Source: Pseudovirgaria hyperparasitica
Taxonomy: Eukaryota
DNA length: 64,000 bases
Assembly: GCA_010093815.1 (NCBI GenBank)
Contig: ML996593.1
Direction: 5' to 3' (one strand)
Shown: positions 1 through 64,000 of the stretch, piece after piece
Numbering within the stretch: position 1 is the stretch's first letter
How the letters are laid out: the number at the start of each line of letters is the position of its first letter
The notes under the pieces: generated by a model
Seen by the model: the letters and a program-made list of their open reading frames with translations, nothing else
What the model was told of the DNA's origin: nothing
The model's database searches: none
Made by a program: the position numbers and the translations under genes

Positions 1-9
1 AACCTTTCA

Positions 10-458
10 TTAGTATTCAAACGGATCATGAAGAATGGTAGGATTCCCGTTCATCATCCTCTTGTGCCCGGTCCACCTTCCCTTCTCCTTCCTTCTCTTT
101 AGAATGGCCCGTCCAGACTTTGTCTTCATTCGATTCATCAGGCCGTGTCTCCGCTTTCTCTTCCAATGAGTCCATCCGTTCATGGTATTACGAGCCGCGT
201 ATCGAACCTGTATCGATACGAATGCGGGATGTGAGGATATGGCAACGTCTGGGCCGAACTCTGGTAGTCTTGTTCTCAAAGTGTCCGAAAGCTCTTGTGT
301 TGTGCGGCACGATGTCGATTGTTGTGGTAACCTGGGACGGTGACATGTGAGGAAAGATATTGGTCGAGCATCCACTTGGGGATTAAAACTAATGTGAGGT
401 AAGCTTGTGGGTAAAGAAGATACTGGCAATGTTGCGTAGCTCACCAGTGCTTGGACAT
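10..458 (-). CDS. MRPL34: Mitochondrial ribosomal protein bL34m (L34)
   Basis: C-terminal L34 motif VRYAARNT..HWKRKRRHGLMNRMKTKSGRAILKRRKEKGR. The start is inferred from ATG 458 plus a GTGAGC..TAG intron (444-389) that joins in frame; 5' end uncertain. Confidence 0.8.
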
Positions 459-851
459 CTGTAGTTGGCGTGACCACGACGGAAGGGAAGTTTGTGATCT
501 TGCGAGCGATCGAAATGAATGAATGAATACCATATTGAGGTTCTATAAAGCTCTGCACTCAAGTTTCTCGGGCGAGGCTCCGGGTCGATACCCTGAAGTA
601 ACTCCTCAGGTTCGCAAAGGTTCGGGAGAGGTCGGCGCAAAGCGACTTAGCCAAGTGGAGTTAGTTTCTACGAAAAGTTTGGACCCACTCTCAAGCTTTA
701 GTCGGGAATAAAAAAGGACCGCAATACCGCTCAATAGACCTCTGCCTCAATGTACCTGAGATCTAGCAGCAATCACTCAGTATACGATTTCGATTCTTTA
801 CCTCAGGCAGCCCGGACTAAGGCCATCGTCGAAAGATAGGTCTACATCAAC

Positions 852-1571
852 ATGGTGCGAGGAGACGCAGCCCGCTTCCAGTTCCTCCCCCCACATCGCA
901 CTCTTCCCTCCACTCCTGTCCCACTCGCAGATGCAGAGAAGATGCTCACCGCGTATCTCGACAAGACCGACTATGAACCACACCTTCACCCAGACGCAAT
1001 TCTCAACGCCGTTGGCATACAGCTGTCTCTTTCTAGTGGCACAGAAGGCGGACTGACTTTACATAACCTACGGCGCATCCAGGCCGGCTTACGAGGAGAG
1101 AAACTTGGACCAGGGACATCGGCTGATGAAGATGCGAAGGGAAGCTTGCAGATTCAGCCTGCTGGTCAGGAAGAGGTGCGCGATGAAGAAGATGTTCTGG
1201 CTTCTGAAGATGAAGCTGCAGCTCTAGAAGAAGATCCGCTGCGTAGACCGATGCCAGCAGAGGAGAAGCTAGTGGACGGCATGGCAAGTGACCGCGAGTC
1301 AGAGCATGACGGCAAGAGTCAATACATCACTACTCAGCCGAAAGAGACCCAGGAGCCAGGTGATGACGAGGCACTGGTGACAGCGATCACTGCGAAGAAT
1401 GAAGCTGGCAAGAAACGGAAGAAGGTAGAGATAGGGAATGGCAGCGCTGCGAAAACATTCGAGACTTCGAGAGAGAGGAATCTTGAGAAAAAGAAGAAAG
1501 ACCAATCGAAGAAGTCGATAAATGAGAAAAAAACAAAAAGTGAGAAGAAGTCGAAGAAAGCCGATGTATAA
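852..1571 (+). CDS. Putative RNA polymerase I subunit A14 (Rpa14/Ker1-like)
   Basis: Single-exon 239-aa ORF. It has an N-terminal helix AEKMLTAYLDK, the motif LHNLRRIQAGLRG resembling Rpa14 SQLKRIQRDFKG, and a K/E-rich tail. Confidence 0.6.
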   Translation: MVRGDAARFQFLPPHRTLPSTPVPLADAEKMLTAYLDKTDYEPHLHPDAILNAVGIQLSLSSGTEGGLTLHNLRRIQAGLRGEKLGPGTSADEDAKGSLQIQPAGQEEVRDEEDVLASEDEAAALEEDPLRRPMPAEEKLVDGMASDRESEHDGKSQYITTQPKETQEPGDDEALVTAITAKNEAGKKRKKVEIGNGSAAKTFETSRERNLEKKKKDQSKKSINEKKTKSEKKSKKADV

Positions 1572-1723
1572 TTTCTACGACTAGCTCACGAAAAGGTTGA
1601 TGTAACATGTCACGAACACCAGTGGCCAATGATTCATTCTGTGAGATATGGAACGCATCACTTGAAGCATTATTCTATCCATCGGCAGGGCCTCACATAT
1701 TTCCGACGCCAGTTGATCCCAGC

Positions 1724-3256
1724 TCACAGTTCCCTTCCAGATGCCTTCTCCGCCCGCACCTGATCCGAGTCTTTCGACACTGGCCCATTCTCACCAGTCC
1801 AGCCCATGGCTCTCAACCGCTCGGTCAAGATCGGGTGCGAGTAGTGGAAGCTCGAGTACATCCAATCAGCGTCCATACTTGACAGATTCGTAATCTGAAG
1901 CTTGATCAAGGACGCAGCCAATTCGGTGGTATATCCGAGCTTGACGGCGAAGGCATCTATATGATGGTCAGTAACTAGTCAAAACCGGATAAAAAACAAA
2001 GTTTACCAGCCTCATACTCCATGCTCCTGGTCAGCATATTCATGAGCAGCTTGATGACTGAATCCGTCGGTGATAGGATCGAACTAAACAGCAGGAAACC
2101 GATGATGATGGGCTGTTCCTTGTAGAATCCAAAAGATTGGTAGACGGAGGTATTATTGACGAAGGCGGAGAAAAGGGCGAATAGATAGAAGGTATGGACT
2201 TGACTGATAATCAAGAGTTTGCTTGTGTGCCCCATTTGCCAGTGCCCGAGTTCGTGTGCAAGAACAGCAGTAACTTCTTGATCAGAGCTCTTTTCCAAGA
2301 GGGTATCGTATATAACGATTCGCTTCTTCCAGGGCATGCCCGTGAAATATGCATTGCTGTGTGCACTACGCTTGCTACCATCAATAACCTGAAGCTCTCC
2401 AAGAGGGAACTTGAGCTTCGATGCGAGTGCCTCAACAGACTGCTTGAGAGGACCAGGCTTGAGAGGGGTAAGTTTGTTGAATATCGGAACGATAAGGATC
2501 GGATAAACCGTGATGGCCGAGACCTGAACCACAAGCATGAAGACCCAGAGATAGTAGAAGAAGCTTTGGCCGGTCTTTTGGATAATCTTCAGAAATGCTG
2601 CGCCCAATGGGACACCGAACGCAATACTGAGAGCCTGCCCCTTGAAGATGTCTGCAACCCAAGTATTCATAGTAGTTTTATTGAACCCGAATGACTCTTC
2701 CAAGACGAACGTATGGTAGTATGAAAACGGCAGATTGAAGAGCAAGTCGAAGAAGCTCATCGCAAATATGAAGACTAGGGAGTGCGTGACTTCGCCATGC
2801 AGGCGGACGGGAAAGTAATTAACGAGTAGAAGACCGGTGATGGCCCATACTTTCGGGAAAAGGTCGAAATGTATCGTGGCTAGGTTCTTGGCTTGCTGGA
2901 AAATGGAGGAGATGAAGCCGTATTGAGCCTTGGCGCGTCCATATTTCTGTCGCGAAGGTCAGCAGGAGATGCCTCGTGCAGGCAATGTAATATTGTATAC
3001 CTGGCTCTTCTCATATGTTTCTTGTGAGACTTCCTCTGAAAGGGCTTTAGGACGGGTATTTCGGCTAAGAACGCGATATTGTCGGTACAACAACCAATTT
3101 TCGAGAGCAAATTCTCCAAGTGAAAAGCCGATGATAAGCTTCTTCCAGGGGAAAAGCGGCCGGTCGAGGAAGCTCGCCAAACGCTTAGAGAGATCAGCCC
3201 TAGAAAGAAATCCATAGTGTCGACAATTAACTTACCTGTAGAAGGTCCGATATCAT
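1724..3256 (-). CDS. STE24: CAAX prenyl protease 1 (M48 zinc metalloprotease), 4 exons
   Basis: MISDLLQ|RLASFLDRPLFPWKK N-terminus, IDGSKRSAHSNAYFTG, HELGHW zinc motif, HYSHPILTERL. Introns at 3235-3184, ~3000-2948 and ~2006-1958. Confidence 0.95.
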
Positions 3257-3339
3257 GGTACATGCGAATGGATTCTTGCTAATAGTAGAAGTAATGTAAT
3301 ACGTCTATCACCTATGAAAAGAGACGTTGTTATTTCCGT

Positions 3340-4130
3340 AGGTGTCTACGCTAAAGTTTTAGTATAAACGCTCGGACTACTCTAGATCTATTAGATAATC
3401 TATTAATCATCTAATAGATTTATTATTATTATTATAATTTTTATAATTATTATTATAATAGCGATAGGTCTAGATATATATAGAATAGATATAGATAATA
3501 ATAAACTATAGTTAGATAATAAATACTATATATATAATATCTCTCTTTTTAAATTATTCTTTTATCTATAAGATAGCGGGCTCTATATACTAACTATCTA
3601 TACTAAAAGAACCGAATCTTAAAGCTACTACTTTAAGGGTAGAGTATACTACTTATATATAACTACTACATACATGAATCGACTAGTAGATTACGTGCTA
3701 CTTACGTATCTATATTACTCTATAGAGCTTTAAAGGGTAATTTAAGGTAACTTATATATAGACTACTAAGAAACATCTATACTATAAAGATAATTATAGA
3801 ATTCTAGTATCTACTTACTAATTATAAGTAGACCTTATTAATTACTTATAATAACTATATAGAATTATAATAATTAGAGATTCTAGTTTATATATTCTAA
3901 TTAGATAGTAGAGACTATTTAAGAAGTTATATAATACTAGAATATAGTACTTTCTATTTCTTTCTACTCTACTTTTTATCTAATCTACTATACTATAGTA
4001 ATGAATAATCCTTAATAATCTAAGGTAATTCTAGTAGTCTAATTATAGGCCTAAGTCTAGCTAGAACGCTTGCCTTAGTAATAATAATATAATTCTACTA
4101 TGAATATTACTTGCCTTGTAGAAATCCATG
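3340..4130. mobile_element. RIP-degraded AT-rich transposon relic
   Basis: Abrupt AT-rich block with TpA excess and CpA/TpG depletion; contains a solo LTR. Confidence 0.75.
3567..3705 (-). mobile_element. Solo LTR of the TRIM family at 61108-61683
   Basis: Reverse complement aligns along its length with the 141-bp LTRs at 61108-61248 and 61543-61683 (e.g. aatcttaaagctactactttaagggtagagtatactacttatatataactact). No flanking PBS or PPT seen. Confidence 0.85.
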
Positions 4131-4472
4131 TCTAATAATGTGGCTAATATGCACCCTAAAGCACATGATATGACTGCCTGCTGCTTGCACGCACACACCG
4201 TCTAAGCCATGGGCAGGACGATATTTATAGAGAGTATATCAGTAGTACTCAATAGACACGCTTCTTACATACGTCTACTCAATAATTTAGAATTGTATGT
4301 CATGTGCCGAATGTCGGTGTAGTAATATATATCGATTACTACGAGCGTTTCGAATACTAAATTCCTTCTGTGCTAATGCGAATCCCCATCGAATACCAAA
4401 TATATATCTCATGCAGCCTTAATGATTCCTTCCTTCAAGCGAGTGCCCGTGGTGAGGGTATGTCTCTAAGTC

Positions 4473-6332
4473 CTACCACAAGATGCCCCTCCATGCCCAA
4501 GTCCCATCCACATTCCGCCACTTACCCTCCTCTGTACCTCCAACACCCTCCCAGCCCACCATAACGCCCAGGATCCTACATGCTGCGCTGCCAACTGCAC
4601 AAATCACCGCATCTGCCCTTCCAAGCACACTCAAATCTAATAAATAGCTCCTCGCTAGCAACTCTCGTAACCTCATCGCCTCTTCGCCCACCGGACTCTC
4701 AAAGCTGTATGATCGCGCGTGCTCTTTATCCCGTGGCATACCTAGACCCCAGAACATGCTCGCATAGAACCCGCCTTCCCAGCCAGACACATCGTCGACA
4801 AATTTGTTGGGCCTGGTGCCTTGTTTCGTTGCCGAGGCCAGAAGCTCAGATTTGGTGGCGAGTACGATATGGGACTGAGCACGGGTGGTGGTCGGGGGTG
4901 CGAGATCGGAGGATTTGTAGAGCGCGGCGTCGTCGGATGCGAGGACGAGAGACGAGGAGTAGTTGTGCATAATTGCTGCGATGGAGTCCGCATCCGTAGA
5001 AATGGGAGAGACAGCGGAAGGGGCAAGAGGGTCCCGGCGGTCGACCGGGGTGCCGGGAAAATGGTGACCAGATGCGAAGTAATTCGTTACAAGTGATACC
5101 GCAGAATCAAGGAAACGTGCTGTAGGTAGGTAATCTTTTGAGTATTGGTATTCAAAAGGATGCCTGTCGCCTCTACGAATGTGTATGGCAATATTGAGGC
5201 CACCAGCAGTGGTGGTAGGATTATACAAGGACTGAACGCGCTTCTCTACGTAGGTCGCATCATCGTAGCGAAGCTTGAACAGAGCATCATAGCCAGTGCG
5301 TAGTAGAGCGAAGATCTTATGCTGACGCTGAACATTCATTCTGCGTGGATCCTCCCATTCATCTATGAAAGCATGGCCGAAGGTGTGCTTAGTGATGGCC
5401 GCAGAAACGACAATATGGCGAGCAGTGTGGGGGCATGGGACGATCTGGGATGGTCGAGGGGAACGACAGTTCGGCTTAGGAGGAGACTGGAAGTACGTCG
5501 AGTAATTTCCATATGCCCAGCGTGAATCATCAATGAAGAATGCTCGTCCTTCATGTTGAGCCAGACCATAAGACATCCACAAACCGAGTAAGGCGTTTCC
5601 CATTCCTGCATCGGATGTCTCCAGCACATATGTTAAGCTCTTCTTGCAAACGTCGGTGCCATCATTCGGTCGAGTGTGTTCGTCCTGTTCAGAGGGCAAG
5701 AGACCCTGCTGCCAGGCTTCCAAGACATCTACAAAATGAGGATCCTGCTGATAATAGCCTTGGTGTCTTTTTGAGTGGGATTTGGTCTGCTCTGCGACAT
5801 GATGTGACATCTCTACTGATTGCAAGCATATTTCTGCATACTGTGATGGTTTTAACGGGAAGCCAAGCGTCGATGGGATGTATACGGTCCATTTAGTTCT
5901 CCTATTGTGATCCTTGACAATGATTGCACAAGGTTCATCTGGCAACTCAGATGCTTCCACCATGTCGTATTGACGACCTTTTCCATGCAGCGGGCTTTCA
6001 TTCTCTGATCGGTTGTAGGAGTACAGCAGATTAGTACCCCATAGTGCTAATGAAAGCGTACCGAGTACAATCAACAGCAGTCTTCTGAAAAGCCGTCCTC
6101 TACTTCCTGTAGCTGCCTTTCCGGCAAGTTCCCGATCCGGCACAGGCAGTCCTGGCGATGGCGGCGGTGAGCGTTCTAATAGAAAGACACGGTGTTGGGA
6201 GAATGGGGTTTTGGGGGATAGGAATGAAGATGTTACGGCAGTGGGACGGAGCTGGTCTGTTGGGAGACTCAAATTGTTGTGATTGCGCCGCGAATGCATG
6301 CTTCTACTGTCACGGGAAGCGGTGACGAGCAT
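4473..6332 (-). CDS. Type II membrane GT-B glycosyltransferase-like protein (FUT8/NodZ, GT23-like motifs)
   Basis: 619-aa ORF with one TM segment (LLLIVLGTLSLALWG) and motifs IAIHIRRGD, VLASDD and LLDLSVLGRADAVICAVGSAACR. Confidence 0.7.
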   Translation of the reverse strand: MLVTASRDSRSMHSRRNHNNLSLPTDQLRPTAVTSSFLSPKTPFSQHRVFLLERSPPPSPGLPVPDRELAGKAATGSRGRLFRRLLLIVLGTLSLALWGTNLLYSYNRSENESPLHGKGRQYDMVEASELPDEPCAIIVKDHNRRTKWTVYIPSTLGFPLKPSQYAEICLQSVEMSHHVAEQTKSHSKRHQGYYQQDPHFVDVLEAWQQGLLPSEQDEHTRPNDGTDVCKKSLTYVLETSDAGMGNALLGLWMSYGLAQHEGRAFFIDDSRWAYGNYSTYFQSPPKPNCRSPRPSQIVPCPHTARHIVVSAAITKHTFGHAFIDEWEDPRRMNVQRQHKIFALLRTGYDALFKLRYDDATYVEKRVQSLYNPTTTAGGLNIAIHIRRGDRHPFEYQYSKDYLPTARFLDSAVSLVTNYFASGHHFPGTPVDRRDPLAPSAVSPISTDADSIAAIMHNYSSSLVLASDDAALYKSSDLAPPTTTRAQSHIVLATKSELLASATKQGTRPNKFVDDVSGWEGGFYASMFWGLGMPRDKEHARSYSFESPVGEEAMRLRELLARSYLLDLSVLGRADAVICAVGSAACRILGVMVGWEGVGGTEEGKWRNVDGTWAWRGILW

Positions 6333-7200
6333 TTGACAAGAGCGGTCTAGAGGTGGTTCGGTGTTGTCAAGCGTAAGGAGAAATATTCTCCGAAACGATG
6401 ATGGTCACGACGATTAGTGGCACGTGTTGATGGAGCAATTTCTTCCGGACGGCAAGGAATGAGTGTCCGTGTAACGATCAAGGCGGTATTAGGTCGGTGT
6501 GGCGCGAAGTATATACAGCAGAGGGTAAGCTCCGAAGATATCGAAGTATAAATCGAGAATGCTAGCATGTAGAGGTAGTGTTGGCTGCGCAAATGTTGAA
6601 CGTTTCGGAGATCGAAGATACAGGAGGAGAGAGTATAGGCGTCGCTGTGGAGTTGGGAGTAGACAGGAGCCAGTACGATGCTCCAACCGTTTCAGATAGC
6701 CAATCTTCAGAGGTCGCCTGCGGCGCGAGACACAGCAATAAAGCAATACGATACCAGCGATGGAGAAAATAGTAAAAGCAGAAGCAGAAGTACATAATAC
6801 ATAAGGATAGAAACCCTCGGGACGTTACTTAGCGGAGACAAAACGGGAGACGATATGGCAGTTGCGTGAAGATTACTAGAGAAAGCATACAACATATACC
6901 TGGGTGATTCTGATACATTTCATACGTTGTTGATACGTGATAGACTTTTTAACAGTTCGTCAAATCAGCGGGCAGTCAGGTGTTACTCAGGGCCATAGCT
7001 TCGTTCAGCAATGACAATGATAGAGAGATAATTATAGTGATAGTAGTGATGACGAGGACAGTGCTAGTGACAATCATAAGTGACAGTGACAATGACAATG
7101 CGAATGACTATGACTGGCTCGGGGAGATGCTTACGTACACAACCTGAAACTCAGGGGGAAAGGGGGGTGACCATTACAAGGTTTATGACTGGCCTTGTCA

Positions 7201-7245
7201 CCTTATCGCCTTGTCGCCTTGTCGCCTTGACGCCTCGGTGCCTCG
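7201..7245. repeat. Short tandem repeat (TCGCCTTG)n, degenerate
   Basis: ccttatcgccttgtcgccttgtcgccttgacgcctcg. Confidence 0.7.
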
Positions 7246-8042
7246 AAAGACGACATTAGACAAGACATCAATGCCTGACCAAAAGCACGCTGTGCAATGC
7301 CCACGATAACAACTCCAGACAGAAGTTCGACATGCCAACACTGATTCTGAGTACCACCTCACATATTTCGCGTCTCATCACGTGTACAGCAAGGACGCAC
7401 AGGCAGACACCGAATCAACCACATAACGATAATATGCATTTGGCTACACAATTATTAGTGCCTTCCCATATTTAAAAGACCCTGTCATGAACGAGGAATG
7501 TGTCTCACGTCCGTCTAGTGGGTGTCTATCGTACAATGTAAAGAAACAAGTAGACGAGCCATAATTATGCTTATTGTCGCAAGTCTGCAACAGTCGCGCA
7601 TTATGCCGCCTGTACGGCTCGGTAACTATTATCAAACCAGTACTACAAAAAGAGCCGTTGTTGCTCGCCATCGCTTAAACACGCAGACAAAGAAGATGTT
7701 GCCCAAATGGCAGACCGAGACAGAAGAATAGCATGTTCAAGTGAACAAAAAAGGAACAGACATCCTGCAGGGTATCATAAGCATCCTCGCTTCGAAGCAT
7801 GGACGGAGTAAAAAATGGACATGGAAATGAAAATATCGTCAATACCGACCCGCATTCACAGCATTCTGAGGATTGCTGTCCAGGGCCTAGATTAATTGAC
7901 CAAGTCGCACCGGGTCCCTTGAGTCGCAACTCCCATGTAGGTCTACGTAAAGGTCGTGTAGTGTTGTGTGGCCAGCACTAATTAGTGCCAAAAAAGGTCC
8001 TATTATTCCATGTGTCTACCTCGGCAGCAAGGGATCGCTGGC

Positions 8043-10999
8043 TCATTGAGCTTCACTGACGACCTTTAGAGTGCTACCTCGACGTAGAATATGGTTCGTG
8101 TTGCCCCCCGCTGCCGTTTCCGTAATCATTTCGTCCAGAATACGTGTCATCTCTTCCACCCCTTTTACCTTCTGGCGCTTCTCCGTGAGCAGGCCAAGAC
8201 CAACAGGACTTGTGGGTGGCGTGTGTCTGAAGCCGCTACTTGCATTGCTACCACCCTCGCTCCGCTGATGTGAGACACGTCTGCGAGCTTCCGGTGATGT
8301 TCTGCTGGTCGGCGTCGACGTTTCGACTCTGAGGTCTGCTACATCCCGCTTTCTAGCTGCAGACCGAAGTGCTGTAATCATGCGGTCCTTGTCATCTAGA
8401 CGTGCCCTCAATTCCGCAATTTCGGCGTCCCTCTCTTTGACTATGGTCTCCATGCTTCCTTCTTCTCCATTCCCCATCCGTTGAGCCAATCCCATCGACA
8501 CACGAGATTGACTGGATCGTCGAGCCTGTAGTAGACGTTTTTCGAGAGTGCTGATGTAACGGTTTTTGTCAGCCAGGTCGGCCTGCAGGGCTCGGACCTG
8601 GATAGCCGATGATGCAGTGCCGTCGCCATTGTCACCAATTGCGTCTTCCTCTTCCGATCCTGCATCACCATTCGCACCATTGCCCTGTACTGTTCCGAGC
8701 GAGTCTCGCGACCCTCCTGATGCGGTTCTACCTAAGCTGGGCACTTCAAGCGCGTGACTGGCTGTTGAAGACCTTGCTGATACAGGCCTAGAATCGATCG
8801 TTGCGACGGAACCTCGATTGCGCGTACTCAGTGCGGAGAAAGTTCGGGTGGTATTGTTGACGCCAATAGACTTGGAGCTTAAGATGAGCCGATTTAGATG
8901 TTCAATACGTTCCTTAAGCGCTGTCCTTGCTAATTGCATTTCCAGCATTTGCTCTTCATGGCGATTCTCCGCCTCGACTTCTCTCACCTTTTCCTCCTCC
9001 TCCTCGTCCCTCTGCTTAGTTTGGGTTTGAGCCTCTTCGAGTTGCTTTCTGAGCTCGGTAATTTCGATACGATATCGGTCTAGGAGAGCAAGGCTTCGAG
9101 CATCTACGCCGCCACCAGCTTCCTCTGCCTTCTTCGCATGCGACACAATATTGTTCTTCGCTCGAGACGCGAATTTGAGGGTGTTCAGTGTCTCTGCGGT
9201 ATGATTGTGGGCCGCGGCTACGCTGCCTGCAGATCCGATCTGAATGGTGCAAAGGATGCTGACAAGGGAGTTGCCGGATAGTGCGGGTTGAAGAAGCCGA
9301 GTCAACTTGCTGTCTCTATAGGGAAGATGCTTAGACTTATCGACTGCTTTCTTGTCACCCGGTCGCTTGTCCTCTGTCTCACCTGACAGATTTGCAATGA
9401 CTGTTCCCAATGTAAGTAAACTTTTGTTAATGTGTGCGCCCTCAGTTCTTCTGGCCTTATCCTCTGCTGCTCTTTCGGAACCCGCCAGGTCAATCAGACT
9501 GAGCGTGGATACCCGGACGCCGCCGGGAGTTATCGCGGTGCTTCTCTTGTCTGCAAGCGAGCTTCCGTTCACGCGTTCACGACTTTCTACGACGATCTGA
9601 ACAACAGCATGACTGCGGGAGCTGCGAGCGTTGAACTGGGTTCCAGCAACCCTTCGAGCACTGTCACCTCTGGCAATGACTCTCAAAAGCTGTGTAGGAC
9701 TCTGCACAATCTCTTCCTTCAACGGTGTTGCGTAAACACCTCTCTTGCTGTCCTCCCGAAGTTTAATTTCGACTTGATCCCCGCCAGGTTGTCCATTAGG
9801 CCCGACTGGAGCGGGAGTAAGGAGATCGTTAATCTTTTCATTGTATATTTCCAGGTAGCTCACCCGCAATAGAAACTCTCGATGGGGCGTTTCGCGGATG
9901 TATGAGAAGATATCGGTAATGGCCAGAGGGATTACACCCGGCGAAGATGCGGTTCCTTGCATAGAAAACGTTTTGCCTGTACCAGTCATCCCGTAAGCAA
10001 AGACAGTTCCATGATAGCCCTCCATAACACGGCGAACCAGACGCTTAGCTGCAGCATCATACACTCGTGAGTTATTGTCATGTGTGGCGAATACATTATC
10101 TAGGACTAGTTAGGCTTGGGTCCGCGAGGTAGTCGAGGATTAGATGACTGACCATATATGTATTCACCCCCTTCTTTGCCCTTGTAAGAGATGAGTGATC
10201 GTCGGCCATCGACCATCCATTCTAGTTCCGGACGTGCTCCATCGCTGCCAGCATCTGGCCTCACACGGACACTGACTGTGACATTGCCTTTTCCGTCTTT
10301 TCCAAGCTTACTATCTGAATGGCTGGCTCCCTCTCTTCCACGCACATCATCAAGGTCCAAGTCATCGAATGTGGTTGCGCTTGTAGCGTACGAATCTTGA
10401 GCAGAGGAATTGCGGCTATGCGGAGGAGAGGGTATGCTGAGAAGTCCGCTCCCAGCCATCGTCATGTCCCCATTGGCGTTGAACAGGCTCGGAGGAGACA
10501 TTGGAGATCTCATAGAGGCTGACCGCACCGAGCCAGTTGACATTTTGGAGCTGCTTCTTCTGAGACTACTACCACGGTTGGGAATTCCTCCTACGCTTGG
10601 AGGGGGCATTTTCGAAGAAGGCGTCGAAGTGCAAGAAAGGGGACTAGAAGGCTTGGATGCGGAGGCTATACCGCGCGGGGGCTGTGGAAAAGAACCAATA
10701 CTTATGGTCTTGCGTAGCTTTCCAGGAGGAGCGATTCCTGAGGGAGTATTGGGCGCGGTTAAAGTAGGGAGTGGGGTTGTGGAATCTTTCTGCGGACGCT
10801 TGGTTGGCAATGCGGACGATGAGACGGCACGCGTCGCATTCTGTGATCTCAAAGACGATACAGAAGCCCGAGGGGAAGCTGTTGAGGCATCTGGGAGAGT
10901 AGATGTGCTGTCGCGCAGTTTCGCCACGGGCAGTGAAGGCAGAGGGGCGTTTGGCGGGCTGGCAGACGGCCGGGAAGGCCTTGGGAGTGTCGTAGCCAT
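8043..10999 (-). CDS. kipA: Kinesin-7 family motor (Kip2/KipA-like), 2 exons
   Basis: S/P-rich N-terminus; VSVRVRP; P-loop GMTGTGKT; SSRSH; DLAGSE; HLPYRDSKLTRLLQ; C-terminal coiled coil. Intron 10152-10100. Confidence 0.9.
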
Positions 11000-11610
11000 G
11001 CTAGTGGAAGATGAAGACGTGATTGGAGCGTCGAGATGCGTTATAGAGGAGGTGTAAGATAGAGTTTCTTTTTAGGAGGCAAGAAGTAGAGGGCGCTGTG
11101 GCATAGCTTGAAGTTACTTGACCGGCGCGATCCAGTTGCAATGACGGACAGGAAGCAGCGGTCTGAGTGTTTGGCAGGTGTTCCTGGCTTGTCAGGGAAG
11201 ATTAAAAGATTGACAATGGCAGAGGGCAGACGGAGGAGACGCCTCGAGGTTTGATGGGCGGAGGAGGGACGTGGTCGAGTCAAGACGGTAGGGATTTGAG
11301 CTTGGGTGTTGTCGTCCAACGGTTGAACGGGGAGCGGGGGCCACCGAAAGGACAGGGGAGAGGTAGCAGCACGTCGCACCGACACAGGAACGAGAACTGT
11401 GGAGTTGTCTTAGATGTATCGAGAGGTAGGACGGCGATGCTGATGCTGATGGCGGACAGTGGAAACAGGACGGAGTTGAAGAGTTTTTGGGGTGGACAGA
11501 ATGTGGAGTGGATTGTGTTTTGGATGCAACGAATGATAATTGATGATAATATTATTATCTATGGGCAGCGGCGGGCAGCCAACGCGAATTGTCCACGGGT
11601 ACCTACTGCA

Positions 11611-11650
11611 GCCCGTAGCCCGTAGCCCGTAGCCCGTAGCCCATAGCCCG
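11611..11650. repeat. Heptamer tandem repeat (GCCCGTA)n
   Basis: gcccgtagcccgtagcccgtagcccgtagcccatagcccg. Confidence 0.85.
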
Positions 11651-11905
11651 CAGCCTGCAGCCTACTAGGTATCCCCCCCTCCCATAGCCAAGGGGGTAGT
11701 AGGGTCCTGTAGCAGGCAGGTCTGGTGTGATATGATAGGTAACTTGGCAGAGAGAGAGAGAGAGAGGCTTTAGGGGGTGAGGCGATGGTGATAAACAGAT
11801 GAATGATAGGCAGATATGAATCGATAGGCACGTCAGTGGGCGGTAGACGGGGAGTGTCGGGCAGTAGACGACCAGCTTTCGTTTAGTTCTTTTTAGCTAC
11901 GAGAG

Positions 11906-11969
11906 CCCCCGCCCCCCCCCCCCCCCCCCCCCCCCCGGAAAACACCCCAAATGCCCCCCAAATACCCCC
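11906..11969. repeat. Poly-C tract (C25) plus flanking C-runs
   Basis: Uninterrupted C run at 11912-11936, followed by cccc, cccccc and ccccc runs. Confidence 0.9.
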
Positions 11970-13884
11970 GAAAGCTGTATACACAACATTACATATGTAG
12001 ACCTGTCCTTGTCAGTTGTCCGTATCGAACAGTAGATTTACTCTACTGTTACTAGCCACCACTCACCACTCATGGTGCTTTCTGTATAATTAGCTGTAGC
12101 TGACAGTATGGGCGCTGCTCCCCAGGCCAATGTGCATGCTCGTCTAAACCTTCTAGCTCCGTCCGGTGCTTCCAGACGGGCAAAAGGAGTACGGAGAAGG
12201 AGAAAGGAGAGAGAGAGAGATGGAGAGAGGAAGAGAGAGAGAATGAGTTAGTGGAGAATGAGTTAGTGGAGAGAGGGGTATAGAGAATGGAGTGGATATC
12301 ACTACATATCACCCACTAGGAACACTGCAACCATGCAGGTGCCGGCATCTCACTCGCCCGCCAAGATCAGGGGAAATTGCGGATGTTTATCATGATCCCA
12401 TGATTCCATGACTTTGGATTCCACGATTCCACGATTCCACGATGCTTCGATGCCAAAGTCTGTCGCTAATTATGCCCAGCCGGGAGTCAACGAGTACAGT
12501 AATACCAACAGATGAACACTCATCATTTGCTCTGCCCTCTGTCTATTGCTAGGCCTAATTACAGCCAGGGACCCATGGATGAGCTTCTAACCTGTCACTT
12601 GTAGAGAGCCTCGGATCCATTCGTAAACGTCCATAGTATAACTCATAATCTGAAGATAACATCTATCATAACCCACGCGTCACTTTCATCGACGCCGTCC
12701 GTCTCCATTCGGTTTACTATGTTCGCCATATTCCGAGAACGCGGTCGCGTATCGCTACCTGCACAGCCATTGGCTTTCCACTGTCGCCCAATGCCCTTGC
12801 TAGGTTGTCACTAGCTACAACAACAGCATCCCATCTTTAGACGGTTCCATTCTAGGAGTAATCACAGCGGAGAGGTACACTCAGGACCATTCATGGTCCC
12901 GCTCAGTTGCTCTTCGTTGCTCTGTAATTATGTGATCTGGCAACCCCGACGTGATTGATGGAATCCCATTTATACAGTCAACCTTCCTACCCGTCTGCAT
13001 GCTCTCGCGTTTGACAGCTGTAGATCGGCTGCGTGCTCCATATCTTAGATTCACAGATATCCTTCGTCTCAGGATACAGCCAGCCTACGCAAACTGTGCA
13101 CTCGTTGTCCATGCTCTGGCTTCTGGTAGAGGGTTCCTAGTCGAAGGTGGGGGCATGATGATTGGCTCTCTTCTCCGTCAGAAAATGGTGCCCAAGACTA
13201 TAAAATGCAGTTGTATTACCCGCGCTGTACGCAAGTAGTCCCTGCACGCGCTAGGAGGACAATGACAGAAGCTTGGGCGAGCTTGTTATGAATTGCTTCG
13301 GACTACCTAGGTAATAATATAACGACATGGAACCTTGCGGAGTACCTGCCTTCTAAGTTTGTACAGTATTTTTCTCGAACTGGCAGAAACGGACAAGTTA
13401 ATGTTTACCACATTGCTCACCTGTATCTCGCCGAACTCAGCGCGCGACAGTTTGCTGCTCCTCCAGGCTCCTCAGTACTCATCTATGCTTGTCTAGCCCG
13501 GTCACTTGTCAGCTGTTTTACCTCGGCTTTGGATAGCTGCCCAAATTTCGAGCCGAAGGTTATCAAGTCACTCATGTCGATAGGGTCTGAATATCATCGG
13601 TCTCTTCCCAATCATGCGCAGATGTGATTAGGGGGAATCAGACTCGAGCACATGTCTTACAAAGGTGACGAAGATCGCACAGTGGATTTCATGTCACTAG
13701 GGCACAGCAAAGATTCACGGATGAGTGGCAAGAACAGTAAAAACCCTGTGTCGAGCCGGACATCCCAGGCCATGCTTATTTTGGTATCTCGGTCTGTGTC
13801 TCAGTGTACACACAAAACGCCAGCTTTTTGTAGCCCCGACAAACGCCCAAACCCTCATATTGCCCTTCCTATTGAGTCCTTTGC

Positions 13885-14600
13885 TCACTTTGGCCCCTCG
13901 GCAGTGATCTTCTTCAACTCCCACTCTTTTGTAAATTCCCGGCTCAATGTGTCCAGATCCTGCACAACGTCTTTGCATGCCGTTACAATCGCATCTTTGG
14001 GGGTAATGCTGCCGTCTGTGGTGACGCGCAGCTCGAAAGTCGCGAACAGCGGGTGCGGAATCTTGTATGCGGAGAAGCGGATGTATGAGTATTTATGTAG
14101 TCGAGCGCTGAGCAGATTACCGAGTGTGTGGTCTTCTTTATTAAAGGTGAAGATTGCAGTGTTGGGAACGCCTGTATGGTACCTTAGCTAGACAAACAGT
14201 GAATGAGCGCGGAAGACGTCAAGACATACGTGTGTCGAGCTCCCAGGTGACCTTCTTCTCGTCGTCGCCGAGCAGGAAGAGCTCAAACCTGTAGGGGACG
14301 TCATCATTAGCTGCGATACCCATATTGACCGTGGTATGATGTGTGAAGCGGCGCTCGATCAAGAGGGTGCTTTGGTGACCTCGCAAAGTTATAGACATTA
14401 CCGGAAGGTGAGGAAAGCATTAAGAGTACGAGCCGGGAACGTTTTGGTCGTTCATCGAACGTGGAAGTGAAGGAAGGGCCGGGTAGAAAGTAAACACAGC
14501 CAGTGTAGTAGCACTTGCCATGTTCACCTTTGGGAGCAATCTCCCCGCTGGCTTCACGAACTCGTAGAGACTGCTCCACGTACCTGTCTGGAGCATTCAT
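13885..14600 (-). CDS. RPB11: RNA polymerase II subunit RPB11, 3 exons
   Basis: MNAPDR|FELFLLGDDEKKVTWELDT|RVPNTAIFTFNKEDHTLGNLL...YKIPHPL...EFTKEWELKK. Intron 1 is 14583-14289. The ORF track misses this gene. Confidence 0.95.
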
Positions 14601-15265
14601 AACTACTATGTAACCAAGAGAGGCCGATTATACTAACAAAGATGCGTAGATCGAATGTAGCGACGTAGAAGTTTTTTTTAGGCGGAGCTGTAGACGGGTA
14701 CTCGTACCTTATAGTAAAAGGTAATAGTATATGATAGTAAAAGGAAGGATATGTAAATATAGTAGTGACAATATAGACTTAGTAGGAATATATCTTGCTA
14801 GACGAAGGAGACAGTAATAGCATTTGGGACGACGCGAAGGCAGCAGTAGGTCTTAGTACCTTATCTACTGCCTGAACGTCATGATCTCTTGGCGGCAGAT
14901 TAGATCGGACTCATGTTTCCATCTCCGAACAATCTCCTATATATTTGGGCTTTGGACTTCCAAATAATTATATCAACGAGGGCGGGAAGCCGTTAAAGCA
15001 AGCCGTTGGACTTCTCTACCGCCAATACAGACGCCATTACTGCTGAGAATTGCTCGTTCCTGTCCTACGTATTGAACGCCTGTGAACACACGTAATTTAG
15101 GTATATTGGTCTTGCATGCTCAGATATGCAAGCTAAGTACCGTGCTGCATCCATGCGTGCTGCGTTGCCGAAACGATTGTCAAAGTCTGCTTCGTGTTTA
15201 AGGTTTTCATACACCCTGAGAGCCAGCGTCTTCCATATTACAACGGTCGACTCCTATTGCCAGTC

Positions 15266-16336
15266 ATGAATCCATACTCAAAGGAGCTCACCATAGCCTG
15301 TCTAGCGGTACAACGGGCTGCCATACTTACTAGAGATTTACTCTCCATCGTCGACAAAGGTGCCCTAGAAAAAGCAGATCTTTCACCTGTCACCGTTGGG
15401 GATTTTGCGACCCAGGCACTCCTCATCAGTGCTCTGCATTACAACTTCCCGTCAGACCACTTTGTCGGTGAAGAGTCTGCAGACGAACTTCGAAAGAAAC
15501 CTGCACTGCTCAAAAGAGTATGGGAGCTCGTTCGCAATACACATCTTGACGATGCTGATGAAGTGTTCCTTCCGCATCCGTCCTCCCTGGATGACATGCT
15601 ACGTCTGATTGATCTAGGAGGCGCTGGTCAAGGTGGACGCGAGGGCCGAACCTGGGTGTTGGATCCAATTGATGGAACAGCTACATTCATCCAAGGTCAG
15701 CAATATGCTATCAATCTTGCCCTGTTAGTCCGCGGAGAACAGCAATTGGGCGTCATTGGATGCCCGAACCTCCCGGCAACTCCTGGCACCATTGAGGAGA
15801 CTAGGGTCGATACAGATGGCCATGGCTGTCTGCTCTCCGCCATCAAAGGGCACGGGGCGTATATTCGGCTGATGACAACTGGAATGCTTTCGCCGGCAAC
15901 ATTAATTCAGAAACATGCCAACAGTGTCAAAGTTGAAGACATCAAAGTCACAGAATGCACGACAACAAGCTCAATGGTCCTCTCTCTGCATCGAGAAGTC
16001 TTTGATCGGCTCGGTGCGGCCTGGCCCGGCACTGATCTGTGGTCATCGCTAATGAAGTATGTTGCTCTGACGATCGGCGGCTGCAACGTTAACGTGCGGA
16101 TTGTGAAAAGTCAGAGCTATAAGTCTTGTATTTGGGATCATGCAGGAGGGCAATTAATCTTCGAAGAGGTCGGCGGGAAGGTTACAGATATAAACGGGAA
16201 ACACATTGACTTCGGTCTAGGAAGACAGATGTCTGCAAACTTTGGTTTAGTCTGCGCGCCTGCCAACCTCCACGCGCAGATTCTGAAGGTGGTCCAGGAA
16301 GTGATAGCAGCAGAGCCACATATGGTGGCGCCATAA
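15266..16336 (+). CDS. 3'(2'),5'-bisphosphate nucleotidase (MET22/HAL2-like, inositol monophosphatase family)
   Basis: KADLSPVTVGDF, VGEES, WVLDPIDGT, IWDHAGG. First ATG at 15266. Confidence 0.9.
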   Translation: MNPYSKELTIACLAVQRAAILTRDLLSIVDKGALEKADLSPVTVGDFATQALLISALHYNFPSDHFVGEESADELRKKPALLKRVWELVRNTHLDDADEVFLPHPSSLDDMLRLIDLGGAGQGGREGRTWVLDPIDGTATFIQGQQYAINLALLVRGEQQLGVIGCPNLPATPGTIEETRVDTDGHGCLLSAIKGHGAYIRLMTTGMLSPATLIQKHANSVKVEDIKVTECTTTSSMVLSLHREVFDRLGAAWPGTDLWSSLMKYVALTIGGCNVNVRIVKSQSYKSCIWDHAGGQLIFEEVGGKVTDINGKHIDFGLGRQMSANFGLVCAPANLHAQILKVVQEVIAAEPHMVAP

Positions 16337-16993
16337 ATAGCTATTTCCACCTTGTACCGTTGGATCGTCTCGAGTAGGCGGAAAACCATATATTGACCCT
16401 TTGACAACATATTCACACGATCCCTAAGATAGTCCGATCTAAAGCTCAATCCTTTAGGCAGTGCAGGTTATGAAGCATACGCCCAGTCATACAGTCTTGG
16501 TTGATCTTCCTAGGTCCTCAGCATCGGATAAACAAAGTCTCCAGTCCATGACTCCCGCAAGAAGCGTTCCAGGAAACAATTACATTACCCCATACTTACC
16601 CTACAAGAACTTATCTATTACCCTATAATTACCCTATAAATACTCTATACCTACCTTATCTCCCAGCAGAATGGGATGTGGTCGGACCCCCGGATGGCAA
16701 AGTGTTGCGCCCTATGCTAGAGTCCATGTTCAAGGCCGAAAATAGCCGTTGCGCAGTAGTAAGGTAGAGCTCCGCAATCGGACCTGTTAATACAAATATG
16801 GGCATGTGTATGGCGCGATGACAAGCTGGTTGGTGTCGGGTATCTCTCTATTATATTTGGGGCCTTAACTCATTAAGCCGATCGTTTGATGACATTGCGA
16901 CTACGCGCTATCTCTCGATATATATATGAACCCCATATTCATCTCATGATATTACACTGTGGATCAGCCTCTACAATCTGTCAATTGTAAAAG

Positions 16994-18293
16994 ATGTCAA
17001 TTGACGTTATAGATTCAGCATCTGCTAGGCCTGCGCCACACCTCAACGACAGAAACATCCATCACGCTGCCGCGACATCTAGCAGTATCAAGACCGCCCC
17101 GCACTCGCGAAACGAGGTCATGATGAACGAATATCCCCGGACTTGGGTGAAGACGCCCTTGAAAGAAAGTGCGGCCCTCAGTCGCGCTGCTGGTTGGTCA
17201 GTGGCACTGCATTTCATACCTTATCTTGTACATAAAGTAGCAGTATCTAAATCGTAGCAGCAGAGTCTTCCTCAAGCTTGAAAACCTACAACCTTCGGGC
17301 TCATTCAAGTCCAGGGGTGTAGGAAACTACATGCTTTGCCGGCTGCGCGAGCGCCTAACCGACTCTCCCAATACGCCCATTCACTTCTACTCGTCCAGCG
17401 GCGGTAACGCCGGAATCGCATGCGCCTACGCAGCACAGTCACTAGGATATCCGGCGACAATCGTGGTGCCAACTGCGACTAAGCCCGCTATGATTTCGAA
17501 GATGCGCACAGCAGGCGCACACGATGTAATCTCGCACGGTGCATCTTGGCAGGACGCTGATGGATACCTCCGCGATGAAGTCCTATGCAAAGACCCCAAC
17601 GGAGTATATGTGCCACCGTTTGACCATCCAGACATTTGGGAGGGCAACAAGACTACTGCTTACGAGATACGGGACCAGCTCGACGAAAAGCCAGACGTTA
17701 TGATCTGTTCTGTGGGAGGTGGAGGACTGTTCAATGGTTTTATCAAAGCAATGCACGAAATGGACTGGGGTGATGTTCCGTTCCTAGCTATGGAAACTAT
17801 TGGTGCCGATTCGCTCAACAAGAGTGTGATAGAAGGCAAGCACATCACCCTTCCGAGAATAACATCCAGGGCAACATGTCTTGGTGCTATTCGCATTGCC
17901 AACAAAACCTGGGAAAACATGCAGGCAAACAAAAACGTTCAGAGTATTGCGCTGCCAGACGCTGAAGCCGCTATGGGTTGCTGGCGCCTTGCTGACGACG
18001 AGAGGATACTGGTCGAGATGGCATGTGGGGTTTGTGTTGTTCTTTGCTACGACGGTCGACTCCAGAAGATCATGAGTAGCATAGGTAAGAAATTGACGCC
18101 TCAGAGTCGAGTTGTCATTACTGTTTGTGGTGGTAGCGATATCAGCGTTGAGTCGCTGTACGAGATGAGGAAGGAGTATGCCTGGGTCGAAAAGACGGTT
18201 TCGGATGGTACCAATGGCTCTGGTGCGCCTGGTTCATTCACTATACCTGTGGTAGTAGGACACGAGCATCAAATAGACCGCGCTACAAACTGA
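16994..18293 (+). CDS. L-serine/threonine dehydratase (PLP, fold type II; CHA1-like), 2 exons
   Basis: KTPL..S..LS, intron 17197-~17260, then FLKLENLQPSGSFKSRG, SSGGNAG, SVGGGGL and VCGG. Confidence 0.9.
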
Positions 18294-18347
18294 TCAGGAG
18301 TCAAATAGTAAAAGTATGCTTTCACAATGAACCGCCTCGAAACAGGG

Positions 18348-19372
18348 TCAAGCGGCAACTGTTGTCTGGTCTTCAATTTGTCTTTTGCGATAGTTCCAGT
18401 AATTGACACGGATTGGATCGTAGCGCATAGCAAGTAGATCCAGAGCTTTTGCTGCCATGAGCTGGGTCTCCGGGATATCGCCGTGTATCTCAGCAAAGAC
18501 GTCCAATGCATGGCTTGACTGTACCAAGTCGTTCTCGTTGATGCCACAGAACTCGCGCACGAAGGGACTTAGCTCTACTATCGATTCTTTGGACTGCCTG
18601 TAGATACCTCGAAGGTAATTCCAAGGGCTTTGGTTCTGGGGCGCTTTGCGTATGGCCTCTTCCGCAAATCTATATTAAATTAGCCAATATCAAGGGAACA
18701 AACTTGTGAACTAACGTCTTCTCTCTACCTAGTATAGCCTTGTCGGTTGGTGCACTAGTGTTCGGTTTGCCAAAAACGACAAAGAATCGATGGTTCCAAG
18801 CCGAGTTATTCCTCAAGTCTTGCTCTAATAGCTTCTTAACAAAGTCTAGCTCCATTTGGTTCCAAAGGTCAAACCTCTTGACTAGCCATTGACGATAACT
18901 CCATACATGATAGTTCTTCGCGTCTTTTTCGAGCATCTGGTCAATGAATGCCGTCTCCCCCTCTGCAGAACCGAGTTTGTCGATTATGGTTTGGCGGTGA
19001 TGCCATATTTGGTAGTTCTTGAGGTACTTTAAGGAGATATTGTTGACCCATTCAATCTCGTTACAGAGACTCTTGTTGAGAGTGAAGATAATCTTGCATC
19101 GATATAGCCTTTGAAAGGTCAGATAAACTTTAGCGAAGAAAGACTACGACATACCAGACAGTATAGTGAGCAGGGTTCATGCGAATGATGTCTTCGGTGA
19201 GGCTCAGAGCTCTTTCGCTGCATTCATTCACCGCCATGACAGCCCTCAGATAAGACATTGCTTCAACATATTCTTCCTTGTATGCTATCGTGGCTAGCGG
19301 CGTAGCTCCTTCGTGTTTTTGCGGAATCGGCGCTAGGCCCTCCCATACTATGTTTCCGGCATATCTCGACAT
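18348..19372 (-). CDS. RAM2: Protein farnesyltransferase/GGTase-I alpha subunit, 3 exons
   Basis: PPTA repeats NPAHYTVW, KNYQIWHHR, KNYHVWSYRQW, RNNSAWNHR, PQNQSPWNY and terminal DPIRVNYWNY. Confidence 0.93.
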
Positions 19373-20433
19373 AGTGACTGGGTCGTTGATTTCTGCAAGA
19401 CGTAATGCAACTTGCTTTGCCTCCTGTCGAGTAGGAAAGCGTTGCACGGTGGGTGCAAGGGTGACGACGGGTTACACTTCTACTTTTCCAAGCGGCTGGC
19501 GGATTGACTTCGGTGTTAGAACCGCGGCACGGGGCTGTTCACTGGGTTCACCCATTGAATCCGGATCGTTTTCTACGATCCTGGAAGGTCACTCATTCAT
19601 TACTCCATGAACAAATTGTGCTTTGGTCCTCCCAACCTCTCATGACGTGTCACAGCACACGTCTTCTGAACCCGAGGAAACATTCGACGTGCTCTCATTT
19701 CACCAAGCTTAGATGACGTCTTACACACGATGCAATATGAGCCCTTTGCAGATTCGCTTCATACTTCTCATGGGCTCGAGTATTCAAATTAAAGTCTTCT
19801 TGGTGGTCCTGCCGACGTTCCAGATCCAATGAAAGTGTCTCTCCTCGCACTTCATGCATATCATCAATCGAAGACTCGTCAAATGGTACCACGTCCGTGT
19901 CTAACATTCAACCCCGCGCACTCAACAGGCCTGGCCAATCCGAGAGTCAGTGGTACAATAGTAATGGATACGAGATGCGTGATATGAGCTTGCCCCAGCG
20001 AAACCAATCTGTAGCCGTTACTATAGTGGAGGGGTTGGATCTTGTATGACGAGCTCTGAAGTACATATGACTTATAAATAAACAGACTTAACTCATTACT
20101 AGCTGTTTGCTAATAAGTCATACGTTCAAATACGCGCAAGTAATAATATGTTGTGTCTTATGTGAGACTCAGGTCCCACAGCTTAATATGTCACCACGCA
20201 TCCTACTACGTAGATATAATATTTGTAGAGTGACCGGGTGGATCATGATTGGATTATAATTCTGATTCTCTAACGAGGGCCTACAGTTTTAAGATTGCAA
20301 CTAAAGACGCCCAGCTCGTTATCGATAACGCAGCCCCTCCCCTCCAATACTTTGAAGGTTCTTCCTCTACTCCACGACATCACAGTCTTTCTCTTATCTC
20401 ACGTCGCCCTCAGGATTCTTAAACAGATCTAAA

Positions 20434-21585
20434 ATGCCAGAACCAACGCCCGCTGATGGCCCTTCCATTCCTATAACCATCATAACCGGCTTTCTTGGTT
20501 CTGGCAAAACGACTCTGATACTCTCGCTTCTGCCACAACTCCCCAAGAACTACAAGCTTGCGCTCCTCAAGAACGAATTTGGCGACCTAGCCGTTGATTC
20601 CCAGCTCGCAACCGCCAAGTCTATATCAGGCGTTACCGAACTTCTCAATGGTTGCATATGCTGCAATCTGGTCGGCCAACTCTCCGACGCACTGGAGAAG
20701 CTACGACATGAACATAATCCTGACAGGATTGTCATTGAGACCAGCGGCAGTGCTTTCCCGGCCACTCTAGCAATGGAAGTGAACAGACTAGTGGAGGCCA
20801 CGCGGGGTGCATATGCGCTGGACGGCGTACTGAGCGTCGTCGACGTAGAGAATTGGAACGGGTATGATGACACGAGCTATACAGCTAAGATACAAGCGCG
20901 ATATACGGATTTGATTGTACTGAACAAATGGGAAGCTGCAGGGGAGCGGCGCATCGAAGAAGTTGAGGATCGGATTCTGGATCTGGAGATCGAGCCGCCG
21001 ATACCAAGGACAAGAAGTGCTCGTGGGTGGGTCAGTAAAGATATCGTGTTTGGATTAGATGCCAATATGGCAGGCAAAACTGAAGTGGAGCGCGAGGACG
21101 TGCATTGCGATAGAAACAGGGATAATGAGAACGAGCACAAGCATGATCACCAGTCTGAGGTTGAGGTATTGAGTGTGAAAATGCCTGCGCTTTCAGGTGG
21201 TCAGACCGGCGTTGATATTGAGAAATTGGGCAGGTTGCTCTCGACTGCACAAAAGGACGAAATATACCGCATCAAGGCCGTGCTGTATAGTACGACACCT
21301 CCAAAATCCTCCGATGCGCATGCCGTTCCCCACGCAGACAGCGGCAAATGTGCCGTTCCAGGTGCCGTCAAATATATCCTCAATTGGGCCTTTGGGCGAT
21401 GGACGTTCACGATGGCTCCCAGAACAGAAGTACTGGTGAATGGGGTAGGTGACGCGGCCATCCGTATGACAATTATAACGGCGCGATACGAATCGACCAA
21501 GTGGAAGAACAATATCGAGAAAGGGGATTATATCGCGCTCGAAGGGGGGTCCGCAGATGGACTAACGGTCGACAGAGTCCTGTGA
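20434..21585 (+). CDS. CobW/COG0523 (ZNG1-type) G3E GTPase, metal chaperone
   Basis: GFLGSGKTT, NEFG, GCICC, ETSG and a His-rich segment HKHDH. Confidence 0.9.
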   Translation: MPEPTPADGPSIPITIITGFLGSGKTTLILSLLPQLPKNYKLALLKNEFGDLAVDSQLATAKSISGVTELLNGCICCNLVGQLSDALEKLRHEHNPDRIVIETSGSAFPATLAMEVNRLVEATRGAYALDGVLSVVDVENWNGYDDTSYTAKIQARYTDLIVLNKWEAAGERRIEEVEDRILDLEIEPPIPRTRSARGWVSKDIVFGLDANMAGKTEVEREDVHCDRNRDNENEHKHDHQSEVEVLSVKMPALSGGQTGVDIEKLGRLLSTAQKDEIYRIKAVLYSTTPPKSSDAHAVPHADSGKCAVPGAVKYILNWAFGRWTFTMAPRTEVLVNGVGDAAIRMTIITARYESTKWKNNIEKGDYIALEGGSADGLTVDRVL

Positions 21586-21599
21586 AGCTGTAGTTCTGG

Positions 21600-22100
21600 G
21601 AACGGGGCAGCTGAAGCGTGCGCGGATCTTCATCCTATGGCACAGCATGACGGCATTAGTCCATGTGAAGATCAACAATTGCCTCATGTTGTGGAACAAA
21701 GAGCATTGTGTAGTTGCATAGGTGACATAGGGACACATGAGCAGGGTGAAAATAATGCCTCGTGTACCTATGCCCAGTTGCTCGGTGGTGGCGTCGCGCT
21801 GAGGTCGATGTACGGTTCCTAGTACGCGCGATGCGTTTTCAGTGAGTTTACTACATCCACTACCACTCATTACGAATACCAGTACGACTGTTCACTCCAC
21901 CGCTGTCGGCCAGGTACGGGCCGCCCTGCAATAACACTGCCGAGACTGCCGGTGGGCCTTGGCAGAGCTTAGCTGCGAACATGTTCATGTACACAGTAAA
22001 CTGGTACACGTCACAGTCTACGGTGCAGCCATGGAAGTAGATCAGCTTTACGCCATAATCGGGCCATACACCATTGTATAGTCGCCATCGGCGTATGGAA
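21600..22100 (-). pseudogene. Possible degraded alpha/beta-hydrolase (HSL-like) fragment
   Basis: Fragments LIYFHG, YLADSGGVN and LLMCPYV occur in the order of the HGGG, GDSAGG and LSPW motifs, but they are broken by a stop or frameshift. Confidence 0.25.
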
Positions 22101-22169
22101 ATTGTAGGCCATAGGCCCACGATTCCCAATGGAGCTAATAGGCACTGGTGCCGGACCCTGAAGCTTTCC

Positions 22170-23604
22170 TCATTCTGCACCATCAATGCCACCGTCGTTC
22201 CTATCAAAGTGGGGTAGGTTTGCGGGTACAAAGTATGGTGGTGAGTTCAGATTGCGATTTTCTGATATATGCTCCACATCTGGTAGTGTATAGGCGGTCT
22301 CAGGCGGACAAGCTAGTAGTACTTCCGTTGCTTCACTGTCTGGCGCGTGCATATCAAATTCGGGTAACGGATATCGGTTTCTCACTATCCCTGCAACTGG
22401 GTTGCTTACAGAAAGTAACTTGACCTCATCAGGATGTGACCCTAGGCTGTGAGGACTGCATTGTTGGGTGGAAGACTGGAGTTGTGGTCAGCTTTTCGGG
22501 AGCTCATCAACAGCTGATACATCTAATGAATACCTGGGGAGCATCTATCGCTAGACCACGTTCAGCTGCAAGCTTCTGTGCAGTGTCACGCTTCAGCTCA
22601 ATCCTGATTTCCTGTTCTTGCTCGATGTGGAGCTCCTCATCTTTAAGATCGGATAGTGCTGGGGCTGATCGTACTTCCCCTACAGCTTCAGTAGAGGTTC
22701 CTCTATTTCTTCGCTTCGATCGTATACTACGCGACGATTCCGTTCTCATCGATGCTCGAGACCCTGCTGGGCGCTTGCCCCGAGTCCTGCCACTACTGGC
22801 ATCGTCGGCACTCAACCCTGTCGTCCGACGTTCAAGCGCCATGGCAAATTCATCGTCGATAGGAACCGCATCGTCCAACTCGTCTTCGCTAGGGAATATG
22901 TCTCCACGGGAGCTGAGTGAATCGATTGTATGGCCTGAGCTATGCGTTGTACTCCGCATTCGTCTATGCGTCTTGGTGTTGTCCTGCGCATCTTCACTTT
23001 CTTCGATCAGGGGCTCTTCTTCGTGTTCATCGTGACGTAGCGCTCCAGGATGATCTGTGAGATCTGCAGCTGAGGGTTTGTAGCGTAAGCCCTTACCACC
23101 GACCTTGAACGGCAGCTTCGAGAAGAAGCCAAAGTATGAGCTGCTGGGTATCAATGTCGGATCACCGCCTTCATGTGTATGCACAGCGCTTCTTCGCCGA
23201 CCACTAGGATAATTGTTCTTTCTACCGCCGTATTTCATTCCTCGTTCGCGATTAGGCTGAGTAGTCGTCCCATAGCTACCAGACCCCAAAAGTCTATCGA
23301 ACCCATCGTTACCCCAGTCCAGGAGTGTCTCGTTCTCATCCTCTTCCCAATCATCATAGAAATCGAAACTAAGCTCTGCTCTGCCTCGCGTGCGTCCACG
23401 AGCTCGTCGTAGTCTGTCCTCACGAGTGGATAGGCAACATCCGGTACATTCTTGCCAGTAAGATCCAATAGACGATAGGCAGGGTCTGACATAGTTCTGG
23501 CCAAATGTAAAAAGACTCTCTTGTGCAGACTCGTTGGCAGACTCTATGTTCTGGGAAAGCTGGTTGAGAGTACGGCGTAGGCGTGGATCATCGCGCCGAT
23601 ACAT
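22170..23604 (-). CDS. Conserved fungal hypothetical protein (S/R/acidic low complexity)
   Basis: Long ORF MYRRDDPRLRRTLNQLSQNIESANE...FDFYDDW...LRYKPSAADL. Probable intron after APQ (~22533); last exon ends FVPANLPHF...AE*. Confidence 0.75.
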
Positions 23605-23913
23605 GGCATTCCTATTACGATGATCGTAGCGCGTTGGCGAAAGACCACAAGGCACACATACGCCTTGAGATCAGTATGGGGAATGTGTCGCGGATGACTG
23701 AGTTTAGTTGCGGTCAAGATAGAGCATTGCCCTGGAACCTGGTAAGCCAAGCATCCTTCGCGCGGCGTATCGTTTTCCCGAAGCGCTTCTGGCTACACTT
23801 TCATCCAACTCTGTACAGCGCTGAGTACACGTTTCGACCGTAATTACATTGACATAATTCCCGCAACTGTAACAATTGGTGTCGGCAAATTCCCATTCGG
23901 AACCTACACGCGT

Positions 23914-25034
23914 ATGAGATATGTTCGGTTCCTGAAGCCGCCCAAGATTGAAGGGCGGCAATTGAAGGCACTGATCACAATAGCGAACGATCTAGGAGAT
24001 GAGCTACTCGCTGAGCATACAATACTGTATGCATGTCTCGTATCCAATAGTCAGCCCAGTTGCGTCTACGTTACCAGTACAGTTGCCTGGACGACATACT
24101 CTCGGGCTGTTCCTGTGGTTCTAGAGCTCGGCGAAGCGAGAATCCAGATTTGGCCTGCTCGACTATACGTGGGAGTGCATCCTCAACCTGAGTCTGACAC
24201 AATGAACAAAGTGATGGGTAATGGTACAATTGTGAGGCAAGGCATCTTGTCGGCATACAGCACGACCCTGAATCCTCGCGATGGGTTGACGATTGCGGCT
24301 CCATTAGTAGAGCGGATCTTTACTTCCGATGCTAGAGGATGTTTGAGACTATGGGAAGAATCAGGGGAGAGTATAGCGCGGCATACATGGTATGCAGCCA
24401 CGTTACACATAGAGTAAATCGTTTTCAACATATTTGTGCTGATCAAGCATGCAGGGACGCGGGTGTTGCCTTTGCTGCCTTCGTAGAGGCTACTGGTGGA
24501 TGTATTGATAGCAAGACATTGCAAGGTACTTCACCCCAAATGCACAAAACCCCACTCAGGGTCATCGAGCTCGGAAGCGGCACCGGTGTCGTAGGATTGA
24601 GCATTGCAAAATGGCATCCAAGCGCCATGGTCGTCCTCACGGATCGAGGTGAAGCGGAAGCAATAATCTTGCAGAACATTGCTACCAACCAAGGGCTATC
24701 CTCGAAAACCAGCTTTACACGCTTGGATTGGGAAGAGGAGCTACCTGCCAGGGTCCAGGAGTCCGGCGATGCGTTCGACGTCGTCGTAGTTGCCGACTGT
24801 ATCTACAACAGCGATACTACTCCTTTTCTAGTTCAAACGCTGGTAAGGTTGGTAGATCGATCCCCATCAGCCATGATAATCATGACTATGAAGATTCGTC
24901 ACCCTAGCGAGGCCATTTTCTTCGAGCTAATGAGGGACAAGGGTTTCGTGGAATTTGACCATTCGACACTCCCAAACCCACCTAGCGACGATGAGCAGAT
25001 TGAGATGCATCTCTTCCGGCGAGGTGATGCATGA
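23914..25034 (+). CDS. SAM-dependent protein methyltransferase (Methyltransf_16/METTL21-like), 2 exons
   Basis: MRYVRFLKPP...WEESGESIARHTW|DAG, VIELGSGTG, LDW, ADCIYN. Intron ~24390-24454. Confidence 0.88.
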
Positions 25035-26745
25035 GAGGTACATTGCATGTCAAGCATGTCGATAGGTTAAATCGAGTGCGGTCCAATAAATAATGCAACT
25101 ACGTACACTGTAGAATGGTATCAGCCCAAGACTAGAAGCGGTAGAAGATGATTACGTGTGTTCTGTTCGCGCATAAGGGATAGGAAACGTAGGTTCGTTG
25201 CAATCGCAAGTAGGCAAATTGTGCCGTCTATCCGCCTGATACCCCATTAGCACCAACACCACCACTATGCGAGGATGGATGGAGAAATGGCGGTAGGGGC
25301 TAGAATTGATAGTATTGACGGAATCGTAGAGGTGAATGGTGCGGGGAGGATGGACATCTACACGAGACGATCCTGCGATGTGGCCGGTACCAGGTCTTAG
25401 ATTTCATAGTGTACTATGGATTCCTTTGTTTGATAGCACGAGCACGTCGTCAATATCCAACCAAGCTTCCAAGGTTGCTGTGAGGCATTTATTAGCCGGA
25501 GCCGACGACCAGATGTTAGTGGCCAGCCATAATTAGCCAGCACAACCGCACACACCTTAGCAGCTGATGAGGGGACCAAGAGCCGCGAAAAGGCACCAGC
25601 AGCACCAGCAGCACCGGCACCATGCGAACATGTTTCTATCTACGTTAAGTCATGTACAGAAAGGCCACCACATGTCACAGACTGACTAGCACTCAGTTAG
25701 TTGAATAAGAATAGCTAGAGCTGAAGGTAGGGGGTGAATTATCCGAAGCTGACGAATTGCGGCCACAGGGAGGTTCCGGCAAGTGACGCAACACGGACGA
25801 CTGGCCGTGCGAGGGTTGCAGATTGCAGCTTAATACAGGTTGCAGGTTGCGGGGCTCGGCGGTCGGTCTGACGCCTGGGTGGGCTGCTGTATGGCTTCGC
25901 TTTGGCACAAGCAGGGTCAGTAGACTGTGGACCGTGGACCGCAGACTCTAGACCAGCTGGCCTGTACCTCACCCGGCATGTTTTTTAAGGTAATAAATGC
26001 AGGTTATCTAACATGATTACCTTTGGATGTACCGTACCTGGACTGCCCGGTAAAATAATAGTTAGTGGACCGAGGTAGAAGGGTACTATTCACTAGTTTA
26101 AGCGGTAGCTGGACAAGCTTTCTAACCTAGCAGCCTAGAAGTTATATTTCGGATGACGAACAAATCTTACATGTGGCTTAGGGGTTATTCTTTCCGATTG
26201 CAAAATTCGTGTGGCGTTGGCGTTTGCGCGAAAAAAAAAAAAACTTGACTCTACGTAGCGCTTCTTCCTCTTTCTCTACTATCAACTTCACTTCCCAATC
26301 TATACTCAACCACATCTCTTCCACACTACTCCCCAGAACCATACGAACACATGGTCTTATCCTGCCATCACCCCGCTCAGCAATAACCGCTCCGCTTCCT
26401 CCTACCTCCTCCTTCTTTGCAAGCATAGGTAGCCTTTAGGAATCCCACTAGCTACTGCACAACGCTTGCCAATCCGATCGACTGCGCATTCGCGACCTCG
26501 TAAGCCAACTATCCCGTCCGTCTTAAATCTCGACTCTCCTGTCCCCGGTCGCACATCTGCCACCACCACCGCGATGCCGCGAGCCGAATAAATACCTCTC
26601 ATCTCCTTCCTTTCCGTCTCTCCTAAACATAGCCATCGCTTGCGCCCACTAAGCATCTGACTTTCACCGCTTCTTCGAGCCCCTGGTCGGCAGCTTGCAC
26701 TAATTCGCTCTCGACAGTGCCGTATATCTCTCAACTGCCGTCCAA

Positions 26746-27039
26746 TTGAACCTTTGGTCATTTCCCAAAGGCACTTATACAACACGGCCTTGCCGGCCAC
26801 AACACAGTTTTATCTCCAACTTGTTTCAATTCGACCACACCCAGACATCCTCAACACCTTGCCTCCCCCTGCTGAGAACGCCATCTACTTGTGAGGCTTG
26901 TGAGAAATCTCCTCAATCGCACAGCACACCCACCGCTTTGGTCCCAGGATACTCTCAGCTGCCGCATAGGACGACCTCCTTGGGGGTTTCTCGTCTTCCA
27001 GACGAAGACCGCCCCCAGATCTTTTTCGAGCCACCATAA
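26746..27039 (+). promoter_or_regulatory. Candidate non-AUG regulatory uORF (uCC-type) in the ODC leader, ending IFFEPP*
   Basis: No ATG in 26577-27104. In-frame near-cognate starts are TTG 26746, TTG 26821, ACG 26878 and TTG 26938 (gctTTGg). The ORF ends Pro-Pro-stop. Confidence 0.6.
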
Positions 27040-27104
27040 CCAAGTGGCCACCATTTCAGACTTCTCGATCACAGACTCCTCTCCGCAGAGCTGATTCTCC
27101 TGGT

Positions 27105-28486
27105 ATGGCACCTTCTGCTATTCTCACTGAAGAATACACACCGTTTTCGATTACCAATCGTCGACTCTTCAACTCCAAGGATGTTGTGGCCGATGCTCGT
27201 CGTCACAATGCTCATCATGCCAAGCAGCTGATCGGAGACGCTCTTCGGGACCGGGTCAGCTCCATTGACGGAGACATCTGCGATGTGGGCGACGAGGACA
27301 CATTCTTTGTAGCTGATATGGGAGAGGTCTACCGCCAGCATATGCGATGGAAACTGAATCTACCAAGGGTCAAGCCTCACTACGGTAAGCGAATCCGACC
27401 TAATTCGTTCCACGCCCTGACAACGTGACAGCCGTCAAGTGTAACCCAGACCCAATGGTCCTACGTCTCCTTGCAGAGATGGGTACCGGCTTCGACTGCG
27501 CGTCCAAGGCTGAAATCGAGCAGGTCTTGAAGATGGGTGTTGACCCATCTCGCGTCATCTATGCCCAACCTTGCAAGACCAAGTCATATGTGCGATACGC
27601 TGCGCAGAATAATGTCAATCAAATGACGTTTGATAACGCAGATGAATTACATAAAATCAAGCAGCTCTTCCCGGAGGCCGAGCTGTATCTCCGTATTGCT
27701 ACCGATGATTCAGCCAGTTTGTGCCGGCTCAGCTTGAAGTTCGGCGCCACTCTGGACTCTGCAAACGAGCTTTTGCAACTTGCAAAAGGTCTAGACCTCA
27801 AAGTCGTTGGCGTCGCGTTTCACGTGGGATCTGGGGCTTCTGACCCTAACGCCTTTCTCAAGGCTGTTACAGATGCACGCTGGGTCTTTGACCAAGCCGA
27901 GGGTCACGGTTTCAACATGCACACTCTTGATGTTGGCGGTGGCTTTGTCGGTGAGACATTCGAGGCCATGGCTGCTGTGCTTTCGGGTGCACTCGACGCG
28001 TACTTCCCTCAACACGTTCGCATCATCGGCGAGCCTGGTCGATACTACGTGTCGGACGCTTTCACCATTGCGACACACGTCATCGCGCGCCGTACAGTCA
28101 GCGATAAGTCCCTTGACTCCAACTCCTACATGCTCTACCTTAACGACGGGGTATATGGGAACTTCTCCAGTATCATCTTTGATCACCAGCATCCAGTTCC
28201 AAAGATCTTGAAGAACGGCAATGTCTTCAAGCACGAGAGCACAGCAGGCAACGACGGTGTTGCACTGACTGAATACTCCATTTGGGGCCCCACTTGCGAC
28301 GGCATTGATTGCATAACATCCTCTTGCACTTTTCCGGAAGTGATTAACGTCGGTGACTGGCTCTACTTTGAAAGCATGGGTGCCTACACTAAATGTTCAG
28401 CTACACGCTTCAACGGTTTCACGGACAAGCATGATTGCATCTACGTGTCCAGCGAGCCTGGTGCGAGCGCACTTCTCGACCTGTAA
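27105..28486 (+). CDS. SPE1: Ornithine decarboxylase, 2 exons
   Basis: PHY|AVKCN (PLP lysine), FDCAS, HVGSG, DVGGG, EPGRY, WGPTCDG. Intron 27385-27431. Confidence 0.97.
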
Positions 28487-28972
28487 ATACCATAGAAAAC
28501 GAAAACCAGAGGATTTCAGGGTGGATCGTTTGCTTGGTTTATCTGCTTTGGAGAGGTAGTTCTTGAGTCCTCATTTAGACATGGCGCACTCCGTTTGCTG
28601 ATAGACAACATATGTACCTTCGCCATGTAATCATCATCATAAAAGTACCAAAAAATCTCGATGATCCGCTTTCGTTGCATCTGTTGTTGTTATTGTTTTT
28701 CTAAATACCATGTAAGTGCATGCAAGCTAAGCCAAGTATGCCCTACTTCCCACGTGTATAGATTAACCATACAAGTGTTAAGGACCCCAACCAATAGGCT
28801 AGCCCTGACGGAGCATTGACCACCCGTACCCGGCATCTGGGTTTGCGTCATCGGTGCATCCTTTCTGCGAGGGTGCACACTGGCAGTCGTGAGTATGTTT
28901 GTTCAGCTATCGGTCTTCAAGCTTAAAGACTGTAAACTACTTGAATAACACTGCTTGAACATCGTGAGAAAA

Positions 28973-29820
28973 ATGTCCAGTCAGTGGCCCTACAGCTTAT
29001 GCTCTCTTTCACACATGTTGACTGACCTGACCAATGTGTCTTAGACGCACCTGTAGACTACTGTCCGGCATATCCTCTTTACCTCAGCCGGGCACGCTCA
29101 CACACTCCTAGATGCGATCCTCGAGATCAACTCGAAATCCACTCAGCAACAGATTCGCGATGCTTATAAAAAGTATACCGTCTATATCTCATCTCCGAGG
29201 TCTATGCCCATAGCTAACACTCGCGAAGAGCAGCTCTCAAACATCATCCCGATCGTGTCCCTGAAGGCGATCCCCAGCGATCTACCCGTACCAAGCGATT
29301 TCAGCAAATAAACGACGCCTACTACACCCTCTCCGACCCGACTCGACGCCGAGACTACGACTCCGCACGCGCCTTCCACGGTTTCTCCTCTGCTCCTGAC
29401 CCCGCTGAGGATACTCCACAATCGCAACCAGGCGGTGGCTTCCCATGGTCCTCCTTCGGTTTCGGCAGTGGGCGCGGCACAGCTCCCAGCGAGACTGAAC
29501 ACGAGACATTCAGCAATGAGCAATTTGGTAACGCTTTCGAGGAGATGCTACACGAGCAGGGTATGGCAGATGGCGAGAGCCGACCAACGGGCAAGTTCTG
29601 GAGCGTAGTGGGTGGACTGAGTGGGGGTGCGATGGGTTTCATCATAGCAAATTTTCCTGGTGCGGTTGCGGGTGCTGTGGCTGGCAACAGGCTAGGCGCT
29701 GTACGGGATGCTCGGGGGAAGAGTGTATACGCAGTGTTTCAAGAGCTGCCGCAGGCGGATAAGGCACGGATGTTGAGTGATCTTGCAGCAAAGGTTTTTG
29801 CCCATGCGGTGGGGTCATAG
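28973..29820 (+). CDS. DnaJ-domain protein with C-terminal Gly-rich hydrophobic segment, 4 exons
   Basis: Spliced MSNAPVDYYAILEI..IRDAYKKAALKHHPDR..FQQINDAYYTLSD. Micro-exons of 7 and 18 nt. Confidence 0.88.
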
Positions 29821-30388
29821 ACGTATCCAGACCTTTCGTCTGACCCGATCCAACGGTATATTATGACCAAGCCATAAAGTAGAAGTGTTGCAAAAGGTCC
29901 GAAGAGCTTTTGTACTGTGAAAGAGATACCTGTATTGGTTTATGAATATTTCAGTGACGATTACATCTATAATGAGCAGATCACAAGCAGACGATCAACT
30001 TCTGTCATTAATTCTAGAGGATTTCCGATCAAAATGAGCCCACTTATAGTCGTGATCCGATCTCCTGCTTTCTGAACACACGGTGCACACATACACGCGG
30101 CCGCTTATGAATTTCGAAAAATCGTCGTGTCACATTAAGTCTCATAATAGTTTATTCGCCGCTAAATAGCGCAACGAGTTTGAGCCAAGCTACCAACAGC
30201 TACAATGCGAAACGAATCGGTCGCGACTATCCCAAACATCTTGTGTAGATCGCGCTTTCGCATGTCGATCTCCTTGCCTGTAAATTCGCGCTCACTTGCT
30301 TACTCGGCAATTTCGTGTTATCGTACCTATAGAGTCGTAGCCTCTTCGAGTTGTTCCTTAGCCGTGTATGACTTGCCCTTCCTACCCT

Positions 30389-30817
30389 TCACATAAACAT
30401 TCTCGCCACCTTGACTACACTCCCAAAATCTCCAAATCCGCCAAATACACCATCGCTCCGTCCCTCGTACCCTTGGCTGCTATAATATCCATTGTCATCC
30501 CTGAATCCTCTGGCGCCACCATTTCCTCTCAACGCTGCTGGCAGTTGAATTCCAAACTGTCGCGCAATTTGGTGCAATACACCACCGCTAATCAGGGGCA
30601 TGATGACCATAAAGAGAATTTTGATTGGGTGTCGTCGCGCATAATAATACAACTCCCGGATCAAATGTTTGAACTTGCGCAGAAGCATCTGTATATAGTT
30701 GTCGCGAGGACGACGCTTGTAGTACGATGAACCGGAGCGTGAGTGGGAGGAGAATGTGCTGCTGGCACGAGTGTAGGAGGGGCGCGAATGCGACGAGGAA
30801 GAATTGAACCAGCCCAT
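30389..30817 (-). CDS. Small conserved fungal hypothetical membrane protein
   Basis: 142-aa ATG-initiated ORF: MGWF, Ser-rich start, YYKRRPRD, hydrophobic ILFMVIMPLISGG, Gly-rich tail. Confidence 0.75.
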   Translation of the reverse strand: MGWFNSSSSHSRPSYTRASSTFSSHSRSGSSYYKRRPRDNYIQMLLRKFKHLIRELYYYARRHPIKILFMVIMPLISGGVLHQIARQFGIQLPAALRGNGGARGFRDDNGYYSSQGYEGRSDGVFGGFGDFGSVVKVARMFM

Positions 30818-31139
30818 TGACGCGGAGCGGTTGAAGGCAGACCAAAGTAATGGACTGGAGAGGTAACGAGGTCAGGGGTTCCGTTGTTAAATTGAACGTG
30901 AGGTATTAATATAGGAGTTCAAGTCGGAGCTGCGCTTCAGCCTTGTCGAAGCGTCTCGATTCTTCCACTAATGGTGAAGGCAAAGTCCGTTCTGTGTGTG
31001 TTTGTCGTTCCTGGTCTTCGACATCTCACTAGTCGACGAAGCGAAGCCTGAGGGTGTCGAGGCGGATAGTCAGCTTCTTCGCTCGGTGCTGGGTCCAGGG
31101 GTTATGATTAGCCGATAGGTAAACAGAGGGTTCATCTAT

Positions 31140-31788
31140 CGTTCTCCTAGAACCTAACGAGCTAGAACTAGTACACGCGTATTCTTACCCGTATCTTTCT
31201 ACCTTCTTTCTACTTTTATATCTAATTTAAGAAGATAAAAGATTTAAAAAGTAGATATAATAACTAATTAGCTATATATATATTCTTTTATAAGTTCTTT
31301 TTATTCTTATATAGTCTCTTTAGAGAGATTAAGAAGAATTTTTATATTTTTTATTAGATTAGATACTATAATAGACCTAGATAGACTACTCTAGTCTATC
31401 TATATTTTATAAGAAGTAAAAATACTAGATACTTCTCTTACTCTATTCTTATAGATTAGATTAGTATTAAGATTATTAATATATTAAGTTATATTAGTTA
31501 TAAAGTATACTATTTTCTATCTAAGTATCTAGTTAGTTATATTTATATATCTAACTAGTTTACTACTATCTATATTAATTATATATAATATATACTACTA
31601 CTATAGCTATAATAAGATATCTAAATTTAAGAAAATCTATTATTACGCTTAGTAGTCTTATATATAATACTTAGATAGATATAGATTTATATCTTTATAG
31701 ATACTATATTATAGTTAATCTACTACTAAACTAATATTAGAGAGTTTCTTAGTAGATATAATATACTTTATAGTCTTTTTAGAGTAAT
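31140..31788. mobile_element. Older, heavily RIP-mutated repeat (left part), host of the nested chromovirus
   Basis: Almost no CpA/TpG. The reverse complement of 31501-31615 matches 52555-52675. Confidence 0.7.
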
Positions 31789-32026
31789 TGTAATAAGTAA
31801 AGACGTAGGATAGTAGTCTAATAGTTTATAGAGAGACATAGAAATGTATTTATAGAGTAGTCTTACTCTTATACGAGGTTAATTCCTAACGAGCAGGAAT
31901 CGGTTTATACGGTCTACTTATATAGTAATCTCGCTTAACCCAGCTAACTCATTCTAGCTCTAGCCGCTACGTGGCTATATGGATTAGAATAGTCTATATA
32001 GGTCCGTTAGGGTTCCCGTCCTAATA
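31789..32026 (-). repeat. 3' LTR of chromovirus
   Basis: Begins TGTAA on the + strand. Matches 39527-39764, differing almost only by transitions. Confidence 0.95.
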
Positions 32027-32505
32027 ATATTCTTCTTCTTTTTATACTTCGCCCCAAAGCACTTAAGTATATATAATTCTAAGTCTCTATAATCTATTAT
32101 ATATCTATATATCCGTGACTAAGTTCCTATAATATTATAACTATCCTTAATATAGGTAAACTCGAGATTCTAGTTTACTTTTACTAGTTTATACACGCGC
32201 TTATCCCCTGCTTTATAGCTACTACCTAGAACACGTAATTACTACTTTAGTTAAGTATATATTTAGCTTCGCTCGCCTTTAATTTTATTCTCTAGTATAT
32301 CTATCTCGCTCTTAAGGTAAGTCGTTAATTCATATACTATCTTCCCTAGTTTAGGTTTAGAAGGGTCTATTATAGTCTATTCTTATTAGAACCGGTTCTA
32401 TATAACCTATTCGCGTTATTATAGTTACTAATTTAGCTTCGTTAATTACCGTTAAGGGTAGACGAATATTCCTTCCTTAGATCTCTAGCTAATATATATA
32501 TATAG

Positions 32506-33821
32506 ATGTCTAATACTAGTCCTATCTCTAAGTCTACCTCCTCCTCTCGTAAGACTCGCTCTAAAGGTATTATCTTCTCCCCGGCCACGCCGGCTAAGAA
32601 GCCTATCTATTACGGTGGCACGAAGGCGCGCTCTAAGTTAGAGAAGAGAGTAGCTAGGGCTACTACTACTACTTCTACCTCTACTACTAATATAGCCACT
32701 AGTCGCTCTAATCTAGGTAATTCTAGTACTAAATTTATGGATAAAGCGGTCGTAAGTTCTCCCCTTATTCTAACGCGCACGCCGTCTACTCTACCTCCTC
32801 TAGAGGATAAAGAAGATCTCGTTACGGACGATAATCGCGAGCCCTCGCGCTTACCCACACCGCCGCCTCGCCACTCTCCCTTCCGGTCTAATATAGACTA
32901 ATTTAGTCGCTCTAGGTCCTTTTAGGACCTTAATATTCGCTCTAAACCCTAGCCTACTAATAATAAGGTCTAGGTTACCGAGGATACTAAACGTAGTTAC
33001 GGTTTACGCTATAGGAAAACGGTAAACTACGGTTTAATATACTATAAGTATATTAAGGGCTATATAGCCGGCTCTAAGTATCTCTTTCGCTCTAACTCTA
33101 GTATTAGCTACTACTCTACTAACCGCGACGGGCCTATACGCCCTATCTTTACTCTACCTACCCGCTACCGCCGCTATACTATAACTAGTAAGACTTATCT
33201 ATAGGTAAGTATAATAGGCTATCTTAGTCTAGTATAATCTAAAGTTATCCGCGCTAATACATTCTTAGGTTTCTATATATATATAAGATATATATAATGA
33301 CCTTCGTGTCTATAAGACCCTCGGGGGTCCTTATAGCTATCTATCTACTATATAGAGGGAGTTTAGGGAGCGCTATAAGCTCTTTCTAGAGGTTATTAAA
33401 GTATAAGTTACGAACACGTTAATTATTTTTAACACCTATTAATATTTCTAGCCGCCGCGAGATCCCTAGCGCCTAGACTATCTATTCTAGAGAGTCTATC
33501 CTAGCTATAGAGACCGTAGAGAGGATTTACTCTATCCCCCCTTATCCGTCTCGCGCTACTAACGGATCTTATAAGAGGTCTACTATTTCTCCCTCTAAGT
33601 CGCCTCGTAAGAGGGTATATATTCCCTTCTAGATTATTCTAGATTATATTAGCTAACTTTAGACCTAGTCGCTACGCTCTAGCGCTTAAGGCTCTTCCCT
33701 CTAGGCTCTAACGGATCGGGTTATTACTCTAGAGGCTAAGGTCGTTATCCTCCGCTACTATATTATATAGTTAGAGAGGACTATACTAGAGGTTATAACG
33801 GATGATAAGATAGGGGAGTAG
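32506..33821 (+). pseudogene. RIP-mutated, intron-containing antisense gene carried by the chromovirus (~384 aa)
   Basis: Exons 32506-33204, 33269-33402, 33452-33614 and 33663-33821 join in frame (1155 nt). All internal stops are TAA/TAG, explicable as RIP of CAA/CAG/TGG. Confidence 0.75.
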
Positions 33822-36800
33822 CTCTATAGTTCTAGCTCTATATATTAGCTCTATATATTCTAGATCTACTATAGGTGGTACGCGCTAGCTCTATTTACCT
33901 AGCTTTTATCTATTTTAGTCCTTTTTTAGACCGTTTAGATACCTATCGGCTAGTTTCTAGTAATTTAATTCTTAACTTAATAATATTATATGTGCGCTCG
34001 CTTAGCTTATAACTATCGGTTTCTATATTCTAATTTTCCTTAAGTTACCTAAGTATGGGCACCGTATATTAATTAGTTTATCTCTATAAATTCTATTAGA
34101 GTATCTAAACTAGTAGCCTAGTAGTTATTAGTTCGGGTACTCTAACCTTTTATATTTCGTGTTAAGAGTTTAATTCTATAGTAGGGTACCTTTTTTAGGT
34201 TCTTAGTCCTATATTTTTCTCGTATATAATGGTCCATGTTAGTCCATTCTAGACTCTTCTATTATGGTATATCGCGTCGCGTTCCTAAAATAGTTACTTA
34301 CGCTTTCTTCGCGTCTAGTAACCGTATAATACTTAAATTATAGGGCTACCTTATAGAGTTTTCCTAGTGCGCGTCTAGATTTCCTAATTAAGTACTTTAT
34401 TCTCTACGGTATCCTTCTTCTTTTTATAACGACCGTAACGTCGCTATGTTTATATTAATAATATACTATTCTATATCTTTTACTTATACGCAGCTATTAT
34501 AGAACTTAAGATATATACCGCTAGTTCCTAGGTATCCTCGTCCTTAGTATAGTCCTTCTAACGGATTCTATATTTCTAAATACTATCTTTATTAATTCTA
34601 TGTTTAATAATATAGTCTACTTCGAACACGTCTAGTCTATCTTAGGGTATAATAGAGTATAACTATACGTTTATACGGTTATATATATTAGGTCGAAATC
34701 TTTCGAGTAGTAAGACGTGGAATATATTATAGATTCTTATATCGCTTTCTAAGTCGAGCTCGTAGGCTCTTATACTAATATAACGTTTAATTCGGAAGGG
34801 ACTAGCCATTTTATAATCGAGCTTCTTATTTACTCGTGATATTTATATATTATAAATGTTAAGAAGGACCTCGTCGCCCTCCTCGTACGTCTAATCCTTA
34901 GCTAACCTATTATAGTACTTCGTATATAAGTTATTTACTTATTAGATTATAGCGCGATAGTTACGTGCGGTTTTGAAGATTTTAATCGCTAATTTCTAAG
35001 CGTGGACGTTCATGTCTATTATTCGATTAAATTAGACTATATAAGGCTTAAAACCTATCCTTAGACTACGTCCGAGGTTCGCCTAGAAAGGTATAATACT
35101 AGTTATACTATAACGACTATTATTATATACGAACTCTACTATACTTAGTAGGGAGGCCTAGTCGTCCTACTCGAAATTATAGAATGCGCGTAGATAGCCT
35201 TCGAGCGTCTGGTTCTACCACTCTATCTAGCTATCTATCTAAGAATAAAATACTATAGATATGTTCCTATTTATACTTACTATTTTATAGAATAATATCT
35301 AGAATTTAGACGTGAAGGTACTTCCTCGGTCCGTAACGATTCTTTTTAGTATACTATGGACCTTAATAATCTCGTTCTAGAATACCTACGCTAGTTCTTT
35401 AGATATAATCATCTTCTATACTAGGATATACCTAGATATCTTTATAAGTCTATCTACGATAATAAGAATAGAATTATAACTTATTCTAAGTATCTTACTT
35501 AGAGATAAGTTAACTATAAAATCTATAGTAACGTCTTCCTATATAAAGAGGGGGACTAAAAGAGGCTATAAATTCCTATATAGCTTATGCCTAGGGGCCT
35601 TCGTTCTTTAATAAATCGGATAAGTAGCTATCTATTCTTTAATATACTTAGGTATATCTTCCTAAAAATAGTACTAACGAATTAAGCTTAGGGTACATAT
35701 ATACCTAAAGTATCCTACTAGATTAGCGTCATAGTATCGACTAACTACATTAAATCGCGCCTTACCCATTAGTATATAGTACTTTCTATTATAGTAAAGT
35801 AAGCTATCCACGAAGGTCTACTTATAGTCTACTTTAGTCCGTAATAACCTATCTTACTATATTTTACGTAACTTTAAAACTATTAGGTCTATCTTCTATA
35901 GATCCATAATTAACTAGGTAAGGTTAATTAGATATTCACGCTGGGCATTATCGCCCTTCCCGACAGCGCTAATAAATGGCCTACTAGGGACTTCGGTACC
36001 GCGTCTTTGGTTACTAGCTTCGGTCTTAGAGATTTAATTACCGGTATCGACGTTAGTATCTCGCTAATTACCTAATAACTTAAAATCTAACCTTGTCCTC
36101 GAGAGTTAGGCCTATAGCTACTCTAGGACTCTATAGCTACTATAATCCTAGGCGCCTTCTTTATAGTTAGATCTTCTTAATATTCTATTAGCTAGGTTTA
36201 TACTTCTAGATCGATAGTAGATTATAAAGTGAAAGTTCGTAAGCTACTTAGCCTATTAAATCTATTAACGGTTTAAAACTATTATACTTATAAACCCCTT
36301 TAAGTTATAGTAATTAGTTAGTAACTCGATATTATATATAGTACCTTTAAGATAATATCGCTACTATTTAAACGACTCTACTATTACTAGTAGCTCTTGG
36401 TTATAGATAGTATATCTAGTCTTAATATCGACTATTTTACGCGAGAAGAACGCAACTAGATACTATTAGACCTTTTTAGACTTAGTTAGTCTAGACTAGG
36501 AGAGAATATCTAAGATTATAAATTCTAACGCGTTAGTTTTAACGTGGATAGGTTTAGTCGGGTCGAAGTGCACTAGTAATAGAGTAGTTATAAATGCCTC
36601 TTTGATTTTCTCGAAGGAGGCCCTTTCGCCTTCTAATAATTCTATAGACTGCGATTTAATATTATACTATTTCTATCTACCGTGGACCGTAATAGATGAA
36701 TCTATAGTAGTAGTATACGCGTTAAGTGGTACTACTAGCCAGGAGAAGTACTTAATAAATTTTCAGTAGTAATTAGCAAATCTAATAAAGACACGTATAT

Positions 36801-39526
36801 CTCGAACCGATTTTAGTTTAGGCTAGTCCACGATAGTAGTAACCCTATCCCTTTCTATAGTTATACCTTAATTAGTAATAACGAAGCTAAGGAAGTTAAC
36901 GTGGTCCTAGTGGAACTTATATTTAGATAGCTTAATATATAGCTTATGTTTTTCTAGCCTATCTAGGACTACGCGTACGTGCTAGATATATTCTTCTTTA
37001 TTATTAGAGAAGATAAGAATATTATCAAGGTATATAATGCACGTCATATCAAGTAGGCCTACTAGCGCGTTATTAATATACGCTTAGAAGGTCCCTAGCG
37101 CGTTAGTTAGTCTAAAAGGGACTACTATATACTTAAAGTATCTATAACGGGTCCTAAACGCCGTTTTCCACTTATCGCCCTTCTTAATATATAGGCGGTA
37201 GTAGGTGTCGTATAGATCGAGCTTAGTAAAGATCTTTACGCGCCCTAGTCTATTAATAGACTTAGAGATAAGAGGTAGTAGGTAATAATTCTTCCGTATA
37301 ATATTATTTAGGCTACGGTAGTCGATATATAGACGGAGACTTCTATTCTTCTTCTTTATAAAGAGGATTAGAGCTCCGGCTAGGGATATACTAGACCTAA
37401 TCTATCCTCGTATAAGGTTCTTTTCGATATATTCTCGGAGGACCTATAGCTTAGATTCTAATAGAGGGTAGATGGGTCTATATGGGGGTTATTAACCGTT
37501 CTTAAGATTAATAATAAGATTAGTAGGTTGGTATTAAGGTAATTCGGACGAGTCGATCGCTAACGCGATATATTAGTATATTTTATACTAATATAGTAGG
37601 TTTTCGTCTACTTTAATACTAAGCTCTCTATTTTAAGTAAATAAGAGGATATAGATAGTAGAGATTACCTTTTCGTAGTCCTTCTAGAATTATTTATCAT
37701 CGACTAGCTATACTAGGTTCTATTATAGTGGGTGCATGCGCCAGCTAGCTGTTTTCTAGATGAAGTCTAGTTTCGGGTTATATTTTTCGAGCTATAGTAT
37801 ACTAAGAATCATGTCGAAGGGGCTATCTACCACGATAAAGGTTAAGTAGTAGGGTTTCCACTTCCCCCCGCTATTCTAGATACTATATTTAATAGTATAG
37901 GTACCCTATAATTTAATAGGACTATCGATACTATGGAAGGTAGCACCTATTAGTACTTAAATATTAATATTAAGTTCTCGTGCTCGTTAAGTCGATATAA
38001 CGTTAGTAGCTAAACCGCTATTAAGTATTATAGTCTAATGTTATCCACGGGGGACCTCGATAGGCCTAGCCTATAGTTTAATATACTAGTTGGCTAGTTA
38101 TCCCTCTATTTTAGTTACGCCTATAAGTCACGAGGGTTTCTTATAGATAGTTAGTTTTTTATATTATATACCGGGTAGTTAGGCGCGATGTATCCTAGCT
38201 ACTAGCACTTATAGTATATAACTAACTTAGTATCTATATTAGTATTTAGTGGTTTCCTAGAGCGGTACTCGGGTACTATATGGCCTATCCTACCATAAGT
38301 ATAGTAGGTAACTTTAGGTCGTTTATATAAGTCGTTTCTCGCGTCTCGATATATTAACTAGTAGGATAATCCGTGGTACGGGCCTCGTCCTCTCGAGTTC
38401 GTGGAGTAGTAGTATCTACGAGGTATTCCGCGCGATCTATTACTAAACTAGTCCTCTTTAGATGATTTCATATTAGATCAGATTAGTAGAGATAGTTATA
38501 CGCCTATACGGCGTTAGTTATTTATTATACGCTAGTATTATTCTATAAGATTCGCGAGTACCTAAAGGTTAGTAGAGATAGACGTTATAAGGTTAATGCG
38601 TTCCTTTACGCTCGGATTAAGGGACCTTTTAAAGTTATTATATTATTAAACCATGCGATCTTCCTTAGCTTCTCTCTAGAGAGGTCGGAGGTATTTAAGG
38701 AGTTATAACGGGGATTATCTTTCTCGCTATTAAGTCTTAAAGATATGGCTCTAAGCCTATTCGCGTCGCTCGGCTCTATCGCCAAAGTATTAAAGAAGGA
38801 ATTTAGTAAACGTGTTCTAGTTATATATATCCTTAGGGTGTTCGATTTAATATACTATCTAACGTTTAGATAGCGTTAGGTCTAGGTAGTTCTATATAAA
38901 CCTAATCTTATTACTATCGTTCGTGAATAGGTAGAAGAATCAGCTATACTAGTAAGCCTATTTATAAAAGCTCTTCCGGGTTTTACCGTCAAAGTAAGGT
39001 GGTTTCTTAGGCCGAGGTAACTAGGATAGTAATAGACTTAGTTAGACTATTTCGGCTTAAGTTAGTCTATATTAGTATAGGTTAGTTACTACTAGTACTA
39101 AAGCGCGTAGTGCGGCTTCGAGTCTAGCGGTTCGTTCTTATACTTCGTTAAGTTCGCGAAGTTACTATTTAAGCTAAGCCTAACGCTACCTCTCCGTGTA
39201 TAGCCTAGTATATATATTATTATAAGGCGTGGTTAACGTTAGTCGGTTCTAATGAATTAGTTCGTTAACGTTAATAGGGTCTGGTCTTATAGTAAGGATA
39301 GGTCTAGTATGGTATAAACTAGACCGCGATAGAGTATGATAGACTCTAGTTATTAGTACGATAGCTTATAGGGTATACTTATTAGTAGAGGTGGTCGTAG
39401 GGAGACTATTCTCCTCGTTTAGATTTAGGGAGAGTCTCTCATGGGAGGTCGTGCCACGGGTATTATAGCGTATAGTAGGAGCTATCTCTATAAGCTACCG
39501 TCGTACTATATAGAGAGGAATTAAAA

Positions 39527-39764
39527 TATAATAAGTAAAGACGTAGGATAGTAGTCTAATAGTTTATAGAGAGATATAGAAATATATCTATAGAGTAGTC
39601 TTACTCTTATACGAGGTTAATTCCTAACGAGTAGGAATTGGTTTATACGGTCTACTTATATAGTAACCTTACTTAACCTAGCTAACTCATCCTAGCTCTA
39701 GCCGCTACGTGGCTATATGGATTAGAATGGTCTATATAGGTCCGTTAGGGTTCCCGTTCTAATA
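39527..39764 (-). repeat. 5' LTR of chromovirus
   Basis: 238-bp direct repeat of 31789-32026, followed by TSD GTAAT. Confidence 0.95.
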
Positions 39765-39769
39765 GTAAT

Positions 39770-40875
39770 CTTATTACTTAGCTAATAGCTTACTAATATT
39801 AATATCTTATTTATTATTCTAGTTAACTTATAGTATCTTACTAGTAGATAGTATACTAGTTAGTTTATAGAAAGCTATTATAGTCTTATCTTATATACTA
39901 TTTAAGTTATTATCTAGAAAAACTAGCTTTATAATCTTTTTATATATCTTATAATATAGTAGTCTATTTAGAAGTAGTTTAATAAGATAAGATTTATACT
40001 ATTTATAACTATAAGTAACTATAGTAGTATTCTTAAGTCTAAAGCTATAATATTAATAGATATTCTAGTAGTATTTAACTATTTACTTTAGTACTAACTC
40101 CTTAGTATAGAGCTTATACTTAGTATTATAGATCTAATTTAGATACTTCTATATATACTTACTAATTTTATTATTAAATAATCTTATAGCGTACTTTCTA
40201 TACTTATAAATTAACTTTATAGACTTAAGAAGATTAACTATCTTCTCTAGAGACTCTAGTTACTTAATTAGTATATCTATCTAGTATAAGTAATATTCTA
40301 GCTCTCTATAGTTAGCTAGAGAATAAGCTAACTTACTTAGACTAGATAGAAGACCTAGATAGCTAACTAAATTAGATGTTAGAATAGAGTTATTAGATAG
40401 TAGTATAGTTAGATAGAATAATAGAGTATATTCTATTATAGAATAAATTACTACTAAACCCTTTTAATAGAAATCTAAGAGTATATATATAAAGGGATAC
40501 TAATCTATTAGATATATAACTATTTACTATCTATTATACTATCTCTAACTAAGTTAGCTAAGATATATATAGATCTAGTCTAGTCTTTAGCTAAGTTCTA
40601 ATAAAGATATATTATAAGTTAACTTAAAAAGTAGAAGTAGTACTAGTACTACCTTAAGTATATAGTAGATAACTTATTAATTATATTTATTTCTTATAAA
40701 AGCTTATATAGTTAGACTATAGCTAGACTAGATAGAACTATTAATTAGTTTTATTATATTTTCTTATATTAGAGTTTCTAAATTAGTAATAGATACTAAA
40801 GTAATTCTATATTACTTTTAGTATAAGTATATATTAATATATATAATTAACGTTAATCTTGTATAGGCCTTAGTA
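39770..40875. mobile_element. Older, heavily RIP-mutated repeat (right part)
   Basis: Extreme TpA richness; continues the relic split by the chromovirus insertion. Confidence 0.7.
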
Positions 40876-41205
40876 TAAGCACCTGGCGCTTGTTTTTATT
40901 TCTTGGCTTAGCTCTAGCTCTTACTACCTACCACCCATGCAGCTCGTAGATCTCTGGGCATCTCGAAGCCTTTTTAATCTACATGCATCATGCATCCACA
41001 TCTCAGGGGCTATTGTCGAGATGTCTGTCTATATATATCTAACCGAGGATTCTTCAGCTGGCGAACCGTTCTATTTCCGAGGATTTATTTCGCTATATAC
41101 CCCTCTCCGCTTCAATGAGCTTCTAACTTTTCTTTCTATCTCTCTCATTCCCTGACTATCATACCCAGGCTCCCCTTTGTCTCGTGAACAAATCCTATAA
41201 CGACC

Positions 41206-42135
41206 ATGCTGCTCAAGATCTTCTCTTTTCTGAGTTTGGCCTGCTCCACCTCCGCACAATTCGTTAAAGGCTTCAATACAGGCAATACCAATGCCCAAGG
41301 CGCATGCCGCTATCAAAACGACTTCACAACTCTGTTCAATCAGGCGAAGAACCTGCCTGATGCCGGCGGCTTCGCCTCTGCTCGCCTGTACACCATGATT
41401 CAATGTGGCACCCTAAATGAACCTATTCAAGCAATCCAATCCGCTATTGACACAGACACCAAACTGCTCCTCGGTCTTTGGGCTTCAGCCGGTCGTGAAG
41501 CTTTCAATGAGGAGATGAACGTCCTCATGCGTGCCATCAGCCAATACGGAGATGCTTTCACTTCGCGCGTCGTGGGTGTCAGCATCGGTAGCGAAGATCT
41601 TTATCGTAGTAGCTCCCAAGGCGTGAAAAACAATGCCGGAGTTGGCGAGAAGGCTGAAGTTATAGCTGGATACATCGGTTGGGCTCGCGACTGGCTGCGT
41701 GGAACAGCACTAGAACGTACTCCTCTCGGTCACGTCGACACCTGGACTGCATGGGTTTTGCCCGAGAATAAGCAGGTCATTGAAGCTGTCGACGTCCTCG
41801 GCCACAATAGCTTCCCATATTGGGAGAGCACACTAGACAACAACATCAGCAACGCCGCCAACATTTTCTGGTCTGCATTGGATCGCACTGAGGGCGTTGC
41901 GCAGGGCAAGCCCGTATGGGTTACCGAGACTGGATACCCACACCGTGGACCTAATTCTGGATATGCTGTTGCTAATGCGCAGAATGCAAGGCAATACTAC
42001 GCGGCAGTTGGTTGCGAGCTGTTCAAACAGCGTAACACGTTCTGGTACACACTGGAGAATGCGAACACCGCTCAGACTGATTTGTCTTTCGCTGTCAACG
42101 AAAATGGCAATGTTCAGTACGATCTGAGTTGCTAA
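41206..42135 (+). CDS. Secreted GH17 beta-1,3-glucanase/glucanosyltransferase (EglC-like)
   Basis: Signal peptide; KGFN, ARLYT, LLLGLWAS, SIGSEDLYR, HVDTW, VWVTETGYP. Confidence 0.92.
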   Translation: MLLKIFSFLSLACSTSAQFVKGFNTGNTNAQGACRYQNDFTTLFNQAKNLPDAGGFASARLYTMIQCGTLNEPIQAIQSAIDTDTKLLLGLWASAGREAFNEEMNVLMRAISQYGDAFTSRVVGVSIGSEDLYRSSSQGVKNNAGVGEKAEVIAGYIGWARDWLRGTALERTPLGHVDTWTAWVLPENKQVIEAVDVLGHNSFPYWESTLDNNISNAANIFWSALDRTEGVAQGKPVWVTETGYPHRGPNSGYAVANAQNARQYYAAVGCELFKQRNTFWYTLENANTAQTDLSFAVNENGNVQYDLSC

Positions 42136-42586
42136 CTTCCTACTTCTGCGGCTCTCTAACGACTCTCTACTAGCAATCAGTACTCGGGATGAGTATAATA
42201 ATGGCCATGGCCGTCTTTGGGAAGCCAAATCTATAGAGCATATGTTACGTACAATCAACTATATCTAGCGCCTGGTGATCGACATGGACAGTGTTGTACA
42301 TCACCTAGTCGTCACGCAGCTAGCATTTACTTTCTGTTGTATTTATTTCGATTCACAATAGATTATATGCAATGCAGCTATATTACTTGGTGTTTGTGTA
42401 TCCTTAGTCCGCCCAAGAGCCACACGGTTCTCAGTTGCGGGTTCATTGATGTTGCGTGGGAGATGGCACGATAGCATTTGTCCTCCGACCAAGCTCAGAT
42501 TATGTATACTTGAATTGCCGCGTTGAGTATGGTTGGGTGTTGTACAACTGTTCTACCTCTTTGCACACCACAGGTCTTCGATATTC

Positions 42587-43424
42587 TTAGTCCTTCTTCA
42601 ATGGCTTGTATATCTCTTCAATGCCTTTGCTCGTGATAATGATCATCTGCAACCCATCGCCCACCTCAATGTGCCTCTCTACAGCACTACTGAACGCATC
42701 TTCAACCAGCTGCTCGACATCTTTCCTCGGTAACGGCTCTTGCACTCTTTGCCGCAGTTCATGTCCAGTTCCACGCCCAGGAATACACTGGTTCTTATAG
42801 TTGACCTGATTATCTAAGAAGGGCATGATCAGACTCGCGGCCGCGCCGCCGGCCCTGCACTGCTCTCGCTCATAGCTGCCCACAGGATCGTAGCTGTATA
42901 CCGCACCCTTGCCCTCCTCATCCAGTCCACCTAGGATCGCATGCACGTAGTAAGGGAAGAAACGCTTTCCGTACAGGATATGCGAGAGCCGTTGCGCACA
43001 GGCTGCCACACTCATAGTCTTGCCGTGTTGGTATTTGTACATCTTGAGAATAGTGTCTAGGCGCTCCTTGAGGGCGTCCCCATCCGCCGCAAATCCGACG
43101 ACGGATAGGGCAATGCGTGACTCCGGGCCCCCAATTCGGAACACTTTTGGGCAGTAGCGGGTATTGATGCTGTAGCCTGAAGTGGAGCGCGTGTCGCCGG
43201 CGATGATGGTAAAGTCGGCGCCTGCGATACCGAGAGTAGAGCCACCATTATCAGTGTAACTGGCAGATGTAAGTATTGTGAGTTAAGAGAAGGGCCAGTT
43301 AGGTAGTTTGGTCTCACGGATAGAAGCTATGCTGCCGTGCACCTTCTGATGCTGTGTTTGGCTGTTGGGCGAAGGAGTATTTAGGAGTCCCCGACGGCGG
43401 CCCAGGGTGGAAGACAGACGCCAT
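42587..43424 (-). CDS. PRE7: 20S proteasome subunit beta-6, 2 exons
   Basis: HSFYP|YTDNGGSTL..AGDTR, LYGKRFFPYY, YSYDPVGSY, ERHIEVGDG, terminal LKKD. Intron 43317-43260. Confidence 0.95.
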
Positions 43425-43559
43425 AGTCGACAGTTCCTGACAGTGTTGAAGGAGTTAAAAGGCCAGTGATGGAGGATGAGAGGATATGAAACGTTGTGGT
43501 GTTGAGCTCGAAGGTTGACGTGGAGCAAGCTGCCTAGTCCACTAGTCGAGCTTCTCAGA

Positions 43560-43935
43560 CGTCAATGTATTTATTAGATAGAAGGGTTTTATTATATATT
43601 ATATTTTTAGACTAGCTTACTAAGTAATATCTAAAGGTTAGATTTTAAAGAATTATAATTTATACTATATACTTATTTTTAATATATAAAAATCTTAATA
43701 ACTTCTATAGAAAAGTAATAAGTTAAAGATATATATACTACTATATCTATAGAATAAGAAGATAAAAATTAGAATATATAGATATAGAGTAGAAGTAAGA
43801 AGATACTAGAGATTAGATTAGTAAAATTATCTATTATAAAATTACTATTTAGATTTCTCTATAGTATATCTAAATATACTAATTACTTAAGTAATTCTCT
43901 ACTTATTTACGCTAAAATAGATAAGGTCGATAGAT
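43560..43935. mobile_element. RIP-degraded AT-rich relic in a divergent promoter
   Basis: Sharp AT-rich island with RIP dinucleotide bias. Confidence 0.65.
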
Positions 43936-44028
43936 TCTAGTGCGTAAGGAAAACCATCACGTCGTTCTTCGTACAGCCACAACTAGAAGCTCATTTTACA
44001 TGTTGTAAGGCCTGCCACGACTTTATAC

Positions 44029-44862
44029 ATGATGCTTGGGCTTGGTAAATATGATAGTGATGATGATGGAGAGAAGAACAAACCTACTAGAAAGGTAATA
44101 TACTATCTATGATTTATGATACATTATACTAATAGCTACTAACATCTTTAGGAAAATGCTACCTACATTAAGGTATTGCCTTCCCCGACGACGTGTAGGC
44201 TCGTGGTCCACCAAGGTTATAGAAGATGCTAATGTTTACCTATAGTACCGAATAAGCTTCAGAGTGTACCAATCTCCAAAGAAGTCGCGCATCGACCGTC
44301 GACGTTGAAATTAGCAGGAGAAAACCGCACAGTAACTCCACTGCCTGCATACCAAAATGGACGAATGGATGTCCTTATGAAGGAAGAGGCAACAGAAGGC
44401 CCTCTGGGACAAGATTACAGGCCACTCTCGCCAGACGCTGCAAACAGTTCGCTGGTCCAACAACTGACCTTGCCTCCGGTTCCGGACCTCGGCGTCCCGC
44501 TCTCGCCTCCCGGTTCGCCGCCTCCAAAGTCGACCAAATTGTTCGCTCAATTCCTCAAGCTCAAGAGGGATGGTATTCATTTCAACCAGAGACTCGCAAA
44601 GACACCTTCAATTCGAAATCCGAACCTGCTTAAGAAACAACTAGAATTTGCAGGAATCTCAGAAGAGGAACAGCACGACACTGCTATGCCTCACAACATT
44701 GTACCCACTGGATTTCCAGTGTGTGCGTATTGGGAAGAACTGAACAGAATACGGGATAGCATTGAAAAGAAAACGGAAGCTCAGCAAGCGCAAGCGCACC
44801 GAGAGGCCGTAGACTTCGTGCCAGCTTTGATTAAATCTCGGGACGAAATGGACCCATACTGA
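44029..44862 (+). CDS. HCNGP/SAP30BP-like protein
   Basis: MMLGLGKYDSDDD start; PLSPPGSP..FAQFLKLKRDGIHFNQRL..SIRNPNLLKK. 5' exon structure uncertain. Confidence 0.8.
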
Positions 44863-44904
44863 CCCCAATACAGTCAGAGTTGGCTTAAGTACCAGCATGG
44901 CTTC

Positions 44905-45095
44905 TCCTATAGCGAAATTTAACTAAGATAAGGACTAAGAACTTAAGAAAAGTGGTAGTAAGTATATCTAATAAGGAGAATAAGCTAAGATAAGATTAAG
45001 TATAGATATCTTAATTAATTTATAGTAATATTATTAGATAGAATAATATAGTATAGTCTATTAAATAGTAAATTACTTCTAATTCTTTTTAATAA

Positions 45096-45190
<95 letters not shown>

Positions 45191-45380
45191 NNNNNNNNNN
45201 NNNNNNNNNNNNNNNNNNNNNNNNNNNNNNNNNNNNNNNNNNNNNNNNNNNNNNNNNNNNNNNNNNNNNNNNNNNNNNNNNNNNNNNNNNNNNNNNNNNN
45301 NNNNNNNNNNNNNNNNNNNNNNNNNNNNNNNNNNNNNNNNNNNNNNNNNNNNNNNNNNNNNNNNNNNNNNNNNNNNNNNN

Positions 45381-45475
<95 letters not shown>

Positions 45476-45615
45476 GATAGCTCTCTTTAAATAGACTTTA
45501 TAGAAATAAAATAAACTTATAGAAGAATAAAGATATATCTAATTACTTATTATATCTACTTTTTAAAGCTCTTATATACTTAGAATATATATATAAATAT
45601 AGAAACAGTATTATA
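44905..45615. repeat. AT-rich RIP relic containing a long (TAT)n microsatellite and an assembly gap (N 45191-45380)
   Basis: Pure TAT repeats at ~45098-45190 and 45381-45474 flank 190 Ns. Confidence 0.9.
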
Positions 45616-45938
45616 TGGAAAGATGGGGGAGAGAACACGCGTGCACTAGTGCCAGCGACTTAGGTTCTAGGAAAACGACGGATGGTTCAGTCGATCGTTC
45701 CCCCGGTATAGACCACCCATCTGCATACCCAACGTATACCGTGCCGGGCATTTGAGACTACGTTCTACCGCTTACGTCGACTGCACCGAACGAAGGCTTG
45801 CTATATACCTCTCCACCATCATCATCCCGTGGGCATAAACTTACCAGCGCTTTATACTGGAGCGTGTTCTTGAGTCGCAATCCCAACGTGTCCCCGCATT
45901 TACCCTCTACACAACCTTGATCGTTCACCACCTATATC

Positions 45939-46972
45939 ATGACTTGTACGTAGCCACCATCATTGTGCTCTTTGAAGCCATGCCTATTGACTGACTCAAT
46001 ACTCGCAGTACCTCCAGAAGCCCAAGCGTCCTATGCGACCATCATTGACAGCATCCTCAAAGGCGCTGATCTGAATACCATCTCTGCCAAGCGAATTCGG
46101 AAAGGGCTCCAGGCTCAGCTCGAATATGACATAAGCGACCAGAAGGTAGAGCAATGCGCCTGGGCATGCCTATAATTTGGTGACTGATTTTCTATCATAG
46201 GAAGCGATCAATGCCTTAATATACGCGCGGTTCGATAAACAAAACGAGCGCAACGAAGCCACAGCCGCCCCGAGCATCGAGGTGCCACCGCCCCCTACGA
46301 AGGCCGCTACGAATTGCATCAAGACTGAAAATAAGATTAAGAAGGAACCTACTCCTCTGCCTAAGAAGCGCTCGGAACCTCATGACTGCGACGAACAAGA
46401 CCCGACGCCATCAACGGAGCAGTCACCTCCACCGAAGAAGAAGATTAAGAGGATATCTCAGTCTCAGGAAGAAGACGATGCAGCATACGCGGCACGCCTG
46501 CAGGCAGAGCTAAATCGGGTCCAAGGTCGCTCCACTAGAAGAAGGAATGATCGCAAGAAGCCGAAACCGGTTGCAAAAAAGGCCAAGAAAAAGAGTGCCA
46601 CCAAAGTGAACAGCGACGACGACAGTGATGTGGCTTCAGGCGATAAAAAGCCGGTAAAACGTACAGGAGGCTTCCATGTTAGTGACACGCATAGAAATGG
46701 TTACTTATAACAAAGCAATACTAACAGCCCAGCAGAAGCCTCTTAACCTCTCCCAACCTCTCTCTGAGCTTTTGGGCGAAACTCAGCTCTCACGTCCACA
46801 GGTTGTGAAGCAGATATGGGCATATGTCCGCGAGCGTGAACTACAAGATCCTAGTGATAAGCGCCAGATACGCTGTGATAACCGTATGCACGCTGTCTTC
46901 AAGACCGAGCGAGTGCAAATGTGCACTATGAACAAGATTCTCAGCCGACATTTGTACGCTGTTGACGAGTGA
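45939..46972 (+). CDS. DEK-C plus SWIB/MDM2 domain protein (Uaf30/Tri1-like), 4 exons
   Basis: IIDSILKGADLNTISAKRIRKGL; GGFH|KPLNLS..LSRPQVVKQIWAYVRERELQDPSDKRQIRCD. Confidence 0.9.
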
Positions 46973-47322
46973 ACGCATGAATATCTCCTTATCCTGAAAC
47001 ACTTGCGACTGACGAGGATGTTACTTCTTCACGATTTACGAGTCATCTTTCCTCTGACCCTTTCGAGATTCATTATACGGCGGTCTGGACGGTGCCGCCC
47101 TGCTACTCTCAGAGCATCCTTGAAGACCAAGGTTTCGATGTGATCCTTGCGTCTTCCCTCTAAACACCGTCCTGGATCCTCCCACCGGCTTCTCTCTCGT
47201 ATCTTAGCTGGCATTGGCGTTTGTAATCTGGTCTATGGGTCTGCTTTCACCCGACTGTTGATTTATGAATGCTCTATCATCACTCCTCTAAGGACCCTCT
47301 TCGTATTAGACATCTATATATA

Positions 47323-47385
47323 AGGGCAGGACACGGACTCTCTGGTTATAGGGCAGGACACGGACTTTCTGGACATAGGGCAGGG
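47323..47385. repeat. ~28-bp tandem repeat (AGGGCAGGACACGGACT...) x2.3
   Basis: agggcaggacacggactctctggttat agggcaggacacggactttctggacat agggcaggg. Confidence 0.75.
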
Positions 47386-47682
47386 CTATAGGAGCTGTAT
47401 GTAGTCTTTACCAGGCGAGTTATGTCGAATCGATATTTCACCAAACAATACCATACCATACAAGCACAATAGTCTTTAAGAAATCATTCGTGACACTTCC
47501 TTTCATACGACTATTAGTTCCGCTAACTTGTTAGTCGACTGGCTTGTGTACACCTTTAGGTACATCACACTACGCCCAATAATTTAATGAAGCATCATGC
47601 GAAGGGTAATTCGGCGTAGTGAGCAGCAGTGAGAGGTATGCTAGAAATGCTTAACCTAGCGCGTTCAAGGTCTTGACAGGAG

Positions 47683-49236
47683 CTAAAAGTCGGCGACTTC
47701 GATGTGAAATTCTTCGAAATCATCATTGCCAAGTAGTAGGCTGTCAGGAAAATGTCCACGCATGCATTCCTCAAGATCCTCGCCGTTCTCTGTGCATCCC
47801 AGTGCTTTGTTGTCCATATTCTCCAGCCACTTAGTCTCCTCTGCGTATGTGAAGGGTTTAAACCGCTCTTTTTGTTCGGCGTTAGAATTCTCGTTGGTAT
47901 AGTTGCTACCGTGATGTCTAACGGGTGCGATAGTGGTCTGCGATGAGGAATGAGCATGTGCGAACTTGTTTGTTGAGGAGGCTGATCCAGCTTTGCTCCG
48001 TAGTTGAGTTTGGGTACTTGATATACGAATATCTGATGCTACGGCACGACCTGAGGAATATCCCATCGTGTTTCTAGACGCAGCCGTAGCTAGGTTATGA
48101 ATTGTCGCTTGCTTGATGGCCGAGAGAGCAGGCTTCCTTGTCGCTGATTCACGGGCTGTGGTCGAGACGGAATAGAGCACGCCGGGCTTAGTCTTCTGCT
48201 GCGAGAGAGCTGATGCTGCAATCCTCGCAGCAATGGCAGTGGCAGACGGTGGTTTGGTTGACGCGCGTGTCTGCTCGTTCTTCGGTGCAACCTTAGTTTT
48301 TTTAGCATTCGTCGACGTGTTCCCTTTGATAGTCGACGATCCGGGCTGAATGCCCATCTCTAGGCGAAGTTCGTTTACGATTTCGTCGACTTCGGCGAAA
48401 GTGTCTTCGCAGCCCCTAGCAATAATTTCACCTGCTTTCCCAGCATATTCGGCTGCTTCTATTTCTCCGTCGTGCCACGCCTTCGGGTAACCATTCTCGT
48501 CTACTGCGTTGAAGTAATGCGAATACATCCCGCGGGTCGGATAGTCGCACTTCAACATGTCTAGGTTAAGATCAGGCGAGAAGTTCTCGCGTAAGTCGGG
48601 AAGAGCTGCTCATGTCAGTAATTGGCTTCTCACGTTACATGATATCTTACGTTTCTCTTTGGGGGGCATATATTCACTCTCATCATCATCATCATCATCA
48701 TTGTCGTCGTCGTCTTCTCCAACAAGCAAAGATTCTTCTTCAGAGTGTAGAACCTTGACTTTGGATCTGCGGAGTCTTTGAGACTTGCTCTTCTGCTGTG
48801 TCTTGTTGGTGGCCTTTGGGTCGATGGTGAGAGGGGCAGGTGTCTGGAATGCCTGTGCCTTCGCATTGGTAGTTTTCATACCCAAGGGAGCTCTATTACG
48901 TGGGCCTGATTTTACCGGTTAGCAATAGATACCACCATGCTACTCTTTATGGCTTATACCAGCTGGGGTAACGAATGCGTCTTTCCCAAGCAGTCCTCCC
49001 TTCTTGCTCGTGAAAAGTAAATTCTCGTTTCCTCTGCCATTTGTCCTCAATGCAGACTTGCCATCCTTTCGAATGACATTCTCATCATAAAATGGTACTT
49101 TGAAAGGCGTTTTGGGAGCTTTGATTTTTGGGGTTCCTGCTCGAAGACCCTTCACGCTTTGGTCAAGTGACTTTGCAGCAGCCGCTGCCTGGTAGTCATG
49201 AATGCGGTTCTCTTGGTTGTGGTGTGTCGAGAGCAT
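47683..49236 (-). CDS. Securin-like protein (Cut2/Pds1-type degrons), 3 exons
   Basis: NQEN, D-box RAPLGMKTTN, acidic patch then ESEYMPP. Introns ~48959-48908 and ~48650-48596. Confidence 0.6.
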
Positions 49237-49721
49237 GTCGTATAATGTTTCACATTGATAGCCGATGAGGCGGTGGATCAAACTGGGATCACACGGTAGG
49301 TATAGCAGGTGTATATGTACTTCTAACGAGTGATGTTGGGCTTTGTTTACCTTTAGCGCTATTGGGATAACCTAGGTACGGTTGCTAGGCAGCTGCAATT
49401 GGCAGACCCGGATTACTCTGAGAGAGCTGGTAAGTCCATGCGTGTATGGTGTGGTATTGGCGTGACTCATCACGCACCAACTTTCGACTGGAGGGGATAA
49501 GGGTGTCAGCAAGCTAGGGACAGCCGCTCCGCCCCTGGCTGCTTCCGCCGCGCTGTCCATGCCTTAACACCCGCTACTACCGACTCTCCACGCCTGCTTC
49601 TTATTCTTCTACATTTCACCTCCAGCACACCCTCAGCACACCATATCCTAATACCAGTGCTTCAGTCTCCTACCAGAAATACTTTATACCAAGCCTAACA
49701 ATCACATAAAAAGCTAACAAT

Positions 49722-50408
49722 ATGGATGGGATTCGACAGGTCAGTCTCTACCTACGTACCCCGCTGCAGTATCCTCCTAGACTAGTGACCACAAACATTT
49801 CTTTCCTGTGGATGTATTAGAAAGAACCCAACAAAACAGTTACTAATATCATGTTTGAGCGCAGAAAATGGCTCAACTCCGGACGGAGGCGGATGAGTCT
49901 GCCAGTCAGGTCGAAGAGCTCAAGCTGAAAGTCAAGCATCTGGAACAGGAGAATCTCTCCAAGGAACAAGAAATTACATCCCTCCAGCACAGAAACCAGA
50001 CTCTTGAGGCCGAAGTTGAGAAGTTGGAAGGCGGCATCAAGGACCACAAAGAAATTGCCTCGAAGAGTGCTCAGGCAGACAATCAAGCCGAGAGTCTGAC
50101 AAGGAAAGTGCAGCTACTTGAGGAGGAAGCCGAGGAGTCAGACAAAAACTTGAGAGAATTGAACGAGAAGTAAGCTTCTGCTGTGTTTCGGTCTATGTGA
50201 CACGGCTCTCCCTAAGAGCCCGTTGCTGACATGTTGACAATGCAGGCTCCGCCAAACTGACGTCAAGTCAGGCCACTTTGAACGAAAGGTGCAAGCTCTG
50301 GAGCAAGAGCGAGATCAGTGGGAGGCCAAGTTTGAGGAGATGTCTAAGAAATACAACGACACCAAGAAGGAGCTCAACGACTTCCTTGCCGAGATTGGTA
50401 CCATCTAA
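49722..50408 (+). CDS. tpmA: Tropomyosin, 3 exons
   Basis: MDGIRQ|KMAQLRTEAD...LEQENLSKEQEITSL...LNEK|LRQTDVKSGHFERKV. Introns 49740-49864 and 50170-50245. Confidence 0.95.
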
Positions 50409-50645
50409 GGCCCTCGACCGCAAGCGCGTGAGTCGTAGTGAGCACGGAAGGGTGAACGTTGGCTTTTCGCATTGTATGCTACCATCCCTGGGAGGCTCCG
50501 GGTAGGCTGTTGTCGAGCTGAGCATCTTGATGGCAGCGTGTCCTTTTGGGTGGAGAAGGGAGGAATTCCATCGTACTTTACCCCACATCAACATAAAAAT
50601 TCACATAATATTGACTTGACACGAGTTTCAGGAAGTCTTGTGCTT

Positions 50646-51355
50646 TTAGCTTCTCCGTGCCTTCGCCTGTGATCGGCTCTTTGATCTCTCCTTGTGCCTC
50701 GTTATCTTGCGCTCCGCTTTGCTCTCATATCGAAACTTAGGCTTGGCTTTCTTTGCCTTCTCCTTTGTAGGCTTGTCTTTGGTCCATACTCGCTTCTTCA
50801 AATCCTCCCCGACCTCGTGTTTGGCTGTAGTAGATATTCTATCGTCGTGTTGATCTCCAGGCTCGATGTCCACGTTAAACATGCCATCCCTCGTGATATT
50901 CACAGCCTCGACCTGGACTGTGATGTATTTGTCTTCATCAATGTACTCGTCTTCACGGGACATAGGTACATCGTCTCCAAAGCCATTCCAATCTCGATCC
51001 TCATTCTGGCTGTCTCCCGATTCATACTCATCTGATGGATCGCCATTCACTTTCCTGAGTGCTGTGTTGACCTCGTCAACATGTTTCTCCAAGTCTTCCT
51101 TTCTTTGTTTCCGGAGCTGTGGTACAGACGTCGTCAGCGTGACCATTCCTAATGCAAAATAGGACATACCTTTGCTCTCTCAGCGATTTTCTCCAGTCGC
51201 TCTTTCTCAATAGCAAGTTCCTGGGCATGCTTTATCCTCGCCTGTTTGCGTTTGTGGAATCCGGTGAGATAATCTTCGCGGGCAGCGAAGTCAAAAGACA
51301 CCTCGTCAACTGATCTGAAATGAAGCTTCTTATGCCGCTTCGGTACAGGACCCAT
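50646..51355 (-). CDS. RRP17: Ribosomal RNA-processing protein 17 (Nop25 family), 2 exons
   Basis: EVSFDFAAREDYLTGFHKRKQAR; KFRYESKAERK. Confidence 0.92.
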
Positions 51356-51479
51356 GACGATCTATGGTGTTATTAGTAAAGCGAATAGTTCATCTAAACG
51401 ATAATCTAAGTAAAAGGCGCCTAGCAGTCTCTAATTAGAGCCGAAAGATAGTTAATACCGAGATTAGTCCGAATAGAAT

Positions 51480-53745
51480 GATTACTTATATGAAATGTAC
51501 TATATTATTTTAGTATATATCTTATAATAAAAATATATACTATTATAAGAAGATTTTATATATATATATATAGAATTAATAAAAGAAGTACTAGACTTAG
51601 AATAATAATCTTAATACCTTTATTAATAAATTATACTAAGTATACTTATTACTAATATATATATATAAACTATTAACTATATAATATTACTAATATATAA
51701 AGATACTATATATATACTTAAACTCTACTTAGAGATAAGAGTATAGACTATCTATCTATAAATACTAATATATAAGCTCTATATTTATTAGTTAAGAATA
51801 TTTCTTAAATAATAACTATAGTAGTCTAGATACTAATATACTCTAGTTTCTACTTATTAGAAATTTAATAAAGACTAGACTAGATCTATCTATTAAGAGT
51901 AAACCCTAGATATACTTTATACTAGTATACTTATATCTATACTATTCTTATTCTACTAAGTAAGACTAAGTAGTTCTCTTTTTAATAATATATACTCTAC
52001 TCTATATCTTAAGAGAGCTAAGTAGATTTCTACTTTCTCTTTTATTAAACTTACTTAGTAGATTCTATTAATACTCTTATATCTATATATATATTATATT
52101 TCTATAATATTAAGTTTAATCTTATTTTACTCTCTAGAAGTTCTACTATAGACTCTAGAAATAATATATAGAGTAATATTAGTAGTAAACTAGACTAAGT
52201 TCTATATCTAAATATTACTCTATAAGAAGCTAAATAAGCTCTCTATAATCTAATATAATAGTAACTAGTACTCAAGTAGAAGATTTCTATCTTAGAAAAC
52301 TAAGTAGAAAATCTATAAAATCTATTAGACTCTATAACTAATAATCTACTAAGATCTTTTATTATAGTAATCTTCTCTCTCTTATAGACTAACTAAGAAC
52401 TCTTAGAATCTAGAGACTAGAAGCTATCTATCTAGAATAGTAAAGTAGCTATCTTCTAAGACTTTCTTCTTTAGTTATATAGCTTCTATAAGATATAATT
52501 AGTATTAAAACTAAAGCTATCTCTAGAATACTACTAGAATACTATATATAATACTCTTATTATAGCTATAGTAGTAGTATATATTATATATAATTAATAT
52601 AGATAGTAGTAAACTAGTTAGCTATATAAATAGAACTAACTAGATATATAGATAGCGACTAGTTTATATACTTTAAATACTAAGTTCTCTTTACTAGACT
52701 ATCTTAGTTAATATAATAATATTAGAATAATTATAAGTTTATATAATCTTCTCTCTACTATACTATCTATACTAACTATTTTATATTAGACTAGTAAAAT
52801 ATCCTTCTTCTAGTATAAGATATAAGTAGAATAGACTTATTATATTACTAAAAACTTAGCTCTCTAGAGCTTAAGAATACTCTATTTACTAGTTATAAGA
52901 TTATATATAGAATAAATAAGATATCTATAACTCTATTACTTCTATAAACTACTATTTAACTAAAAACTTTTTCTCTTAGTTAATACTAGATACTAGTAAT
53001 CTAATACCTTCTATTACTATTTCTAACTATCTATAATAATAGCTTATATTACTACTAGAGAACTTAGTTCTTCTAGAGTATTAACTATTTAGTTATAGAT
53101 AAGTTAATTAATAGATATTTAGAAATCTACTATTACTTAAGATAATACTTAATTATCTTATTACTAACTATCTACTACTCTCTATACTAGAATATTCTTT
53201 ATAAAGTAGAAGACTAACTATTAAGAATTTTCTACTATAGTAGTTAATAAATTATCTAGTATTATAAGAGATATATAACTTATTTCTAAATAATCTATTA
53301 ATTTAAGCTTAGTATCTATTAACTACTAGACTCTCTAGAGTATTCTTAAGCTTATTAGACTTAGTTAATTATATAGTAAGCTCTAGTATAGAAGCTACTA
53401 TATCTAACTATTCTAAATATACTAGTACTTTAGTAGAATATACTATACTATATTAGATAGATATAGATACTAGTAATAGTAGTATACTAGCTAGAGCTCT
53501 AATAACTAATAATAGAGACTTATAGTAAGATAGTAAGCTATAATTATATCTATAATCTAGTAGACTCTTACTTAGTAGGTAGGTATTTTATAAGATAATA
53601 ACTAAAACCTAATAGATAGTAGTAAAAATCTACTATTTAATAATAATAAAGATAGTTAAGAGTTTAGAATATAAGAAATTAGATTCTTCTAGTCTAACTT
53701 AGATTATAGCTTTAGAGATAGAGATATTACTTTTACTAGTTAGAC

Positions 53746-53778
<33 letters not shown>

Positions 53779-56700
53779 TCTTCTTTAACTAGATTAAAGA
53801 CGCTACTATAGCTAGAGAAACTAAGACTATTAAGTTAAAAATCTTCTAGTATCTATAAGAATATATCCTTAAGTAGTTTATATTAGAATTATCTAATCTT
53901 ATAAAGAAAGTACTCTATTACTTATCTAGTTTAGATACCTAGACTATAGTCTTAATTAAGTAGTTTAAGTAGCTATTATCTAATACTCTATTATCTCTTA
54001 TAATATAAAGATATACTCTTTAAGAGATCTACTTCTAAACTAATATTACTTTATATATATATATTATAGCTTATAACTATAGTACTATATAACTATTAGA
54101 CCCTTCTAGCTAAAATACTTAGATATTTATATAGAATAGTATTAATATTCTTCTTTACTAGGGTCTATCTCTACTAATAGAATCTATATCTCTAGTCTAG
54201 TTTATATAAACTCTATAAGTAAAATATAAAGAATAGTACTAACTTATCTACTATTATCTTAGTAGTATATAGTATAGTACTTCTAGTTAATTTACTTAAT
54301 AAGAAAGAGAAGATAGTTAATATAATAGCTCTTATTACTATAACTTACCTTAACTATTTAATAACTCTTAAGACTAGAGCTAATCTAATAGCTATTATTT
54401 TATAGCTAATTAGTCTAATTAATATCCTAACTTATACTAGTCTTACTCTTCTTAGTAGTTCTAATAGAGACTAGAAGGTTTAGAGAATAGTAGTTAAAAG
54501 ATATTAGCTAATATATATTAGCTACTAGCTATAATAGATAGTTCTATAGATTATCTAACCGGTCCTAGACTAACTAATAAGCCCTATACTAGCTAGTCTC
54601 GGTCTCTTAGTAATAATAGATAATTTACTTAAGTACTATAACTATTCTACTAGGCGTGTAATATCTAGAAAGAATTATATAATCTAGATATTAAAGCTAC
54701 TTACTATATAGAGATTAAAGAAGCTTTCTTCTATCTTAGACTAACTAATATAGATACTATAGAACTAGTATAGTTTAGTAATAAAATAGATCTTACTAGT
54801 CTTAACCTACTATCTAGTAATATTAATAAGAGTCTATCTTTATAATTTATAGTATACTAAGTAACTAATATATATCTAGTATACTAGATCTAGTATAATA
54901 TTTATAATAAGATATTTCTATTATAAAGAAAGCTATTTAAGTACCTTAAGAATAGAAAGTACCTTAAGATAGCTATAAAGACTAAAGTTTCTCTATATAG
55001 TTATATAGTTCTAAAGTTAAATATTATATATTATAATATTTAAGAGAATATAGTACTATTATTAGTTAATAGTCTACTAGATACTAGCTAAGTATATAAA
55101 GAATTATACTATATCTAAGTTAAGGCCTTACTTAGTCTTAATAGTCTAGTTAAATATATCTATCTAGATATAGAGAGTATAGTAATACTAATTAACTAAG
55201 CTTTTCTTAAGTAATAGAACCCTACTATCTAAGTACTTATTTATCTAGCTATTTCTATTTAGAGAGTAGAGGGAGTTAAGTCTATAAAGCTAACTAAATT
55301 TATAATTATTATACTATTTCTTCTAGACTAAACGTCTAATAGTTTAACTACTATAACTACTAAAGTATTATATAAGATATATATTCTTAACTATCTATAA
55401 GTAGATCTTCTTCTTAGAATAGATATTATAGTATCTTAGAAGATAGATATCTATATAAGTATATATATAATAACTATTAGTAAATATAGTGGGATTACTA
55501 TACTAATCTTTACTACTACTATTTAACTAGTAGTATACTAGAGAGTAACCATTTTATAGTATACTATTCTCTAGCTATAAATACTTATACTAGTTCTAAT
55601 TATAATCTATTACTAGTATAAGTTAGCTATAGAAGATTATATATTCCTATAGAATCTTATAAAAAGATATAAGTTCCCGCTAGCGTCCTTACTAAAACCA
55701 CGACTAAAAAACTACCTTTTCCCTTATAATAAATTAACCACGCCCTTAATTAAAGATCTATTCCGATAAATCATGCTCCTAGCTACGCTAAGTAATTCTA
55801 TATACTTTTTATAACTTATAGACGCGGTATTATAGACGAGTTCTAGTTATAAGCCTCTAGTATCATGTTTAGTAGTAGCTTGAAAATTTGTACGTCTTAG
55901 CCGTGGATTTTCCAGCGTACCTTAGTGCCTTAGTACCTTAAATTGAGACTATACGTAGTCTACCAGCCGTAGGCCACCCTAGTTTACTCTAATATATATA
56001 AGTATAAGACTTAGTTAAGATAGAGATATCTATATATATCTTACTAACTAAAATATAGTATATATATTTATTATAAATTATAGATTTAGATTAGTATATA
56101 TAAATAAGAATATAAGACTTAGTATATTAATAGATAAAATAGATACTCTCTATATATTTTAGACTAAAGTAGTTTCTTTAGATATTATAGAGAGATTATC
56201 CATAAAGCTTACTTAGCTTAATAAAGTTAAATAGATAGATATATTTTATATAAAAATTTATACTAAAGATAAAGTAACTATCTAAAGGTTTAATAATATT
56301 ATTTAAAGTTATACTAGCTTATTTTATAATACTAGACTTATAAATATTCTAGAGAAAGACTAGATATAAATTCTACTAGTAAGTAACTAGAAAACGGCTA
56401 GTATAAAGCTAAGCTACTATATCTATCTATTAGAGATAAGTAGTAAGACTATTATTAATAAGATATATAATAAGCTCTATATATAAGGTTATATAGAATA
56501 TCTAATATAATAAAGACTATTTAGTTTTCTAATATTTATTATATATACTATAGTAAAGTTACTTATCTAAATATTATATAAGAATACTAGTTAGATAGCT
56601 AGAGATATAAGAGACCTAAATAAGATTAGTATTAAGAACTTCTATCTATTACTACTATAGAGTAATATTATCTAATATATAGCTAGAAAGAAGTTTATAT

Positions 56701-59350
56701 CTATTATTAATATAGCTAGTTTCTTCTACTAGTAGCTAGTTACTAAGAAAGACTATTATAAACTAATATTTATATTATACTAAGGCTAGAAGTAGTTAAA
56801 TATTATGCTTATAGATTTCTATAACTCTCTACTATATATATAGAGATAGATTAATAAGATCTTATATAAAGCTAGATATAAGGCGTTTACTATAGTATAT
56901 ATTAATAATATTTCTATATTTAGTAAGAAACTTAATAGGTATCTTAACTATCTATAGTAGATATTCTCTACTCTATAGATAAAAAACCTAATACTTAAAG
57001 GTAAAAAGTATTACTTAGAATATCTATCTATTACTCTACTTATCTAGAAGGTTAATACTTATAGACTCTCTACTATAGCTAAGAAATTAGTAGCTATATA
57101 TAATCTCTAGTATTCTAAAATACTTAATAAGCTTAAGTACTACCTTAGACTAACTAGATAGTTATAGTAATATATACTATACTCTACTTAACTTACCTAG
57201 AATCTATAGATAGAGAAAATATATCTTCTTAAGAAAGTATCTTTAGTAGACTATATATATATATAGTTCATTAATAAATAAATAAAAATCACTTAAATAG
57301 ACTAGCTACTAGTATTATAGAAGGGTATTTAGACTACATTTATAGATAAGACTAAGCTTATCTACTATAATCTTAAAACGATATCTTTATATAGATATTA
57401 ATATATTAAAGTATAGATTTAGAGTATTTATCTATTATATTAGAGAAGAAGTAATTAATATTATAAAGATTAGATAATCTAATATTAAATCTATTCTATA
57501 TCTTAGTAAAGAACTCTCTTCTACTAAGTTATACTACTAGCTAATAGAGCTAGAAGTAGTAGTAGTTATATAAATAATATATTAAATATACTATATAGTT
57601 AATAGTTTAGATAAACTAATAACTATTATTACTAACTATATAGCTATACTAAGTATTATTTAGTAGATAGTACTTATAAGCTTATTAGTTAATAAGCTAA
57701 ATCTCTAACTAGTATAGGTCTTATAGTATCTATTATAGTTTAACCTAGAGCTTAGATATAGACTAGGTAAGAAGTATATAGTATCTAATACTCTCTCTTA
57801 GCTCTATTAGATCTATAAAAGAGTCTAGCTAAGAGACTTAGATATTCTTAAGGAGCTCTTAGTATTTAATATTATAAGTTAAGATTAATCTAAAATTTAT
57901 AAAGTAGCTAGCGGACGCCTATAATAATAATAAGTACTAGATAAGTATTAAAGCTATAGTACTAGACTAGAATAATAATATTACCTAGCTAATTTCTTTT
58001 TAAGTTACTAATAGTATAATTTATTATATTAATTAGCTTAATAGATAATATTAGATCTATATACTAAAATTACTTAATAGAGATATTTTTACTTAATTCT
58101 ATAATAAAAGCACTTATATACGTTTTTTCTAAGTATATAATTAAATTCATATAGACTACTTTATTTATTAGCTTATAAAGCATCTAAAGTACTATATTTA
58201 GTACTATTCTATCTATAAAACTTACTAGATATAAAGACACGCTCTATATAGTAAATTAAAGCTAGTCTAGTTACTACTAATACTATTTTACATAGTTATA
58301 ATAGACTTTATTATTAGACTACTAATATAGAATAGATTTAATATACTACTTACTATAATAGATTAGTTTACTAAATAAATCTATCTTATTCTAGACTAGA
58401 ATAACTAGACTACTATATAATAGATAACTATATTTAGAAGAAGTATACTACTAGAATAGAGAGTTCTAGCTATAATTATTTATAATAGAGACTAAAAGTT
58501 CCTATTATTATTTTAGAAGGGAATTTTTAAGGGTATTAGTACTAAAATCCTAGTATTAACTACTTATTATAAGTAGAGTAATAGTTAAAGTAAATATATA
58601 AATTAAATAGTAGAGATTACTCTATATTTTCTTATTTTAATATTACTACCTATAGACTAGATAATCTATATTCTATTAGTCTAGTAGATTATAAAGAATT
58701 TAATAAATATCTTAATATAAAAATCTCTAAATAAGATAGTATATAGCTTCTAACTATCTAAGAATACTCTATTTAAGGGAACTAATTTAACTAAAGTAAA
58801 TAATTATATCTAAAAGTATAATATAAACTAGAAGAAGACGTTAGACGCGCTAGTATTCGCCTAGATATATATAAAGGAGCGTTTTAATAGGCGCTATATA
58901 TCTCTACTAGACCTTGCTTCCGGTAACTAGGTCTATATTTAACTATATAAAGGGTATAAGATTCTAGGCACTTATTATAAGCTTAGCTAATAGTAAGTTA
59001 GACTAGTATCTATTAAATATATAGTAGACCGTTAAGCGTATAAACTAGAGCTACTAGAAATATAGAAAAGATATCTAGTAATATCTATTAAGTAGTTAGA
59101 ACTATTTCTAAAAGAGCTTAACTACTTTAACTATAAAGAAAATATATATCTACTTAAAATTATAAATAAGTAGATAGTAATAGCTATCTATAATTAGTAC
59201 TATATTTTAATTAGATATAATTATAAACTAACTATTAAATACTAGATAATAGTATATAGTAAGGGTCTAGAATTTAGTTAGTAGATTTAGTAAAGTATAC
59301 TTCTATTAGACTTAGTTAAGGAATATAACCTTAGATAAGCTTATAGAAAT
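51480..59350 (+). mobile_element. Heavily RIP-mutated repeat block containing a + strand Ty3/Gypsy pol (a different family)
   Basis: De-RIPped motifs: protease end DLLLG.D ~55405, RT MPMGF.NS ~56805 and YI(D>N)(D>N)ISIFS ~56900, integrase MDFI.GLP ~58300. LTR ends were not resolved. Confidence 0.75.
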
Positions 59351-61107
59351 AGTCTACTAGAAGTCTAGCTAGGTTAATAACTACTTAAAGTTACTATATC
59401 TATCTATCTCTAGCTATTATAGATAGAGAGCCGTTAATATCTATTATAATAAGTAGTATTATAATATATATCTCTATCTGGTATTTTAAGGATATATAAC
59501 TATAAAGTATTTTCTTATATTATTACTTAAAGATTAGTACTAGATCTAAATCTATTAACTAAAAATAATTACTATAGTTAAGCTAACTATATAGTCTACT
59601 ATATATAATTACTAATCTATAAATATTCTATAATATTAACTAATTATTATATATAACTAGCTTTATTCTTATAAGACCTAGTATATTAATTTAGTAGATA
59701 TATAATAGTTCTACTTAATCTAAACTAACTAATATCCTTCTATACCTATAACTAAAGATAGATAAAAAATACTACTATTAGTCTATAGTAAAAATTTAGA
59801 CTTAAGTAAATTTTAATCTAGCTATATAACTATTATATACGGCTCTATATAATATAATAGCTAACTAGGTAGATTCTAATAATTTTCTAGACTTATTAAA
59901 AGCTTTTCTACTAATCCTTCTAGAATATATAGTAGTAGAATATTCTTTATTATTAGCTCTATCTATATAGATCTCTAGTAATAGACTACTATTAGATAAA
60001 TTCTCTATAACTAAATAACGGTACCTATTAAAATATAATTTATAGCTATTTTATATAGATTATTCTATTAATATTATAGAGATCTAAATAACTTAGCTAC
60101 TAGTAAATATCTAGCTATCTAACTAAGTAAAGTTACTAATAGTTATAGTAATAGAATAATAAATTATAAAGAAAGGTAAGATTAGTATCTACTAGCTAGC
60201 TATCTTCTTAAAAGAAGAATAGTTTTAGAATAGATATTTACTATATAGAGTCTCTAGCGTTTTAAATAATAAAGTTATAATTATATTTAATTAATTTATA
60301 CTTAGTAGAGTAGTAATATTACTACTATATTATTAGTAGATTCTAGAGAAGACTTATTCTAAGCCCTAGGTAATTAAGAATAAACTACTTATAGTAAATA
60401 AAACCGACTATTATAATTAGACGGTACCCTTAGATATTAATCTAGTATATAGATATAAAGATAATAATAGTAGTATCTTAGCTAAGTAACTATTAAAGAT
60501 TATAAGTACTATATAACTAACTATAAAGAGTATAGTAGGCGATCTAATCTTAGTCTAATCTTAATAATTAGGTTATATATATACTATATTACTTATATTA
60601 ATAACTACTACTAATAATTTAGACTTTAGCTTACTATATAGTTAGTTAAGTAGATAGTAAATAAACATAGGTAGCTTAGTACTAAATATTAGTAATCTAT
60701 TACTTTTTATAGCTAAATTAAGTTATATAATTCATTTTAAAACTAGTATATAAAGATTTAATCTAATTATAATTCTATAGAAAGATTAGCTAGATAATAA
60801 GAAAGTAACTATATTAGATATCTATATATATAATCTTAATATAGTTAAAAGAATTATTAACTAATTAATCTAGACTAATATCTATCTTACTAATATCTAC
60901 TAATAGCTATATAATATAACCTTATTAATTAAGGTAAATATATTTAACTAGAGAACTATAGTAGCTATCTAGATGTAATTTTTAATATCTATTCTAATAG
61001 CTACTAGAAATAATCTATATATAATACTTCTTAACTAAGCTAAAGCTCTATATAAACTTATTAGTAATAAAGGTATTAACCTAGTTAAGAATAGATATAA
61101 GTAATCT

Positions 61108-61683
61108 TATTAGGTACGTGGCCTACTAGTTAATTATACATGTATATAGTAGTTATATATAAGTAGTATACTCTACTCTTAAAGTAGTAGCTTTAACATT
61201 CGGTTCTTTTAGTATAGTTAGTTAGTATATAAAGTCTATCTTATTATATAATCTTAAAGCTACTATAGGGTTATAGGTTTAACTCTTGGTCTAGTTAACT
61301 ATTATTAAATTTTATATAATTCCGTTTAGCTTACTACGTTATATATACTTCTAGATATATATACTAGATAATATATATTATTATAATAAGTTAGTATATA
61401 TAGTACTAGAGACGGTATTACGAGTATTAATTAGGTATATATATAGTTTATACTAGGCCTATTACGGCTAGTTTAGTTTATCTTTTATAAGGTAATATAT
61501 CTATAATATATAAGGGCACGCGTCTTTAAAAAGGGGAGATATTATTAGGTACATGGCCTACTAGTTAATTATATATATATATAGTAGTTATATATAAGTA
61601 GTATACTCTACCCTTAAAGTAGTAGCTTTAAGATTTAGTCCTTTTAGTATAGTTAGTTAGTATATAGAGTCTATCTTCTTATA
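61108..61683 (+). mobile_element. TRIM-like non-autonomous LTR retroelement (576 bp)
   Basis: 141-bp LTRs at 61108-61248 and 61543-61683; AATCT TSD at 61103-61107 and 61684-61688; PPT aaaaaggggagatat at 61528-61542; 294-bp non-coding interior. Confidence 0.9.
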
Positions 61684-62054
61684 AATCTATATTTAAGTAT
61701 ACTATTTTAATAACTAAAGACTCCTTTAAAGTTAAAAGTAACCTAGATATATATATTATATTATTCTAGGATTTTTAGTAGAAAGTAAATACTACTAAAA
61801 AGATATAGAGCCTTAATAGAGTTATTATAGAAAGTCTAGTTTTTAAAAAACTATCTATTAAGAAGGACTCTTATATTATCTAATCTAAGCTTATAAAGAA
61901 ATAACTTATTATCTTATTAGATAAGAAATTAATTAATAGTAATTTTACTATAGAATAGCCGTATCTAGTTCTAAAGATAACCTTAACTATCTTAAAAATA
62001 ATATCCCGAATATTTTAAAGGAAGTCTAAGTAGTCTAATTTAGTTAGCCGTCTA

Positions 62055-64000
62055 TATAAGAATTATAGACGTAGAATAGTAGTCTAATAGATTATAGAAG
62101 AATTTAGAAATATATTTAAAAGGGTAGTCTACTCTTATAATAAGGTTAATTTCTAAAGAGTAGAAGTTAAGTATATATAGTCTACTTATATAGTACTATC
62201 GCTTAATCTAGCTAACTTAATCTAGATCTATCTATTATAGAACTATACTAGACTATAGTAGTCTAGTTAAGTCTATTCTAGTATTAGTTCTAATAATATT
62301 CTTCTTCTTTTTATACTTTACTCTAAAGTACTTAACTATATATAAATCTATAATTCTAGAAGTATTATATTTATATATATATCTAATTAAACCTATATAA
62401 TATTATTAATAGCCTTTATATTAGTAAACTTAAAACTCTAGTTTACTTTTATTAACTTATATATACGCTTATCTCTTACTTTCTAGCTATTACCTTAGAG
62501 ATAGCTCTATAGATTATCTAACTACTATATTAACTAAGCTTATATTTAGTTCTCTTATTCTAAATTTTCTTCTTTAGTATATCTATCTTACTCTTAAGAT
62601 AAGTTATTAATTTATATACTATCTCCTTTAGTTTAGGTCTATTTAGATCTAGAGTAGTCTATTCTTATTAGAGCTAGTTCTATATAATCTATTCGCGTTA
62701 TTATAGTTACTAATTTAGCTTTCTTAATCGCCCTTAAGACTAAATAAGTATTCTATTCTTAGATCTCTAGCTAATATATATATATAGATACCTAATACTA
62801 GTTCTATTTCTAAGTCTATCTTCTTCTCTTATAAGACTTACTCTAAAGAGATTATCTCTACTTTAGCTATACTAGCTAAAAAGTCTACTTATTATAGTAG
62901 TATAAAGGCGTACTCTAAGTTAGAGAAGAAGGTAGATAAGACTACTACTACTATTACTACTAAGGTAGCTACTAGTTACTCTAATCTAGATAAACCTAGT
63001 ACTAGTAGTATAGAAGAAGTAGTTATAAAGCCTACTTATATCTACTCGCGCTATCTATCTATTCTATCTTCTCTAGAGAATAAAGAAGATCTTATTATAG
63101 ATAATAATTAAGAGTTTACGCCCTTACCGCCCCGCTCTAGATACTATTTCTCTTTTTAGTCTAATATAGACTAGTTTAGTTACTCTAGGCCCTTTTAGAA
63201 TCTTACTATTTATTCTAAGTCTAGCCCTTCTAATAATAAGATCTAGATTACTAAGAATACTAAATATAATTATAGTTTATACTATAGGAAAATAGTAAAC
63301 TATAGTTTAATATACTTTAAGTATATTAAGACTTATATAACTAGCTCTAAGTATCTTTTCTACTCTAACTCTAGTATTAGCTACTACTCTACTAATTATA
63401 ATAGATTTATATATCTAATCTTTAAACTATCTACTTACTACTACTACTATACTATCCTTAGTAAAGTTTATCTTTAGATTAGTCTATTAGACTATTTTAG
63501 TCTAGGGTAATCTAAAGTTATCTATACTAATATATTTTTAGATTTCTATTTATATATAAGATATATATAATAATCTTTATATCTATAAGACTCTTAGTAG
63601 TTCTAGTAGTTATCTAGCTTCTATATATAGGGAGTTTAGAGAGTACTATAAGCTCTTTCTAGAGATTATTAAAGTATAAGTTTAGAAACTATTAATTATA
63701 ATTAACCTTAGCTTATAATTTTTAGTTACTATAAGATTTCTAGTACTTAGACTATCTATTCTAGAGAATTAGTTTTAGCTACTAAGACTATAGAAGAGAT
63801 TTATAGTATTTCTTTCTATCTAACTTATACTACTAATAGATCTTATAAGAGATCTACTAGCTCTCTCTCTAAGTTACCTTATAAGAGAGTATATATTCTA
63901 TTCTAGATTATTCTAGATTATATTAGCTAACTTTAGATCTAGTTACTCTACTCTAGTATATAGTTCTCTTTCTACTAGACTCTAGTTAATTAGATAGCTA
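62055..64000 (-). mobile_element. Second, diverged and more heavily RIPped copy of the chromovirus (3' LTR, PPT, antisense gene; truncated by the window end)
   Basis: 62055-62295 aligns to the LTR; 62296-64000 is colinear with ~32027-33730. Confidence 0.9.

Follow-up and report, generated by a model that had tools for sequence, protein, structure and literature searches.

We conclude, at a probability of about 0.6, that the 64,000-nt stretch of Pseudovirgaria hyperparasitica contig ML996593.1 analyzed here (the window) holds a minus-strand chromovirus killed by RIP which carried a third gene, spliced and antisense, located after the end of pol and before the 3' LTR. The gene occupies positions 32506-33821 of the plus strand, opposite to gag-pol. 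Its spliced frame runs from the ATG at 32506 to a stop codon at 33819-33821 and crosses three intron-like gaps (Table 1). The ATG, the three introns and the upstream donor, branch and acceptor that the initial annotation had placed in this region were all verified on the sequence, and its product of about 384 aa agrees with the four exons, which join to 384 codons plus stop. Twelve stops, all TAA or TAG, interrupt the joined frame.

Table 1. Coordinates of the chromovirus, its antisense gene and the second copy of the gene in the window
Feature	Position	Strand	Remarks
3' LTR	31790..32029	-	direct repeat; borders refined by alignment and minus-strand reading
Putative polypurine tract	32030..32043	-	AAAAAGAAGAAGAA (minus-strand letters); abuts 3' LTR; sequence reading
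Candidate 5'-UTR intron	32317..32505	+	GTAAGT 32317, GCTAAT 32488-32493, TAG 32503-32505 directly before ATG
Exon 1	32506..33204	+	233 codons, 5 TAR stops
Putative former Cys-rich module	33040..33198	+	codons 179-231: Y179-x2-Y182 ... Y192 ... Y202 ... Y221-x2-Y224-x6-Y231
Intron 1	33205..33268	+	64 nt, phase 0; GTAAGT 33205, GCTAAT 33253-33258, TAG 33266-33268
Exon 2	33269..33402	+	134 nt, 2 stops
Intron 2	33403..33451	+	49 nt, phase 2; ATAAGT 33403, TAG 33449-33451
Exon 3	33452..33614	+	163 nt, 1 stop, end ...SPRKR
Intron 3	33615..33662	+	48 nt, phase 0; GTATAT 33615, GCTAAC 33652-33657, TAG 33660-33662
Exon 4	33663..33821	+	52 codons and stop, 4 internal stops; Leu heptad run 33708-33794
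pol (RT, RNase H, integrase, chromodomain), RIP-degraded	34423..37425	-	Pfam on X-read frame
Chromodomain	~34483-34626	-	inside pol
5' LTR	39528..39767	-	direct repeat; borders refined on alignment
Copy B: second 3' LTR and antisense gene, more heavily RIPped	62057..64000	+	exon 1 at 62788-63477; ends at window edge

The host element is a Ty3/gypsy chromovirus that lies on the minus strand and has been inactivated by RIP. A direct repeat (31786-32037 and 39524-39775, 93% identical) represents the LTR pair, which flanks reverse transcriptase, RNase H and integrase in this order together with a C-terminal chromodomain. Pfam searches with the X-read pol yielded RVT_1 (1.5e-20), RT_RNaseH_2 (4.4e-15), SH3_Tf2-1 (6.7e-10) and Chromo (0.0018), and the RVT_1, RNase H, integrase SH3 and chromo domains were confined to one minus-strand frame. 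The Chromo match of the RIPped window copy scored 18.6 bits against a cut-off of 25.1; homologs of this pol, of which 1278 were found at E<=1e-10, carry PF00385. The run abutting the 3' LTR would act as polypurine tract, judging from its position. An extra region of 2.4 kb separates the end of pol (~34480) from the 3' LTR. In the RIPped DNA, TpA/ApT amounted to 1.75-2.06 and (CpA+TpG)/(ApC+GpT) to 0.12-0.19, compared to 0.80-0.88 and 1.17-1.18, respectively, in unique DNA. The pol of the same copy provided a calibration of the damage: Tyr now stands in three of four invariant Cys columns, and stops stand in six of eight invariant Trp and six of eight invariant Gln columns. This supports the proposal of the initial annotation that Tyr codons of the antisense gene had formerly encoded Cys.

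The four exons of the window gene measure 699/134/163/159 nt and the coding introns have phases 0/2/0. Exon 1, the opening 131 codons of which are stop-free, encodes an S/T/P-rich basic N-terminal part followed by a Tyr-rich stretch. Near its end, TAC CGC CGC TAT ... TAT at 33166-33198 translates as Y-x2-Y-x6-Y, and intron 1 starts two codons past the last Tyr/Cys of this triad. Intron 2 is the weakest of the three, and a CTAAY branch was sought in it and found absent. The gap directly upstream of the ATG may be a 5'-UTR intron: in copy B it is kept except for G>A at the donor, and candidate introns of the form GTGAGT...CTAAY...YAG are also present upstream of the ATGs of two intact relatives, L001 and L002. 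In exon 4, a leucine run L-x6-L-x6-L-x6-L then V begins at codon 348, four heptads in all, which confirms the heptad tail proposed initially. We estimate that chance would yield about 385 x 0.09^4 = 0.03 such runs in the model. A bZIP basic region was not found before the heptads, where the residues are S/A/G-rich with three stops.

The family to which the product belonged is less readily named. Pfam searches on all plus-strand frames of the window returned no family. Fungal Zn(2)Cys(6) transcription factors (PF00172) consist of the cluster, a linker and a coiled-coil dimerization region, as in Gal4, and the cluster is spaced C-x2-C-x6-C-x5-12-C-x2-C-x6-8-C. CxxC-x6-C triads and a heptad helix further on are common to these factors and the window type of gene; the latter, however, has 40-50 residues between its knuckles and no Pfam match. 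Zn_clus matched neither the window frames nor exon 1 of the relatives L001, L002, L009 and L065, and after intron 1 the window holds no second triad at Zn2Cys6 spacing, the Tyr spacing there being x4/x5. The likeness to half a Zn2Cys6 cluster noted by the initial annotation was thus not supported.

Intact antisense counterparts occupy the same position and orientation in related elements. As relatives, 69 loci were used in total, among them intact chromoviruses from metagenomes; at 37 of the loci the sequence extends 1 kb or more past pol. The motif CxxC-x5-8-C occurred in antisense ORFs after pol at 14 of these 37 loci and on the sense strand at three, and LTRs bracket the antisense ORFs of L024 and L027. 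L001 and L002 splice to complete ORFs of 266 and 296 aa with the layout of the window gene, i.e. four exons (294/164/142/201 in L001, 267/227/211/186 in L002) and phases 0/2/0. Their motif before intron 1 is CxxC-x5-6-C and their C-termini are K/E-rich heptad helices. In L001, L002, L009 and L065 the first intron begins two codons after CxxC-x5-7-C, with junction and phase as in the window, and exon 3 of L002 ends with ...SPAKR before a phase-0 intron, where the window has ...SPRKR. Same-type relatives show CxxC-x9/16-C ... CxxC-x5-7-C with 40-50 residues between the knuckles. Database homologs of exon 1 from L009 and L001 include RIP-like copies with Cys replaced by Tyr at motif positions. 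Thus, position, orientation, exon number, phases and the junction of Cys motif and intron are shared with intact relatives, in support of the spliced, element-borne antisense gene that the initial annotation had proposed. The four-exon Cys-rich antisense type (L001/L002) is a grouping made in the present analysis and rests on architecture, because BLASTP revealed no significant likeness among L001, L002 and L009.

A second set of genes (L049, L013, L027) resides in the same place and exhibits exact C-x2-C-x6-C-x10/11-C-x2-C-x6-C spacing followed by a long helix. Its matches to Zn_clus are weak (E 0.011 and 0.026; 15.0 and 16.3 bits versus a cut-off of 21), and hhalign did not connect this set with the window type (probability 3%). 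Structure modeling of L001 exon 1 from four sequences reached a pLDDT of 41.3, and a model of L049 from three sequences (pLDDT 55.8) was confident in helix 97-133 only; both were too poor for a fold. A sequence search of the PDB with the L018 ORF returned designed coiled coils only, at E 0.023 or worse; the nearest protein clusters of this ORF are basidiomycete. A protein-cluster search with L065 exon 2 produced no match of use (score 0.77).

Taken one by one, the motifs in the window are weak; their ensemble exceeds chance. We consider it very unlikely that there is no gene here at all and that pol is separated from the 3' LTR by a non-coding spacer which, being TA-rich RIPped DNA, offers a rather open frame, Tyr residues and intron-like motifs. 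Single signals do arise in this way: RIP-tolerant triples of donor, branch and acceptor occur 0.8-3.5 times per kb of RIPped DNA here, and the background is 0.75-6.3 per 1000 codons for [YC]-x2-[YC]-x6-[YC] and about 1 per 1000 for Y-x2-Y-x6-Y. The triad followed after two codons by a donor-like hexamer, in contrast, was encountered three times in 45,142 background codons and never with GTAAGT. The spliced frame contains 3.1 stops per 100 codons, half the density of the true pol frame (6.1), with 5.5-16 in other frames, whereas in exons 3 and 4 the chosen frame is matched by other frames in fewness of stops. An unconstrained best path with at most three jumps meets six stops in the gene region; in two less-RIPped blocks 14 of 28 windows attain the same count, but in equally RIPped control windows the minimum was 10 and none of 102 came down to six. 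While a sequence homolog of the window translation was not found, indels inside the model are in-frame only, and exon number, phases and junction match those of the intact relatives. The use of TGA-free frames as a coding test was rejected because TGA is nearly absent in every frame.

The antisense gene is present in both chromovirus copies of the window, and every copy encountered in this genome is RIPped. Copy B aligns to the first copy (A) by blastn with 74.3% identity over 1947 nt. Between the exons of the two copies there is a single indel of 9 nt, in frame and in exon 1, compared with six indels in the 720 nt upstream and one 1-nt indel in intron 2. Transversions are distributed 17/16/28 over the codon positions, a weak third-position excess. 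The initial annotation had looked to a consensus of the copies to remove the stops and return Tyr to Cys, and to introns less conserved than exons. In two copies neither was seen: after reversal of transitions 10 of 11 stops remained and no Tyr reverted, and introns were as alike as exons, with 46 of 48 bases of intron 3 identical in copy B. Taken at face value, both outcomes speak against the proposed gene, but the two-copy tests are uninformative because RIP struck the same sites in both copies. Two DNA runs of one sample gave 6943 and 2541 contig pieces along the whole stretch. Among 40 of the 177 variant places, the sole indel within the gene was 3 nt long, three 1-nt indels fell past the stop codon of the gene, and none of the variants lay in stop or proposed Cys/Tyr codons.

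RIP-aware comparison revealed a modest similarity to the relatives that appears confined to the Cys region. Against L001 exon 1 the score of this region was exceeded by none of 582 decoys and by one of 300 shuffles, and against L002 by 14 of 582 and 14 of 300, respectively. Seven of eight Cys of L002 exon 1 pair with a Tyr of the window gene, and the two share FRSN. With L001, two CxxC knuckles compete for the best local alignment and leave it ambiguous. Exons 2-4 were without signal (287 and 494 of 558 decoys scored as high), and over the whole gene the scores were unconvincing, as 7, 76, 73 and 130 of 246 decoys scored as high for L001, L002, L009 and L065, respectively. A word-indexed search with window exon 1 (X at stops) found no homolog, a tblastn comparison of the 69 loci with every frame of the extra region gave a best E of 1.9, and MAFFT could not align the window peptide with the intact exon-1 peptides. 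The sole phmmer match among 1.84 billion representatives, P0122 (E 3.8e-4), is a tandem-repeat protein and was judged spurious. We infer that the window gene is homologous to genes of the L001/L002 type.

As to the mode of action of the intact gene, a promoter of its own, within the 3' LTR or beside it, would have driven transcription away from the LTR towards pol, and the transcript would have been spliced at one 5'-UTR and three coding introns with phases 0/2/0. The predicted product of about 380 aa would combine an S/T/P-rich basic N-terminus, a Cys-rich module, basic patches and a C-terminal leucine-heptad helix. When intact, the module would read CxxC ... C ... CxxC-x6-C. Introns antisense to the genomic RNA would not be spliced from it and would therefore be copied with the element. 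In the window copy, RIP appears to have converted every Cys codon to Tyr and to have created the 12 stops, and the gene is therefore dead here. Our best guess for the protein is a zinc-binding, dimerizing nuclear regulator of the element: the Cys-rich module probably bound zinc, the heptad helix may have mediated dimerization and the protein may have acted in the nucleus. That it regulated the element's own transcription or silencing is possible, although we would not call it probable.

The protein might instead be real and serve another purpose, as a nucleic-acid chaperone, a particle-assembly or nuclear-import factor or an adaptor for targeting integration, which we regard as somewhat unlikely. 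Neither Zn_clus nor bZIP nor any other DNA-binding family was detected for the window type and its Cys spacing is unlike Zn2Cys6; in excerpts of PMC7264820, nuclear import is among the accessory roles still listed as open. Nothing speaks directly against such a function. The other chromovirus set, with exact Zn2Cys6 spacing and a long helix, does hint at DNA binding for the class, a hint limited by Zn_clus scores below threshold and an hhalign link between the types of only 3%. Far less credible to us is that the region works as RNA or DNA, be it as an antisense promoter or as a transcript that damps the element via dsRNA or siRNA, or that it is a passive transduced fragment of a host gene. 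Antisense transcripts as regulators in themselves are raised in excerpts of PMC7264820, the window alone gives no measure of protein-level selection, and the gene evolves so fast that its types are not alignable. Related elements, however, show purifying selection on their antisense ORFs, with dN/dS of 0.15 (L018/L024) and 0.19 (L025/L027) for pairs that belong to the other and not to the four-exon gene type, and the four-exon frames are open over their 266 and 296 codons. One-off transduction does not fit, since both copies in the window and thousands of contig pieces contain the region and Cys-motif ORFs are found at 14 of 37 related loci.

Extra genes in the form of antisense ORFs that follow pol and precede the 3' LTR have been described before, and the window gene is another example because related elements have intact counterparts at this position. 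The view of the initial annotation that no described family exists is thus right insofar as Pfam holds no match, and has to be revised as regards ORFs at this position, which include brtn of Boty. The latter gene is said to have been described in 2011 by Zhao et al. in Virology 417:248. According to excerpts of three sources, brtn is an antisense gene between pol and the 3' LTR of a fungal element (PMC7264820, PMC8365987, PMC4227169). Boty resembles the window element as a fungal chromodomain-bearing gypsy element with an antisense extra gene at this place. The likening of brtn to the window gene is by position and orientation as given in these descriptions, and the two may or may not be homologous. 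No match in the homolog searches with the window gene and its relatives carried the name brtn, nor do the text supplements of PMC8365987 mention it. Plant elements with an antisense ORF at this position include maize Grande gene23, rice RIRE2, Silene Retand and Phaseolus PvRetro13; excerpts of PMC7264820 describe them as present in most copies of a family, without database similarity and of unknown function, and relate that a nuclear role and an own promoter were suggested for Grande. These ORFs share position and orientation with the window gene but belong to plant Ty3/gypsy lineages and have no sequence relation shown to it, and the same excerpts of PMC7264820 describe no conserved multi-intron structure or Cys-rich module for them. 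Literature searches turned up no account of fungal retrotransposons with antisense genes of a Cys-rich or Zn-cluster type, and the excerpted text of PMC3248453 makes no mention of such antisense ORFs. 

A working analogy is offered by an animal retrovirus, for which excerpts of PMC7264820 report an antisense promoter in the 3' LTR of HTLV. HBZ of HTLV-1 is a regulator with a leucine zipper; its gene is antisense, spliced and transcribed from the 3' LTR. The likeness is that both retroelements have near their 3' end a spliced antisense gene for a protein with a zipper-type C-terminus, and HBZ can serve to picture how a gene of this sort might control the sense promoter. HBZ is a bZIP protein of an animal retrovirus, without a Cys-rich module and without sequence relation to the window gene. 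It is a bolder and in our eyes doubtful extension that chromoviruses of fungi widely carry a quickly evolving third gene which is antisense, contains introns and encodes a coiled-coil protein that is rich in Cys and probably binds zinc. Such genes would occur both in RIP-competent ascomycetes and in basidiomycetes, with exact Zn2Cys6 spacing in one lineage; their products would be transcription regulators acting from the 3' LTR like HBZ, and the window gene would be a RIP-killed member and brtn possibly another.

In the window copy itself the gene is dead and without present function. Even so wrecked by RIP, the copy remains readable through its gene architecture and the calibration of RIP on its own pol. 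Annotators usually treat fungal LTR retrotransposons as gag-pol only, and a gene on the opposite strand is therefore missed or called a host 'hypothetical protein'. About one in three of the related elements sampled (14 of 37 loci) has an antisense ORF with a Cys motif here. If their proteins regulate the element or host silencing, they would have a bearing on how bursts of fungal transposons start and stop.

DNA of 48-54% GC alternates with AT-rich blocks in the window, and one of these blocks carries a direct repeat pair (31786-32037 and 39524-39775, 93% identity). All six frames between these LTR repeats were translated with X at stops and searched against Pfam. Since RVT_1 (1.5e-20), RT_RNaseH_2, RT_RNaseH, SH3_Tf2-1 and Chromo (E 0.0018, below the cut-off) occurred in one minus-strand frame only, the element is a minus-strand chromovirus of the Ty3/gypsy group; ~2.4 kb separates pol from the 3' LTR. 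The RIP indices are extreme when judged against the usual thresholds, with TpA/ApT of 1.75-2.06 in the element versus 0.80-0.88 in the unique DNA of the window, and (CpA+TpG)/(ApC+GpT) of 0.12-0.19 versus 1.17-1.18. An 11.5-kb block at 50500-62000 (21-25% GC) has element-like RIP indices and served as control. Just outside the 3' LTR, a repeat at 31501-31617 recurs inverted at 52555-52675 (91% identical) and 3453-3525 (78%), and probably represents a piece of a different repeat family that was the target of element insertion.

The initial annotation had proposed a spliced gene for a ~384-aa product on the strand opposite to pol. Its observation was confirmed with regard to position, orientation and architecture: every motif it had named is present in the sequence where it had been placed, and the four joined exons (699, 134, 163 and 159 nt, intron phases 0/2/0) give 384 codons plus a stop. 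The model contains 12 internal TAA/TAG codons, and in this copy the gene has been killed by RIP. A tyrosine triad precedes intron 1 (Y-RR-Y-TITSKT-Y-L-stop/GTAAGT, the slash marking the junction), and the heptad tail has leucine at codons 348, 355, 362 and 369, followed by valine.

In RIPped DNA, any one of these motifs arises easily by chance. Donor/branch/acceptor triples, scored with tolerance for RIP, occurred at 0.8-3.5 per kb and [YC]-x2-[YC]-x6-[YC] at 0.75-6.3 per 1000 codons; intron 2 is without a CTAAY branch. The triad followed by two codons and a donor-like junction had 3 background occurrences in 45,142 codons, none of them with GTAAGT. Scarcity of TGA was rejected as a coding test, TGA being nearly absent from every frame. 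RIP was calibrated by aligning the window pol with six intact homologues: the window has Tyr at 3/4 columns that are Cys in all six, and stops at 6/8 all-Trp and 6/8 all-Gln columns. Stops per 100 codons amounted to 3.1 in the antisense model, 6.1 in the true pol frame and 5.5-16 in other frames. Because the initial annotation had been free in its choice of frame, we also minimized the number of stops over all paths that make at most three jumps of 45-70 nt, splice signals not being required. The antisense-gene region gave 6 stops and the pol sense strand 11-20, and the minimum was 10 in 102 equally RIPped control windows (gag-pol antisense, the extra region read in sense, and 50.6-62 kb read on either strand). 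Six stops or fewer were found in 14 of 28 windows of the less-RIPped blocks at 2.2-4.9 kb and 43.2-46.4 kb, which may hold other genes and were not counted as fair controls. These AT-rich blocks (2200-4900 and 43200-46400) have frame paths with 1-9 stops per 1313 nt and could contain further genes or transposon ORFs in a less degraded state.

Features of the window element and of type A antisense genes in related metagenome loci
Feature	Location	Strand/orientation	Remark
Second copy of LTR and antisense-gene region	62057-64000	same orientation	74% identical, more degraded
pol end	near 34480	-	
Purine run	32030-32043	-	adjoins 3' LTR
Type A gene, pol to 3' LTR	L049:12324-12725	-	
Type A gene, pol to 3' LTR	L013:4622-5766	-	
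Type A gene, pol to 3' LTR	L027:8959-10018	-	
Type A gene, pol to 3' LTR	L018:3816-4436	-	
Type A gene, pol to 3' LTR	L024:7209-7769	-	

The second copy has a GC content of 0.25, retains no CpA/TpG and runs off the window end. Between the copies the exons differ by one 9-nt indel, intron 2 by one indel and the 720 nt upstream of the gene by six (1, 1, 1, 1, 15 and 1 nt); transversions at codon positions 1/2/3 number 17/16/28, a weak third-position excess. The initial annotation had set as refuting its reading a consensus that keeps the stops, Tyr codons that do not return to Cys, or introns conserved as well as exons, and on these criteria the reading would fail. Reversing transitions to C/G across the two copies removed only 1 of 11 stops and restored no Cys, and the introns are 78, 67 and 96% conserved versus 71, 83, 67 and 57% for the exons. 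Such checks are blind here, because RIP hit identical sites in both copies. The element family is abundant, as 6943 and 2541 contig pieces from two DNA runs of one sample align to 32038-34480. Of 177 variant places, 40 are listed; the gene holds 19 of these, which are without exception transitions and go both ways, and not one of the 40 affects a stop codon or one of the putative Cys/Tyr codons. Listed indels comprise one 3-nt deletion in exon 1 and three of 1 nt beyond the stop. In both runs a single contig represents a deletion variant of the family, in which the 317 nt between 32866 and 33184 are replaced by 9 other nucleotides and exon 1 has lost the bulk of its Cys/Tyr-rich part.

Sequence searches of protein databases and of 69 related loci yielded no homologues of the gene's own translation. 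For pol, 1278 homologues were found (best ~35% identity), and an alignment of 12 of them led to these 69 metagenome loci, oriented with pol on the plus strand. We analyzed the 45 loci that extend past the end of the pol match; in 37 of these, at least 1 kb lies beyond it. CxxC-x5-8-C was present in antisense ORFs of at least 60 aa in 14/37 loci (21 motifs) and on the sense strand in 3/37 (5 motifs), the set including the identical L025 and L026; inside pol the corresponding counts were 5 and 2. In L024 and L027 an LTR pair encloses pol together with antisense Cys-motif ORFs.

Related elements carry intact counterparts, which fall into two types. Type A (L013, L018/L024, L025-L027, L047/L056, L049) has the exact spacing C-x2-C-x6-C-x10/11-C-x2-C-x6-C, the linker often being split by a phase-2 intron, followed by a basic stretch, a long helix (confident in the model) and an acidic tail. 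Type A evolves under purifying selection (dN/dS 0.15 across 182 codons and 0.19 across 81). Pfam Zn_clus matches were sub-threshold (E 0.011 and 0.026; 16.3 and 15.0 bits versus a cut-off of 21). L056 (6152-6394, minus strand, and downstream) reads C-A-R-Y ... K-stop after the linker intron versus C-T-G-C ... K-Q in L047, and is a degraded type A copy, as the changes are of RIP type (TGC>TAC, CAG>TAG). In L025, ATAAGT at ~5170-5180 (minus strand) replaces the linker-intron donor GTAAGT of L027, and this intron may no longer be spliced. By hhalign, no relation between types A and B was detected (probability 3%).

Type B (L001, L002, L009, L065) shows CxxC ... C ... CxxC-x5-7-C and, exactly two codons on, a phase-0 intron (VE/GTGAGC, VP/GTGAGT, LA/GTAAGT, LE/GTAGGT), the same triad/intron 1 junction and phase as in the window gene. 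Splicing at canonical sites gives complete ORFs of 296 aa in L002 (exons 267/227/211/186 nt) and 266 aa in L001 (294/164/142/201 nt), both with phases 0/2/0 like the window model, with candidate 5'-UTR introns and C-terminal heptad helices. Long ORFs for gag and pol are present in L001, and L002 is a circular permutation with a CCHC-bearing ORF after the antisense gene. L009 and L065 share 31% identity (E 6e-30); L001, L002 and L009 lack significant mutual similarity in BLASTP, and type B matched no Pfam family. With a profile built from its four exon 1 peptides, 19 proteins were retrieved among 57 candidates. Of the 16 fetched, at least nine resemble RIP-degraded L009 exon 1 and one L001 exon 1 (P0126, P0128, P0129, P0131, P0132, P0135, P0137, P0139, P0140, P0138), with Cys->Tyr, Asp->Asn and Glu->Lys at motif positions. 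Since these database ORFs look like RIP-degraded copies, such antisense genes reside in repetitive DNA of fungi that are capable of RIP.

Likeness of the window gene to type B was scored by taking the best possible pre-RIP residue per codon, TpA sites alone being reverted. Over the whole gene, the score against L001 (z 5.3) was reached by 0/1000 codon shuffles, and those against L002, L009 and L065 by 40, 20 and 172; normalized same-length RIPped-frame decoys reached it in 7 (L001), 76 (L002), 73 (L009) and 130 (L065) of 246 cases. For the Cys region (codons 157-233) the values were 0/582 decoys and 1/300 shuffles against L001, and 14/582 and 14/300 against L002. Exons 2-4 gave no RIP-aware similarity signal, 287/558 and 494/558 decoys scoring as high. 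In global alignment, window Tyr stands opposite 7/8 Cys of L002 exon 1 and FRSN is identical. YYKYIKGY aligns with CVKCAKGY of L001; the best local alignment to L001 is ambiguous, as the window stretch can also pair with the second knuckle. Homology with type B thus has modest support, confined to the Cys-rich part, which suits a fast-evolving gene.

According to PMC7264820, antisense additional ORFs between pol and the 3' LTR are relatively frequent in plants, Boty of Botrytis and Sclerotinia is a fungal case, and their functions are unknown; a gene brtn is named for Boty/BcGypsy1 in PMC8365987 and PMC4227169. The gene is another case of this described kind. The initial annotation was right about the gene and its architecture, and wrong to imply that its kind is undescribed. 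In the open-access literature searched, we found neither antisense genes of the Cys-rich or Zn-cluster kind nor a conserved antisense structure with several introns reported for fungal retrotransposons.

We envisage that the gene would have been transcribed from a promoter of its own, located within the 3' LTR or close by. By established logic, introns antisense to genomic RNA survive retrotransposition, and those of this gene would do so because of their orientation. The product may be targeted to the nucleus via basic patches, bind zinc through its Cys-rich module and dimerize through the heptad tail; structure models of the Cys modules were of low confidence and gave no fold support for this mechanism. 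We favor, with a probability of about one third, a role in regulating the element's own expression or silencing, arguing from retroviral antisense genes as an analogy and from the Zn2Cys6-like Cys spacing in type A. The functional interpretation in the initial annotation is unproven. The wider pattern among the relatives is a more interesting lead than the window gene itself.

Follow-up and report, generated by a model that had tools for sequence, protein, structure and literature searches.

How does an LTR retrotransposon begin reverse transcription when it encodes nothing and shows no tRNA-type PBS behind its 5′ LTR? The question is raised by a miniature element of 576 bp (61108-61683) in a 64-kb stretch of ascomycete DNA – the whole of which is called the window here – where the sequence just past the 5′ LTR is complementary to a segment of that same LTR.

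The element lies in the AT-rich block of the window (bases 51,500-64,000, 22% G+C); the gene-rich part (bases 1-30,000) has ~50% G+C. The dinucleotide pattern of the block is a RIP signature, with a TpA/ApT index of 1.67 (genic part 0.80) and a (CpA+TpG)/(ApC+GpT) index of 0.04 (genic part 1.18), and the corresponding values for the copy of the miniature element itself are 1.76 and 0.11. Clusters retrieved with an ornithine decarboxylase exon of the window belong most often to the Ascomycota, and scans of the full 64 kb returned neither a tRNA gene nor an Rfam match. Two (ATT)n arrays, both perfect and with 31.7 units (45096-45190 and 45381-45475), the second preceded by N letters at 45379-45380, are probably one long microsatellite split by an assembly gap.

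Read on the plus strand, the element opens with a 5′ LTR of 141 nt (61108-61248), which starts with TATTAGG and ends with CTTATTATA. Inside it are found TATATAAG (61156-61163), the 11-mer TATA motif TATATAAGTAG that contains it (61156-61166, LTR positions 49-59) and the 5′ copy of a putative self-primer segment (61185-61200), the proposed start of R. The internal domain (61249-61542) is non-coding and 294 nt long: a single T at 61249 separates the LTR from the putative PBS of 16 nt (61250-61265), and the polypurine tract AAAAAGGGGAGA (61528-61539) stops 3 nt before the 3′ LTR. The latter (61543-61683) again measures 141 nt and holds an intact 16-nt primer segment at 61620-61635. A direct-repeat search of the window returned these LTRs, before their exact delimiting, as 145-nt repeats with 92% identity; as delimited, they are identical at 131 of 141 positions, eight of the ten differences being transitions. 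The TA ends of the LTR would fit a RIP-mutated TG...CA.

The limits of the element are set by its flanks. On both sides stands the 5-bp target-site duplication AATCT (61103-61107 on the left, 61684-61688 on the right), and the unoccupied form of the site is found among contigs of four public runs, X1 to X4, that were placed on 60600-62200 at a likeness of at least 80%. Some contigs from X1 and X2 reach 61107 and then run straight on into the first 13 bases past 61688, while others from these runs begin at 61684 and are preceded by 20 bases equal, save for one difference, to 61084-61103. Such joined-flank contigs, with a single AATCT, are the uninterrupted target site, and they presumably derive from paralogous copies of the repeat that was hit by the insertion. 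Together with the identical AATCT pair, they define a single 576-bp insertion with a 5-bp duplication. The same two observations place the end of the 5′ LTR at 61248, so that the complement indeed begins one base after the LTR, as the initial annotation had proposed.

In size and layout the element comes close to a TRIM, defined in the available text of PMC6934838 as an element below 1 kb with repeats of 100-250 bp, a short non-coding interior and a PBS complementary to a tRNA. It is shorter than 1 kb, has LTRs within the range of ~100-250 bp, a target duplication and a polypurine tract, and does not code for protein. A six-frame Pfam search of 51-64 kb gave no match within it – the sole match belonged to an unrelated Nop25 gene near 51.2 kb – and it encodes no chromodomain Ty3/gypsy polyprotein, or anything else, in this search; stringent BLAST found no second copy of its internal domain in the window. 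As to the PBS, the end of the LTR and its vicinity contain no TGG, and the site found there complements the element's own LTR; the element is therefore classed as a TRIM-type variant and not as a textbook TRIM.

The complementarity itself was recovered as first described: 61250-61266 matches the reverse complement of the LTR at 16 of 17 positions for the 3′ copy (61619-61635) and at 15 of 17 for the 5′ copy (61184-61200). Its perfect core comprises 16 nt (61250-61265 against 61620-61635). The segment is present in all three LTR copies of the window: the third, on the minus strand at ~3.6 kb, has the identical 16-mer, and the 5′ LTR carries one mismatch, a G>C change at 61198 that breaks one pair and leaves a perfect run of 12 nt. 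When the comparison is widened by 7 nt on each side, just two of the 14 added positions match, and these sharp ends of the complement argue against an inverted fragment of the LTR. In this orientation the LTR segment pairs with its 3′ end adjacent to U5. The segment had also been described as starting ~20 nt after TATATAAG, which agrees with the computed distances of 21 nt from the end of that motif and 28-29 nt from its start; seen from the start of the TATA motif, the partner of the PBS spans ~29-44 nt downstream. Just after the PBS, AGGGT (61267-61271) is complementary to ACCCT in the 3′ LTR (61610-61614, upstream of the primer segment; ACTCT in the 5′ LTR), and with this pairing, across a 4-nt bulge, the stem would reach 21 bp, provided that transcription begins upstream of the assumed start.

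How often would AT-rich sequence produce such a match? Among 12,400 positions of the AT-rich block, none has a reverse-complement match of at least 16 nt within the preceding 145 nt, and 45 have one of at least 12 nt. Mock PBS windows taken from both strands of the block and compared with the 3′ LTR reach at least 16 nt in 16 of 23,754 cases, which we attribute to a TA-repeat stretch in the LTR. The sole place that is relevant to the hypothesis is the base after the LTR; the PBS there was read letter by letter in one copy.

The window also contains a candidate for the family that helps the element to move. Gy1 (31789-39764, minus strand, 7,976 nt) is a RIP-mutated full-length chromovirus with LTRs of 238 nt each (39764-39527 and 32026-31789), identical at 225 of 238 positions, with all 13 differences being transitions; it is flanked on both sides by the target duplication ATTAC and has a polypurine tract at 32043-32031. 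Translation in six frames, with X written for each stop, places its domains in a single minus-strand frame (~37.4 to 34.5 kb) that is interrupted by stop codons alone: RVT_1 (E 1.6e-20), RT_RNaseH_2 (4.8e-15) and SH3_Tf2-1 (7e-10), along with weak matches to Chromo (0.002, below the cut-off) and Integrase_H2C2 (0.029). Some 2.4 kb between the chromodomain and the polypurine tract have no assigned domain, a stretch shared with a second copy. That second copy, Gy2, is more heavily RIP-mutated, and its 3′ part (62059-64000, minus strand) runs off the end of the window; its 3′ LTR lies ~375 bp from the miniature element.

Gy1, too, has no TGG-type PBS after its 5′ LTR. Instead, 2 nt past this LTR stands TTAATTCCT (39516-39524, minus strand), whose 9 nt are the reverse complement of positions 140-148 of the Gy1 LTR (39625-39617). 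Mock PBSs from the interior of Gy1 find a 9-nt match anywhere in its LTR in 202 of 7,480 windows; a match of at least 9 nt that ends at LTR positions 146-150 occurs in three of the 7,480.

The two elements have more than this arrangement in common. Their LTRs share the first seven bases, TATTAGG, preceded in both by ATAT after the polypurine tract, and an end of the form GTCT.T.CTTATTA(C/T)A (13 of 15 positions match by eye); the TATA 11-mer is identical, and target duplications measure 5 bp in both. In Gy1 the 11-mer starts at LTR position 103 and the 3′ end of the PBS partner falls at position 148, a distance of 45 nt; in the miniature element the positions are 49 and 93, and the distance is 44 nt. 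Cross-pairing gives no complement in either direction, whether the PBS of Gy1 is compared with the miniature LTR or the reverse. That two related LTR architectures each have a private fitting pair at the same place is what a functional pairing would lead one to expect. Elsewhere the likeness ends: global alignment of the LTRs is informative just at their ends and the TATA motif, and the internal domains show no similarity above shuffles, 15-85 of 200 of which score as well in the plain and the purine/pyrimidine alphabets. A Gy1-type chromovirus may mobilise the miniature element, a relation for which the LTR ends and the layout are the evidence.

Minimum-energy folding of 61184-61275 predicts a primer–PBS stem and an inner stem in which the end of U5 pairs with upstream U5 sequence (-19.4 kcal/mol, z -2.3, 4 of 200 shuffles as stable); the counterpart in Gy1 is predicted to form a 9-bp stem followed by a stem of ~15 bp that closes U5 (-22.6 kcal/mol, z -1.6, 16 of 200 shuffles as stable), with both z-scores modest and computed on RIP-mutated sequence. 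These predicted folds resemble part of the three-duplex 'pretzel' of Tf1 relatives, as set out in the available text of bioRxiv 10.1101/2022.12.06.519325. A stem so dominant in the predictions would also suit a different role – a conserved inverted repeat that serves packaging, dimerisation or stability, with priming achieved by other means – and the additional 5-nt ACCCT/AGGGT complement would carry the stem past the presumed transcription start on its upstream side. We nevertheless consider this explanation unlikely: in both elements the 3′ arm of the stem starts 1-2 nt past the LTR, which is the defining place of a PBS, no alternative PBS candidate exists there, and exactly such a layout is described as a self-primer in the portions of the literature available.

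Other copies of the family, which appears to be multi-copy and abundant, bear on whether the PBS might be a product of RIP and so conceal a former tRNA complement. At a likeness of at least 80%, 1,441 records in X1 and 711 in X2 fall on 60600-62200. X1 shows 147 kinds of changed position, and 127 of these are A>G or T>C, which means that the other copies bear G or C where the window copy has A or T and that the latter has been mutated by RIP. Contigs identical to the window have a depth of ~183-192; summed contig depth, which is not a copy number and was used solely as a sign of many copies, amounts to 33,000-112,000 over the LTRs and 13,000-32,000 over most of the internal domain, the top values (~155,000-171,000 at 62058-62165) being those of the Gy2 LTR. 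Two degenerate-pattern scans of metagenome contigs, one for the internal domain and one for the LTR, gave no match each.

The second sample (X3 and X4) provides contigs of 402 and 339 nt that run from 61248 through the internal domain at ~85% likeness, the longer one going 59 nt into the 3′ LTR; spanning the element from PBS to 3′ LTR, they show that the same arrangement of LTR and internal domain exists elsewhere in a less mutated form. These un-mutated contigs have at least 36 differences from the window at 61274-61523 and, among the differences listed, none at 61253-61273, which suggests that the PBS, as judged from 61253 onward on these differences, is original sequence. Many of the differences in 61274-61523 are adjacent T>C and A>G changes, that is, TA in the window against CG in the other copies; both strands of former CpG sites have accordingly been mutated, a pattern that indicates either very heavy RIP or a preference that includes CpG. 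In the main contig of this sample, unrelated sequence consisting of a PstI site and 3 nt stands directly before 61248, where the end of the LTR is expected; the un-mutated LTR end that one would expect is found in another of its contigs, of low depth. The PstI form could represent a truncated copy, a chimera of the assembly or a subfamily whose LTR is different.

A further line comes from the third LTR copy of the window (3568-3700, minus strand), which lies in the gene-rich part and is ~89% identical over 112-125 nt. Here CpA and TpG survive next to the primer segment, and since this copy keeps the 16-mer beside them, the TpA steps in the segment are probably original and not products of RIP. 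The copy (region 3545-3700) sits in an AT-rich islet between genes, and ~17 nt past it there is a polypurine-like stretch that resembles the junction of polypurine tract and LTR in the miniature element; it may thus be a collapsed element and not a clean solo LTR.

Conventional priming by a tRNA or a tRNA fragment, with a PBS obscured by RIP and an LTR match that is incidental, draws its strength from the state of the window copy, which is heavily RIP-mutated (TpA/ApT 1.76) and in which a TGG could have decayed to TAA; the comparison with un-mutated copies, moreover, covers the PBS from 61253 on, past the first bases behind the LTR (61249-61252). It has to contend, however, with the rarity of a perfect 16-nt self-complement at exactly the place of the PBS, with the second-sample contigs, in which the differences listed include none at 61253-61273 and which suggest that the PBS is original, and with the related chromovirus Gy1, which likewise lacks a TGG start and has a self-complement of its own. 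Taken together, these points make conventional priming quite improbable. That there is no transposed unit at all – only a pair of adjacent solo LTRs, tandem repetition with a period of 435 bp or a chance similarity of low-complexity, AT-rich sequence – can be dismissed as highly improbable: permissive BLAST did extend the LTR matches outward into flanking sequence (66-74% identity), but identity beyond the LTRs falls to an AT-rich background of ~58-60%, stringent BLAST yields the LTR three times and the internal domain once, the identical duplication and the uninterrupted-site contigs amount to one 576-bp insertion, and contigs of the second sample cross the PBS, the internal domain and the 3′ LTR. 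A 435-bp tandem array was also rejected with Tandem Repeats Finder, which reports no such array, in agreement with stringent BLAST.

The best reading, and in our judgement a likely one, is that the element would use self-priming of the Tf1 type, a trait it has in common with a chromovirus helper or has taken over from one. The initial annotation had proposed tRNA-independent self-priming of a non-autonomous element, and the sequence features found here – no TGG-type PBS, a 16-nt complement and a parallel layout in Gy1 – fit that proposal. Transcription would begin in the LTR, ~29 nt downstream of where the TATA motif starts, and the first ~16 nt of the RNA would fold back and pair with the complementary site, which lies one base past U5. 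The primer–PBS duplex would then be cut by an RNase H provided in trans, and the 3′ end so freed would prime minus-strand DNA synthesis as in Tf1, with no need for a tRNA. The proteins would probably come from a chromovirus like Gy1, which is present in the same window. More tentatively, and on balance somewhat less likely than not, the 16-nt primer/PBS pair that the miniature element, highly amplified, carries as its own, unlike the 9 nt of the probable helper, could make up a portable cis-module that a parasite is free to re-code, with the helper's RNase H reading the shape and the position of the duplex and not its sequence. In sum, the locus is best explained as an ascomycete LTR retrotransposon of TRIM type (576 bp), non-coding and present in many copies, of which this one has been inactivated by RIP. 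The most fitting name for it is a self-priming element of TRIM type that derives from, or is parasitic on, a lineage of fungal chromoviruses.

As a mechanism, self-priming is already known. It has been shown for Tf1 and proposed for Tj1 (in the available text of PMC4600332), is described as common to Tf1/sushi chromoviruses (bioRxiv 10.1101/2022.12.06.519325 and PMC6317226, in the parts available) and is also stated for fungal Tf1/sushi elements in the accessible portions of PMC6934838 and PMC4600332. Tf1 and Tf2 of Schizosaccharomyces pombe, Tj1, Tosmo and Tcry are, according to what is available of PMC4600332 and bioRxiv 10.1101/2022.12.06.519325, like the miniature element in having no tRNA-type PBS; they also have an adjacent duplex that closes U5, which in the miniature element is a prediction from folding. 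Going by the same partial sources, the Tf1/sushi group further resembles it in the polypurine tract before the 3′ LTR and in LTRs that end in CA.

The self-complement at the place of the PBS, which here is perfect and lies 1 nt after the LTR, is a Tf1/sushi feature as well, with a duplex of 16 nt in the miniature element as compared with 11 nt in Tf1. Tf1/sushi elements are autonomous, whereas the miniature element has no genes; and cleavage and priming have been established by experiment in Tf1, whereas the miniature element is known from its sequence. Nearer in host are the ascomycete elements for which self-priming has been proposed, which, compared by description, belong to the same host group and likewise lack a conventional PBS; Gy1 has the domain set expected of them. 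These earlier elements are full-size or decayed full-size copies, however, and not miniature ones.

On the other side stand the TRIMs of plants, ants, cestodes and bivalves, which, as far as the available descriptions go, are like the miniature element in size and repeats, in a short non-coding interior between PBS and polypurine tract, in a 5-bp duplication, and in being numerous and dependent on a helper. They differ from it in the PBS, which is complementary to a tRNA by the definition given in the available text of PMC6934838 and to the element's own LTR here; the study of bivalve TRIMs raises self-priming as a possibility that it could not confirm. Predicted self-priming elements of plants are listed in additional files 1 and 5 of PMC6317226, as its available text indicates, and might include non-autonomous ones, while the term 'self-priming' in bioRxiv 10.1101/2022.10.17.512609 refers to siRNA hairpins.

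No TRIM, LARD or other non-autonomous LTR element with self-priming turned up in the literature searched, outside of which lay Repbase-type libraries and subscription journals. The novelty claimed by the initial annotation was overrated, inasmuch as self-priming of fungal Tf1/sushi elements had already been reported. A non-autonomous element is, furthermore, expected to keep the cis signals of its helper, so that a specialist would not be greatly surprised by this one. The main new result is the presence in the same window of Gy1, with a parallel layout and a private complement.

Gy1 and the miniature element thereby form a natural compensatory-change comparison that favours self-priming in filamentous fungi, where it has hitherto been inferred mostly from single elements, and less RIP-mutated copies of the family could serve in experiments. 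Annotation pipelines that seek PBSs complementary to tRNAs would miss elements of this kind. A self-primed TRIM would also widen the definition of TRIMs, which now rests on a tRNA-type PBS; and if the primer/PBS pair is indeed a portable module, no self-primed non-autonomous LTR retrotransposon would have been described before the miniature element.
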